53,008 nt of DNA, taken from positions 1-53,008 of IMG/VR virus record IMGVR_UViG_3300025151_000047; one strand, written 5' to 3'. The stretch's first letter is position 1. Every line of letters begins with the position of its first letter. Position numbers and translations under genes: made by a program. The notes under the pieces are model-generated. The model worked only from the letters and a program-made list of their open reading frames with translations. It did not search any database and had not been told where the DNA came from. This document shows positions 1-53,008 of the stretch, one piece after another. The stretch comes from a virus (Duplodnaviria; Caudoviricetes).

Positions 1-80
1 TCATAGGATGGAAACATCATGTCCTCCATGACTTGTCCTCTGTATTCAATCTTTACGTGGACTCTTCCGTATGCGCACAT
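1..80 (-). CDS. Small early hypothetical protein, truncated by window edge (MCAYGRVHVKIEYRGQVMEDMMFPSY...)
   Basis: ATG at 80 preceded by AAGGAG; frame open to position 1; overlaps the end of the upstream ORF. Confidence 0.55.
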   Translation of the reverse strand, partial: MCAYGRVHVKIEYRGQVMEDMMFPSY

Positions 81-256
81 GGCTTCTCCTTCAAATAGTT
101 TTCAAGATTAACTGCCAGCTCTTTGATTTTACTGACATCCCTTAAAATATTGTCAGTGATATCAGGCAATGTATCAGCTTCGTAAGAATAATATTGAAGA
201 GTGATAAACGCCTTGTCTGATATCTGATTCAGTGCATCAGAAATTCTCGTATCCAT
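53..256 (-). CDS. Early hypothetical protein (67 aa)
   Basis: GGAG RBS; start overlaps upstream stop (TAATG). Confidence 0.7.
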   Translation of the reverse strand: MDTRISDALNQISDKAFITLQYYSYEADTLPDITDNILRDVSKIKELAVNLENYLKEKPCAHTEEST

Positions 257-447
257 TAAAATCTATCTCCAAAAAGCTTGCCCAAGTTAGGTGACCACGG
301 CTTAGTTACGTGCTTGCCGTCTTCAGCCTCAAGGTGTGCCATGTATCGTTCGGCATCCTCTCGGTTATTGAAACCATCTTCAACCTTATTGGTCTTGATG
401 ACAACCACATTATACCATTCATTGTCCTGTTCAATCTTGTAAATCAT
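256..447 (-). CDS. Early hypothetical protein (63 aa, start reassigned to MIYKIEQ)
   Basis: ATG at 447 follows the stop of 455..829; the longer start lies inside that gene. Confidence 0.65.
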   Translation of the reverse strand: MIYKIEQDNEWYNVVVIKTNKVEDGFNNREDAERYMAHLEAEDGKHVTKPWSPNLGKLFGDRF

Positions 448-454
448 TGAGTTT

Positions 455-829
455 CTACCTTTCTTCTTTAGAAAACTCATAACAATACTTAGCAATAATA
501 GTATCGAACTTAGGGGAATCGACATTATCAAGGGGATACGTATGAGGCTTAACGTACTTTTTATTCATGAAGTTCTTCCACTGCTGTGCAATACTAGGGA
601 AGACCTTAAGTACACCTCTCTTGTTTTCCTTTCCTCTAGGGAAATGATACCATACAGGATCATGTACACTGATTTCTTTATTCTTGTGCATCATCTGGGT
701 ATCATTTAGTTTCTTCTGATTTTCAGTTCTGTCCACCATCAGGTACAACTTGTCGTTCACAACTAGTGTTGTAGCTTTTTCCCAACAGCCGCAAACAACA
801 AACCCATCTTTATCAACCAACTTTTGCAT
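455..829 (-). CDS. Early hypothetical protein (124 aa)
   Basis: TAAGGAG RBS upstream of ATG. Confidence 0.75.
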   Translation of the reverse strand: MQKLVDKDGFVVCGCWEKATTLVVNDKLYLMVDRTENQKKLNDTQMMHKNKEISVHDPVWYHFPRGKENKRGVLKVFPSIAQQWKNFMNKKYVKPHTYPLDNVDSPKFDTIIAKYCYEFSKEER

Positions 830-990
830 TGGTACTCCTTACGTGTGATATGTTATAACGTGGGTTTTTAGGACGCATGGGAATATACGGACAACTATTC
901 GTCGCTCTTTAGTAATCTAAAGCAAAGATAAAGAACCGATGCTAAAAGAAGAAAAGATACGATCAAGTCAAAGGATTCCGTAGGAGGGCC

Positions 991-1029
991 GGAGATCCCC
1001 TCTGAGCCATTTGACCCAGAGGGGACTCC
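991..1029. promoter_or_regulatory. Intergenic hairpin (GGAG-A-TCCCCTCTG ... CAGAGGGGA-CTCC)
   Basis: 13 paired bases with one bulge, non-coding. Confidence 0.5.
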
Positions 1030-1055
1030 AGACACCTTGATTGAAGAGCAGCCGC

Positions 1056-1328
1056 TCACGAAGCAACCTCTTGCTTCTTAGCCCACTCACGCTGCTGACG
1101 CTTGCGTTGGTTCATAAGACGCATGAAACCATCGGGGCCAGAGAACTTCCACGCCTTACACGTAGCCTTGCCGTGCTTTGATTCATAATTCTTCTTGACT
1201 CGAAGCATCTCATCGACAAGACCACCTTGAGTAGAGGAAAAGACCTTAACATTCCAAGTCTTGTTGCCCTTTCCAAGGGGAAGGTAGAAGGTCACGTTAG
1301 CAAAGTACTTCTTGTTGTCGTTACGCAT
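1056..1328 (-). CDS. Basic early hypothetical protein (90 aa, start reassigned to MRNDNKK)
   Basis: The track's start lies inside the hairpin at 1373-1399; ATG at 1328 is more plausible. Confidence 0.65.
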   Translation of the reverse strand: MRNDNKKYFANVTFYLPLGKGNKTWNVKVFSSTQGGLVDEMLRVKKNYESKHGKATCKAWKFSGPDGFMRLMNQRKRQQREWAKKQEVAS

Positions 1329-1364
1329 AGTATATAAACTTTCTCGGTTGTCATAACCGCATGG

Positions 1365-1399
1365 AAATAAACAGAGGCCCGCCACCTTGGCAGACCTCT
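1365..1399 (-). terminator. Intrinsic terminator-like hairpin
   Basis: Minus strand AGAGGUCUGCCA-AGG-UGGCGGGCCUCU (12 bp incl. G-U) followed by GUUUAUUU, directly after the stop at 1400. Confidence 0.6.
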
Positions 1400-1669
1400 T
1401 TAAGAAATTTTCTGAGAGATATCAATTAACTCTAAATCATACATAGTCAAAGGACCAATACCAATACGCTTGAAGTATTCTCCGTATTGATAGAACATAT
1501 CAATCCACTTCTTTACGACTTCATTCTGATTACCGTAAGGGGAGACATCTACAGTCCTTTCTTCCCCATCAGGACAGGTCACGAAGTACCAGATCTTTTG
1601 GTTGTCTTCCATTTCTTCTATCTCGACCACCACATGGTGATCACGGTAGTCGTACTCTTCTTCGATCAT
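1400..1669 (-). CDS. Early hypothetical protein (89 aa, acidic)
   Basis: Coupled to upstream ORF (TAATG). Confidence 0.75.
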   Translation of the reverse strand: MIEEEYDYRDHHVVVEIEEMEDNQKIWYFVTCPDGEERTVDVSPYGNQNEVVKKWIDMFYQYGEYFKRIGIGPLTMYDLELIDISQKIS

Positions 1670-1890
1670 TATTCACTTCCTTTGTAATCAGGACCGTATT
1701 CCATTCTCTTGCGGATGGCCTCCAGCTCTTCAGAGATTTCCTTTACGTCAGCCATGAGACCCTCCACTACAGGTACAATAATACTGAGCCTGACACTCAG
1801 TTGCATCATCTTGGAACTGTCTGGGGTGATCTGAGGACGGGTGTAAGAGGTTTGTGCCCTCTTGTACGCATCAATTGCTTTCTGATTCAT
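1669..1890 (-). CDS. Early hypothetical protein (73 aa)
   Basis: AAGGA RBS; ATGA overlap. Confidence 0.7.
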   Translation of the reverse strand: MNQKAIDAYKRAQTSYTRPQITPDSSKMMQLSVRLSIIVPVVEGLMADVKEISEELEAIRKRMEYGPDYKGSE

Positions 1891-2147
1891 TTGTATTCCT
1901 TCATTGAATCAAACAGTGGTTGGCCTGACCTGTACTGTAGGCCGGGACCGTGAAATCGATGGACTCTTACAGAGTACCGAGAGAGATTCTTCATGTAATC
2001 TTTCTCGCCATTCAACCTTTCGCATAGATCCTTGGCTATCTTGAGGGCATTCTTCTCGCTCTCAAATTTCCATACTCGAATAGCCAAAAAACTTTTGGCG
2101 TTCTTACAGAAATCATCGTAGACAAAGACACGAAACTCTTCATTCAT
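1887..2147 (-). CDS. Early hypothetical protein (86 aa)
   Basis: GAGG RBS; ATGA overlap. Confidence 0.7.
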   Translation of the reverse strand: MNEEFRVFVYDDFCKNAKSFLAIRVWKFESEKNALKIAKDLCERLNGEKDYMKNLSRYSVRVHRFHGPGLQYRSGQPLFDSMKEYK

Positions 2148-2428
2148 TCTTCTTCCTCGGGTTCATGGTTTGATACGAATGTTTCAACAGTTTCCCTAGT
2201 CAAGCCGGGGATGCTGTTCCTGAAATAATTCTGAGCAATAGGAATAATATCCGTGTGGATATGATCGTAAAGCTCTTCCAACAAGTCATCGATGTCCCCG
2301 ATACCCTCAAGCTCATCCCCATAGTCTTCACGAAGAAGTTCTGTAAGGGTATCTTCAAGTTCATGTTCAAGACAAATATTCATTGGTTCAGTTTCCTTAC
2401 CATTAAAGAAAGGCAGCAACTCGTTCAA
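2144..2428 (-). CDS. Very acidic early hypothetical protein (about 94 aa; start uncertain)
   Basis: Glu/Asp-rich ORF coupled to the downstream gene. Confidence 0.6.
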   Translation of the reverse strand: MNELLPFFNGKETEPMNICLEHELEDTLTELLREDYGDELEGIGDIDDLLEELYDHIHTDIIPIAQNYFRNSIPGLTRETVETFVSNHEPEEEE

Positions 2429-2651
2429 AAGACTCTAGATCACGTACACCGTGTTCTCTCCACAAGTCATCCAGATTCAAGGTGATCATACTACAGGAGA
2501 TCTTGGCCTCATATCTACGGTGCTTCTGTTCAGCCAACCACTTACGCCTCCCGTCGTTTATCTCATTGATCCTCGCCTTGATCGCCTCGGCATCCCTAAT
2601 CTCGATGTTGCTCCGAGGGTTGGGGTTGATTAGCATTCTTCGGTCTTGCAT
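2403..2651 (-). CDS. Early hypothetical protein (82 aa)
   Basis: AGGA RBS before ATG. Confidence 0.6.
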   Translation of the reverse strand: MQDRRMLINPNPRSNIEIRDAEAIKARINEINDGRRKWLAEQKHRRYEAKISCSMITLNLDDLWREHGVRDLESFERVAAFL

Positions 2652-2951
2652 TGGTTAGTTTCCTAAAGAAAGAGTAGAAAGAAATAAGCAGGGGCCACCT
2701 TACGCAAGGCAGTCCCAAGAATCCCTACAGAGGACCGGAGAGGCCGTCTGAGGGCTTTGAATATAAAAAGGGTATCGAGACCCGTCCTGTAGAGGATCTC
2801 TTAGGGAGGATCTCAGGGCTTCTCAGAGGAAATCCCTCCTGAGGGGGTATCCGAGACCGTGGTCCTCTAGGGGATGATAGTGGAATGGTGGCATCGGTAG
2901 GCTTTCTTGAGGGGGTCTTTGGTCTGGGAGGGGCACTCTTGGGATGACCTC
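2652..2951. promoter_or_regulatory. 300-bp non-coding region with direct and inverted repeats
   Basis: Hairpin 2692-2716; ATCCCTACAGAGGACC (2721) is an imperfect inverted repeat of GGTCCTCTAGGGGAT (2861); GGGTATC(C)GAGACC occurs twice. Confidence 0.5.
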
Positions 2952-3428
2952 TTAGATTACGGGCTTCATCAAGGGCATTGAGACAGACGCATCGGATCCC
3001 ATGGGTGTAAACACCACCTTGGAGCTGCGCTCGAAGTCACGGAAGGCGTGATAGCGCATGACCGCTCCATTCTGTGCGGTAACCTCTGCGACAACACTGC
3101 GTGTGTGCTTGGACAGACGGTGGAGCACCTTACGAGCGTAGAACAGGGCAGGATCTTCAGTGATCCGTGTACCCATGTTTGTGACAACGCCATCGGTACG
3201 CACCCGCTTGAGCGTCAGAGGTCGAGCTTCAGACTTGACAGTCCACATTCTACTCTTCTCCATGCGCTTGATGTTGGCGGCCATTTTGGTCAGACAATCC
3301 CAATACACCACCGCACCGTGAGGAACCCACGATCCTGAGTCCTTCTCAAACACCATCGAGTAGGCATCGAGGTCGCCAACAGAAATCCTCAAGACGCGAT
3401 GATCAGAAATTTTGGTCTGGTAATACAT
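2952..3428 (-). CDS. Early hypothetical protein (158 aa)
   Basis: GAAAGGAG RBS. Confidence 0.8.
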   Translation of the reverse strand: MYYQTKISDHRVLRISVGDLDAYSMVFEKDSGSWVPHGAVVYWDCLTKMAANIKRMEKSRMWTVKSEARPLTLKRVRTDGVVTNMGTRITEDPALFYARKVLHRLSKHTRSVVAEVTAQNGAVMRYHAFRDFERSSKVVFTPMGSDASVSMPLMKPVI

Positions 3429-3439
3429 AGTTGCTCCTT

Positions 3440-3565
3440 TCAGAGCTTTCCTCTAAAGAATAAAAAGACATGGTACGCAGCCACGCAGCTGCCAGCCTGA
3501 TCCCAATGAACCAGTTCCATGTGCCTATCAAACCAACAGAAAGTGCCATCCTTAGCTGAGATCAT
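3440..3565 (-). CDS. Small ORF absent from the track (41 aa, MISAKDGTFCWFDRHMELVHWDQ...)
   Basis: Same GAAAGGAG RBS as neighbours; stop overlaps the next RBS. Confidence 0.45.
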   Translation of the reverse strand: MISAKDGTFCWFDRHMELVHWDQAGSCVAAYHVFLFFRGKL

Positions 3566-3682
3566 CCTTGATCTCCTTTCACGATTGAAAGTAACCCCGT
3601 CCCCGTTAAGGGAGCAGAGTTACGCCTGTACCTCCGTTAGAGTAACATTACAAAACACAAGACAGACAGCAAAAACTCGAAC

Positions 3683-4021
3683 TTAGTCATTGAACACCAC
3701 ATCCCACTCAGCCGGAGTCCATCCGGTCTGAATAATTTCCCGGTGGTCCGCAGGCATGTCAGGCCACACCTGCTGGATCAGGGCACCTCCCCTCCACCGC
3801 TTCCATTCCTCAATGGATACATCGAAGCTGAACTCCTCACCCGTGACGCGGCAGGTTCGCTCGATCACGATGACGTTCTCACCAAGACGGGCATGGATCC
3901 TAGCTTTCTGTGGAGGAAGAGGGTCTGCATTCTTAAGGTCTTCCTGAAGCTGACCCTTGTTGATGATGGCCTGAAGGATGTCTTCGAGGTTGTCGTTGTA
4001 GAACTCTTCGTTCTGAATCAT
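3683..4021 (-). CDS. Early hypothetical protein (112 aa, start reassigned to MIQNEEF)
   Basis: GAAAGGAGCAACC-ATG. Confidence 0.8.
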   Translation of the reverse strand: MIQNEEFYNDNLEDILQAIINKGQLQEDLKNADPLPPQKARIHARLGENVIVIERTCRVTGEEFSFDVSIEEWKRWRGGALIQQVWPDMPADHREIIQTGWTPAEWDVVFND

Positions 4022-4050
4022 GGTTGCTCCTTTCAAGAGCGGGTGATAGA

Positions 4051-4093
4051 AAAGACAAAACAAGCCGACATCCCCGGTAGGGGATGGGCTTGT
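4051..4093 (-). terminator. Terminator-like hairpin
   Basis: ACAAGCC-CATCCCC-TACC-GGGGATG-TC-GGCTTGT followed by TTTGTCTTTT on the minus strand. Confidence 0.55.
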
Positions 4094-4102
4094 GAGTGTA
4101 AC

Positions 4103-4723
4103 TTAGCCATTCAACTTAGTGACGGGATAAGTCTTGCCTCCGGCCCACTGTGTCCGAAGATTGGAGTCATCCCAGAACCGACCGAAGTAGACACGGTGAG
4201 CATTACAAAGATCATACACAGCTTCAGTGATAGCCTCACAGGAAGCGGAAACATCATCATAACTGTCGCTATCTTCAGTAAACTTGTCAATCAGATCAGG
4301 ACTACTCCAAATAGCCAGCACACACTGCCACAGGTCATCACTCTTAGAACACCAGTAGCTATCAAGGCTACTAGGCTCAAGCATCATATCGTCCCACTTT
4401 ACAGCGAGGTCAGGATTCTTCCACAGCAGAACAGAACGACAAATGTCCAGCCAATCACCAAAGGTGATCTTCTTAAAGTCATACCGAAACCAATGCTTAC
4501 CAGCAATCTCGTCTCCTCGTCGAGTACTTTCGGACACCATCATACCCAGCGTCTTCTGCTTCAGGTAATGAGCAACACGGCTTTCCTCTGCTTGACGTGC
4601 AACCACGTCGTACACGTTCTCGGTCTCCACGACTGACTGAACGTTCTGAGACGCAGCCTTGCAGAGTGCACAAGCGAAGAAGGCGACAACAGCGAAAACG
4701 ACGATGAGGGTAAGAATAAACAT
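4103..4723 (-). CDS. Probable first early gene: 206-aa protein with N-terminal transmembrane helix
   Basis: GAAAGGAG RBS before MFILTLIVVFAVVAFFACALC; the track's longer start crosses a G/C-run non-coding segment. Confidence 0.75.
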   Translation of the reverse strand: MFILTLIVVFAVVAFFACALCKAASQNVQSVVETENVYDVVARQAEESRVAHYLKQKTLGMMVSESTRRGDEIAGKHWFRYDFKKITFGDWLDICRSVLLWKNPDLAVKWDDMMLEPSSLDSYWCSKSDDLWQCVLAIWSSPDLIDKFTEDSDSYDDVSASCEAITEAVYDLCNAHRVYFGRFWDDSNLRTQWAGGKTYPVTKLNG

Positions 4724-4809
4724 GGGTGGCTCCTTTCTAGAGCAAGGGGGGTAAGGGGGGAGCGAAACTCCGCTCCGCATTATCTCCCCCTCTGTAAATT
4801 CCTGACCCC

Positions 4810-5340
4810 CTAATCGATTTTCCACCCTGCCAAAAGAATCGTTAAGTCCTTACCGTCTACAACCGTGTCATCGTTAAGATCCCAAGGAGAGACTAACATG
4901 TAGTCCTGCTGGGGCCACGGAGCGTCAATTAACTTAGGTGGTCCCCAGTCACTTAAGAGTTCACTGAGGTCATCAGCGTTGAACTCTGTTTTAATAATAT
5001 AAAATTTAAAGTGCCGTGGAATCTCTATCGGATAGCTCTGCAAGTCCTCCCCCGTGAAAGGGTGGAGAGGCAACTGAGTGCGGCACCAGACGATCTCCAT
5101 AGTGTCCTCTTTGGTCTGCCACCAGTCGAAGGGCAATAAGCCACTGAGGCGGCCCTCAGGCAGCGTAAAGCAATACTGGAGGCAAGGGAACTTGGAATCT
5201 TCGGTAGCGTATAACCGAGCCGTACCTTCGTATACAGTACGTGGCCCCTGAATGTAGGTGTTATATTCAATAGACCATTCGTCAGTAGCGTCCCCCAAAG
5301 GGGCGGCCACAAGAGCGGCAGCGGTGAGGTAGATTAACAT
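4810..5340 (-). CDS. Putative exported protein with C-terminal dockerin/EF-hand-like motif
   Basis: Hydrophobic N-terminus MLIYLTAAALVAA; C-terminal DLNDDTVVDGKDLTILLAGW; GGAG RBS. Confidence 0.65.
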   Translation of the reverse strand: MLIYLTAAALVAAPLGDATDEWSIEYNTYIQGPRTVYEGTARLYATEDSKFPCLQYCFTLPEGRLSGLLPFDWWQTKEDTMEIVWCRTQLPLHPFTGEDLQSYPIEIPRHFKFYIIKTEFNADDLSELLSDWGPPKLIDAPWPQQDYMLVSPWDLNDDTVVDGKDLTILLAGWKID

Positions 5341-5375
5341 GTTGGACTCCCGAGAGCGGCATAGCCGCAGTTAAA

Positions 5376-5579
5376 TTATTTAATATTTTTCACAATAGAG
5401 TACTGCTTATCGTCAAGTTTCTGAAGCCGCGCTGAGATCTCACGGATGCGTCTATCGTGGGCTTCAATCTGTTTTTCGTGTAGGGATACTTTGCTAGTGA
5501 GCCGCCAGACGAGTCCAAAGACACCTAGTAGAGCGGGTCCAGCAATGCTAATAATAATAGTAATTAAGTGTTCTTCCAT
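5376..5579 (-). CDS. Small membrane protein (one TM plus coiled coil; holin-like?)
   Basis: Hydrophobic N-terminal segment, charged heptad tail. Confidence 0.65.
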   Translation of the reverse strand: MEEHLITIIISIAGPALLGVFGLVWRLTSKVSLHEKQIEAHDRRIREISARLQKLDDKQYSIVKNIK

Positions 5580-5642
5580 AGGTTTTCCCCCCAGAAATCT
5601 ATAGGTGTACTTAAATGTTAATAATAAAATCAGATAATATAA

Positions 5643-5682
5643 TGTAAGGGGTCTATAGAAAGAAATCTATAGACCCCCTACA
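5643..5682. repeat. Inverted repeat after the giant gene
   Basis: GGGGTCTATAGA-AAGAAA-TCTATAGACCCC, perfect 12 bp, extends to 17 bp with one mismatch. Confidence 0.8.
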
Positions 5683-5700
5683 CCGTCATCTCTTCTCTTG

Positions 5701-8700
5701 TTATAAGATGGGTTTTTTCATACCCCCTATTAGAGAGTCTCTTAGAAGGGATCCTAAGTTTTCGTATTCAGACATGTCTGGTCTATTTAATTCTTCTTTT
5801 AATGCTGGGATTAAATCAGGATCTCTCATAGAGTCTCTAGGTTGTGACTGTCTTGGTTCGACTGTCCCTTGTCTTGGTCCGGGTGCCTCCCTAACAGGTT
5901 TACTAACTTTAATGTTTTCCATAGGTTTGTATCCAGTCTTAAAGGGATCAAATAAAGGCATTCCAGAGTTTTTCAACATATCGTTTGATACTCTTAATCC
6001 AATAGGAACAATAGCAAAGAACGGAAGGGGGACCATTGAAGCAACATTAGCTGCACCAGTTAAAGCTTCTCCTTGATTGATCTTAGCGAAAGCGTTAGTG
6101 ACTCTAGTGGGTAACTGTAACATACGGTTAACCATAGCAATACCCGCCATGCTGTAGATCTGAGTGTTGGACGGACGCTGACCACGGAGAACCTGTAAGA
6201 GGGTGGCGATGACCATCTGGTTCATACCGAAGAACGGAACGGACATCATGGCATCCTGAATCTCAGACATAGGATCTCTCTTTGCTTTCTCTACCATATC
6301 CTCATAGGAAGTAGACATCTGAAGCTGGATGAGTTTATAATATAAATAACCGGAAAGTGCGTGACCCATAAAAGCTGCCGCAAATGCAGCCATACCGCCC
6401 AGACCAGCTCTATGCATACCGCTGTATACCGTAGAGGAGTAGGTATTAAGGGCCGTAGCTATGGGAGCCAGAGGACCAAGTGCTCTAGCTCCGACAGCAG
6501 GAGCTTCAGATACTGAGGGCTGTTTTGCGTATCTTGTTGCGCCTAACCATAAGATTTCTCTAAGGGCGTTGATTACTTGAATTCTTTGTGCTCTTTCTTT
6601 TGCGTTAGAATTATAATCAAAAGATGTTTCAGAAACCATTTTATCAAACGGCAATCCCTTTTGTTTAATATCATCACCGTAATCATAAAACAGCTTTTGA
6701 ACCACGGGAGCAAGCTCTCTACTGAATAAACCATTCTTAAGCATATCAATAACAACAGTAATTAAATCACTATCCATGTTATAATTACTCTTGAGTTTTA
6801 CTCTAAGTTCTTTCAGAGAAAGCTCATTTACATTCATATCTTGGAATGCTTCAGCCAATTCGTTAAACGTAGGTAAGATTGGTCCTCTAGGAGATCCCGG
6901 TATTAAATTACCTTCATCGTCAATTAAACTAACACCTTTGGACATTCTATAGAATAACCTATTAATATCCTGTGTGGTTTTTCTTGCGCCAATCTGACGG
7001 TTGAGGTTAACCTGAGAATTAAGACCCTTAGACGTAAAGGCGTAAATTCCTTTAGTTAGACCTTCAAATCCCTTATCAAACCTAGATTGATCTAATTTTC
7101 TACCGTCTTCCATACCAATTTTCTGAAGAACAACATTGACTTCTCTTGTCAAATCTTGGGTTATAAGCCCAAGACCTTCTAAGAATGCGTTTTTGTCTTG
7201 CTTACTTTTAAGTAAACCTACACCCTCTTGAATTCTATTATTAGCAGCTTGAAGGTTTGCTTTAAACGAACCAGCTAATGCCATAGGAGTTTCTTCCAAG
7301 AGAGAGGCAAAAGCAAGTCTTGGTCCAATAGCCAAAGCAGACCCTAACTGACCAATATGGTTAAGCATGTTAATGAACGGGATCGAACTAGCATCTTTAT
7401 CGTCCCACTTTAACGTACCCGTACTGTACCTATAAGCACTTTTAATGGCGTTAAAGGCGTGGGTAAACTTGTTCTTCTCTTCGGGCTTAAGACCTCTTTT
7501 TTCACCCATCTGTTTCATAAGCGGATCAAGCATGATATCCTCAAATTGATTGTTTTCAACTAACTGATCAATAGTATCAATCAGATCTGAAATACCAACC
7601 CCACGAATACCAAAAGCGTTTCCGAAGACTTGCCTATCAAATGCTTGAGCTGCCTGCCCCCTCATAAGAGAACCAAATATTTCGGCGGGATCTAAATTAA
7701 GGTGCTTTTTAATAAGAGGGTTCTGAAGCATATCCATGGTATTAAAGAACTTCTCTCCTACAAAGGTATACGTAGAAGAACCGGCTCTCATCATGTAATC
7801 TTCAGCAACAAGATTAGCTAACTTCTCGTCCATTCCTTGCGTGTACGTTCTCTTTTGAGCTTCCTTTGTTTTCTTAAGTCTATCATTTCGTAATTCCATA
7901 ATAGCTTCTTTTTGTTTTTCTGAGAGTGGTCTATCACCTCTAATATGATCGTTGTATACGTCACGTTCAGGTTCCGTAAGCAGATCATCTTTTTTAAGTT
8001 TACCTTTTTTAATATCTCTCATGAAAGAATTAAAGGCAGTGTTAGTATCACCTTTTTTCTGTAAGTACTCATTGTAGATACTAGACGCTGGTCCCATATC
8101 GATGCTAGACGGGGATTTAGTTGCATCGTCTCTCTCAAAGTAATCAGCAAAAATAACCTTAAATAAATCTGCATCAATGAATTCACTGTTAATTAATTCG
8201 TCAGTGATCTGATCACCGATAGCATTTCTCAACTCTTCTCTGGCTTGAATACCGTTTTTGCCATCGTTTCTAAAAACATCGTCTGAGAATTTTACAGGAA
8301 TAACACCTTCAGTAATTAACCTATCTCCCAACGTGGCATCAAATACTCCGCTATCTACCTGAGCGGTAATAATTTGTTTCCAAATACCCCTTTCAGGATG
8401 CGCCCACATTTCAACTAAATCAACAACCTTTTCAATGTTGGTTTCCTGTTCAGCTAAAGTCTTTTCGTCAAGAGTTTGCCCTGCTTTTCTAAAAGCAAGT
8501 TTCATGATTTCTTGTGCTCTATTTTTAGCGGCTTCCCTTCCTTGCCATCCTTTGATTTCGTTAGAGTACTGAGTTTCAGAAACCTTTTCTCTCATAGCCG
8601 TTGAAGCCCAGAACATATCGATGAATAAATCATAGGGAGTATAATCCTCAGTTCCTGTTTTCATTCCCGGCGTAAAGTTACTAAGTTTAATCTCTAAAAG

Positions 8701-11700
8701 ACCATTCATTAATGGTTCAAATATACCCTTTAACTGCAAGCCTAATCCCTGCATGGTAGGCAAGTTGGAACCAAATGCACTGGATGATACTAAGAGTTTA
8801 GTGTCAGTAGCTTGTAATAACATTAAGATTGTAGACGGAAGTCCGTTTTCTTTGTTTGCCATAAACGCGAACTTCTTAAGACCGAAGGGCTGTGCAAGGT
8901 TATGCATCAGTTTTTCTGTCTTTTCTCTACTAATTAAACCACCAGATAAATTACTCATAAGAGTAAAGACAGGGCTATCTACCAGAGTACCTGAAGATGT
9001 TTGCTCTCTCTTAGAGTCTAAGAATCTGTCAATAGCTTTTCGTCTCAAGTCATCGTTTTTAATTTCAAAGGCGTTAAACATACCTTCTTCGTCCGTATGC
9101 TCTCTAATAACATCGTCAAGCCTATGGATATCTGTTTTAAATGCTTCAGGAATATCAGGACGTTTTGGGCCTTCGTTGTTAAAGAATGAATCAGGGCCAT
9201 CAAAGTTATCGAACATTCCACTAACTTCGTCTTGGTCCAACGCATTAACATGAGATTGTTTACGTAAACCCGTCTCAGCCATTAATCCCATACCCTCGGA
9301 ACCAATGAATGTCTTGAAGTTTTTATCGACAAAACTCTTGTATCGGTTATATTTTTCAATATAATGAGAAGCGTTATCAATACCCTCAGCGATGGTTTTA
9401 TTGTCTTTAATTTTCAGCACAAAAGAATTAACATCGTTTCCAAATAGAGCCGAAAGGGCAAACAAGACACCAAACAATTCGTTGTTTACTGAAGGATCAT
9501 ACTCAGGTGAATCAATCCCTAAGTTTTTCTTAAACTCAGATATTCTAGAATCATAAGAGTTTCTTTCATTAGGTTTACCAAAAATCTTTTGCTCTAATTC
9601 GACAAACTTATCGAAGCCCTCTTTATTCTTAAGGAGATCTCTGGCAACAGTCATGTAATCTCTCATGCTTTCTTTGTCGAGTTTGCTGCCAACAATGTGT
9701 CCAATCTCTTCTAAGATAATACCAACAGCACCGAACTCACTGATACCCTCAAAAGATTCTGCAAGATCTTTAGCCACTCTAATTCTTGCTGCAACAACCT
9801 CAGCTCTACCACCCGCTTTTACTTCAGGATCAACAACAACATCTAACGGTTTCGAGTCTCCGAATAGATCCTTTAAAAGAACGTGATTAGCTCTGTCGTT
9901 AAATACGGCCTTTAACAGTAAGTGATCGTTTTTGTTAATAGTTTCCGTAGCAAGAAGTTCGTTTATAACCGTTAAGAAGTTTTGGTGATAAAAACCATTT
10001 TGAGCAAACTTGTCGTTATTAAACACTTCGTCAATAGTATTCGATCCACTGAAGGGTTCATTGCTGTCGGTTCTAGGTTTAATAGAATTAATTTCTAACT
10101 CAGTTTGATTAGCTGCCATTGGAACAGTAGGGTTACTGGTATTTTCGTTCACATCTTTTATTGAGTCAGCAACAGCAAAATCAGCAGTAATCTGCAACGG
10201 ATCTTCCATAATATCGTTTTGATGTCTAATGTTATCAGGGTTATATACAGCTTTATCGTTCTGTTGTTTTAATACGTTTTCTCTAAGCAAAGCAATAACG
10301 GGTAAAATATTATCCCTAAAGTCATCATACATTTCTCGGTAAGTAACGTTTTTCTGACCACGAAGGTTTTTTCTAAGCGTTTCCAGTCGTTTGAAAATAT
10401 TGAATAACCCTTCTTCTTTACCGATAAACGGAACTAAAGACATAGCCCTACTGAATGCTTCCTTATCTACCGAACGAATAGTATCCAAGGCATTAGAGTC
10501 TTCAATACTAAGGTCGCTTAAGATTTCATTAGCATTGATTTCATTTGCAATTGAGTAAGCTTGGCGGATAGACGCATCGTCGTAAACCAAGAATTCAGCA
10601 TCCATAGCTTTCGTACCAATAAACATTGTGTTTCTATTATCAACCTGAGTATTGGCTTTATTTTTAGTCAATCGTTTAATTGCTTGAGTTTGGATCATAG
10701 CATTCTGTCTAACTTCTTGGATAGAAGACCCCTTAGAGCTAAACGGATCGTAACCACCGATAGCATTAGGAAGAGATTTTTCGTAAGGAATATCAATTCC
10801 CATGCTATGAGCAAAAGTAATAGTATCCATTAATTTTTTGTTTACAATAGAGTTAATTGCCATAAGTTTTTCAACAGGTAATAACTTAACTCTAACTCTA
10901 CCTAAGACATAATGAGGAGAGACTGGTTCACCAAACTGGTTAATAAATACATTATCTTTCTTGGAAATAATAGTCTTTTCAGATCTTGTCTTGAGGAGGC
11001 TTTCAATAGTCATTCCTTCCTCAACGCGACCTAACACTCTATCGATATTTGGGAACATCTTCTTCATATCCTGAGCAACAGCTTCTGTCACAGGAATATT
11101 TCTAAGAGATTCGTTCAAGATATGCCGGTTACTATAACCTCTTACAGCTTCATTAGTACCTCTATCAAGTAAGTTTTGGATTGTTTTAGTTTCAGTTTCA
11201 TCTAAAGTTCTAACAAAGTCTTCCATTCCAAAAACATCGGAAGCATCTAACGATTCACCTTGAAGTTTCTTATCGTAGTATTTAGTAAACACCCCAATAT
11301 GCTGACTCGTAATCTCATAGTCCTTACCCATAATTTTACTAATAGCATATCTCTTAGCTGAATTCATGGCGTATAAAGACAGGTAGAGTGCCGGAGAGTC
11401 ACCACCAGAGAAGGCAACCAGAGCATTCATTGCTCTATTGGGATCCTGACCCCTTGCGCTAACAGCAGAGAATCGTCCTTCAGAAGTTAAGATTTCCCCT
11501 AAGAACTCCGCATCACCAGAAAGCCAAGCTAATAAGTTACCTGCTTCAACGTCGTTATTGATAATCATATTTTGAATGGCTTCCTCAATTGTACCAGTCC
11601 CAAACGATACAGGAATTGAAGAAATAGTATCAGCTTCAAGGCTGTACAAATCAGTTACTCTATTTTTAGCATCAAAGCCCCACTGGGTAAGTGCTCTGAC

Positions 11701-14700
11701 AGTCATCTCCTGATCTAAGACAGAGTTATCAACCATGGCATCCAGAGAGTTCTGAGCTAAAATGTAGTTAGTGTTTTCTAATACTAATGTGTTAATCTGG
11801 CTATCAGATAACGATGGTTTTTCTTTCTTAATAGCTGAGAAAATACTATCGTACAAAGACTGGACCTTTTCGGCTTCTAATCGAATCTGTAACTGACTTC
11901 TTTCCGATTCTCGGAGTCCGTTTAAAGAGTAGTAAGCTAAGAGAATCTTATCGTAGTTACCCTTATCTCTGAATTCGTTCAGTTGCTTATTATTAACCGT
12001 TTGTACGAAGTTATCAAGTTCGCTTCGTAAAAGCTCAGATACTTTTTCAATAGTCGGTTGTTTATCTAAGTTAGCAGCAAAAGAATTAAAGATATTAAAC
12101 GGCATTGTTTTCTGTAGTCTCAAGGGCTTAATATCATCTAAGGCTTCAGGAAGTGTATTAGGGTAAGCTAACTCTTCGTCACTAAATGGGCGTTCAGGAT
12201 TTACTCCAGTTAAACCCTTTCTAGTTGTTTGAAGTCTTTCTAATCTAGCTGCTGACGGAGATCTCAATAACTGGGACATCCTAACAATACCCGAAGGGAC
12301 ACCTTCAAAGTTTTCTAAATAAGTTTTAGGCAAGAACCCTAAAGCACTAGGCAGAGAGGTAACTTGAGACGTAGTGTCGTTTCCAGTGATCTCTTCCATG
12401 ATACCAGCTATCTCAGGAGATCTATTTTCTCCCGTAGAATCAATCATCTTAGAAATCATTTTAATTAAGACATCGTACTGTTCTTTATCACCTTCGTTAA
12501 GATTACCTCTATTCTTAGCTCTTTGTAATCTATCTAACTGGGTAATAGCCGCATCTCTAAGTTCAGCAGAATCTCTACTATCCGTTTCCCACTGCTTGAA
12601 GAAATCGTACATGGTAGAAGTCTCAAACTTGTTTCCGCCGATTTCAGGTAAGTCACTTCCGTCAGTAAACTCAGCTGCTTTTATAGCAAGTTCTAAGACC
12701 GTAAGTTTTTCAATTACTTCTCCAATATCTCCAACAATAGGATCATTTCTTTGTTCGACTACGCTATATACCTCACCGTCTCTAAATCTTTTTTCACTGG
12801 TGGGAGTGAAATTAGACGGACTGTACCTTCTACCGTGGTCAGATCCTGCGGCGTTGAAGAAGAAGTCGTTCTCAAATCCTCTTCTAGCGACTGGATTCAA
12901 TCTGTTTAGGACTGTGCTAATAACTTCTTCTCCAACGTTACCGAACATACCTCTCATAGTATCTTCAAATGATGATTCTTTTAATCTGTAAGCTTGTCGC
13001 GCATAGCTGTTTAAGGCATCAACTTTAATATTACGTGCTTCCTCAAAGGTAACAAGAGTGGAATATCTTGAGTAAGCTTCAGTAAAGTCTCCAGTTTCCT
13101 TAGCCTTTTCTAAAAGCTCTTTTAACTGTTCATCTGATTCAATTCTTTCAAGCGTAGTTTCAATGACACCGGAAAGACCCTTAATAGCGTCTTTTTCGTT
13201 TTCGTAGAATTTGTTTTCAACTAAATGCCGTGAAACACCTAAAGTTTTTCTAATAAGCTCACTGAATGAAGAATTTTGTTCTCTGTTGGATGCAGTTGTT
13301 CTACCAATAATTGTATCAAAGTCATCGGTTTCATCAAAGGTACTTCTAACAGCGTTACCAATAGGAATATTACTTTCTTGAGTAAGTTTAAATCTATTGA
13401 ATAAGTCCCTAAGTTTTTCATTGGTAATCTTATTTCCGCCTCTATTTGGGAAAAGAGTTTCTTTCACCCAGCCATTTTCAACGGTAACTCCATTCTCGTT
13501 AAACAGGTTGCCTAACAAATCGGAAGCTGCTATAGCAATTCTTGTATAAGAAGTATCATCAATAATCCCACTGTTAATGATCTTTTCTTTGTTTTCAGGG
13601 ACATTAAAGAACTTATTGTAAATATTATTACCCATAGTTCCTGCACCTGCGTTATACAAGTCAGTCATAGTGGGAGACTTAAATATTTCTTTTAAGGCCA
13701 TATCTAGATCGTCAGCTTGAGTAAAGATTTTTCTAATAGCCTCTAATGCCAAGACATAATCTTCACCCATAGCTTCAACTGCTTTGGTTAAAGTACCGCT
13801 AGGGGTTCTTTCTTCTGCTGTTCTCTTTACACGTTCGTAAATAGTTTCATAGTTTTCAGTAATGAATCTAGATAATCCCTCTTCTCCTTCAGCTTCTCGG
13901 ACTAAATCTCTAAAGAATTGTCTGATTGCTCCGGCACCTTCGATACCTTGGACCATACCAATCATAACATTACCACCAGAAGCATCTGCATCAAGTTCCT
14001 CGACTTGTTTTTTAAAGAGTGTTTTCTGTATACGTTCTCTAACCTCAGGTTGTACTTCGTCAATTCCTCCTCCAAAGAAGAAGGTAACAAAATCATAACC
14101 TGTTTCTTTTTCAAATTTAGAATCGTATAATTTCCTAGCCGCGTCGAAGACACCTCTGTAGCCGTAGGTTATCTCTGCTGCTGCCAACATACCAGATTGA
14201 ATTGTACCACCTCTAGCAAATCCAACAGGGAAACCAAACCCAAGACCATCAAGGGGTCTAATAGTACCACTTTCAGTAGTCACTTCGGGATTAAAGTGAC
14301 CTGCGTCTCCGACTACTAAACTGGAATACATGGGGAACAACGCATCATGAACAGCCGTCATAAAAGCTGGATCAGTAGCAAGGAAATGCTGTTTGTTTAA
14401 GTCAATTGCTCGTTGAATACTGTTAGGCACTTCGCTGGTTAATGACTGGTAGGCTTGAGTGGGGAGAATCAGTAGGCCAGTATCCCTTGATTTATTGGGA
14501 ATAGCATCCTCTTTGATTTTAAACTTAGTTAACCACTCCCTTAATGCTTTAATATCAACACCAGTATTATCTAATTCTGCCTTAAGAATAAAATCAATCT
14601 TACGGTTTAAGTCAAACTCATCGTACATAGAAGCGATAACGGAATCAGACCGCTGTTGGATCTTGCTTTCTCTGCGCTCACCAATATCTACTTTACGCTC

Positions 14701-17700
14701 TAACTTTCCGGTTTTACCCATAACAGCTGTTCTGTTGTTAACTCTGCTTGTGTTTTCTTTCTGGGTAGTTAAAGCGTCGATAACAGCACGGGCTGCTCTT
14801 ACGGGATGTAATAAATCAATCACACCACCTAAGTCCGAAAACTCTTTAATCTTTTTACCAGAGGGTAAAACTGAGTTAAAGTCTTTCAAAAGATTAGTTA
14901 CAATCAAACCGTCAGTAACATTATCGGTTTCAATATTGTTATTTGTTTTCGCTAATCTGGTGATCTTTGTATTGAAGTGGGATTCCCATTCTTCCTTGGT
15001 AATTGGGTTACCATCTTCATCGACATAAGAGTCTTCTCCGTTTGCTTTCCTCCACTCTTCCGCCCTTGTTCTATTAGCTTCGATAATATCTTCAACAAAG
15101 TCAATATTATTTCTAATGCTTCCTTCTCCTTCAAAGAGACCAGTACCATCAATCTTACGATCAAAGATTCTGTTGTAGGTAGCGTCGATACTCTTCATGA
15201 AAGCAGGAGCCTGACCCGGATCAGCCATAGCAAGTTTTTCTCTAATGGAATCTAATACAATATCTCCGTCGTATACTTTTTGTTCTCCTCCTGATTTTGT
15301 ATCAATCAGTCTCATTATCTCAAAACCTGAGTTAGATCCAGCGATTAAACCAAGAAGATCTTCTCTAGAAATTTCATTTGTAAAGTTATAACCTTCTGAA
15401 ATAGACCCAGCCACGTTCTTACCGTTTTGTCGATTAGCTGCAATGTAGTTAGATACATTCATCAGCAGACTCATGAGTGGTTTAACGTGACCAACGGGAG
15501 GTCTTATTTCTACAGAAATTCTTTCAGATTCTAATCTAATCTTGTTGTTTAGAATATCTTTGGTACGTCTTCTAACAGTTTGTTCGATACCATCTCCCAT
15601 TTCCTTCAGGAGGTTAGCAATTTCTTCAAGTTCTTTATTAATCGTAGTCAGTTCTTCTGTTGCAGGTTGTGACTTCTTTCTCCTAGCGATCTCTGCTCGA
15701 AGATCATCGGCTTCTGCGAACAACCTAACGGGTTTAGCTTCTAGTTTTTTATTACCTCCTACCTCAACTTGTGTCACCAGAATTGCAGCACCTTCGTCAT
15801 TGGCTCGACCAGTGCCGTTTTCAATTTCATTCAGCGCATTTTCTAATCGCTCAGTAGGTACGTCTTTCAGATTTGTTTCGGCATTGCCGCCCTTATAACT
15901 TTGTACAGATCCAACAGGCATTTCGTCCTTTGGAGTCATTTTCGCTTCTCTGGTTTCAACTTCACCAAGTTTGCCTGCCGCCTCGTTGAATTCAGCTTCT
16001 AGCTCATCAACATTTTGGCCTCTTTTTTCTGCTTGTTTTCTTGCCTTGTCAGACAATGTAGGTCTTCTCTGGTCTTGGGAACCTTTTCTAAGTGTTTCCC
16101 TCTTAGCTAAAAGCTCTTCTTGTTTAAGCTTAAACTCGTTATACTTATCGTCTTTATCTTTTGCAGTTTTAATTTGTCGTTTTATTAACGCTTCTTCTTG
16201 TGATTCCACTCCCTCTTTAATCAGTTTTTCAATAATCTGCATTTCTTCTGATTTAAAGTAAACACTAGAATCTAAAAGAGACACGGCTTTGTTGTAATTG
16301 TCTGTATCTTGCTGCGTAGGGTCTTTCATTCTTTCGGAAATAGCTGAAGCTAATTCACTCGCGCTCATCTTACTTCGTCCCTTAATTTCTAAGGATGCCG
16401 CAAGATTGTTCAGGACGTTTTTACCGAGTCCTAATTCCTGAACGTCTCCCTTTGCAATTTTATCTCTTACATCTTTGACCTTATGTAAAGCCTCTTCAAA
16501 CTGCTTCTTTTTGTTTTGTCCGTCCTCAAGATTAGAAATAACATCTGCAATATTGAGCTTATCACCATCATCTTTAAGTGCAGTCTTAATATCACCAAGT
16601 TTCATAACTTCAGCGGAATCGAAGGCAGAAAGGAACGCTTCTTCGGGATCTAATCCTTTTTCGATAAGCTGATGGTACATAGTCTCATACAGTTCTGCGT
16701 CTTTAGCTTGGATAACGTTTAAAAAGTTATCATTGACAAAGTTTTTAATTTTTTCCATGTCCTCAAGACTGATACGATCTGTACTGTAATTCTTAATTTT
16801 ACGAAGAAGAGTATCCATGTCTTCGCTGATGTTTGTCATACTGAGTAAACGATTAATGAGATCTTCATCCATACCAAGCACACCCATAATGCTTGCAAAA
16901 CTGGGAGCATCCGCTTCTTTATCAAAGGTCAAATCTTCAACAATTTTATTTCTAAGTCTTTTACGGAAATCAGAAATATCTTCAATTAAAAAGTCATCTT
17001 CAGCCTTTATTCTTCTACCTACAAGAATCGCATGATTATAGACATTATCTTCGTGCGCGGATTTCTGTTCATTTTGGGTTTTAGTCAGCGATTCTAACTT
17101 ACTTTTTTCTTTAGTAATTTGATCTCTTAATTCTTTTTTCTTGTTCTTATCAGTAGTGTTTTTTAATTGCTCTTCTAGATTCTTAACGGTAGATTTAACT
17201 TTACTGATTTGTTCAGTTGTTTTATCTAATGCGTCTTGACTTTCGTTACTTGCTTGGGATGCCTGCTCCTCTTGGGTTCTAAGATTGGTAAAATCTTCTC
17301 GACTACGAATAGTTTCAGAGCTAGAAGGCTCTACTCCGTTCACAGTTGCGTCAGCAATTTGTTGCCTTCTTTCGATGGGGTCTACCTTTTTTATAGCACT
17401 TTCCGCAAGTCTTACGTTTAATTCCTTAGCCTTAAATTCCTTATTTCTTGCAATCAAATCATCCTTAAGGCCATCTGTAAGTCGTTTAAGAAACTCATCT
17501 ACCGAAATAGACTCATCATCTTTAATACTATTAGCAATTCTTTTTGCAGTTTTTCTAATAGTAAGACCTGATTGGTTAGCAGTAGAGGCTATTTCGTGGA
17601 TTTCGGTTTCAAGCCTATCGAGGTTACCTTCAATCTTTGAATTATCGTCACCAACATCTAATTTAGTGAAAACATAGTTTACAGACATCCTAGCATCAGC

Positions 17701-19725
17701 TGTAATACTATTAGAGGTAGCTCTGTTAACGAAAGCTTTAACAGACCTTGTAAATCTAGATTCGTTTTTCCGAATTGAGTTAAGCCTATCTGAGACAACC
17801 TTGTTTAATTGAGTCATCCACCCTCGTTTTCTACCTTCTTCAGGAGAGTCTGGACTATCAGGATCAAGATCCCTCTTCCCTCTACTAGCTAAGTTAAACC
17901 GATCAGAAAGGTTACGTCCAATGTTAGCAGTAACATCAAACGCTCCACCAACTGCGGGAGACAGTAAACCACCGGCTACACCACTCATTGCCATACTAAG
18001 CCAGATAGCACCGCTCTGCTCTCTCTGGTAGGCCATAGCGTCTGCTGCTTCTTTTCCGTACATAGCTTCATTTAAAACATCCTCAACGGAACTAGCATAC
18101 TTGTATTCTAATGCGCCCCAAATAACACCTTCACTTAACCCAGAAATAGATCGGTAAGCTATTTTACCTGTAACACTTTTAGGAAGATAATCGCCCGCTT
18201 CTAAGTATGTTACTAAGTTTTTAAAGTTCTTTCCTTTACCCGCCCTAAGCGTGTACATAGCAGAGGGGGCTAAAAGCTCAGAGACAATCTGCGTGGGCAT
18301 GAATCTCTGGAAGTGAAGTGCTTTATCGGCTATTCCTCCAACGATCTTACCAGCTGATGATAGACCAACATCTGCTGCTTCTCCCATCCAGTGAATACCT
18401 TTTCTCGTTCTTGTCGCTTTATTGAAAACCGACATTGAGTTAGATACTTTAGTAATATTACTAATTGCAGCAGAACCCTTTAAAGTAAACGCTGCTCCCT
18501 TTAATACCGAATATCCACCTACGGTGGCAGCAGTAGCAAGAATATCTAAAGGTAAAGAAGGGTCAGCAGTAAACCCATAACCAAACATATTAGCGTAAGC
18601 TTTAAACGTAAACTCTCCGTTAGATCTTCCTAAATGTTCAGCGACAGAGTATTCGATTTGTTTTTTGTTAACGCCAGCAATAAACGCAACAGGGTTTTTA
18701 GACTCCACTAAATCCTTAATAAACTCAGGATTCTTTCTAAGATAATATAACATATCTTGGTTTTTAGTTGTAGTCAGAGCTTCAGCTAACATATTTCTTG
18801 TACCGGGAAGCTCATCAGTACCTACCCAAGTCTTATCATCGTACCGGTACAACTTATCGACAGCATCTTCCGTCCCAAACATGGATTCGTAAGTTGAGAT
18901 TTTTTCTCCTGTCATGTAATCAGGAAGAAGTTTTGCAATATTATCAATAAACCATCCATTGCCTGTTCCGGCTGTAGCCATAGCAATTTGCTGTTCAATT
19001 TCTTTTTGTCTGAAAATATCATCAAACTCAGAATCACGTAAGGGGTGATCTTCAGGAAGAGAATCAAAAACCTGCCTTAAAGCAAACTCAGTTTCTTCTC
19101 TCATACGCATCTGTAAAGCTTGGTCAGACATAATACCCGCAGTTTTACCAAGTATAGACTGATTTTCAGCGTACTGAGTAGCATTTGTAAGTTTAGATGC
19201 TTGATACGACTCACGTAAATCGTAGAATCTCATGCCCGTTTCACCCGGCATAGTAGCAAAAAGTTGGCTATTAAGCAAGGTAGGAGCTAACGTAGGATCG
19301 TCAATAGAACGGTGGACACCTTCAATAAATTTAGGATCTGAAGATTCAATAACGATTTGTTTCTCACCGTTTTCGTCTACTACTTCTTTTGCGAGTGATG
19401 TAAATAGGTTAACAAAATAATTATTTTCCGCTTCAACTCTTTGAATAGTTTCCTCAGGAGAAAATCGTTCTGGCCTGAATAAATTATCAGCCGCTGCTCT
19501 AAAGTTATCTCTTAAGTTCATAACTTCAGTTTGATCTAACATATAGTCAGCCGAATAAACTGAGTCTGCTAAAAACCCGCTAAGGTTTTGTGAAAGCTCG
19601 TATTCAGCTAGATAATCATTAAGTTTTTTAGGACGAAGTGAGTCCTCAAACTCTTTTTTCTTTAAAGCATTAACGTAATTAGTAGCTTCTCTAGAATAGT
19701 TCTCACTATTGTATTGAATAGGCAT
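5701..19725 (-). CDS. Giant internal virion (gp16-position) protein, 4674 aa; candidate virion RNA polymerase polyprotein
   Basis: 14-kb ORF with AGGAG RBS, last of a 250/1320/4674-aa trio resembling T7 gp14/15/16; RNAP-like motifs at about aa 1767-2315. Confidence 0.75.
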   Translation of the reverse strand: MPIQYNSENYSREATNYVNALKKKEFEDSLRPKKLNDYLAEYELSQNLSGFLADSVYSADYMLDQTEVMNLRDNFRAAADNLFRPERFSPEETIQRVEAENNYFVNLFTSLAKEVVDENGEKQIVIESSDPKFIEGVHRSIDDPTLAPTLLNSQLFATMPGETGMRFYDLRESYQASKLTNATQYAENQSILGKTAGIMSDQALQMRMREETEFALRQVFDSLPEDHPLRDSEFDDIFRQKEIEQQIAMATAGTGNGWFIDNIAKLLPDYMTGEKISTYESMFGTEDAVDKLYRYDDKTWVGTDELPGTRNMLAEALTTTKNQDMLYYLRKNPEFIKDLVESKNPVAFIAGVNKKQIEYSVAEHLGRSNGEFTFKAYANMFGYGFTADPSLPLDILATAATVGGYSVLKGAAFTLKGSAAISNITKVSNSMSVFNKATRTRKGIHWMGEAADVGLSSAGKIVGGIADKALHFQRFMPTQIVSELLAPSAMYTLRAGKGKNFKNLVTYLEAGDYLPKSVTGKIAYRSISGLSEGVIWGALEYKYASSVEDVLNEAMYGKEAADAMAYQREQSGAIWLSMAMSGVAGGLLSPAVGGAFDVTANIGRNLSDRFNLASRGKRDLDPDSPDSPEEGRKRGWMTQLNKVVSDRLNSIRKNESRFTRSVKAFVNRATSNSITADARMSVNYVFTKLDVGDDNSKIEGNLDRLETEIHEIASTANQSGLTIRKTAKRIANSIKDDESISVDEFLKRLTDGLKDDLIARNKEFKAKELNVRLAESAIKKVDPIERRQQIADATVNGVEPSSSETIRSREDFTNLRTQEEQASQASNESQDALDKTTEQISKVKSTVKNLEEQLKNTTDKNKKKELRDQITKEKSKLESLTKTQNEQKSAHEDNVYNHAILVGRRIKAEDDFLIEDISDFRKRLRNKIVEDLTFDKEADAPSFASIMGVLGMDEDLINRLLSMTNISEDMDTLLRKIKNYSTDRISLEDMEKIKNFVNDNFLNVIQAKDAELYETMYHQLIEKGLDPEEAFLSAFDSAEVMKLGDIKTALKDDGDKLNIADVISNLEDGQNKKKQFEEALHKVKDVRDKIAKGDVQELGLGKNVLNNLAASLEIKGRSKMSASELASAISERMKDPTQQDTDNYNKAVSLLDSSVYFKSEEMQIIEKLIKEGVESQEEALIKRQIKTAKDKDDKYNEFKLKQEELLAKRETLRKGSQDQRRPTLSDKARKQAEKRGQNVDELEAEFNEAAGKLGEVETREAKMTPKDEMPVGSVQSYKGGNAETNLKDVPTERLENALNEIENGTGRANDEGAAILVTQVEVGGNKKLEAKPVRLFAEADDLRAEIARRKKSQPATEELTTINKELEEIANLLKEMGDGIEQTVRRRTKDILNNKIRLESERISVEIRPPVGHVKPLMSLLMNVSNYIAANRQNGKNVAGSISEGYNFTNEISREDLLGLIAGSNSGFEIMRLIDTKSGGEQKVYDGDIVLDSIREKLAMADPGQAPAFMKSIDATYNRIFDRKIDGTGLFEGEGSIRNNIDFVEDIIEANRTRAEEWRKANGEDSYVDEDGNPITKEEWESHFNTKITRLAKTNNNIETDNVTDGLIVTNLLKDFNSVLPSGKKIKEFSDLGGVIDLLHPVRAARAVIDALTTQKENTSRVNNRTAVMGKTGKLERKVDIGERRESKIQQRSDSVIASMYDEFDLNRKIDFILKAELDNTGVDIKALREWLTKFKIKEDAIPNKSRDTGLLILPTQAYQSLTSEVPNSIQRAIDLNKQHFLATDPAFMTAVHDALFPMYSSLVVGDAGHFNPEVTTESGTIRPLDGLGFGFPVGFARGGTIQSGMLAAAEITYGYRGVFDAARKLYDSKFEKETGYDFVTFFFGGGIDEVQPEVRERIQKTLFKKQVEELDADASGGNVMIGMVQGIEGAGAIRQFFRDLVREAEGEEGLSRFITENYETIYERVKRTAEERTPSGTLTKAVEAMGEDYVLALEAIRKIFTQADDLDMALKEIFKSPTMTDLYNAGAGTMGNNIYNKFFNVPENKEKIINSGIIDDTSYTRIAIAASDLLGNLFNENGVTVENGWVKETLFPNRGGNKITNEKLRDLFNRFKLTQESNIPIGNAVRSTFDETDDFDTIIGRTTASNREQNSSFSELIRKTLGVSRHLVENKFYENEKDAIKGLSGVIETTLERIESDEQLKELLEKAKETGDFTEAYSRYSTLVTFEEARNIKVDALNSYARQAYRLKESSFEDTMRGMFGNVGEEVISTVLNRLNPVARRGFENDFFFNAAGSDHGRRYSPSNFTPTSEKRFRDGEVYSVVEQRNDPIVGDIGEVIEKLTVLELAIKAAEFTDGSDLPEIGGNKFETSTMYDFFKQWETDSRDSAELRDAAITQLDRLQRAKNRGNLNEGDKEQYDVLIKMISKMIDSTGENRSPEIAGIMEEITGNDTTSQVTSLPSALGFLPKTYLENFEGVPSGIVRMSQLLRSPSAARLERLQTTRKGLTGVNPERPFSDEELAYPNTLPEALDDIKPLRLQKTMPFNIFNSFAANLDKQPTIEKVSELLRSELDNFVQTVNNKQLNEFRDKGNYDKILLAYYSLNGLRESERSQLQIRLEAEKVQSLYDSIFSAIKKEKPSLSDSQINTLVLENTNYILAQNSLDAMVDNSVLDQEMTVRALTQWGFDAKNRVTDLYSLEADTISSIPVSFGTGTIEEAIQNMIINNDVEAGNLLAWLSGDAEFLGEILTSEGRFSAVSARGQDPNRAMNALVAFSGGDSPALYLSLYAMNSAKRYAISKIMGKDYEITSQHIGVFTKYYDKKLQGESLDASDVFGMEDFVRTLDETETKTIQNLLDRGTNEAVRGYSNRHILNESLRNIPVTEAVAQDMKKMFPNIDRVLGRVEEGMTIESLLKTRSEKTIISKKDNVFINQFGEPVSPHYVLGRVRVKLLPVEKLMAINSIVNKKLMDTITFAHSMGIDIPYEKSLPNAIGGYDPFSSKGSSIQEVRQNAMIQTQAIKRLTKNKANTQVDNRNTMFIGTKAMDAEFLVYDDASIRQAYSIANEINANEILSDLSIEDSNALDTIRSVDKEAFSRAMSLVPFIGKEEGLFNIFKRLETLRKNLRGQKNVTYREMYDDFRDNILPVIALLRENVLKQQNDKAVYNPDNIRHQNDIMEDPLQITADFAVADSIKDVNENTSNPTVPMAANQTELEINSIKPRTDSNEPFSGSNTIDEVFNNDKFAQNGFYHQNFLTVINELLATETINKNDHLLLKAVFNDRANHVLLKDLFGDSKPLDVVVDPEVKAGGRAEVVAARIRVAKDLAESFEGISEFGAVGIILEEIGHIVGSKLDKESMRDYMTVARDLLKNKEGFDKFVELEQKIFGKPNERNSYDSRISEFKKNLGIDSPEYDPSVNNELFGVLFALSALFGNDVNSFVLKIKDNKTIAEGIDNASHYIEKYNRYKSFVDKNFKTFIGSEGMGLMAETGLRKQSHVNALDQDEVSGMFDNFDGPDSFFNNEGPKRPDIPEAFKTDIHRLDDVIREHTDEEGMFNAFEIKNDDLRRKAIDRFLDSKREQTSSGTLVDSPVFTLMSNLSGGLISREKTEKLMHNLAQPFGLKKFAFMANKENGLPSTILMLLQATDTKLLVSSSAFGSNLPTMQGLGLQLKGIFEPLMNGLLEIKLSNFTPGMKTGTEDYTPYDLFIDMFWASTAMREKVSETQYSNEIKGWQGREAAKNRAQEIMKLAFRKAGQTLDEKTLAEQETNIEKVVDLVEMWAHPERGIWKQIITAQVDSGVFDATLGDRLITEGVIPVKFSDDVFRNDGKNGIQAREELRNAIGDQITDELINSEFIDADLFKVIFADYFERDDATKSPSSIDMGPASSIYNEYLQKKGDTNTAFNSFMRDIKKGKLKKDDLLTEPERDVYNDHIRGDRPLSEKQKEAIMELRNDRLKKTKEAQKRTYTQGMDEKLANLVAEDYMMRAGSSTYTFVGEKFFNTMDMLQNPLIKKHLNLDPAEIFGSLMRGQAAQAFDRQVFGNAFGIRGVGISDLIDTIDQLVENNQFEDIMLDPLMKQMGEKRGLKPEEKNKFTHAFNAIKSAYRYSTGTLKWDDKDASSIPFINMLNHIGQLGSALAIGPRLAFASLLEETPMALAGSFKANLQAANNRIQEGVGLLKSKQDKNAFLEGLGLITQDLTREVNVVLQKIGMEDGRKLDQSRFDKGFEGLTKGIYAFTSKGLNSQVNLNRQIGARKTTQDINRLFYRMSKGVSLIDDEGNLIPGSPRGPILPTFNELAEAFQDMNVNELSLKELRVKLKSNYNMDSDLITVVIDMLKNGLFSRELAPVVQKLFYDYGDDIKQKGLPFDKMVSETSFDYNSNAKERAQRIQVINALREILWLGATRYAKQPSVSEAPAVGARALGPLAPIATALNTYSSTVYSGMHRAGLGGMAAFAAAFMGHALSGYLYYKLIQLQMSTSYEDMVEKAKRDPMSEIQDAMMSVPFFGMNQMVIATLLQVLRGQRPSNTQIYSMAGIAMVNRMLQLPTRVTNAFAKINQGEALTGAANVASMVPLPFFAIVPIGLRVSNDMLKNSGMPLFDPFKTGYKPMENIKVSKPVREAPGPRQGTVEPRQSQPRDSMRDPDLIPALKEELNRPDMSEYENLGSLLRDSLIGGMKKPIL

Positions 19726-19744
19726 GTAATTTTCTCCTGATTAA

Positions 19745-22700
19745 TTAGGTGTCACTAATGAATTTACTCATAGTATAATATGGGTTAAGTTTCATATTGC
19801 GGTTCATTCGGTTGAGTACTTCTTTTATATTTTCTTTTTCTTGAGCACTATATAATAAAGGTATCATATCTAAGTTATACATCCAATTAGCTGGCTCAAA
19901 GACTTTATCGCTAAAGTTTCTATTAGAATTTCTTAAAATATTTTCTTTAATTTGTAAAAAATATTTCTCATCTAACATATACTCTTGTTCTTGACCAAAC
20001 CCCAAACCTTCTCCGAAATTAGTTTCAATAGTTGTATCGAGACCTGTACCTAAGACAGCTGCGAATAACTTTGGAATTCCTTTGGTATCAGTGGCATCGG
20101 TATAATCCAACATGTTTTTAATGAATTTTGATGTTTTCACTTCTGGGTTAGGTAACTGAGACATTTGCTGTAATTGTATATAAAAAGCAATACCTTGGTT
20201 GAGACCTAATTCCGAAATACCGTATTCGTAACTGTCTTGGTCCCCTTTTTTAGCATGTGATAAGCCTCTCTTTAATCCATTATGGTTTACTAGTCTTCTT
20301 AAAACCTCCATCCAATCACCTGAAACTCCTTGAAGCTGTTTAAACTGACTATTTAAAAGTTTAAAAGTATCGTAAGGAACAATGGTTTCACTCTGAGAAA
20401 CAATCTCAGCTTGGGCTAAAGGATCATTAATTTCTAATTCACTTTCAATACGAGATAAAAATTCACCTTGCTCAGTAAAAGGATTAAACTCAAAGGGGCT
20501 ACTAAATCCGTCTGCTACGGGATCTTTAGAAGCAGGCATAACCTTAACGCTATATGTAAAGAATCTACCATCATATAACTCATCTTTTTCTTCCATATAA
20601 GCAGTAAGACCCGGTTTACTATCGTCTTCGTTATCGACTTCTACAATAGATACGACAACTCTTTTACCTGCGGTATTTAAACTCTGTGTTAAAAGAGCAT
20701 CAGCTGAAAATTCTGATGTTCTTTTACCTTCTGCTTCAAGAGTAGCCAACATAGACCTATATAATTCTCCTGTTTCCATGGAAAAGTTGAAAACTTGAGG
20801 GTCATCTAAACCAACTCTAGTCATTTCAGCCATAAGCTCTTCAGTGGCTACCCTACCTTTTTCTCTATTTTTAATAATTTCTTCTTCGTTTGATCTAGGT
20901 AATCCAGTTACACGATCCATGTTTAATACATCGTTAACATCGTTTCCTATATTTGAATTTTCAAATACAATTCTTCTATCAAATATTGCTCTTGATGGTA
21001 TTTGAGTATCTTCAAAAATTAAACCTTGGTAACCTTGAATTACTCTAGCATAGTTATTTATATCTTCTGGTCTATTTCCGAGTAAAGCTACGCTATTTGC
21101 TAATGCAAAATTCCTAATATCGATAACACGATCAGGGGTAGCTTCAAACGCCCCAGCGTTACGTGGCCTAGAAGATTTAAAATTACTAGCTGGTATACCT
21201 AAAATAGATGCCAGTAAATCACTAGATTTTTCAACAGTTTCTTCAGGTAAAAATGAGATACCATTTCCACTGACTAAACCAAAAATAGGAGCAACTTTCG
21301 TTAAGTTACTTTGCATCCAGTTATTAAGCTCCCCTTGTCCTTGTGTTTTAGCTTGTTCAATTTCCTCTATTAAACCGTTCATTCTTTTATTTAATTCTTG
21401 TTGAACTCCTTTAGGGAAATCTAAAGAGTACCCGTGAATTTGTCTTTTTTCTTTATAAGATTCCATAAAAGAAGAAAGGTAGGGGACAACCTTTTCGTTA
21501 TCGTCGCTAAACTTAAATACGCCATCACTGTAGCTAAAAATACCACCACTTTCAAAAGCTACCTTATTACCTAATCTTTGCATAGAGTCTTCAAAAGAAT
21601 TCACAAATCCGACGTACCTCTGGTCTCCTTCAAATATCTCGCTGTTACCTTTTCTTTCAAGTATTTCTGCAATGTTTTTAAATTTCATAAGAGCGTTCAC
21701 ATCTTCGTCTTCTATAATTGCTTCAATACCTTTAAAAGCCATATCATTTAAATACGGTAAATTAGCTCGTCTAAAATCTTCTAAAATAGTACTATTTACG
21801 GATCTTGAAATATTGTTAAAAGCTTCTTCACCTAATGACATGGCAGCATAAGATAAATGATCCATAGCCTCTGAAGAGGATTGATAATCGTTTACTGTAA
21901 CTCCGTTACTTAAAGCAGAAACCGTAGAACTTGTAGCAGTTGCTTGTTCTGTAAATCTCTGAGGAGTAGGAATATCAATACCTTCATTAACCATTTTTCT
22001 AGCTATTTGAGTATAAGCTTCAAAATCGTCATCGAAGAGAGATTCATCAATACTATCTCTGAGAGACATATATTTCTCTGCGTCTGGGAACATAAGTTCC
22101 ATAGGCATAGGAGACTGAGGATATTTCCCCATTCCTACACCAGATGTAGCTTCTTGATACTCGAAATCGTAAGCAGCAATGCGGAAATCCAGCATATTAT
22201 CTATAATAGATTTTTGGTTATCTCCGTACTGGGAGCTGTAAAGATTATCTATAATTGTTCTAGTTGTATATATTCTTTCGTCTTCTCTATTAGCCTCAGG
22301 AGGAGGAGAACTCGGTACAGTCACAGGGTTTACTGGCCCAGTTGTCATTTCGGCTTGCCGTGCCGCTTGTAAAAGCTGTCCGGTTCTTTGGTTACTACCA
22401 AAGAACAACTCAAAGTCTTGTCTGTACAGACCGGAATAAGCCCTCATTGCCATAGCATAAGCAGCTCTATCTCCTTCCGATCCCTCACCCAGAATCGTTG
22501 AAAGATATTCAGGTTCTTCTTGGACTTTCTTAACAAACGGTTGCAGTTCTTCTGGGAATCTCAAAACATTGTATCTACTCAATAATCGAGTATTAGTAAT
22601 AGCTGAGTCTCGATCGATAATTGAAGGAACCTGTTTAACGCCATTATAAAGGTAGGTAAACATGCCTGCTTGACCAGCGGGAGAAAGACTAAGAGCCTCA

Positions 22701-23707
22701 CCCATAGCTTGTAAATCTTCATCTACTGATGAAGTATATTTAGACATTTTATGAATATTTGCTGTTCGATTCAGTTGCCCATTTACTAAAAGTGTAGAAG
22801 CGTTTCGACCTCTGGCTAAACGATTTTGAATTGTAGTCTGAGCAGCATAAAAAGAGCTAACCTTTTGATCGACTGCTTCCATAATACCGGGGTTATCTAA
22901 TACGTTTCTAGGATCAATACCAGCTTCTGAAAGGCTAGTCTCTAAAAAGTTTCTAATAGTATTATTGAACGCTGTTGCACCCAGACCAACCCTACCAGCA
23001 CCTTCGCTATTTAGAATAACATCTAATTGAGTATTAGTAATATCGTATAATCTGTTAAACTGTTCCTTAAGATCGTTTGAGATCTGACCCTGCAACCAAC
23101 GATCACCCGAAGTTTTTAACTGTGGGTTAGCACTAGTAAAATCTTTAGTTGCCGCCTCAAGAAAATCTTGCCTACTGAGACCTTCTCCTTCTGAAACGAT
23201 GGGATAGTTATTCGATTCTCTGAGAGTTTTAGAAGCCCAACTAGTAAACTTAAGATCGTCTGTAATTCCATTTAATTCTTGTAATGCCTGAGTTCGTTGA
23301 TTATGAGCTGCAACCTGAGACGTTTTAGTCAGGGGTTTAAACTCAGCATATGCTTGATCAATCATACGAAGCTTAGACTGGTAATCGATATTGTCTTTCT
23401 GAAGAATATTACCAACTAATAGTTGGACATCTTGCATTCTTTCTCTATCTACTCTATCTCTGATTCTTCTTCCTTCTTCTACTAATCCAGTAATTGGACG
23501 TAAGGTAGCGAGAAGATCAGAAGCGATATTACTCTGTGGGGCAAAGGCAGTTCTTGCGTTCGCTCCGAATTGAATACCACCGAGCTGGGGCATAGAAAGC
23601 ATTTCAGCTTCTTTGTAAACAGTAGGAGTACGCCTTTCTAATCTATCTAACTGACCGGGAATTCTTCCCGACATTTGAACCATATCGTTTTTAGTTACTT
23701 TAGGCAT
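19745..23707 (-). CDS. Putative internal virion protein (gp15 position), 1320 aa
   Basis: AGGAGG RBS; position; N-terminal Pro/Gln segment followed by helical-looking sequence. Confidence 0.6.
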   Translation of the reverse strand: MPKVTKNDMVQMSGRIPGQLDRLERRTPTVYKEAEMLSMPQLGGIQFGANARTAFAPQSNIASDLLATLRPITGLVEEGRRIRDRVDRERMQDVQLLVGNILQKDNIDYQSKLRMIDQAYAEFKPLTKTSQVAAHNQRTQALQELNGITDDLKFTSWASKTLRESNNYPIVSEGEGLSRQDFLEAATKDFTSANPQLKTSGDRWLQGQISNDLKEQFNRLYDITNTQLDVILNSEGAGRVGLGATAFNNTIRNFLETSLSEAGIDPRNVLDNPGIMEAVDQKVSSFYAAQTTIQNRLARGRNASTLLVNGQLNRTANIHKMSKYTSSVDEDLQAMGEALSLSPAGQAGMFTYLYNGVKQVPSIIDRDSAITNTRLLSRYNVLRFPEELQPFVKKVQEEPEYLSTILGEGSEGDRAAYAMAMRAYSGLYRQDFELFFGSNQRTGQLLQAARQAEMTTGPVNPVTVPSSPPPEANREDERIYTTRTIIDNLYSSQYGDNQKSIIDNMLDFRIAAYDFEYQEATSGVGMGKYPQSPMPMELMFPDAEKYMSLRDSIDESLFDDDFEAYTQIARKMVNEGIDIPTPQRFTEQATATSSTVSALSNGVTVNDYQSSSEAMDHLSYAAMSLGEEAFNNISRSVNSTILEDFRRANLPYLNDMAFKGIEAIIEDEDVNALMKFKNIAEILERKGNSEIFEGDQRYVGFVNSFEDSMQRLGNKVAFESGGIFSYSDGVFKFSDDNEKVVPYLSSFMESYKEKRQIHGYSLDFPKGVQQELNKRMNGLIEEIEQAKTQGQGELNNWMQSNLTKVAPIFGLVSGNGISFLPEETVEKSSDLLASILGIPASNFKSSRPRNAGAFEATPDRVIDIRNFALANSVALLGNRPEDINNYARVIQGYQGLIFEDTQIPSRAIFDRRIVFENSNIGNDVNDVLNMDRVTGLPRSNEEEIIKNREKGRVATEELMAEMTRVGLDDPQVFNFSMETGELYRSMLATLEAEGKRTSEFSADALLTQSLNTAGKRVVVSIVEVDNEDDSKPGLTAYMEEKDELYDGRFFTYSVKVMPASKDPVADGFSSPFEFNPFTEQGEFLSRIESELEINDPLAQAEIVSQSETIVPYDTFKLLNSQFKQLQGVSGDWMEVLRRLVNHNGLKRGLSHAKKGDQDSYEYGISELGLNQGIAFYIQLQQMSQLPNPEVKTSKFIKNMLDYTDATDTKGIPKLFAAVLGTGLDTTIETNFGEGLGFGQEQEYMLDEKYFLQIKENILRNSNRNFSDKVFEPANWMYNLDMIPLLYSAQEKENIKEVLNRMNRNMKLNPYYTMSKFISDT

Positions 23708-24452
23708 ATGATCCTCCTACTGCAAGTGTATCGTCTTGTCCCCCACCCAAGAATGAAGTAGAGTATATAGTGCTTGATGTATTCTGAGACCCGACTACAG
23801 GTGGTGATGAAGGGTTTTGAGTAGGAGTTGAACCGACAAGTCCACCGATTGCTCCCCCAAGACCTACGCCAGACATAACACCGCTGAGTCCGCCCATGAG
23901 ACCAGCCATAAGCATATTAGGTTGGGCAGGAGGCATTCCCGGAAGATAAGCATCCGCTTGTACCATAGTATCATCAATCTGATTCATATTATTTCTATAC
24001 TGATTTTCCATAGATTTCTTTTCATCTAAGGTATTAAAGAATTCGTTTTCCCAATTCTTAGCACCTTTCATTTCCATTTGCTTTTGAATAGCTTCAGCAG
24101 TACCTGAGGATAACCCTATTTTGTTAGACAGCATAGCGTTAGTAGTAGCTTTCTGCAATCTATGGTTCTCTGCCATAGCTTCTCTTCTGCCTTCGACATT
24201 CTTTTGTAAAGCAATTTGCTGTTCTGCGTAGTTTCTAGACAGTTGTTCAGCAATAAGAGAATTTTGAATTCGTTTCATGGCGTTCGCGTTAACAACACCA
24301 AAAAGTTGTTTTCCAGCAGCCCACGATTCTTTGAGTGTTCTATCATTATAAGCGGCTACTTCGGCGTTATATTGAGACTCTGCTTCGCTCATGCCACCGA
24401 AAACACCAAGCGCACCGCCTATAACGGCACCGCCAACTGCAAAATAAGGCAT
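23700..24452 (-). CDS. Putative internal virion protein (gp14-like ejection protein)
   Basis: Gly/Ala-rich hydrophobic ends flanking a Gln/Asn/Ala-rich coiled coil. Confidence 0.65.
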   Translation of the reverse strand: MPYFAVGGAVIGGALGVFGGMSEAESQYNAEVAAYNDRTLKESWAAGKQLFGVVNANAMKRIQNSLIAEQLSRNYAEQQIALQKNVEGRREAMAENHRLQKATTNAMLSNKIGLSSGTAEAIQKQMEMKGAKNWENEFFNTLDEKKSMENQYRNNMNQIDDTMVQADAYLPGMPPAQPNMLMAGLMGGLSGVMSGVGLGGAIGGLVGSTPTQNPSSPPVVGSQNTSSTIYSTSFLGGGQDDTLAVGGSYA

Positions 24453-24453
24453 A

Positions 24454-24945
24454 TTATTTCTCCATAAAAGAAAGTATTTTATCTAAGTTATTATCTATAT
24501 CCTCAGTATAAACGTGCAAGATAGGGTAATTAGCTTCTTGTAATGCTTTAGTAAGACACCACCTAGACCAATCTATGATATCTGTAGGTGGATTAAAAGG
24601 GGATTCAAATTTAACTAATTCCTGTTCTTTTTTAAAAATTCTGTTAACACTCTCTAATTGGCGATTTTTATCTTTTCTCTCCAAGATAACTAGTCTGTCA
24701 ATGTTATAGACTGGGGTTTTTAACAACACGGCAGGCCACACCTTTACACACATACCTTTCCAGATATGATCAGCGCAGCCTTTTTCAACAACAAGAGGGT
24801 CAACTTCCCAAAAACCATCGGGGTTTTCTTCTTTGGGAGTAAAATATAAAAACTTTTTACCAGCAATAGGTAATCCGTTTTTACGTAAAAAATTCATAGT
24901 AAAGGATGAACCAACTCTGGGTCCAATTCCTGTTACAACTTTCAT
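24454..24945 (-). CDS. Sulfotransferase-family (P-loop) protein
   Basis: VVTGIGPRVGSSFTMNFL resembles the 5'-PAPS-binding loop; downstream NPDGFWE. Confidence 0.6.
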   Translation of the reverse strand: MKVVTGIGPRVGSSFTMNFLRKNGLPIAGKKFLYFTPKEENPDGFWEVDPLVVEKGCADHIWKGMCVKVWPAVLLKTPVYNIDRLVILERKDKNRQLESVNRIFKKEQELVKFESPFNPPTDIIDWSRWCLTKALQEANYPILHVYTEDIDNNLDKILSFMEK

Positions 24946-26636
24946 TGATTAAATTTCCTTAAAAGCCTGTTTTTAAAATAACTAGGTTTGTTCATTTTAA
25001 GGTGTTCTCCGTTAACCTGTACATTACCGATGCATCTATCAAATCCAATACTCTGTATTCTTCTAGCATCGTTTTCCCAGTTTTGAATAATGTTTTCATT
25101 TCTTAACTGCTCTGCTTCTGCTACCTTATCGTCTACGTTAACTCCCAAGGAATCTTCCCAATAAGCTACGCTAGAAGCAAGAACATCTATGCGGTCATCG
25201 TGTTTAAGAGATCCTTTAACTTCTGTAATTCTAGTAATTTGACGTTGTGTCTTTTCCTGTCTGATAACCTTGGGATCAACAACTAGTCTATGGGATGACA
25301 TAGCTGGCTCCAGTGTACCGATAATTCTTTTACTCTTATTACCCGTAACTCTGAACTCCTCAATACCCGCTTCACATCCCATGCGTTTCATTACGGGAAG
25401 AAGAATTTGTCCAAACATAGCATCGCCAAAGTTAGACTCAAACCTAATTAAAGATACTTCTGTTTCCATAGCCATCGTAACGATCTTCTCAAGCGTCTGC
25501 TCAGAGTAGCCACCCTGTAGGCCATCCAACTCAAGAATAAAGACATAGCCATTAAGATACCCGGAGACACATATAGCAGTTTCATCTGCTCCGCGACCAC
25601 TAGGGTCAATGTGCATAACTTTATGTACATAATCCTCATAATTTTGTGAAACCCACATAGGCTCATACAGGACATCTCCACTCAATCCAAAAGAAGGTAA
25701 TTTTTTATTAACGTGTTTAGATGCCCAAACAATCTTTTCAGGGGCTACTGTATAATCACAATCAAGTACAATCAAATCAGCCAACCTAAGGGGATACCTG
25801 TCAGCGTCAGCCAGTGAGGTATCTAGGTGGTAATGCAACGAGAACAGTTTAGGACCAACTTTGGCCTTACGCTCCATGAGAAGATCCAGATCGAATCTCT
25901 CAGGCTGGGTAGACTCTCCGGGCTGGAGATCTAGTTCTAATATATAATCAGCACAGTCAGCAATCTGACCGGGGCTATCAGGATCCGGCATCAGAGCCGG
26001 GAACTTGTGGATCGGATACCCGTCAGCCATCTTACGGTAGATCGACTCAGAGGTCTGAGGCGTACCCAGAATGCGTACACCACCCTCTCCGGGGTTACGG
26101 ATCTGCTCGATCTCCCAGACCTTCGTGAGAAGCCGCTCACGGCTCTCTGCGGTCTCCGAATTCTTTTCGATCTCAACATCGTCCAAGATCACCCAATCGG
26201 CGTGAGACCCCGTTATCTGCCCTGTAACGCCCCGTGCGAAGCAGCTTAAATCCTGCCCGTGAGCAGTCCTGTTTTCGACGTTAAATCCGAAGGCATTATC
26301 CTTGGTATTTGGGCCGGGTTCCATGTGCTGACAGTACGGCACAAGGGACAGAATACGGCGTGTCATGGAGATGAACTCTGTAGACTTATTGGCCGTAGCT
26401 GACATGACCATCACCGTAGTATTAGGATCCTTCAGGAGCAGCCACGATGCGAAGCAAGCCGTTAGGACAGACTTACCGGCACCTCGACCGGCCTGAAGCT
26501 GGAAGCCGTCAGGGCCGTTCTGGAGCTTCTCAGCCATAGCGTATTGTAGTGGAGTAGGCTCCCCCAAGCCTAGATACTTGAAACAGGCCCACAAATGATT
26601 CCTGAAGTCATCAAGCATTTCTTGGGGTATATTCAT
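24942..26636 (-). CDS. terL: Terminase large subunit (T7 gp19-like)
   Basis: QAGRGAGKS Walker A, VILDDVE Walker B, LGTPQ, IDPSGRGADET nuclease motif, HDDRIDVL. Confidence 0.95.
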   Translation of the reverse strand: MNIPQEMLDDFRNHLWACFKYLGLGEPTPLQYAMAEKLQNGPDGFQLQAGRGAGKSVLTACFASWLLLKDPNTTVMVMSATANKSTEFISMTRRILSLVPYCQHMEPGPNTKDNAFGFNVENRTAHGQDLSCFARGVTGQITGSHADWVILDDVEIEKNSETAESRERLLTKVWEIEQIRNPGEGGVRILGTPQTSESIYRKMADGYPIHKFPALMPDPDSPGQIADCADYILELDLQPGESTQPERFDLDLLMERKAKVGPKLFSLHYHLDTSLADADRYPLRLADLIVLDCDYTVAPEKIVWASKHVNKKLPSFGLSGDVLYEPMWVSQNYEDYVHKVMHIDPSGRGADETAICVSGYLNGYVFILELDGLQGGYSEQTLEKIVTMAMETEVSLIRFESNFGDAMFGQILLPVMKRMGCEAGIEEFRVTGNKSKRIIGTLEPAMSSHRLVVDPKVIRQEKTQRQITRITEVKGSLKHDDRIDVLASSVAYWEDSLGVNVDDKVAEAEQLRNENIIQNWENDARRIQSIGFDRCIGNVQVNGEHLKMNKPSYFKNRLLRKFNQ

Positions 26637-26854
26637 TTCTTCTTTTTACCTTTCTTCCATGAGATACGCGCTGGTCCCTTTTTAGTCTTGGCTTTAGAGT
26701 TACACTGAGCTTTGGTAGGACGGCAAGCTGGGTAGGGACGTTTAGACTTACCCTTAGCAGACTTACGCCCACAGGGTTTACCAGTCTTACAATCAATCCA
26801 CCCTTTACCCTTGTTTCTACCGAACCATTTTCTAAGTCCTTCTTTTTTAGCCAT
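26633..26854 (-). CDS. Small Lys-rich Cys-containing protein (73 aa)
   Basis: Coupled on both sides; LRKWF..W.D.KTGKPCGR..YPACRP pattern familiar from aquatic phages. Confidence 0.75.
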   Translation of the reverse strand: MAKKEGLRKWFGRNKGKGWIDCKTGKPCGRKSAKGKSKRPYPACRPTKAQCNSKAKTKKGPARISWKKGKKKK

Positions 26855-27018
26855 TACTTCTTCTTCCCTTTTTTCTTGCCTCCTGTACCCCAGTTCTTAG
26901 CACCGACCTTTCGGCATTTAACCAGCGCACCAGACGCATAGGCAGAAGGCCACTTAGAGTAGCGGCTCTTCACTTTACTATAACACGCATCACGTTTAGC
27001 TTTCTTTTTCTTAGCCAT
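26854..27018 (-). CDS. Small Lys-rich protein absent from the track (54 aa, MAKKKKAKRDACYSKVKSRYSKWPSAYASGALVKCRKVGAKNWG...)
   Basis: TAATG coupling at both ends; WPSAYASG motif. Confidence 0.75.
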   Translation of the reverse strand: MAKKKKAKRDACYSKVKSRYSKWPSAYASGALVKCRKVGAKNWGTGGKKKGKKK

Positions 27019-27284
27019 TAGCACTTCCACCTTCGCCTTGCTTTTCGTAAACGGCTGTTAGGATCTTTAGCAGCCTTAGGAAACTTTTTCATCTGACCAG
27101 CAGATCGAGCACAGTAGCTCTTTTTACGAGAACCGCCGCCCGGCTGAGGAGCCTTAAGCTTAGAGCCAGTCTTACGGTTAATCATTCGACGGCCCTTTGC
27201 AGTAAGACCACCTTTTTTGCTTTTACACCCGTTGCTGATATTACAGCCGGACATAGCTCCCTTTTTACTTCGTTTTTTTGCCAT
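27018..27284 (-). CDS. Small basic protein (DUF6321-like)
   Basis: AAGGAG RBS; RKKSYCARS...KDPNSRLRKARRRWKC. Confidence 0.75.
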   Translation of the reverse strand: MAKKRSKKGAMSGCNISNGCKSKKGGLTAKGRRMINRKTGSKLKAPQPGGGSRKKSYCARSAGQMKKFPKAAKDPNSRLRKARRRWKC

Positions 27285-27378
27285 AGGACTTCTCCTTACG
27301 TGGTGCTAATAGTTTCTTAACGTCTTTGCCGGTACTTCGAGTGGTAGTACCACATGCACATTTAAATTTACTTTTCAT
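27265..27378 (-). CDS. 37-aa basic peptide absent from the track (MKSKFKCACGTTTRSTGKDVKK...)
   Basis: ATGA coupling with the upstream ORF; fills the gap. Confidence 0.5.
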   Translation of the reverse strand: MKSKFKCACGTTTRSTGKDVKKLLAPRKEKSYGKKTK

Positions 27379-27629
27379 TTACGACCCCTGTTTCTGGCTC
27401 GATTGCGAGAAGCCTTTTCTTTAACCATCCGCCCCGACTTGGTGTGGGACATATCTTTACCGTCACCGTTGCCGTAAGTACCTGCCTTACGGTTAGCAGC
27501 GTTTAACTTTGATCGATACTTCTTGCGGGCAGGCGTACTATGATAAGCTGTATCGTACTTCTTTTTCTTAGCTTTAGACTGTGGATTTCTATCATAATAA
27601 TATTTAGAATTCTTTTTACCTGCTGGCAT
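27375..27629 (-). CDS. Basic protein with minimal HNH-like motif
   Basis: TAAGGAG RBS; GDGKDMSH...SRNRARN. Confidence 0.6.
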   Translation of the reverse strand: MPAGKKNSKYYYDRNPQSKAKKKKYDTAYHSTPARKKYRSKLNAANRKAGTYGNGDGKDMSHTKSGRMVKEKASRNRARNRGRK

Positions 27630-27645
27630 AGTATCTCCTTAAATG

Positions 27646-27673
27646 CCCACCTTGGATTTTACCCCAAGGTGGG
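27646..27673. promoter_or_regulatory. Perfect 10-bp hairpin downstream of terminase small subunit
   Basis: CCCACCTTGG-ATTTTACC-CCAAGGTGGG; only a weak U tract. Confidence 0.55.
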
Positions 27674-27721
27674 TCTGACTGGCCCTGAAGGTAAGTTCAA
27701 CAGAACCAAGGTAGCGAACAA

Positions 27722-27922
27722 TTAAGTTCCAAACTTAAACGGTGGGTCTAAGTTCATCTTATCAACAGTAGATTCGATACCTTCCATGTCAATTTCGTCT
27801 TTATGATCCACGATAACACGACACACGACCTGATACAGACCGGGGGTACATTTATTAGGATCATCTAAATCAGATAAAAGTTGATATACAAGTTTATCTT
27901 TTAATCGTGAAATATTACTCAT
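27722..27922 (-). CDS. Putative terminase small subunit (T7 gp18-like)
   Basis: Size, L..L...L...LL..L helical pattern, C-terminal PF, upstream of terL. Confidence 0.55.
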   Translation of the reverse strand: MSNISRLKDKLVYQLLSDLDDPNKCTPGLYQVVCRVIVDHKDEIDMEGIESTVDKMNLDPPFKFGT

Positions 27923-27930
27923 TTTGCTCC

Positions 27931-28383
27931 TTAGACGGATGCGACAAACACTTCTAAGTCAACATCAGCAGTATCAGCCTGAGCGTTGAACGTATCAATC
28001 TCAGAGAATGCCGAGAAGGCTGCTCCGCTGGTGTTAGCCTCAAGATCGTCGTTATACATACAGAACGTCTGTCCTGCTTCTAACTTGACGTAGGCAGTAT
28101 CACCACTAGTATCTAACATACCAAGGGTAACAAAGTTAGTGTTATCTTTATTTGTAATACGAATATATCGAATATTAGATTTAATAAAAGCTCCGGCTCC
28201 CGCAGTAGTACCCAGAGTTAAAAGGGTTCTAGCAGCGGCGGTATCGATAGTAACAATCCTATGACTAATTTCATTAATCGAAGCAATTGTTAACGTGTTA
28301 GTAACACCTCGGTCAACTCCATTAAGAGTGACAGCTTCGGTGTGAGTCACAGTAAGTGTGGCTGGTGTAATTGTAGATGACAT
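27931..28383 (-). CDS. Beta-rich putative virion protein (150 aa)
   Basis: Thr/Ala-rich; YIRITNKD.TNFV.L pattern; GGAGG RBS. Confidence 0.65.
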   Translation of the reverse strand: MSSTITPATLTVTHTEAVTLNGVDRGVTNTLTIASINEISHRIVTIDTAAARTLLTLGTTAGAGAFIKSNIRYIRITNKDNTNFVTLGMLDTSGDTAYVKLEAGQTFCMYNDDLEANTSGAAFSAFSEIDTFNAQADTADVDLEVFVASV

Positions 28384-28601
28384 TATCGACCACCTCCGCG
28401 ACCGCCGCCGACACCCTTAGCCACTCTAGTGCGACTAACAGCGTTTCTTCTAGTTTTACCTTTAGTCTTACGACCACCGGGTCCAGCTTTTACATCACTA
28501 GAGGGCATACCCCTTCGTCCACCCCTTTTAGCAGCGCGTTTAACGCCGCCCTTAACTGCTGCCTTAGCAGCTTTCTTTTTCTTTTCATCTTTAGTAGCCA
28601 T
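28383..28601 (-). CDS. Histone-tail-like Lys/Arg/Gly-rich protein (72 aa)
   Basis: GGAGG RBS, TAATG coupling; ends VSRTRVAKGVGGGRGGGR. Confidence 0.65.
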   Translation of the reverse strand: MATKDEKKKKAAKAAVKGGVKRAAKRGGRRGMPSSDVKAGPGGRKTKGKTRRNAVSRTRVAKGVGGGRGGGR

Positions 28602-28756
28602 TATCTACCTCCACCAATGGATTTTGTAACTCTAGTGCGAGTAACGCCTGTCTTGCGCTTTTTCTTTTTATGTTTCTTTCCTCCGGGTCCGGGTTTCTTT
28701 TCACTCGGAGGTGTAACAGATTTCTTTTTCCGTTTGTCATCGTATCTTTTAGCCAT
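28601..28756 (-). CDS. Lys-rich protein (51 aa, start reassigned to MAKRYDD)
   Basis: AAGGA RBS; ends VTRTRVTKSIGGGR. Confidence 0.65.
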   Translation of the reverse strand: MAKRYDDKRKKKSVTPPSEKKPGPGGKKHKKKKRKTGVTRTRVTKSIGGGR

Positions 28757-29867
28757 ATCTATTTGGTCCTTGTTTAATAGGTGATCCATGAGGTTTATCG
28801 GATTTATATTCATGATCAGCAGGAAGATCATCTAAAGTGTCGTACTTCCAAGCAATTCCGCCCTCAATTTTTTCAATTTCAGATAAAAACGAGTTGTCAT
28901 TTGTAGATGATTTTAACCAATAAAACTCATACATAGCTCCAGTCCAAGGATTAACATAATTTGAACCAGTTTCTCTACACATTAAACTAACTTGAGTTTT
29001 ATCTGTCGTACCATCAATTTCAATATCTTCTAATGTACCAGTAGAACCGTCGTTTTCTCCGTTTATGCGAACAAAAACATTACCTGAACTATCTTCGGTG
29101 CCTATAATAATAGTATAATAACTATCGTTAGCTAATGTAGTACTAGTAGCGATATTGTTATTAGTACCTCCTGATCTTGTTCTAATTCTTAAACTTCCTG
29201 CACTAGTAACCCAAACCTCAAACTCACCATTTTGACCGGATTCACTAAAACACATTAAATGGTTAGTACTGGAAAAAGATGCCGGGGTTTTAACAAAAAA
29301 TACAACCGCAAAATTTTTTTCAGAAACATCTACATTTAGATTAGTACCGACTGCTGCGTAGTTTGTAATAAGGGAATTACTACCGCTATTTACAGCACTA
29401 CTAAAATACTTTTTTGTACTATCAATAGTTAATGTAGGCTCAGTACCAGACTCAGCCGTAAACTCATAGTTGTTATCAGTCCAGTCTCCCCAGCTTGCTA
29501 CTTTATCAGAACCGTCAGAAGGACGCTGCATAGACTCGGCAATCAAAGCTACCTTACAATCAGCAATCTTACATTGAGTAGGAGAGAAAACACCACCCCT
29601 ATTAAAAAACCATTCTCTATCCCACGGCTGGGGAATAATCCAGTTAACTGTAGAAGCTTCAAGGGTTCCTTCTCTTAAAGAAAGCACGTACTCCTCAGTC
29701 CCCCTACCGAGAATGGTATCTCTGTTCTGACGAATAGAACATTTCTTCTCGTTTTCGTTTTCAATACCTCTGTTCTCAGCGTTTATAGGGCCGTCGATAG
29801 TAAGTGTTTTAATACCGTCTGTTCCATAACTACCGGGAGTATGAGGCTTTCTTCCAGAAGTCGCCAT
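28749..29867 (-). CDS. LamG/concanavalin A-like jelly-roll protein
   Basis: VASWGDW, FAVVFFVK, VFVRING, WTGAMYE and terminal EKIEGGIAWKY...LPADHEYKS patterns. Confidence 0.7.
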   Translation of the reverse strand: MATSGRKPHTPGSYGTDGIKTLTIDGPINAENRGIENENEKKCSIRQNRDTILGRGTEEYVLSLREGTLEASTVNWIIPQPWDREWFFNRGGVFSPTQCKIADCKVALIAESMQRPSDGSDKVASWGDWTDNNYEFTAESGTEPTLTIDSTKKYFSSAVNSGSNSLITNYAAVGTNLNVDVSEKNFAVVFFVKTPASFSSTNHLMCFSESGQNGEFEVWVTSAGSLRIRTRSGGTNNNIATSTTLANDSYYTIIIGTEDSSGNVFVRINGENDGSTGTLEDIEIDGTTDKTQVSLMCRETGSNYVNPWTGAMYEFYWLKSSTNDNSFLSEIEKIEGGIAWKYDTLDDLPADHEYKSDKPHGSPIKQGPNRYG

Positions 29868-29875
29868 TTAACACC

Positions 29876-29983
29876 TCACTTTTTCTTTTTAGTCTTTTTC
29901 TTTTTCTTCTTACTGTCTTTTTTCATACCAGCAGGCATTGCTTGTTTTGCAACCTTGTATTTTTTACCGTACATTCCGGGCAT
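29876..29983 (-). CDS. 35-aa poly-Lys peptide absent from the track (MPGMYGKKYKVAKQAMPAGMKKDSKKKKKKTKKKK)
   Basis: GGAGG RBS; fills the gap. Confidence 0.6.
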   Translation of the reverse strand: MPGMYGKKYKVAKQAMPAGMKKDSKKKKKKTKKKK

Positions 29984-29985
29984 AA

Positions 29986-30177
29986 TTAACCTCCAATAGT
30001 TCCATCAGCATTAGTGTTAAGTGCTTCAGTCATTTCCTCGAATTTAGCGGTCTGTCCATCACGGACAGCCTTAACTGCTCCAATTGAGCCAGCACCCATA
30101 ATGGTGCCTAAAATCATATACTCAGCGGTTTGCATACCGCGTTCATCTTTTAAAAAATTCTTAATTTTATTAAGCAT
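29986..30177 (-). CDS. flp: Flp/Fap-type (Tad) prepilin-like protein
   Basis: Leader ending FLKDERG, then E+5/Y+6 (MQTAEY), hydrophobic helix, 63 aa; GAGG RBS. Confidence 0.8.
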   Translation of the reverse strand: MLNKIKNFLKDERGMQTAEYMILGTIMGAGSIGAVKAVRDGQTAKFEEMTEALNTNADGTIGG

Positions 30178-30349
30178 CTTTTCCTCTTTCGATTTCTCTA
30201 ATTCTAGCTTCGTGATCTTCCGTTCGACGAAATATAGTCTTTAACTGTTCCGTCAAACTAGCAAGTTGAACATTCATTTTCCATAACATTCCTATAATAC
30301 CAGAACCAATTAACAGTTCTACAATAGGAATAACATCCATGACAGGCAT
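30170..30349 (-). CDS. 59-aa TM plus coiled-coil protein absent from the track (MPVMDVIPIVELLIGSGIIGMLWK...HEARIREIE)
   Basis: AAGGAG RBS; same architecture as 5376..5579. Confidence 0.65.
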   Translation of the reverse strand: MPVMDVIPIVELLIGSGIIGMLWKMNVQLASLTEQLKTIFRRTEDHEARIREIERGKDA

Positions 30350-30351
30350 AA

Positions 30352-30762
30352 TTATCTCCTTGAACTGACAGCGGACTGCCCAAAATAAAAACCAATAATA
30401 GCAATCAGGGCTGTACGCAACTCAGTAACAAGAAGGAATCCTTTTACTTCATGAAACTGTTCCGTAAATAATCCAAAGATACCACCAAACTCGCCTTCGA
30501 CCCACGTAGGGATACCAAAGAAGGAGAGAATAAAGGGCGCACCAACCATTGCGAATAAAACAGTAATAACAATGAATCGCCGTACCCACGTACCGCCTGC
30601 ACCGCCCCGTGCCTCCGCACGGTCAGCAGAGTCATCAGCAGCAGCTTGGGTCTTAATAGCCAACTCAGCGAGAGCCGACTGTCGTTCTACCATAGAACCG
30701 ATTAATTTAAAGATAAAACCGGAGAGACCTCCGCCGATAAGGGACAGCAATTCAATGGGCAT
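30352..30762 (-). CDS. Putative holin (three hydrophobic segments)
   Basis: GGAGG RBS; WVRR before TM2 and IIGFYFG at the C-terminus, as in 3TM holin-like proteins. Confidence 0.65.
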   Translation of the reverse strand: MPIELLSLIGGGLSGFIFKLIGSMVERQSALAELAIKTQAAADDSADRAEARGGAGGTWVRRFIVITVLFAMVGAPFILSFFGIPTWVEGEFGGIFGLFTEQFHEVKGFLLVTELRTALIAIIGFYFGQSAVSSRR

Positions 30763-30765
30763 GGC

Positions 30766-30855
30766 TTAACCCTCCCAAACGGTCTTAGCAAAGACTTTCA
30801 GTGCTTCCCAAAACCCTTTAAAGAAATTGATAAAGGTTCTGTAAATAGCTTTCAT
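30766..30855 (-). CDS. 29-aa amphipathic peptide absent from the track (MKAIYRTFINFFKGFWEALKVFAKTVWEG)
   Basis: GAGG RBS; fills the gap exactly. Confidence 0.55.
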   Translation of the reverse strand: MKAIYRTFINFFKGFWEALKVFAKTVWEG

Positions 30856-30862
30856 GATAGCC

Positions 30863-31111
30863 TCATTTCTTTTTCTTTAAGTACGCAAAATAAATCGTTG
30901 CGTCTTTTCTAGCCAAAGCCTCAGTAGTTACAGTAGTCGCAAAACTTGCGGGTGAAGCAATGTTATTAAATGACGCAAGAGTCGTAGCGTCTTGACTAAT
31001 GTTTAAAGCTTTCGATAACAAGCTAGGTCCAGATACTGCCGCAGCGAAATTAGCAGCAGTATACGTTTGATAAATCATTCCAAGGGGGTTACCCGTAACA
31101 TTTAATGCCAT
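30863..31111 (-). CDS. Hypothetical protein with poly-Lys tail (82 aa)
   Basis: GAGG RBS; similar to termini of 31121..31918. Confidence 0.7.
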   Translation of the reverse strand: MALNVTGNPLGMIYQTYTAANFAAAVSGPSLLSKALNISQDATTLASFNNIASPASFATTVTTEALARKDATIYFAYLKKKK

Positions 31112-31120
31112 GACAGCACC

Positions 31121-31918
31121 TCATTTCTTTTTCTTTTTGTATGCGTAAGAAGCAATTGCCATAACTCTGGCTTTTGTTTGTTGAGTGGGGCTTGCGGGTG
31201 GAACTGAAGCATCAGGAGTATCCAACTCAGTATCGTTATTAATATTAGTAAGGGCAGATTTAGTCAAACCGGCTGCATTAACTATTCGTCCCAGTTTAAT
31301 TAACTTATCTTCATAAGTATCAAGGGGTCCGTTTAAAGTTCCTGCGGTAAAACCAATTGATCCAAAACCCGATTCGGGACCGCTCAGACCGACAAACGGA
31401 AACATGGATGCTGTAGAAGACGAGGCAGGCCCTAATGCGTTCCAATTATAGTAAAAGATAATAGTATTATCTTCTTGTCTATCTCCTGTTTCAACACTAA
31501 ATATTGTTGACGCAGGTGAAGTAACTCCTTCCCAAGAAATACGACCATTAAAACTAGAAAAAGCTGTATTTAAATTAGTAGTTAAATTTTCCATAGTTTC
31601 TGAAGCACCACTAAAGGTTACAGCAATGCCTTTAACAATGGAATTTCTACTGTCCCCTACAGTTTCTCCAACTTCGACAACATCTCCTGAACTTCCTGTA
31701 TACGGGTTACTTCCGCCCGTCATACAAAAAATATAATTCTCAGTATCGTAAGATTTAGTTTCAAAATTGTATTTTGTTAAACTAAGATAATCACCTCTAT
31801 CGTCAGCAGCAATTGTTCCTGTGTTTAAAACAAAAGCATAACTATTCTCTTGATTGTAACCATAACGAAAGGTACGAGAACTCAACAAACCGGGTCCAAT
31901 ATTAGTATTTAAAGCCAT
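31121..31918 (-). CDS. Putative virion protein with poly-Lys tail (265 aa)
   Basis: GAGG RBS; Ser/Thr/Gly-rich. Confidence 0.7.
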   Translation of the reverse strand: MALNTNIGPGLLSSRTFRYGYNQENSYAFVLNTGTIAADDRGDYLSLTKYNFETKSYDTENYIFCMTGGSNPYTGSSGDVVEVGETVGDSRNSIVKGIAVTFSGASETMENLTTNLNTAFSSFNGRISWEGVTSPASTIFSVETGDRQEDNTIIFYYNWNALGPASSSTASMFPFVGLSGPESGFGSIGFTAGTLNGPLDTYEDKLIKLGRIVNAAGLTKSALTNINNDTELDTPDASVPPASPTQQTKARVMAIASYAYKKKKK

Positions 31919-31919
31919 G

Positions 31920-32168
31920 TTATTCCTCTTTCTTTTTATAGCCCATCATTTTGTTGAGAGCTTCTCTTCGTTTTTGGCAGGCACCGCATGGTTTTACCTT
32001 ACCGCCAGTTGCTTTACTAATAACATTTTTAACCGTATCTCCAAGACCCCTAGAAGGACCACTATAGTCCTTACACTCCATGCAGTTTTCTTCGGTGGGC
32101 TTACCATCAAACTTATTGATCGTACAGATACGCTGGCCTGATAAAATACCTAAATGAACACAAGACAT
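31920..32168 (-). CDS. Small Cys-rich protein (possible assembly chaperone or metal-binding protein)
   Basis: CxxC pairs; SRGLGDTV...KPCGACQKRREALN; AAGGAG RBS. Confidence 0.7.
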   Translation of the reverse strand: MSCVHLGILSGQRICTINKFDGKPTEENCMECKDYSGPSRGLGDTVKNVISKATGGKVKPCGACQKRREALNKMMGYKKKEE

Positions 32169-32178
32169 AATATTCTCC

Positions 32179-35100
32179 TTAAGATGATGACGAAGTACAT
32201 GTTGAATCTAAGTCACAACAAGTACATTCATCTTTAACAGGAATCCACGTCAGGTCAACAGGATAGTTATCAGAGTCCACAAAGTAGTGGTCCCTAATCC
32301 TAAGACACTCATTGGTACATTCCACGTTAGTGTTAGTAACCCATGAGTATGTCCCAGACCCAGAATCATATGAGATAACAGTTAATGATTCTTCTTGGTT
32401 ATTTCTAGAGTCCAAGGGTCCGGACCTATTACACGTAATTCCTGAGTAATCACAAATATCGTGATAATAATTTTTATTGTTTGCAAAACTAAGTTTCATT
32501 CCACCCACATTAGGAATACCGTGATCTAAGAGATTGCCGCTAGACAATGCTTCGATCTCCGTAATAAAGTTACTATGGGCCTCAGAGGGGAATTGGAACG
32601 GATCCGTTTCACCTAAGCAAGTACCATTAGTGGTATCATAACAAGCATCTAAATCATCAGCGGTTTTAAACACGCTTCCTTGAATGTGAGTTTTACAGAT
32701 AGTGGGAAGGTCAGATGTAATCCTACTTGTGGTAGAAGAAACGCCAAATGACAGCTTCTGCTTATCGCTAGGATTATCGACCAGCCACTGGTTATAAGGA
32801 CCGTAGGGGTTAATTCTCACAGCGTTAGCACTTGAGGTTCTACCCACAACCGGAGAGGACCGTTTGTGGACCACAGGACCAAAGCTGCTGCCCCCACCGT
32901 AATTATTGGGAACAAGGGAGGTATTAGAATAATCGTTCTTAACCTGCCTAAGGTTCTCAATCTTAACACCTTGGCTACCTACCCAGAAGTACCTGTATCC
33001 ATCGACAGCAAAGTTACTTCCGGTGAACCCTGTCTTACCGCCACCATAGTCAAGACTGGAGGGGTACTGAGTTTCCAGTAACAGATCAGAAGTACCAAGA
33101 TTGTGGAATACACTATCTTTGATAAACAAGTTCTGGATCTGCTTACGACCGTAGTGTAAGTACTTAGTGTCCAACGACGAGACAGCACCCTCAGTCAAGG
33201 GGAACATGGGTCCAGACGGGACGTTCTTACAGCTAGTGTCGCTACTGTCGGTAGACAAGCAGTATTTAGAGACATTGGACGATACGACAAAGTTCTCAAA
33301 GTAAAGGTGGTTAATCGGGACGTGCCCGAAGATCTGATGAGAATCAGCCTTTTCGTCTAAGTGGAAATTCTTGAATAAGAAGTTTCTATAATTAAAGCAT
33401 CCAAAGTTCTTAGGGTTACCCGCAAAACCATTGACATGTCCACTGTAAGAACTCACAAGATCTCTCACAGTTAAAGAAGGACCGGGCATATTAATAATTC
33501 TAGAATGACAGTTATCAACTTTAATGTTAATCATCATTCTATTTTCAATAAAGGTATTAAAATTATATATACCCCGAGGGTTAGGACTACCAATAGATGT
33601 ATCATAGTCATCGACAGTTTTGATTCCGTACTTGGTCTCAAAGTCATCTAAAGACCACTTAACGATATCTGTATCCTGCTTATTGGGATCACTGTAGTTA
33701 TCGATGTTCTTAACCCAGAGGTCCATAATGAGACTATGCCCTTCGTCGCAGATAAGAGTATCGGTCATGTTATCCACGGTAAAGTGTTTAACCATAACGG
33801 GATTCTTTACGACAGGACCGGGGACACCAGTAGACTTAATAGATTTAGCGTAGATACCCATAGTCCATGAATCATTATCAGCTAATTCCATTAAATCGTG
33901 GTTATAGAGACCGAGGATAACACACTCGCCTTTCTCAGTACCAAGACAATAGGAGTCACTGGTGTGGACCAGATCGCTGTCAAAGATGCCCTTACAGGCA
34001 CTCAAGGCACTGTTCGTACACGGATAATTAACACCGCAATCAATTTCAGCAGTCAGGTTACTACCCGTAGCAGAAAGATCCACAGTGTCAGACGAGAAGA
34101 AGGGCCACCATTGGACCTCACTCATACGACACTTACAGTTAGCTCTACAGTACTGACAAGAAGCTCCAGTACAGTCAGCGCATCCAGATCCATTAGCTAA
34201 GACACCACAGCAGTTGACACCACAGATAGTGGTATCAGAAGAACACTGATAGTTGTCTTCTCCATCTCTGATCTTTCTACATTTATTATACTGAATCTGA
34301 CCACTGACAGTACCTCCATTGTCTCTGGTGAGGGTATCACCGCAGATAATGTCTCCAGAGCCATCCACTAAGGTAGATGCCTTAACGGCGGTCACACAGA
34401 CCGACTCGAAGTCTACGTTCTCCACCAGAAGCCTACAGTTAGATCCGGTAGACTTCAGGCACTGGGTCACAGAGGAGCCAGTCAGAGACGTATAGACGGT
34501 AAGATCCTTAACGTGTAAGGCGAAGTTATCCCATGCCATTTCGACTCTATCAGGGCCGGGCGGGAACCACAGAATAGTCTTACTCTTACTATCTGGGTTT
34601 TTTGATTTAATAACAATACTCTTTTTCTCCAAGGCATTTTGACACCAAGTTGCTCCAGCAGTGAAGGTCAGAGACTCGCTGTCAATAGAGTTGGGCCAGT
34701 GATACTTTCGGGGTGTACCCGTGGTGCCGGGAAGAAGAATAATCTCTGCATCAAGTCGTTGAGAACCAGTTGCAACTGTATCGAGAAGACCAAAAGCAGC
34801 CGCAATAGTTGTGACATCGGCATCTCCTGAGCTAACCTCAGCAGAGCTTCCGACCCTCACCTGATAGGCAGAGGGGTTATAATTAAACCAGAATGACTCG
34901 TAACCATTGAACAAGATATTCTGTTGGCTGGTAGCACCAAAGACGTAACGGTTACTGGATGAGGTAAGTTTATTCAATCCGTTGTCGTAATACGTAAAGC
35001 CGTCGTTGGCTAAGTTCCACTTGTGGGTGGAACCAATCGCCGCAAACTTGTTTCTGTACTTTTTACCGTCAAGGGATTTAATAATCTTAGGACCGTCAGG

Positions 35101-38100
35101 AACATCTTCAGGCCATTTGGCTCTACTCAAAGGCCAGTCTTGACCATCAATCGGTCCCCAGTTCTTGTACTCACCCTCAGTTCTACCTCCTAAGGTTTCT
35201 CCTTTAAGGAGAACCTCAGCATTACCCGTAGGAGGCTCACCGTAAAGCAAGCGACCAATACCAGACTTAGGTACAATCTTAGCTCTCACTTCGTGGACAC
35301 CTGAGGTAAGAGCGTCCGTCTCAATCCTTACAGTATACTCTTCTAATCCGTCAATGAGATTACCATTTTCGTCTCGTTCGACCTTAGCCACGCACTCTTC
35401 TTTTGGGTGTTTATATTCTGATCCTAAAGAAACGTAACCGTCACCAGAGGTAGCACCGTCTAAATACATGTGTACTCGATCAATACCAGACATATGTGCC
35501 GCTGATAAAGTAAGGTAGAAACCTAACTGAGTCTCGTTTAAATCTAAGTATTCGTTAGCGTAGTTCTTAAACGGAAGCTCAGTCCATCGGCCCATAGCTT
35601 GAGGGAATCCTCTAGCAACATGATCAAAATTATGTTTAGGATCAGCGTGATACCAAACGTCTTCATTCCAGTTTTGTGCTGTAACAGCTTTAATAGTTGG
35701 AATATCGTTTGCTTCGGCATTAGTGTCAACATAAGAACTAAACGCTCCGCCTGCTAACGGATATAAGACAAGCATTGTTGTAAAATTATCGTTAAATTCT
35801 ACATTAGGAATTTGTGAGGGAGTTGTTTCAGGTTGGCCTGTTCCGACCCAACTGGAAGGAGAATTAGTAACAATATAAGGTTTTAATACTGTTTCTCTTT
35901 GAGCGTATTGCCAAAAGAAAGAACCACAAGTATCGAAATAAGGATTAAATACTCCTTGATTTAAAATATCATTTGGGTTATTTTTTAGTACTTGGACAGA
36001 ATCTTTGATACTCTTATTGTAAAGATCTTCACAATCAGGACAGCTCTGAACAATACCGGCTAAATGGAATTGAGTAGGATAATCTGCTTCACCACCACAC
36101 GGAGTTCCTGATAAACCAACATACCAAAATTCAATTTGATATGTATGGGGTCTCATGGGAATAAGCATTGCTCCTTCGGTTTCTGCTACAAAACTACCAG
36201 TCTCATCAATATAACTGTAACAACCTTGTGACTCTACGTTAAATTTACTAATCCACGGATTACAGAAAATACACGTACCGTCATCTTCGCAGCTAGTTTC
36301 TGTTCTTTTGTAGGCTACACTTGTATTTAAATAATCAGGAAATTCAGATGTATCAAAATTAGACTTTGTGATACCTCGCTCAGTTTGAGAATCTTTAGAA
36401 TAGACATGATCTAATCTAAAAGTACAACCAGCAGTGACATCATCGTAATCTTGTGTACAACCCACTCCGCCTGCTTGAGGAACTTCTGTAAAATCAAAAC
36501 AGTTTTTATAAACCGATCTAACTTGCGTTGACCAAATTCTAAGATAGCTCGTTCTTTCAAGAGGAATTTGTGTATGCCACCATCCTCCTTCTTCAGCAAA
36601 TGAAAGGAAACGATAAGCATCAGGGTTATCTCTAAAAACAGAGTTGCTACGGACATCTTGTTTGCAATACGTAGCTATATGCCATGCGGAATCTAACTTA
36701 GTGAAGTCTTCTTTGATTTTATCTTTTTCAGTTTCATTAGCCATTGACTGGTAAATTTCTGTTTGAATAAATCCTTCATCTAAACTAGTAGTAACATCCG
36801 TAATTTTTTCAGTAACACCCTCTTCGATATCGTAAATACTATAATCTTCGTTTGTAGTTAAGATAGAAGAACTACTTGAAAGGGTTCCGTTTTCTTTATA
36901 AAAAGCGATAAATCTATTAAAATCATTTCCTCGTTTTAAAGTAAATTTATCGTTAGATAAAGTAAGCTCAACTTGTAAACCTTGCATTAAAACGGGAGGA
37001 GCATATTCAAAATCTGCATTATCGCAAGTTGCACATCTTCCAAAAACACTTTCGTTACGATTATAGTTACAGAACTGTAACATCTTATTTGAAATAACAT
37101 TACTGATATTTGAGTTTCTGATAAGCTCTAAATTTTCATTAAAGTTGTTTTTAGGTAAACATCTTCGACCCGCCGGTTCAAGTGCATCTTGTGCGGTTTG
37201 ATCAAAAATTAATCTCATGTTACCTAGTTCATTTAAACCGTCAATATAATACTGAGGAAGAACAAAACGAGCAAGAGTGTTTTCAATAGCGAGGTTGTTT
37301 ACTTCATACGAACCACAGTAATCGTAAACATTTTGGTCTTTATAAGCAGCGGACATATTTAACGTAATATTATCTTGCCCTTCACCGTTTTTATTTAAAG
37401 GAGCGATACCAAAATCTTTTTGAGTACCTCTAGTACATAATGCATCAGGAATTACCGAAAGACAACCACCGTTGTCACATTTTTCCACGTATTCACTACA
37501 ACTATCATATACAAAACAACCGCAAGTGTCAACTACTCCAGCAGCAGTACATTCTGGACATGGTGAAAATGGATCAACGTCCCAACAAATAGAATTATAT
37601 CCTTCTGCTTTTTTAGCCATACAATCTTTGTAAGTAGTAAGAATAGGGGGTTCATAAAGTGTAGTACAACTACAATCATTAGGACACTGAGTACCCGAAG
37701 GGCCTTCAGGACAACTTCCGCAGTCCCACCAGACACCGCAAGTACTACAATCTCCACATATATAAGGTTCCTCTCCACCTCCTACTCCATTACAGCAAGC
37801 ACAAAAAAGTCTAATATTTGTATTCCAGATATCTTCTCCTAAACACCCCTCAAATAAATCTATACATTCACATAGATCACACATACATAAACTAAGTGAG
37901 CCGCTACCAATAAACGATCCGTTACATAAACCCGCACAACTAGCACCAGAGTTAAGCGAATCTATTGCGTCATCTGTAAGAAAATCACTTAAACTTAATC
38001 CAGTAAGGTCGCACCCGATGCCTTCTCCACCAAATACAACTGAACTAGCTAAAGATCCTGAATTTTCGCAACTATCTCCTGAAGAATAAGTACTAGCGTC

Positions 38101-39072
38101 GATAAGTCCTTCAAATCCCCACCAATATTCAAACCTAACTCCCCAGTAATTTGTTTCTTCGTTTAATCCAGTATAATTAATAGTACGTGTAGATGTGTTA
38201 TAACTAAACTTAAAGTCAGGTAAAGGAGAAGAGCAAGCAGTATCAAGATAGTCTTCTACGCTAAATACAATACCTTGTGAATTAGGGATAGGATAAAAGT
38301 CATCTAATAAACCTAAAAGACTTCCAGTTTCCGCTCCTTGTTCTTTCTTTCTAAAAGGAAAACGATATCGGTATGTTCTACCAACGTAATCTAAAGGATC
38401 GCTAGAAGTTCCGCCTAACGGGCTACCAATAGCAGGTACAGAAGTAGATCCGCCATCTCCTGAATACACTAAGGAATTACCGTTTTGATCTGTTAAATTA
38501 GTTTGATCAATAACCCTGATTCTTAAAGTTAATGCTTGCACTCCTCTGGATTCCATAATTAATAAAGTGTCTCTGTCTTTATCTTTAGAAGACTGGTCTG
38601 CGTATTCAATACCTAAGCCTGTTATCCCTTGAAAGTTATTCCAATATAATCCACTTTGTTGAAGACTTGGGAATTCTGATAATCGAAGTCCTACCATATA
38701 ACCACCACCGTCATCAGAAGAACCACTAGTAGAATTGCAAAGTCCGTTTTCTACAGTAGCAAAAGTATTCCAATGATCTGAGTTACCACTTTCGTTATAA
38801 AAATGTTCACTTTCAGAACAATCTAACTTTAAATGGAACGGAAAAACATACTGAATAAAACTAGATGCGAATCCCGAATCCGGTAAATGAGACGTAGGCC
38901 AGTTATAAAAATTCAAAAGTCCAGAACTTTCCGTGGGACAATTGTTCTGTCCGTTATCAGAGTCTGGGTTATAATTACCAAAACAGCATTTACCTACAGG
39001 ATTACAGCTTTGATCAAAAAGGCCGGACGTACATCCGCAATCGCCTGAATTAAAGGTGGGTGGTATACTCAT
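32179..39072 (-). CDS. Giant Cys-rich putative receptor-binding/depolymerase protein (2297 aa)
   Basis: Follows tail fibre; Cys clusters; Ig-like segment and beta-helix-entry motif TTIAAAF...EIILLPGT. Confidence 0.6.
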   Translation of the reverse strand: MSIPPTFNSGDCGCTSGLFDQSCNPVGKCCFGNYNPDSDNGQNNCPTESSGLLNFYNWPTSHLPDSGFASSFIQYVFPFHLKLDCSESEHFYNESGNSDHWNTFATVENGLCNSTSGSSDDGGGYMVGLRLSEFPSLQQSGLYWNNFQGITGLGIEYADQSSKDKDRDTLLIMESRGVQALTLRIRVIDQTNLTDQNGNSLVYSGDGGSTSVPAIGSPLGGTSSDPLDYVGRTYRYRFPFRKKEQGAETGSLLGLLDDFYPIPNSQGIVFSVEDYLDTACSSPLPDFKFSYNTSTRTINYTGLNEETNYWGVRFEYWWGFEGLIDASTYSSGDSCENSGSLASSVVFGGEGIGCDLTGLSLSDFLTDDAIDSLNSGASCAGLCNGSFIGSGSLSLCMCDLCECIDLFEGCLGEDIWNTNIRLFCACCNGVGGGEEPYICGDCSTCGVWWDCGSCPEGPSGTQCPNDCSCTTLYEPPILTTYKDCMAKKAEGYNSICWDVDPFSPCPECTAAGVVDTCGCFVYDSCSEYVEKCDNGGCLSVIPDALCTRGTQKDFGIAPLNKNGEGQDNITLNMSAAYKDQNVYDYCGSYEVNNLAIENTLARFVLPQYYIDGLNELGNMRLIFDQTAQDALEPAGRRCLPKNNFNENLELIRNSNISNVISNKMLQFCNYNRNESVFGRCATCDNADFEYAPPVLMQGLQVELTLSNDKFTLKRGNDFNRFIAFYKENGTLSSSSSILTTNEDYSIYDIEEGVTEKITDVTTSLDEGFIQTEIYQSMANETEKDKIKEDFTKLDSAWHIATYCKQDVRSNSVFRDNPDAYRFLSFAEEGGWWHTQIPLERTSYLRIWSTQVRSVYKNCFDFTEVPQAGGVGCTQDYDDVTAGCTFRLDHVYSKDSQTERGITKSNFDTSEFPDYLNTSVAYKRTETSCEDDGTCIFCNPWISKFNVESQGCYSYIDETGSFVAETEGAMLIPMRPHTYQIEFWYVGLSGTPCGGEADYPTQFHLAGIVQSCPDCEDLYNKSIKDSVQVLKNNPNDILNQGVFNPYFDTCGSFFWQYAQRETVLKPYIVTNSPSSWVGTGQPETTPSQIPNVEFNDNFTTMLVLYPLAGGAFSSYVDTNAEANDIPTIKAVTAQNWNEDVWYHADPKHNFDHVARGFPQAMGRWTELPFKNYANEYLDLNETQLGFYLTLSAAHMSGIDRVHMYLDGATSGDGYVSLGSEYKHPKEECVAKVERDENGNLIDGLEEYTVRIETDALTSGVHEVRAKIVPKSGIGRLLYGEPPTGNAEVLLKGETLGGRTEGEYKNWGPIDGQDWPLSRAKWPEDVPDGPKIIKSLDGKKYRNKFAAIGSTHKWNLANDGFTYYDNGLNKLTSSSNRYVFGATSQQNILFNGYESFWFNYNPSAYQVRVGSSAEVSSGDADVTTIAAAFGLLDTVATGSQRLDAEIILLPGTTGTPRKYHWPNSIDSESLTFTAGATWCQNALEKKSIVIKSKNPDSKSKTILWFPPGPDRVEMAWDNFALHVKDLTVYTSLTGSSVTQCLKSTGSNCRLLVENVDFESVCVTAVKASTLVDGSGDIICGDTLTRDNGGTVSGQIQYNKCRKIRDGEDNYQCSSDTTICGVNCCGVLANGSGCADCTGASCQYCRANCKCRMSEVQWWPFFSSDTVDLSATGSNLTAEIDCGVNYPCTNSALSACKGIFDSDLVHTSDSYCLGTEKGECVILGLYNHDLMELADNDSWTMGIYAKSIKSTGVPGPVVKNPVMVKHFTVDNMTDTLICDEGHSLIMDLWVKNIDNYSDPNKQDTDIVKWSLDDFETKYGIKTVDDYDTSIGSPNPRGIYNFNTFIENRMMINIKVDNCHSRIINMPGPSLTVRDLVSSYSGHVNGFAGNPKNFGCFNYRNFLFKNFHLDEKADSHQIFGHVPINHLYFENFVVSSNVSKYCLSTDSSDTSCKNVPSGPMFPLTEGAVSSLDTKYLHYGRKQIQNLFIKDSVFHNLGTSDLLLETQYPSSLDYGGGKTGFTGSNFAVDGYRYFWVGSQGVKIENLRQVKNDYSNTSLVPNNYGGGSSFGPVVHKRSSPVVGRTSSANAVRINPYGPYNQWLVDNPSDKQKLSFGVSSTTSRITSDLPTICKTHIQGSVFKTADDLDACYDTTNGTCLGETDPFQFPSEAHSNFITEIEALSSGNLLDHGIPNVGGMKLSFANNKNYYHDICDYSGITCNRSGPLDSRNNQEESLTVISYDSGSGTYSWVTNTNVECTNECLRIRDHYFVDSDNYPVDLTWIPVKDECTCCDLDSTCTSSSS

Positions 39073-39081
39073 TTGTTCTCC

Positions 39082-41214
39082 TTAAGTAGCACACTCGACA
39101 AGTTTAATAACATTCTGAAGACAGAAGGAATTTGTATCTGTTTTTACTAATACTCTTGTATCGACGGGAATAGGCATTAATTTAATTAAATCGTTATTAA
39201 CCTGATTGACACCGTATACTCTCTGGTCTTCAAGAACAGGGAGGCTAAATGCCGATGGATCGTTATATTCAATACCTTGAAATGTACGGGGGCTAGTTGA
39301 CAAAGCACCACTATTAGGCGTTTCAGCGGTATTAATCGCTCCAGAGATAGATGTACCTCCCCCTCCTAGTTGTGTATCTAAGTCGTAGCTATATTCTCCA
39401 TACCCGTTTACATTATGTCCAGTAACATAGTACCACGCTGTATCGACAAAACTAGCCCAACCCTCAAGAATGGCTTCAATATCACTTAAACCAGACTCGG
39501 TAGGATATTCAAACGTAAATGTTATATCTTCATTACTATTACTAAGTTCTACAGAAACTTCATTAATAGAATACCCCGGTGGGCCTTGTGCTCCTTCTGC
39601 ACCTTGTCCACCGGCTTGACCATCATCCCCGTCTAATCCCTTAAGACCTGAAGGAATATGAGACAAGTAAATAGAATCAGCGTCAGTAAAGGTTCCACTA
39701 GAAGTAAGGACGCTTACAGTTAAGGTAATAAACGATCCGTTATCTCCAATATTAGTAACCTCACATAACACAAAAATTTCTGGGTTACCGTTTTTAAAAA
39801 TCTTTAATAAATCGTTAGTTGCAACGCCATCTGCGTTTGTTGCATTAAAGGATTCAAACCACGGAGACATATCTATAGCATCTGAGTTTTCATCGTCAAC
39901 GTAGATCTCAGTAATACTCGCACCCGTGCTGTTAAACCTCACTTCGGCAGTTCCAATACCACTACTAGTCGTAGTAGAATCGTACTCAAACCTAAACGTA
40001 TCTCCACCAGCAGAGCCAGCAACAGCTAACGTACTTGGATCAACATTTTTATATTCTCCGTCACCGGCGTGCCACTGTAAGATATCATTGTTACTTGCTG
40101 CGGCATCTTCAACATCCGATAAAGTATTTAAAGGAACTTTAGTTAATCCACTTTCAGTCATTACAAGAGTACTTCTAAGGGGATTAAAAGCAGTAGTACT
40201 AGACGTAAAGATATCCGTTAAATTAGTATCGGTATTATCACCCTCACAGAAGTTAAGAGTAGCTGCTAAGACAGCACTGCAAGAGGCTGCTGCTTCGCTA
40301 ACCGCTTTAGGAACCCAGTTAGATCCATCCCAAGTTAAAACATGGTTCGTGGTAGGAGCCGAGCTATAGTCTACGTCTTTAACATCCTTTAAGTTTAATA
40401 AATCGCTAACGGACTGCGCTACGTAATTATCACTGGAGGTATTCTTATAGATAACAGTTCTAGACCCACTAGGAGGATCAACATCGTTAAGCTCAAAGAT
40501 ACTTAAGTTAATTAATTCTACCGGAATCTTACCGTCAGACCCAGTAGTTACAATACTACCTAAACCAGAGAGGTCAGAGAAGGTAACCATATCCATTTCA
40601 ATGGTCCACAGAAGCTCTTGGATTAAAAACATTTCCTGACCTTTTTGGAAGTTAAGGAGATTAGAAGTTAACTGGGCACCGGGCTGGTACACAACAAAGT
40701 CAGAAAAGGAATGAGTTAATCTTTTAATAGTGTATTCTGAGGTCTCTTCAGGAGTAGGGAAGATAATACTAGCGGCATTCCCATCGTAATCTAAAAGAGG
40801 GCTACCGTCTGGTTTAGTAGTTTTGGTAAGACCGTTGATCTTGGTTTTAGATAAATAAGCATACTGCGTTGAGTTATTATCAGATCTTTCGGCAATGTAA
40901 ACTTTAGATCCATCAGAAAGCTCTTGAGGGAGTCTGAACAATCCCTGCCGTTCTCTTACGGGGAATGTACCTAAAATATCATTACCGTTTGCATCTTGTT
41001 CGGCCTGAAAGAACACTTCAATTTGTTGAGTAATACTCACATCTTCATTAAATTGAGTTTGAAGTTTAGTTAAATCAATCTTGATGCAGTCCTCTGCTCC
41101 TCCGGTATTTCCGATGTCCTTACTTTCTGTAGTAATAAAAGATGAATCACCTGTATTATTAGGATTGTTATAGTTATAAGAACATTGCCTAAATCTTGTA
41201 TTCTCAAATGCCAT
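39082..41214 (-). CDS. Tail fibre protein (T7 gp17-like N-terminal attachment domain), 710 aa
   Basis: IKRLT...VVYQPGAQLTSNLL...QEMFLIQE; LxDV repeats; short Gly-X-Y run; start moved to ATG 41214 after AAGGAG. Confidence 0.8.
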   Translation of the reverse strand: MAFENTRFRQCSYNYNNPNNTGDSSFITTESKDIGNTGGAEDCIKIDLTKLQTQFNEDVSITQQIEVFFQAEQDANGNDILGTFPVRERQGLFRLPQELSDGSKVYIAERSDNNSTQYAYLSKTKINGLTKTTKPDGSPLLDYDGNAASIIFPTPEETSEYTIKRLTHSFSDFVVYQPGAQLTSNLLNFQKGQEMFLIQELLWTIEMDMVTFSDLSGLGSIVTTGSDGKIPVELINLSIFELNDVDPPSGSRTVIYKNTSSDNYVAQSVSDLLNLKDVKDVDYSSAPTTNHVLTWDGSNWVPKAVSEAAASCSAVLAATLNFCEGDNTDTNLTDIFTSSTTAFNPLRSTLVMTESGLTKVPLNTLSDVEDAAASNNDILQWHAGDGEYKNVDPSTLAVAGSAGGDTFRFEYDSTTTSSGIGTAEVRFNSTGASITEIYVDDENSDAIDMSPWFESFNATNADGVATNDLLKIFKNGNPEIFVLCEVTNIGDNGSFITLTVSVLTSSGTFTDADSIYLSHIPSGLKGLDGDDGQAGGQGAEGAQGPPGYSINEVSVELSNSNEDITFTFEYPTESGLSDIEAILEGWASFVDTAWYYVTGHNVNGYGEYSYDLDTQLGGGGTSISGAINTAETPNSGALSTSPRTFQGIEYNDPSAFSLPVLEDQRVYGVNQVNNDLIKLMPIPVDTRVLVKTDTNSFCLQNVIKLVECAT

Positions 41215-41227
41215 GTTAATCTCCTTT

Positions 41228-41263
41228 AAAAAAGACCGATGCAGCCCCGAGGCCACACCGGCC
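41228..41263 (-). terminator. Intrinsic terminator after tail tubular B
   Basis: GGCCGGUGUGGCC-UCGG-GGCUGCAUCGGUC followed by U6. Confidence 0.8.
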
Positions 41264-41273
41264 CGGAGAACAG

Positions 41274-44200
41274 TTAACGTACCCAAGAGCTATAGGTAGC
41301 GTTAAACCGTCCTTTTAATTCAATATTTGTAATATTCATCGGAGAAATATAATCCGATAGAATACTAATTTTAACTTCATCACCAAAACCAAAAACTTTC
41401 GATACCGTCTCCCCATCTACTGCAAAGTTTTCTAAAGGAGTTAAATCATTTCTAGTAGAAATTTCTTTAGACGAAAACTTAATAGGAGTAGTAATTCTAT
41501 TTCTATTGTTAATTTCAATATCATAATTACCAGTATTGTGATGTCTGATATGCATAGTTCGTAAAGAAAGAACTCCGTCTACTACGTTTTGGTTGTCATC
41601 CCTATAATAAATAGGTGATAACTGAATTACAGTAGAGTACGAAGTGCCTACATACACTTGTGCTGGGTTGCTGTATTTACCCTGTACAGAAACAGTAGTA
41701 TTTTTTGATCCTGCTTTAAACGACAGGATATTTAAGGACTCTCCGTCTACAACGATATCAGTAATATTATCATTAAAATAACCAGCAAAAACAAAAACAG
41801 TTTCATCGCTTTGCTCGTCATAAGTAGCGGAAGTAAACTCATCAAACCGATTATCTAACAAAGGAATTGAGTAGTTTCTTTCTTGGAATTTTTGTTTCTG
41901 TATATGATGTACAACTCTAGATCCGTTAAATGTTTCAGTAAGATAATAAATATCAGAATCGTATACATTAACGCTAAGGATGTCTCTGTCGAAAGAGTAT
42001 TTAAAGAAAGCGTTTTGAATAACTCTTTCTCCTGAGTATCTATTTGTATAACAGAACATATCTTTTTTATCGTTTTTATCAACGAATAAAAGTGTATCAT
42101 AAGGAGGTACAACAGTAGTTGCCCCGTATTCTACAGGCAAGTAATTAGGTACGTGGTAACTTACCTCAACAGCGTTATTAATAGAAACTGTCTTATCGTT
42201 AAAGTAGATATATAATCTTTCTTTATCGAAGAAATATACTTGCGATCCTAATAGAATGGGTTTAATCAAAGGTGCCGTAGAGTAAAAAGAAGTAGGCGAT
42301 ACTTCAGCTGTAAACGGTGAGATAAGATTATCTGACCCAGAAACAGTAAATTGAACATCTGATCCAGTATTAACAAATAAATTATTTTCAAAAGGAGTCA
42401 GATTTACCACTTCAGTATACTTGTTATAAGAACAAGTTATATCAATAGGATCTTCATCTGTAATTGATGCGGGATCTTCTAAGAAAAAGTTAGTAATGTT
42501 ATTTAAAGAAGAACTAAATACTTTATCTTCTCCTGCCAACCACATTCTATTTCTAAAGTAACCCATTGCTTTAATTTCTACCTGTTTCCCGTTTTCAAAC
42601 AACTTAGGACCGGGATTAGTTTCATCAGTACCCGATGTTCTCATGTTCCAATCTACAGTAGAAAATTCCCATCCGCCGGTTGGGTTATCATCATCAGGAG
42701 CACTGAAGTTTAGAACATGGGGCATACGCTCTTCGTCAAACCTACTAAACGCATAAGGTGTTCTAACCTTTTCTAAAAACGGTTTATCTTCAGTAGACTG
42801 CATTCTGTAAAAACCGGGTAAACTATCTGCATATGCGTTTTCTACGAAAATAATCTTACCTAAACCATCTTCGTGGGTTCTAAGATTAGGGTCGCTGTTA
42901 TCAATAACCTCCTCATAATCGCTAATATTTTTATTTTCATAAAGAAGTCCCATAGCAATAGCCGCTTCGCCTACAAGGTTACCATCACCGTCTTGATAGT
43001 TAGGAATACCATCGGGAATGGCAGCTTCAGTAGCAAGGTCAATAATATCTGTTGGGTCAGAAGGATGAGGAGGCAACTTAACGTTAGAGAAATCACTATA
43101 AGCTTGACCTAAGTATTGTTTAGTTCTATCAACGTAACGGTTATCTTCAGCAGGAATCTGTGCAACTGGTCTTACATATTGCCAAAGAGAAATATAGTAA
43201 TCTTCACCGTCAGAATAACAATCACTGTCATTTACACTTGAATCACAAGTTCGTCTAGAATGAGCAATATTGTATACAATATCTCCTTCTTCTTCAATAA
43301 TTCCATTAGAAGAATTAACTGTTTCTTTCCAGTAGTATTTACCATCTTCTAAAACCGAAGGCGTAGGAAGATATTCACCATCTACTACTCCTTCAGGATC
43401 ACTAACTTCCCATTGCTTTCTAAAAGGCCCATCAGGATCAGCGACGGTATCATCAGGGGTGCTTCCTCCGTTTTTACCATAAGGATACCATCTCTCAGTA
43501 TTTTCGCTTACGAATAAATAATTCGGCGGGCCGGGGTCTGCTGCATTACTGACTTCATTTTCATTAGAAGCATATTGAGCGGTAGTTTCAGATCGAATAT
43601 CAGTAAGAGCCTTCCAAACACCGTAAGCGTTGTAGACCTCAGTACCTGAAACATATGCCTTATTAGGTACATACAACAATGCTTTACCTTCAGGATCAAC
43701 TACTGATGATGTATAATAAGTTAACTCTTTTCCTTTGTAGTCAATTTCTTGAGTTGCAATACCACTTAAATCAAATTTATACCCTTCTTTATTAGAGCTA
43801 AATCCAGCTTTAACAAATTTGTTTACAAAGAAAATGTTAGTACCAATTGTAATTGCATCTAATGCTTCTTCTGCGTCATAGATGTTATTGCCATATGTAA
43901 TATAGTCGTAAATTTTTTGATCAGTGTTTTGGTTTTCAGGAGTCTGATCTTCTACTACACCAGTGTCTGTATTTACTCTATAAATATAAAAGAGATTTTC
44001 AGCAGGACCAGAAGCACTGTAGTCAATAACTACTAAGTACCTGAGGTCATCGCTGATAGAGAACCAATAAAAGAAATACTTTCTACCTAAAAGGCCTGAC
44101 CTGAACTGAGTAGCACTAAATAAAGTAGTATCGTTTGTTTTAATCAGCTTACCATTACCACCAGCATCAGTCATAGTCAGCCGTAACTCGCTAGTAGTAG

Positions 44201-45779
44201 AATCATAGGTTGCTTTAATACCGACAATACTATTCGTAATGACCGAAGCTAATTCAGTAATAATATCATCTTTAGAGCTTAAATCTTTTGTACCTACAAC
44301 AGTATTTTTACTTTGAGATTTTTCGATATTACTAAAGAATTCAAAAATCTGAGTAGAACCATTAGCGTCTTCTAACGTAAGCGACTTGTCATTAAATACC
44401 GCGTTAATATCCGCCCCTCCAGAAAAACTGGGGACAGAGTTTTTGGTAATAGAATTATTAAAATTGGTATTAGTTACAACTGAAGTATTTCCTTCCGTTC
44501 CGGTTGTAACCTGAGTAATAGTAAGCTCACCTGAGGCGTTTGCAACAGTAAGTTTAGAGGACGTATGGCCGTTTACACCGTCGATAGCAAGTAATAATGC
44601 ATTTGCATTTTCAGTGGCCGTACCTTCTGGTTTGAAAAACACTACATCGGATGACCTACTAAAATCGCTAGGGGCATTTAAAAGGTATCGATTAAATCCT
44701 TTACCCGTAGCTACAGCAGTATCTCCAGTAGCTCCTCCGGTACACTGCTCGAAGGTAATTAAACCTCCAGTACCCACAGTAACATGAAGCTTACCAAAAC
44801 GGTTTTTGGGATAAATTTCTAAAGACGAAATAAAATCATTAGAAAGAATTAATCTTGAAGTAGACCCCACACCATCTTCGTCTTGAACCATATTAATATT
44901 ACCACCACCTGCGTCAGAGGCGGTTATTTTACCTGAGTGACCGTTAGCTGAGTTAATAGCTGCTGCTAGATTTTGAGCCTGAGTTCTTGAATTTGTGTTA
45001 GTCAAGAAAACTACGTCAGTACCGCTAAGATCTCCGTTTGCTCCTGTATTTTTACAAATATAAGTACGTTCAGTACCGTCCGTAGAAGTGAGAATAATAG
45101 TCTCATCCAGTCCGACACCGCCAGAAAATTTCATAGTATTACTAGCACTAGCGTTATGGCCGTTAGAACTATAGATAGCTTCTTGCAAGTTTAAGGCACT
45201 ATCGTTAATAAAAGTACCATAGTTAAACCCGACAGAAGAACCTACTAAATCTCCGGTTGTACCTGACGTAGAAATATAAGTTTTAGAAGTACTATCTGCT
45301 GATACTAAAGTAATAAAACTAGGTAAAACAGGCACACTAGTAAATGTAATAGATGTACTAGCTTCAGATAAAGACCCTGTATTTTTGTAGTTATCGGCAA
45401 TATATGTTATTTCCGTTTCATCGGTACTAGTTAAAGAAATAGTACTAGCAGAAATAACTTTATCATTAAAAGTAAAGTTGGTTGTTCCGGCAGTAAGTGG
45501 TGCGCTACCAATCGTAATAGTAGCACTTGCTCCCAAAGGGCCGGGTAACCCCAGTCCTCCCTCACTCTTAAGAATACCGTTTTTCTTACAAACAAGTTGT
45601 TTAGACCCTGCTCGTTTTTCAATTGACTTTTCTAAAGTAGGCAAAGCGTTGGTAATTTCCTGTGCCTCAGAAAGCAAACGTTTGGATGGAGCTTGTCTGC
45701 CTACTCCACCGCTTAAAGTGGGGATAGCAATTCGGGTATTAAAACCACGTTGCCTAGCTCTTCGATCATATGGTGGCAT
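41274..45779 (-). CDS. Tail tubular protein B / nozzle (T7 gp12-like) with large insertions, 1501 aa
   Basis: IPTLSGGVGRQ...IEKRAG start; WNMRTSG..ETNPGP, YFRNRMWL, DEDPID, QNAFFKY motifs. Confidence 0.9.
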   Translation of the reverse strand: MPPYDRRARQRGFNTRIAIPTLSGGVGRQAPSKRLLSEAQEITNALPTLEKSIEKRAGSKQLVCKKNGILKSEGGLGLPGPLGASATITIGSAPLTAGTTNFTFNDKVISASTISLTSTDETEITYIADNYKNTGSLSEASTSITFTSVPVLPSFITLVSADSTSKTYISTSGTTGDLVGSSVGFNYGTFINDSALNLQEAIYSSNGHNASASNTMKFSGGVGLDETIILTSTDGTERTYICKNTGANGDLSGTDVVFLTNTNSRTQAQNLAAAINSANGHSGKITASDAGGGNINMVQDEDGVGSTSRLILSNDFISSLEIYPKNRFGKLHVTVGTGGLITFEQCTGGATGDTAVATGKGFNRYLLNAPSDFSRSSDVVFFKPEGTATENANALLLAIDGVNGHTSSKLTVANASGELTITQVTTGTEGNTSVVTNTNFNNSITKNSVPSFSGGADINAVFNDKSLTLEDANGSTQIFEFFSNIEKSQSKNTVVGTKDLSSKDDIITELASVITNSIVGIKATYDSTTSELRLTMTDAGGNGKLIKTNDTTLFSATQFRSGLLGRKYFFYWFSISDDLRYLVVIDYSASGPAENLFYIYRVNTDTGVVEDQTPENQNTDQKIYDYITYGNNIYDAEEALDAITIGTNIFFVNKFVKAGFSSNKEGYKFDLSGIATQEIDYKGKELTYYTSSVVDPEGKALLYVPNKAYVSGTEVYNAYGVWKALTDIRSETTAQYASNENEVSNAADPGPPNYLFVSENTERWYPYGKNGGSTPDDTVADPDGPFRKQWEVSDPEGVVDGEYLPTPSVLEDGKYYWKETVNSSNGIIEEEGDIVYNIAHSRRTCDSSVNDSDCYSDGEDYYISLWQYVRPVAQIPAEDNRYVDRTKQYLGQAYSDFSNVKLPPHPSDPTDIIDLATEAAIPDGIPNYQDGDGNLVGEAAIAMGLLYENKNISDYEEVIDNSDPNLRTHEDGLGKIIFVENAYADSLPGFYRMQSTEDKPFLEKVRTPYAFSRFDEERMPHVLNFSAPDDDNPTGGWEFSTVDWNMRTSGTDETNPGPKLFENGKQVEIKAMGYFRNRMWLAGEDKVFSSSLNNITNFFLEDPASITDEDPIDITCSYNKYTEVVNLTPFENNLFVNTGSDVQFTVSGSDNLISPFTAEVSPTSFYSTAPLIKPILLGSQVYFFDKERLYIYFNDKTVSINNAVEVSYHVPNYLPVEYGATTVVPPYDTLLFVDKNDKKDMFCYTNRYSGERVIQNAFFKYSFDRDILSVNVYDSDIYYLTETFNGSRVVHHIQKQKFQERNYSIPLLDNRFDEFTSATYDEQSDETVFVFAGYFNDNITDIVVDGESLNILSFKAGSKNTTVSVQGKYSNPAQVYVGTSYSTVIQLSPIYYRDDNQNVVDGVLSLRTMHIRHHNTGNYDIEINNRNRITTPIKFSSKEISTRNDLTPLENFAVDGETVSKVFGFGDEVKISILSDYISPMNITNIELKGRFNATYSSWVR

Positions 45780-45790
45780 AGTCTATCTCC

Positions 45791-46426
45791 TTAAGTACGA
45801 GGAAATCGAATACTTCGAGTATTGATTTGTCGGTTAACAGCATTGGAAATAGAATTTTCTGGCCCGTTAAAAATATTATATCGTTTTTGTGAGTTATCAG
45901 ACCCCTTAGCTTGAGACTCATAGTACAGAGACAGCTGGGCTAAGTAAGAATCTACATCTCCATCTCCCTGAGACATCATCTGATATTCTCTTGCTGCCTG
46001 CATAACAATAGCTTTTTGTACCGAAGTATCCATGTCTTCCCACTCTAATTTTAAAACGAGATAAACATTATACTCTGTATCAGCATCCCACAATGTAGTA
46101 TCATCAGTAAAGTTATAAAGGTAAGGAGGATTACCCTTAATAACTCCTCTAATTTGTTTATTATCTTTATTTTTATGGGTAGAAGTTAACCAACCAGAAA
46201 GAGTGTTTTGTGGTAATTCAATTTCACCTTTAGATTCAATAGAATAAGTTCTATTAATCTGGTTATTAGCTAAACCACGCATCTGATAATCAATAATCTT
46301 TTGATCTAACATAAATTCAGCAATGCTTGTATCTACACCGCTTTGATTTTCTAAATCACTTACAATATTTTCTCCTGATGCAATTAACATTTGGTTAACA
46401 GCATCTAATCTAGTCATATAACCCAT
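45791..46426 (-). CDS. Tail tubular protein A (T7 gp11-like)
   Basis: TRLDAVNQMLIASGE..V..L; position after capsid; AAGGAGG RBS. Confidence 0.9.
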   Translation of the reverse strand: MGYMTRLDAVNQMLIASGENIVSDLENQSGVDTSIAEFMLDQKIIDYQMRGLANNQINRTYSIESKGEIELPQNTLSGWLTSTHKNKDNKQIRGVIKGNPPYLYNFTDDTTLWDADTEYNVYLVLKLEWEDMDTSVQKAIVMQAAREYQMMSQGDGDVDSYLAQLSLYYESQAKGSDNSQKRYNIFNGPENSISNAVNRQINTRSIRFPRT

Positions 46427-46442
46427 AGTTTTTCCTCCTTAG

Positions 46443-46478
46443 AAAAAAACACCGCAGCCCCCTTCCGGGGGCCACGGC
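46443..46478 (-). terminator. Intrinsic terminator after major capsid (T-phi equivalent)
   Basis: GCCGUGGCCCCC-GGAA-GGGGGCUGCGGU then G-U7. Confidence 0.85.
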
Positions 46479-46581
46479 GATAATTTGCAGGTAACGGCAA
46501 CTTCCTGCTGCCGAGATAGGATCACCTCTTTCAAAAGAGTTTGTAAGACATAAAAATATCCTCCAAAAGATCCTACCAATT

Positions 46582-47970
46582 TTAGGCACTGTAGTAGCCA
46601 GAGCCACTCGCAGTGTTAGCGTACTCACTAGTCATACCAAAGGCAATAAGAGTCTTAGCGCGAGTAATCTCATCATCTGCCGAACCGCTACCGTCGTTAT
46701 CAAAACCACCAAGAACAACAGCAGCACACTCCGGACGCAGAACGCCCGTACCGGCCATCATCGAGGCAACGGTAAAGTTGGTGTTACGTCGGATATCTTC
46801 AACGGTATCAACCTTCATACCCTGAAGCGACAGCGAAGCCACGGACTTGGACTGCCACATAACAGCCTTAACGCCAGTAGTTCCGTTGGTTGCATCATCA
46901 AGTTTCATAACCTGATTTACAGTACCCTGCTGACCAGTAAAGTCAAGGTTGTACCGAGATTCACCAATAACGTTAGCGTTATAAGCGTCAGGATCACCAG
47001 TGTTAGTAGCGTCGAAGTTAGGAAGATGGTTAGTCTTAAGAATACGGCAACTCATGTATTCAAGACTATCCTGAATACCAAACATACCGTCACGAAGACC
47101 AGTACCAAGACCACCAGCGTCAGCAACACCACCGAAGAACGGACGGCCAGCACCGCCACCAAGGTCACTAGTATCCCGAGCAACACCAAGCGCACGAATA
47201 TCGTGGAAGGTCTGCGGGGTCACAGCGCAGTACACTCCGTCAGTCGGAGCGTTGATTTCCTGCAAGTGAACCATAAAGTCTTCGATAGCAGCAAGCAGCG
47301 CAAGAGCACCATCAGCGCGTTCCGAGTCAGAAGCGGCAGCTGAATCAAGGTATTCCAGATTAACGCTAAACGGCGAACCGTAAAGCGTTGAATCTTTAAG
47401 ACTCTTGTTCCAACCAGTTCCCGAACGAGGATCATCAGTAAGAACTGACTCAAGACCAGCGCGAACAAGGTAAGCACCAATCTGAAGGTCACGGGCGTTA
47501 GCAAGCGTCTGACCAGCCTGACGGGCCAGTTCCTGACGATACTGCCACTGAGTGATCATGAGGTCAACGTTGTCAAGCTCGAAGTAAGAAGCAATCGGAC
47601 GGTTATCAAGAGTAACCGAGAAAGTCTTACTAACGTGATCACCAGTGTTACCGAGAAGTTCTTCACCAGCAAACCACGCGGGCTTCATGTTCACAGTACC
47701 CATGATCGGGAACTCCATAGCGCGACCCGAAGCAATAGTTCGAGACTCGACGAGGGGTTCAAAAACACGGTACTGATCGTAAGCGTACATCACTTCGCCC
47801 GACCAAATAGGAAGCCAAAGTTTATTAGTACCATTGGCACCACCAGAGGTAGCAGCTTCCATAGTTGAACGATAAGGTGCTCCTTCAAAAAGGGGCGGTC
47901 CAGTGTTATCACCGGAAGTACCGAGACTACCGATACCACCGTAAGCATTAGTTCCAGCAATATAAGTCAT
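46582..47970 (-). CDS. Major capsid protein (T7 gp10-like)
   Basis: LWLPIWSGEV, RTIASGRAMEFPIMG, RQELARQAGQTLA..RD, GTGVLRPECA. Confidence 0.95.
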   Translation of the reverse strand: MTYIAGTNAYGGIGSLGTSGDNTGPPLFEGAPYRSTMEAATSGGANGTNKLWLPIWSGEVMYAYDQYRVFEPLVESRTIASGRAMEFPIMGTVNMKPAWFAGEELLGNTGDHVSKTFSVTLDNRPIASYFELDNVDLMITQWQYRQELARQAGQTLANARDLQIGAYLVRAGLESVLTDDPRSGTGWNKSLKDSTLYGSPFSVNLEYLDSAAASDSERADGALALLAAIEDFMVHLQEINAPTDGVYCAVTPQTFHDIRALGVARDTSDLGGGAGRPFFGGVADAGGLGTGLRDGMFGIQDSLEYMSCRILKTNHLPNFDATNTGDPDAYNANVIGESRYNLDFTGQQGTVNQVMKLDDATNGTTGVKAVMWQSKSVASLSLQGMKVDTVEDIRRNTNFTVASMMAGTGVLRPECAAVVLGGFDNDGSGSADDEITRAKTLIAFGMTSEYANTASGSGYYSA

Positions 47971-48040
47971 AATAATTCTCCTTGAGAATTGTGTAATTGT
48001 TTAATAATAATAAAGTAAATAAATTACAGCAATAGTCACG

Positions 48041-48065
48041 GTTGAATTATCCTTTCGGGTTCAAC
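48041..48065 (-). promoter_or_regulatory. Bulged hairpin in capsid leader
   Basis: GUUGAA-CCCGAAAGG-AUAA-UUCAAC in AT-rich intergenic DNA. Confidence 0.5.
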
Positions 48066-48122
48066 GTTAGCTTGTCAATCCCACAAATATCATAAACATC
48101 TCTGTTTAATCTATTTGTTTTC

Positions 48123-49001
48123 TTAACGTGGAAGACTCTGCCAATTAGTCTTCACCATTCGTTCCTCTACAGCACTCCGATACTTTGCATCCTGCATGTA
48201 TCGAGGGTCTGATCGTGCTTGGGTAAACTCACCGTAGGAAGCAAAGCCTTCTACGATAGGTCTACCCGCTGGATTTGGAACTTGATTTGGCTGAGGAACC
48301 GGCTCCTGAGCGCGAGGCGCATTAGCCATAGCCTTATCATACATCGCGGCAATGCCTTGTAGGGTAATATCATAATCAGGTCCAGCAAGCCTTTCATTGA
48401 GAACCATCTGCTTCTCTTTGGGAAGGTTATTTGCTGCCCACTCCAGCATTCCTGATAATCGTTCCGGACCACCAACCGACTGAGCCGCCACGCCGAAAGC
48501 TTCTTTCTGTTTAGCTTTCTGAGCAAAGACGAAATCATTGATCATCTGGTCATTGAATCCAGTTTTCTGTTTAATAGTTTCTCTAGTTTCTGGGGTAAGA
48601 TCACCTGCGCGAACAAGCTCCTTACTCCATGAACTATAATCTTCTTCCGTAACCCCAGTAGGTTCAGCTTGTTTCTGAATTGTTTCTTCTGGAGTTGGGA
48701 TTCTAAATTCCTGCTGTTCGTTAGGTGTAACAGGAGGAGGGGTTTCTGGCTGTGCTTCCTTATTGTGAAACTGTTTTTCAAGTTCAACATAAGATTTAGC
48801 CATAGCAGCAATATCAACCGATCCATCTTCTTGACGAAACTTCTCAGGAACGTTATTGTTTAGGACATCTTGATTTGCTTGTCCAAGAGCAGCCATCTCT
48901 TGGTTATACTCCGGTGACCCCTGTGCAGGAGGTGCTGGAGTTTCTGCGGGAGTACCCTCAACAGGGGTAGCTTCAACATTATTCGTAATTTCTTCAGACA
49001 T
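48123..49001 (-). CDS. Capsid scaffolding protein (T7 gp9-like)
   Basis: PEKF...MAKSYVELEK, VGG.E....MLEWA..NL, DPRY..DAKYR..VE. Confidence 0.9.
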   Translation of the reverse strand: MSEEITNNVEATPVEGTPAETPAPPAQGSPEYNQEMAALGQANQDVLNNNVPEKFRQEDGSVDIAAMAKSYVELEKQFHNKEAQPETPPPVTPNEQQEFRIPTPEETIQKQAEPTGVTEEDYSSWSKELVRAGDLTPETRETIKQKTGFNDQMINDFVFAQKAKQKEAFGVAAQSVGGPERLSGMLEWAANNLPKEKQMVLNERLAGPDYDITLQGIAAMYDKAMANAPRAQEPVPQPNQVPNPAGRPIVEGFASYGEFTQARSDPRYMQDAKYRSAVEERMVKTNWQSLPR

Positions 49002-49010
49002 GTGTTCTCC

Positions 49011-50576
49011 TTAAGCTTGGCCCGGAGCTAACCTTTGACCAATTGCTTGTTGTGCAATACCCGATGCAGCAGCCATTGCCTGTTGCGCCCCTTGCGCTTC
49101 AGTTTGCATAGCCATCTGTTCTTGCATTGCAGCTCTTTGTTCAAGTTGTACTTCTTCTTCAGATTTAACCCAACTAGCGGGATCAAAACCAAGAGAAGAT
49201 ATTAATGCCGTAGTATAGGCATCCCATTTAAACGTAGCCAGAGACTGAGGCGGAAGATTTCTTACCATCTCACCTAACTGGATAAGTTTTGTTAAATCAG
49301 TATCCCTAGAAAGAGCTTGAAGTCCAGTAATAATTTCAACTGATAATTTACCGTCTTCGGCAAACTCTTCAGCTAATCTAGGATCAATAAGTTGTTCGTC
49401 AATCATAACAAATACAGCACGTTTAACAACAGGAACCATCATCTCTCTAGCAATAGAGGAGAAAGCTCCGCCGAGAATAGTTTCTAATTCAGAACCAATC
49501 ATACGGACTGCCGTAGCGGTAACCCGATCACCCGAAGGGATAGCACCTGCTGACATTAAGAAAGCCACAGAGACTTCTCGTCTCATGGAATCAACGGCAG
49601 CCGAAATTGATTGAATTTGTGGGGTCAAGGTATCTGACGGCGACAAGGTAAACACATCTTCTCGACGCGCTGAGATGTACGATCCGTTATCTCTACCGGC
49701 TACATCTTCAATGTTAGTTACACCGGCTGGGTTAATACCGATCCAGAATGCACTAGCTGCCGCCATACCCTCAAGCATAGCCTGAGTATACGCTTCTAAT
49801 GTCTGGATATCGCCAAACATTTCTTCACAGTGAGATCGACCATAATTCTCACCGGGAATTCCTACCCATCTAAGGCAGGCGTAAGGAAGCACTTTATATT
49901 TACCCGACGAAATAAAGTTTCCTTCCTCGTCTTCTCTAAGCACATCCCACTCTTTAGTCTCTTCATTAAGAGTTAATCTTACATACACAGTAGTATAACC
50001 ACGGCGGTTTGTGGAATCCGACATACCGTAATTTTCTAAAGCGGGTTCGTCAGAATCATTAGCAATAAATTCTAAATGAATAATTTCAACAGGATTTCCA
50101 ACAATATCTCTTCGTAAAACATAGTGGTCTTGTCGAATGAGACGGTAATTAAAATCATCTTCCATGACAATAATACAATCACCCGTAATAATTAAATGCT
50201 GAAGAGCAGCAAAAATTGTTTCTCTAAAATTTTTAGAAAGGATTTTTGTATATACCTGCATGGATAAAGTCTGGAGATAGGCTTTAAGTTTAGGCTCTAG
50301 CTCAATACCTGACTCGGCTTCAAACTGAAAGAAAGGTAAATCATTAAGAGGAATTAACGCACTTAACATTCTACTTGCAAGGTTAGTCACTCCTCGACTA
50401 GGCATCGAAGAGGACGGCTGGATAAGCTCGTCTTTTTCAGTCCACGTTTCAGGAGGCAAAATGGACGGGATAGTTAAAGCAGAACAAGCTCTCGCTCTAT
50501 CTAACTTGCTTGTTCTTTCCGTATCTAAAGTCCTAAACCGTTCATAAATACTACCTTCTGGTGGAATTGGTGACAT
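49011..50576 (-). CDS. Portal / head-tail connector (T7 gp8-like)
   Basis: LTIPSILP, RGVTNLASRM, GENYGRSHCEE, RVTATAVR...ELETILGG, IITGLQALSR. Confidence 0.95.
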   Translation of the reverse strand: MSPIPPEGSIYERFRTLDTERTSKLDRARACSALTIPSILPPETWTEKDELIQPSSSMPSRGVTNLASRMLSALIPLNDLPFFQFEAESGIELEPKLKAYLQTLSMQVYTKILSKNFRETIFAALQHLIITGDCIIVMEDDFNYRLIRQDHYVLRRDIVGNPVEIIHLEFIANDSDEPALENYGMSDSTNRRGYTTVYVRLTLNEETKEWDVLREDEEGNFISSGKYKVLPYACLRWVGIPGENYGRSHCEEMFGDIQTLEAYTQAMLEGMAAASAFWIGINPAGVTNIEDVAGRDNGSYISARREDVFTLSPSDTLTPQIQSISAAVDSMRREVSVAFLMSAGAIPSGDRVTATAVRMIGSELETILGGAFSSIAREMMVPVVKRAVFVMIDEQLIDPRLAEEFAEDGKLSVEIITGLQALSRDTDLTKLIQLGEMVRNLPPQSLATFKWDAYTTALISSLGFDPASWVKSEEEVQLEQRAAMQEQMAMQTEAQGAQQAMAAASGIAQQAIGQRLAPGQA

Positions 50577-51055
50577 CAGACTGGCCTCCCCATAGGTGCT
50601 CCTCCTCCGCCCATCGTGGGACTAGGAGTAGTGGGTGTACCGGGAGCTAAACCACCGCCTGTACCGGGCATAGGAACTCCTGCTCCAGCGTAATTCTGCA
50701 TAGCGTCTAAAAGAGATGCGGTAAAATCAAGATTTAATTTTCCGCCTTCTGCTTCTTCTTCTTGTGCTTCAATCTCTCCGGATAAAATTCCCTCCATTGC
50801 TTCTTGGATACTTTCTTCCATCATCGCAATTTGAGTCTGACTTTCTCGTTGAGATAAGGAAAAAGCTTCTCTTTCTCTTTGCATTTCACGTTGAAATTCA
50901 TTTTGTTCTCTCATCATAGAAGCCTGCATCTCAGCAGCATAACGAGTCTGTTCATTTATTTCTTCAGTACTCATTGGAGTATAACTTGGACCCCCTCCAT
51001 AATAGGGACCGTATAGAGACCCGTTTAACTTACCGGGTGGAATAAAATTAATCAT
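50576..51055 (-). CDS. Hypothetical virion-associated protein (159 aa)
   Basis: Position before portal; coiled coil with Gly/Pro tail; GGAGG RBS. Confidence 0.65.
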   Translation of the reverse strand: MINFIPPGKLNGSLYGPYYGGGPSYTPMSTEEINEQTRYAAEMQASMMREQNEFQREMQREREAFSLSQRESQTQIAMMEESIQEAMEGILSGEIEAQEEEAEGGKLNLDFTASLLDAMQNYAGAGVPMPGTGGGLAPGTPTTPSPTMGGGGAPMGRPV

Positions 51056-52275
51056 TGTGGTCTACCTCCTTGAAATCCTGTAAACCTTGCAAGCGGTTCT
51101 TTTTCTTTAGGTAAAAGACGTTGTTTTCCTCTACTAAAAGATTCTCCTAATTTTCTGATAGATTGTCTTAATGCTTTTTGCTGTTCTTGTGCTACAAATT
51201 TTTGTTCTTCTGTTGCTACTTGTGCATCTAAAGCAGACCCAAAACCGATATTAACAGTAGAAAGAACATTTCCCATAGCTTCGTAGGCACTTCTGTAAAG
51301 ATTGCCATATGTAGTAGAAGCCATAGAAGCAAGTTCTGAATATAAAAGATCTTCTTCTGCTGTTCCTACCAAAGATACGTCAGACCCTATAAATTGTCTT
51401 AAAGCTTGATTTTTTCCAAACGCTGCATAACTAAAATCGCCCTCCCGCAATCTTTCGTATTGATCTAACAAATTCCTATAAGTTCTTGGACCGAGAGTGG
51501 ATAGACCTTCATATCCATAGTCTTCAAGGCTAATAGTTTCATAAGGATTATAACCTTCTAGTCCTATAGTATCCAATACGTTTTCCATAGCTGATGTAAA
51601 CTGCTCTGTTTCAAAATTTGTAATCCAATCAGCATCTTGCTGAACTCTTCTTTTAAAAAAATCCCTCATAGCATTAAAAGAATCTGTGTTCATCGTATCC
51701 ATATAATCATCAGGGCTTTCAGAACGGTATTGATTTCTAGTAACCATTTCACCTGTTAAAGGATCTTTGTAGCTGACGGTTGCCCCTTGACCTATTGAAG
51801 CTACTTCTAAGTCTGAGGCAGCGCGTTGCCTTGCTCTTTTAATTTTTTGAAATTTATTAGTTAAATCCGCCATTGTACGGATTTTACCTTTGTAGGGAGA
51901 CTCTAGTAATTTAGCGGCACCTTCTACAGATTTTGTAATTGCATCTAACTCTTTGTGAGAAGCTTGAAGATAATCGTCTTTTACTTCTATTTTTCCTATT
52001 GCCCCGACAAAATCTTCGTTAATTCCTCGTATTGCGCCAGCAAAACCAGAACCAAATTGACTGATGGCATCGTACCTATTTTGTGTATACTCATCGTCTC
52101 GTCTCATATCATACTCTCTGAACTTATGAAAGTTCTCTGCGCCGATATGCCCCCTATGCAAGGCTTGATACAATCTTTCACCCACATCTTCTAGACGGTA
52201 AGCAATTCTTCCTTCTTCTGTTTGGCTAGGCGTATCGAAATAATCAAGCTCTTCATATGTTCCTAATGCTCCCAT
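51052..52275 (-). CDS. Hypothetical protein (407 aa)
   Basis: Long ORF, AAGGA RBS, coupled to next gene. Confidence 0.75.
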   Translation of the reverse strand: MGALGTYEELDYFDTPSQTEEGRIAYRLEDVGERLYQALHRGHIGAENFHKFREYDMRRDDEYTQNRYDAISQFGSGFAGAIRGINEDFVGAIGKIEVKDDYLQASHKELDAITKSVEGAAKLLESPYKGKIRTMADLTNKFQKIKRARQRAASDLEVASIGQGATVSYKDPLTGEMVTRNQYRSESPDDYMDTMNTDSFNAMRDFFKRRVQQDADWITNFETEQFTSAMENVLDTIGLEGYNPYETISLEDYGYEGLSTLGPRTYRNLLDQYERLREGDFSYAAFGKNQALRQFIGSDVSLVGTAEEDLLYSELASMASTTYGNLYRSAYEAMGNVLSTVNIGFGSALDAQVATEEQKFVAQEQQKALRQSIRKLGESFSRGKQRLLPKEKEPLARFTGFQGGRPQ

Positions 52276-52284
52276 GGTGAATCC

Positions 52285-52470
52285 TTATCGTTTATTTTGT
52301 TCAACAGAAATAGATTTAAGTTTAATTATCAATTCCCTCTGACCCGCTCTGTGAGCTAGGTTCAGACTCAGGTGTGGATTTTTTACGTCCTCTAAGCTTG
52401 GGTTTAAGGGAGGATACATCATCTCCAGAGCATCCACAATCTTTGGATCTACATAAGGAAACTTCTTCAT
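52285..52470 (-). CDS. Small conserved podophage protein (T7 gp6.5-like position)
   Basis: GGAGG RBS; P.V...IV.ALE.MYP...RAGQRELI..L. Confidence 0.65.
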   Translation of the reverse strand: MKKFPYVDPKIVDALEMMYPPLNPSLEDVKNPHLSLNLAHRAGQRELIIKLKSISVEQNKR

Positions 52471-52588
52471 TTAAATCCTCCACCTTTTTAATTAAATAAA
52501 TAAACAACATTCTAATTTCGCCGGAAGATAAGGACATCCCACTTCCGCTTAACCTAAGTCTTCTAATAATTTGCTCGATATTATGCAT
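52322..52588 (-). CDS. Hypothetical protein (88 aa), overlapping the downstream gene
   Basis: AGGAG RBS directly after the RNR stop. Confidence 0.55.
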   Translation of the reverse strand: MHNIEQIIRRLRLSGSGMSLSSGEIRMLFIYLIKKVEDLNEEVSLCRSKDCGCSGDDVSSLKPKLRGRKKSTPESEPSSQSGSEGIDN

Positions 52589-52597
52589 AATGTTCTC

Positions 52598-53008
52598 CTA
52601 ATCCTCTACAGTATCCACGATTTCACATTGACCGCCGACACAAGCAAAGGTTTGACTAGATTTTGTATTGTCTTCTTTTTCGTATTCGGAAAGCTTATCC
52701 CATTTAATAATAGGCATTTGATCGCAAGCGACCTTGTAGGTCACCTCATCTACAGGCTCGAATGGAGCTTGCTTGTAGACATGCTCGGATCGAGGCAGGA
52801 ACGAGATTCCCTGAATATCATTGAAGTTCTTGTATACCCAATCACCGATCTCCATGAACTCGTCATCAGAATACTCGATGGTGACAGAGGGATTGTGATC
52901 CGTCCAGTGTTTCTTGTATACCATCCAGAGTTCCAAGTGACGCATTGCCGAGACATCCTCTCGGGTTGTGGCCTTTTCAGGTGCGCCGATAGGGAACTCG
53001 AAGATGAT
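52598..53008 (-). CDS. nrdJ: Class II (adenosylcobalamin-dependent) ribonucleotide reductase, C-terminal part; start outside window
   Basis: WTDHNPSVT, GISFLP, YKQAPFE and terminal ACVGGQCE cysteine pair. Confidence 0.88.
   Translation of the reverse strand: MIFEFPIGAPEKATTREDVSAMRHLELWMVYKKHWTDHNPSVTIEYSDDEFMEIGDWVYKNFNDIQGISFLPRSEHVYKQAPFEPVDEVTYKVACDQMPIIKWDKLSEYEKEDNTKSSQTFACVGGQCEIVDTVED

Follow-up and report, generated by a model that had tools for sequence, protein, structure and literature searches.

A marine T7-like phage may encode a second, perhaps ejected, polymerase of unusual build within a giant late protein

Does the largest gene of this marine T7-like phage encode an RNA polymerase and, if so, which residues would make up its active site? 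The window analysed here, i.e., the whole 53,008-nucleotide stretch of IMG/VR record IMGVR_UViG_3300025151_000047, contains a giant gene on the minus strand (P0001, 5701..19725) with an ORF of 4674 aa. The original prediction had recognised four single-subunit RNA polymerase motifs in its product, in the scrambled order C-A-B-T/DxxGR. Translation places positions 12781-14427 at aa 1767-2315, and each of the four motif strings was found there, exactly at the residues named. The patterns HD[AS], D...SG, [KR]...K.......Y and GR.[YF] occur once each in the protein, all within aa 1767-2315, and the T7 and N4 reference residues, contexts included, were checked against the actual sequences. The family is conserved at full length (4298-4728 aa) across marine viral contigs.

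Pfam, PHROGs and PDB phmmer searches with the whole giant protein were all empty, and its bulk has no domain recognisable as an enzyme by Pfam or PHROGs. Pfam at E <= 1 returned only noise for segments of the protein and for the 1320-, 2297- and 734-aa neighbours. The best PDB match of the family profile was an unrelated kinase (E 2.8), a tblastn search with aa 1500-2600 through 50,697 phage records gave zero matches, and none of the 19 members listed for the protein's cluster carries a functional name.

The family profile of aa 1880-2130 was compared by hhalign with a profile of 19 single-subunit RNA polymerase sequences and matched T7 563-684 (Prob 78%, E 1.9e-5), with motif B in exact register; against nine N4-like sequences it gave E 1.9e-4. 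The fingers subdomain (aa 1955-2092; 13450..13863, minus strand) is homologous to T7 RNAP 563-690. Its motif B (aa 2012-2025; 13651..13692, minus strand) reads [KR]-x3-K2016-x-P-x-M2020-T-x-x-Y2024, with the counterparts R627, K631, M635 and Y639 in T7 and R666, K670 and Y678 in N4. The motif B windows scored 35.2 and 29.7, compared with a maximum of 14.0 among 423 control scores. In two relatives, PF00940 matches this part of the giant ORF (E 2.2e-5 and 2.8e-5) at 17.9 bits, which is under the 22-bit gathering cut-off; by hmmscan it was found in one of nine members (E 3.4e-4) and not in the other eight, and a Pfam search of P0001 itself gave no PF00940 match. When the confident part of the fold model was compared with 48,161 PDB chains using VIA, T7 RNAP (3e2e_A, Z 10.0) and human mtRNAP (9mn4_E, Z 8.9) ranked first and second and the N4 mini-vRNAP fourth (Z 5.2); a Z of 10 on a helical subdomain is, by the tool's own note, not decisive alone. 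In a language-model search, the ten best family-assigned matches belonged to one shared family or clan, and the neighbours listed all had PF00940 or N4 vRNAP domains (score 0.88-0.90); aa 2200-2900 gave no usable match. The profile comparison, PF00940 in the relatives, the fold comparison and the language-model features agree on the single-subunit descent that had been proposed for this region. We conclude that the fingers with motif B are truly homologous to single-subunit RNA polymerases.

Ahead of the fingers lies a motif A-like D-A-D-x-S-G (aa 1912-1917; 13975..13992, minus strand), in which D1912, A1913, D1914 and G1917 are invariant. In a narrow window, D1912 was placed on T7 D537, the best match being T7 536-559 and weak at E 0.54, and with a score of 10.4 the window stays inside the range of its controls (mean 7.6, max 12.1). 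D-x-x-x-S-G is present only once in the protein, is invariant, and stands 104 aa ahead of K2016 (predicted: about 100 aa), where some 95-110 aa is expected for a T7-type motif A. Downstream of the fingers, a helix matching T7 780-803, just before motif C in T7 order (the pre-C helix; aa 2762-2790; 11356..11442, minus strand; S2777 invariant), scored 19.6, above its own controls (mean 6.4, sd 1.5, max 9.9) and above 14.0, the maximum of all 423 control scores. The T7 780-790-type motif had been placed at aa 1767-1775; that stretch, the first half of the predicted motif C, is not conserved in homologues, and aa 2762-2790 is the stronger match. When the profiles were compared without gaps in a dot plot, the five best diagonals included four in T7 order (1956/564, 2016/631, 2179/694 and 2768/780); over the whole matrix, motif B alone rose above the column-shuffle null (22.4 vs a maximum of 20.0). 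As far as the sequence can be read, motif A, the fingers with motif B and the pre-C helix follow the T7 order. The last collinear fingers match (aa 2179-2199) is separated from the pre-C helix (aa 2768-2788) by about 570 residues, compared with about 66 in T7.

Conservation was examined in 15 distinct homologues with a pairwise identity over aa 1500-2600 of 18% at minimum and 25% at median. H1793, D1794, D1912, A1913, D1914, G1917, K2016, P2018, M2020, Y2024 and R2299 are invariant in all 15, and the invariant positions cluster in the four motifs. The expectation that the motif residues would be conserved was borne out for six of the eight residues named, against a background of 33 invariant positions in 1101 (hypergeometric P 1.2e-8); of the other two, K2012 alternates with R and shifts slightly, and G2298 is replaced by N or T in some homologues. 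Between aa 1400 and 2700, the only invariant aspartates are D1794, D1912, D1914 and D2685. The spacings in the giant protein are 118 aa from 1794 to 1912, 104 aa from 1912 to 2016 and 275 aa from 2024 to 2299.

The two remaining motifs are out of order. The block P-A-x-M-x-T-[IV]-H-D-A (aa 1786-1796; 14338..14370, minus strand), with P1786, A1787, H1793 and D1794 invariant in the 15 homologues, puts an HD pair N-terminal of motif A; judged by its sequence, it is a candidate for a relocated motif C or for a helix near the active site, and the hydrophobic spacing around HD is also compatible with a helix. The proposal that this HD is motif C holds as far as its invariance goes, but not in the profile alignments, where the HD window fits best to T7 816-836 and N4 425-449 and gives nothing above background against T7 HD812 or N4 D951 (N4_C window 10.1). 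An HD-domain phosphohydrolase was ruled out, as the upstream region has no further invariant H or D. The T/DxxGR-like S-x-x-[GNT]-R2299-x-[YF] (aa 2291-2301; 12823..12855, minus strand) lies C-terminal of motif B, and its best alignment is to the T motif in exact register in both profiles (T7 424-432, and GR on GR in N4); its score against the T7 T window, 14.1 with GR on GR, equals the best control there (14.0).

A canonical alignment through other residues was sought and none was found for motif C or T/DxxGR. After the pre-C helix, the T7 HD strand pairs with a segment that has no acidic pair, by an indel-rich loop without HD, and the profile windows placed at D2685, D2993 and 2795-2835 failed to align with motif C. 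Against both profiles, aa 2030-2700 matched nothing (E 0.72 and 0.83). No GR is present in the homologue alignment at the 112-135 aa upstream of motif A where T/DxxGR is expected; the stretch between HD and motif A offers just two conserved features, one Gly-rich and the other a near-invariant A-R-x-G-[ST], with no profile match to the T motif. With no canonical motif C hairpin in its expected place, any active catalytic centre must draw on invariant residues that stand out of order.

On balance, we lean towards the reading that aa ~1780-2800 is a highly diverged T7/N4-type polymerase module with a displaced motif C hairpin, serving early transcription from the virion. The module at the centre of the giant protein would have descended from T7/N4-type single-subunit RNA polymerases. 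The likeliest stand-in for motif C may be the HD pair that precedes motif A by 118 aa, giving a C-before-A layout; the second aspartate of D-A-D may also contribute to the centre, and the GR located 275 aa beyond motif B may represent T/DxxGR in a displaced position. The protein would be packaged and then ejected along with the DNA. Like N4 gp50, it may transcribe the genome end that enters first, or assist its uptake, at a time when the phage has yet to make its own canonical T7-type RNAP. What we infer for this protein thus covers its palm topology and catalysis as well as its packaging, ejection and timing. AlphaFold models from alignments of 9 and then 15 sequences reached a mean pLDDT of 48.5 and 52.3 and a pTM of 0.28 and 0.30, respectively; the fingers (aa 1955-2092) were modelled at pLDDT 72-89, whereas the HD, DAD and GR sites were below 45 in both models and the palm had no confident geometry. 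Foldseek with both whole models against the PDB gave nothing at E <= 0.001, a result of little weight because both models are of low confidence.

A stricter form of this reading, which we regard as possible but doubtful, takes HD1793-4 as motif C itself and S-x-x-G-R2299 as T/DxxGR, so that one right-hand active site is built in the order C-A-B-T. The invariance of all four motif cores, the register of the GR window on the T motif in the T7 and N4 profiles and the empty canonical site of motif C all fit this arrangement. In the RdRps of Birnaviridae the motif order is C-A-B. These right-hand polymerases, with permuted palm motifs and an altered palm topology as described in PMC4634563, provide a precedent; they are RNA-dependent and unrelated in sequence, and the likeness is in principle only. 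However, HD aligns with T7 HD812 or N4 D951 no better than background, the GR score equals the best control, GR falls within the ~570 aa that separate the pre-C helix from the collinear fingers matches, and the palm is at low confidence in both AlphaFold models. The order C-A-B-T is, moreover, not a circular permutation, and therefore at least two rearrangements are needed. That the palm is internally permuted, with the catalytic HD hairpin shifted ahead of motif A and perhaps T/DxxGR to a place beyond the fingers, the first such case in the Pol A/T7-type superfamily, and that the enzyme is active and delivered in the virion by a T7-like phage with its own canonical RNAP, can be put forward only tentatively. 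If true, an N4-style two-polymerase programme would have evolved independently in the T7 lineage.

It is also conceivable, but improbable in our view, that the layout is collinear with that of N4 and that HD and GR resemble T7 motifs by coincidence. Here aa 1778-1802 would be the helix after the N4 T/DxxGR (N4 mini 425-449), D1912/D1914 would be motif A, and an acidic residue at 2296/2297, beside G-R, would be a degenerate motif C. The hhalign match of aa 1778-1802 to N4 mini 425-449 (E 0.15), its window score of 14.6, above all 423 controls, and the N4 spacings (E441-D559 118, D559-K670 111 and Y678-D951 273, compared with 118, 104 and, to 2297, 273 in the family) agree with this layout, as does the D or E found at 2296 or 2297 in 14 of 15 sequences. 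However, the GR window is off register on both motif C windows (9.0 and 6.1), the acidic residue shifts position and is missing in P0006, and motif C leaves the invariant R2299 unexplained. No GR precedes aa 1778, and the pre-C match, which is much stronger, comes 460 aa after the supposed motif C, again a non-canonical order.

Another explanation sees in the module the remnant of a polymerase that has lost its catalytic activity; its fingers and nucleic-acid-binding residues would grip or thread DNA during ejection instead of making RNA. It is suggested by the missing canonical motif C, by a phage lineage that already has a complete RNAP and DNAP, and by the lack of a recognisable enzyme domain in most of the giant protein. 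Against it, both motif A aspartates are invariant at a median identity of 25%, and so are K and Y in motif B. Motif B K and Y contact the NTP in T7 RNAP, and such strict invariance of motif A and B residues is hard to explain without nucleotide chemistry, so we consider a dead relic unlikely. Chance motif matches in a non-polymerase structural protein, for which one could cite the absence of Pfam, PHROG or PDB sequence matches to P0001 at default thresholds, are exceedingly improbable in view of the fingers/motif B homology by profile-profile comparison, Pfam HMM in relatives, fold and language-model features and of the motif residues invariant in homologues.

The genome is that of a T7-like phage, as predicted: portal, scaffold, capsid, tubular A, nozzle and a T7-type terminase are all present. 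The giant gene is in a late-operon position downstream of the terminase. Three upstream genes (163 aa, 250 aa and 1320 aa; 19745..24945, minus strand) are kept with it, and the block of 163-, ~250- and ~1300-1500-aa genes plus the giant gene is conserved in five IMG/VR relative loci, with no 163-aa ORF within the stretch covered in L004 and L005. The 250-aa neighbour showed a faint match to phrog_805 'internal virion protein' in two of five members (E 0.09-0.1). The giant protein had been assigned to the gp16 position. T7 gp16 is likewise the last and largest gene in a short late block of rising size, and the hydrophobic C-terminal region of the giant protein is a further point of resemblance; the block here, however, follows the terminase, and hhalign of all four proteins of the block against T7 gp13-16 detected no similarity beyond short stretches (best E 0.046-0.09). 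The assignment to the gp16 position is thus one of order and size only, because the gene is not between nozzle and fibre. Neither a tRNA nor a promoter-like repeat family was seen in scans of the window.

The complete relatives G002 (99%) and G004 (100%) encode a canonical T7-type RNAP of 848 and 859 aa, respectively, with D421, R425, D537, R627, K631, Y639, H811 and D812 all intact, a point that had been missed originally. Both also carry a PolA DNA polymerase. The giant protein is therefore a second polymerase-like protein in these relatives, as in N4; for the present phage, a canonical RNAP is deduced from the relatives because the window (77% complete) does not include that gene. Origin by recent duplication of the canonical RNAP was ruled out by the 15% identity over the aligned fingers, and a DNA polymerase or replicase by the relatives' own PolA and by a motif B with T7's Met/Tyr pattern.

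N4-like, crAss-like and P23-45-like phages are known to deliver giant RNA polymerases from the virion, and T7-like phages are the textbook case of reliance on the host RNAP for entry and early genes. To our knowledge, no giant virion-delivered RNA polymerase has been described for T7-like phages. A giant protein family with a T7-type core, in phages that also have a canonical T7 RNAP, suggests that the 'bring your own polymerase' strategy arose a second time, independently. A missing canonical motif C together with out-of-place invariant HD and GR makes the family a natural test case for the rewiring of a Pol A-type active site; we know of rewired polymerase active sites only in RNA-dependent polymerases. 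These questions are directly testable on a recombinant fragment of ~1000 residues. A literature search of openly accessible full texts returned no permuted T7-type polymerase and no RNAP-like giant protein in T7-like phages.

Among known systems, the fingers fold and motif B are common to the giant protein and to the T7 RNAP family (PF00940) and mitochondrial RNAP, and its D-x-x-x-S-G, H-D pair and G-R-x-Y read like T7's own motifs. It differs from that family in the order of HD and GR and in being embedded in a 4674-aa protein, with the canonical enzyme encoded separately in the complete relatives. N4 gp50 (Schitoviridae) is similarly a giant protein in which a T7-type polymerase module occupies the centre, flanked on both sides by long terminal regions, and its motif B aligns in register. 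Each lineage has a separate T7-like RNAP for later genes, a role documented for the N4 enzyme in PMC4496689 and PMC13492108. The N4-like vRNAPs for which PMC10654107 gives lengths span 2842-3820 aa, compared with 4298-4728 aa in the present family, and the ExDGxxxG motif used there to define N4 vRNAPs contrasts with D-A-D-x-S-G. Motif C and T/DxxGR are not at the N4 positions, and the virion module is T7-like, not N4-like. Whereas N4 gp50 is a virion polymerase, packaging of the giant protein is a supposition from gene position and analogy. The N4 vRNAP Pfam domains PF21867, PF21894 and PF21624 had no match in nine members at E <= 1; clusters with N4 vRNAP domains are among the language-model neighbours, which is a lead only. 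Two other very large virion proteins, gp66 of crAss-like phi14:2 (bioRxiv 10.1101/2020.03.07.982082) and the tape-measure-fused RNAP of Thermus phage P23-45 (PMC10770324), are described as carrying the RNAP for the earliest genes; they are kin of the cellular multisubunit (two-barrel) RNAPs and not of the T7-fold enzymes.

Two further parts of the giant protein stand out. A separate conserved module at aa 3338-3416 (9478..9714, minus strand), in which Pfam gave no match, combines an invariant L-E-E-x-G-H (3338-3343) with an invariant E3416 and is a putative zincin-like metal site. The C-terminal region at aa ~4400-4600 (5926..6528, minus strand) is charge-poor and hydrophobic by composition and hydropathy, with K+E+R+D+Q at 0.18 vs ~0.3 elsewhere and a hydropathy maximum at 4564-4571.

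The four motif strings behind the original prediction were all matched at positions 12781–14427, corresponding to aa 1767–2315 of the 4674-aa giant protein. The patterns HD[AS], D...SG, [KR]...K.......Y and GR.[YF] each occur once in the 4674 residues, all within this segment. An exhaustive phmmer search using aa 1500–2600 against 1.84 billion representatives revealed eight proteins, every one of them giant (3299–4707 aa). Word-indexed searches added one relative, and scans of IMG/VR and of metagenomes gave five loci each; the 19 listed cluster members all lack a functional name. After removal of near-duplicates, 15 distinct sequences with a median pairwise identity of 25% were aligned. Invariant in all 15 are P1786, A1787, H1793 and D1794 (the HD block), D1912, A1913, D1914 and G1917 (the motif A-like block), K2016, P2018, M2020 and Y2024 (motif B), and R2299. 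Six of the eight key residues predicted earlier are invariant, versus a background of 33/1101 (P = 1.2e-8). The first half of the first motif (aa 1767–1775) is not conserved. The only invariant Asp residues within aa 1400–2700 of this alignment are D1794, D1912, D1914 and D2685.

Sequence searches of Pfam, PHROG and PDB gave no match for the giant protein of the window. Four independent lines of evidence concur that its fingers/motif B part is a single-subunit RNA polymerase homologue. In two relatives, PF00940 matched the giant ORF at the same place (profile positions 117–187, E = 2.2e-5 and 2.8e-5), with a score of 17.9 bits, under the 22-bit cut-off, and hmmscan found it in one of nine members (E = 3.4e-4). 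Reference profiles comprised 19 T7-type RNAPs and 9 N4-like vRNAP fragments, with the T7 and N4 reference residues verified on fetched sequences. With these, hhalign aligned family aa 1880–2130 with T7 563–684 (Prob 78%, E = 1.9e-5), placing K2016, M2020 and Y2024 onto T7 K631, M635 and Y639, and the same region matched N4 motif B (E = 1.9e-4). In the second AlphaFold model, aa ~1960–2090 is the sole confident part (pLDDT 72–89). An all-against-all structural comparison with 48,161 PDB representatives ranked T7 RNAP first (3e2e_A, Z 10.0, rmsd 3.0, 105 residues, T7 569–690), followed by human mitochondrial RNAP (Z 8.9), an unrelated protein (Z 5.4) and N4 mini-vRNAP (Z 5.2), with residue ranges that match the hhalign alignment. 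The language-model neighbours of aa 1740–2340, among those listed, all carry PF00940 or N4 vRNAP domains (score 0.88–0.90), a lead-level result. As counter-evidence, a Foldseek search with both whole low-confidence AlphaFold models found nothing.

To assess motif order, 44-aa windows of the family were scored against the T7 and N4 motif regions; 47 windows elsewhere in the family alignment served as controls and gave 423 scores (mean 7.3, sd 1.9, maximum 14.0). The motif B window scored 35.2 and 29.7 against T7 and N4 motif B, respectively, far over the controls. The aa 2755–2800 window scored 19.6 against T7 770–802, the helix before motif C (controls for this target: mean 6.4, maximum 9.9), and one clade has P, V, H, S, D and S positions in common with T7 780–789. 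The HD window matched T7 816–836, the helix after motif C (16.2; HD812 not matched), and N4 425–449 (14.6). The GR window (G2298/R2299) scored 14.1 against the T7 T motif, with GR on GR and a best control of 14.0 for this target, and 12.0 against the N4 T motif; the motif A window, with D1912 on D537, gave 10.4, inside the background. In an ungapped profile dot plot, four of the five best diagonals follow the T7 order (family/T7 1956/564, 2016/631, 2179/694 and 2768/780), the fifth (1784/816) is out of order, and motif B alone beats the whole-matrix shuffle null. Between the fingers matches and the pre-C helix lie approximately 570 residues. No motif C was found after this helix, where the T7 HD strand falls on a segment without an acidic pair beside an indel-rich loop, or in the D2685 and D2993 windows. 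The core, i.e., motif A, fingers/motif B and the pre-C helix, thus follows the T7 order. It lacks the canonical motif C hairpin, and the invariant HD and GR lie outside their canonical places. HD is a candidate relocated motif C and GR a candidate relocated T/DxxGR motif. With 9 and 15 sequences, AlphaFold gave mean pLDDT values of 48.5 and 52.3, and in both models each of the three palm sites was below 45.

The family has motif spacings nearly identical to those of N4 (118/104/273 versus 118/111/273, from E441, D559, K670, Y678 and D951), which could also be read as a layout collinear with N4, in which the HD region, placed by hhalign (aa 1778–1802, E = 0.15), is the helix after the N4 T motif, and residues 2296–2297, D or E at one of them in 14 of the 15 sequences, are motif C. 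However, this layout leaves the invariant R2299 without explanation, receives no support from the motif C windows and would put motif C 460 aa ahead of the pre-C helix; we consider it improbable.

The window record is linear (53,008 bases, estimated completeness 77%), with all long genes on the minus strand. It encodes a T7-type virion module, comprising the portal (PF12236), scaffold, capsid, tubular protein A and a 1501-aa nozzle (41274–45779, minus strand, PF25675), and a T7-type large terminase with 37–43% identity to those of T7-like phages of Pelagibacter, Roseobacter, Limnohabitans and enterobacteria, which supports the proposed T7-like phage. Downstream of the terminase are genes of 163, 250, 1320 and 4674 aa, the giant gene (5701–19725, minus strand) being last. 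The block of ~250-aa, 1373–1524-aa and giant genes is kept in all five IMG/VR relative loci, and the 163-aa gene is present in three of them (L001, L002 and L003). The neighbour genes have no significant similarity to T7 gp13–16; one of them faintly matches a PHROG for an 'internal virion protein' (E ~0.1, two of five members).

Two complete relatives (68.1 and 72.9 kb, completeness 99% and 100%) both encode a PolA DNA polymerase and a canonical T7-type RNAP (848 and 859 aa, PF00940 E = 2.5e-73 and 1.4e-65) with D421, R425, D537, R627, K631, Y639, H811 and D812 all present. This makes the giant protein a second polymerase-like protein. N4 is known for the same arrangement, in which a virion RNAP is accompanied by a T7-like RNAP II (PMC4496689, PMC13492108). 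A 19.6-kb IMG/VR locus, L036, encodes an 848-aa canonical RNAP and shares its source with L001 (49.6 kb), the closest relative of the window; L036 may be the missing part of the L001 genome.

We propose an internal virion location for the giant protein, followed by ejection into the cell. The module at its centre would be an active template-dependent RNA polymerase whose rebuilt catalytic centre, in a putative palm, would comprise D1912/D1914 and, most likely, D1794, and it would work on the entering DNA ahead of the availability of the canonical RNAP. Taken as a whole, this mechanism has, in our judgement, slightly better than even chances. The analysis directly shows homology, conservation, the collinear core, the lack of motif C and the genomic context, and from these we infer the palm fold, catalysis, packaging and timing. 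With its presumed catalysis and packaging, the giant protein would resemble N4 gp50 in its mode of working. However, it falls outside the N4 gp50 group: N4-specific domains were not found in nine family members, motif A differs, N4-like vRNAPs are smaller (PMC10654107), and the virion is T7-like, not N4-like. The polymerase module descends from T7-type polymerases, but differs from them in three defining features, namely the positions of motif C and T/DxxGR and a score under the Pfam threshold. Among the RdRps of Birnaviridae, a permuted palm is on record (PMC4634563). Searches of the openly accessible literature turned up no comparable T7-type enzyme, nor any giant RNAP-like protein from a T7-like phage.

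Several other features of the genome were observed. The match of the nozzle to the T7 nozzle family is confined to residues 1013–1497, leaving ~1000 N-terminal residues without explanation. Directly after the nozzle gene, at the place of T7 gp13–16, are genes for proteins of 2297 and 734 aa (32179–39072 and 39082–41286, respectively, minus strand). The 734-aa protein gave short PHROG/Pfam matches of tail-fibre and collagen-like type; the 2297-aa protein gave no match of any kind. Both are probably fibres or adhesins, not core proteins. After the giant gene, positions 1–5700 contain ~20 small minus-strand ORFs, with no PHROG match for those searched, and GC climbs to 0.47–0.49 at 2–6 kb (0.35–0.40 in the giant gene).

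Within the giant protein, an L-E-E-x-G-H block and a Glu 73 residues on are both invariant (9478–9714, minus strand, aa 3338–3416). This region has no Pfam match. Its residue pattern resembles an HExxH...E zincin site in which Glu takes the place of the first His, and it could represent a metalloenzyme module active in self-processing or on the cell wall. A K/E/R/D/Q-rich stretch (15526–17925, minus strand, aa 600–1400, fraction 0.37–0.43) is poorly conserved (identity to query 0.02–0.25) and looks like a long coiled-coil or spacer from the N-terminal domain to the polymerase module. The N-terminal domain itself (aa 190–600) is conserved, with many invariant G, D, P and E residues.
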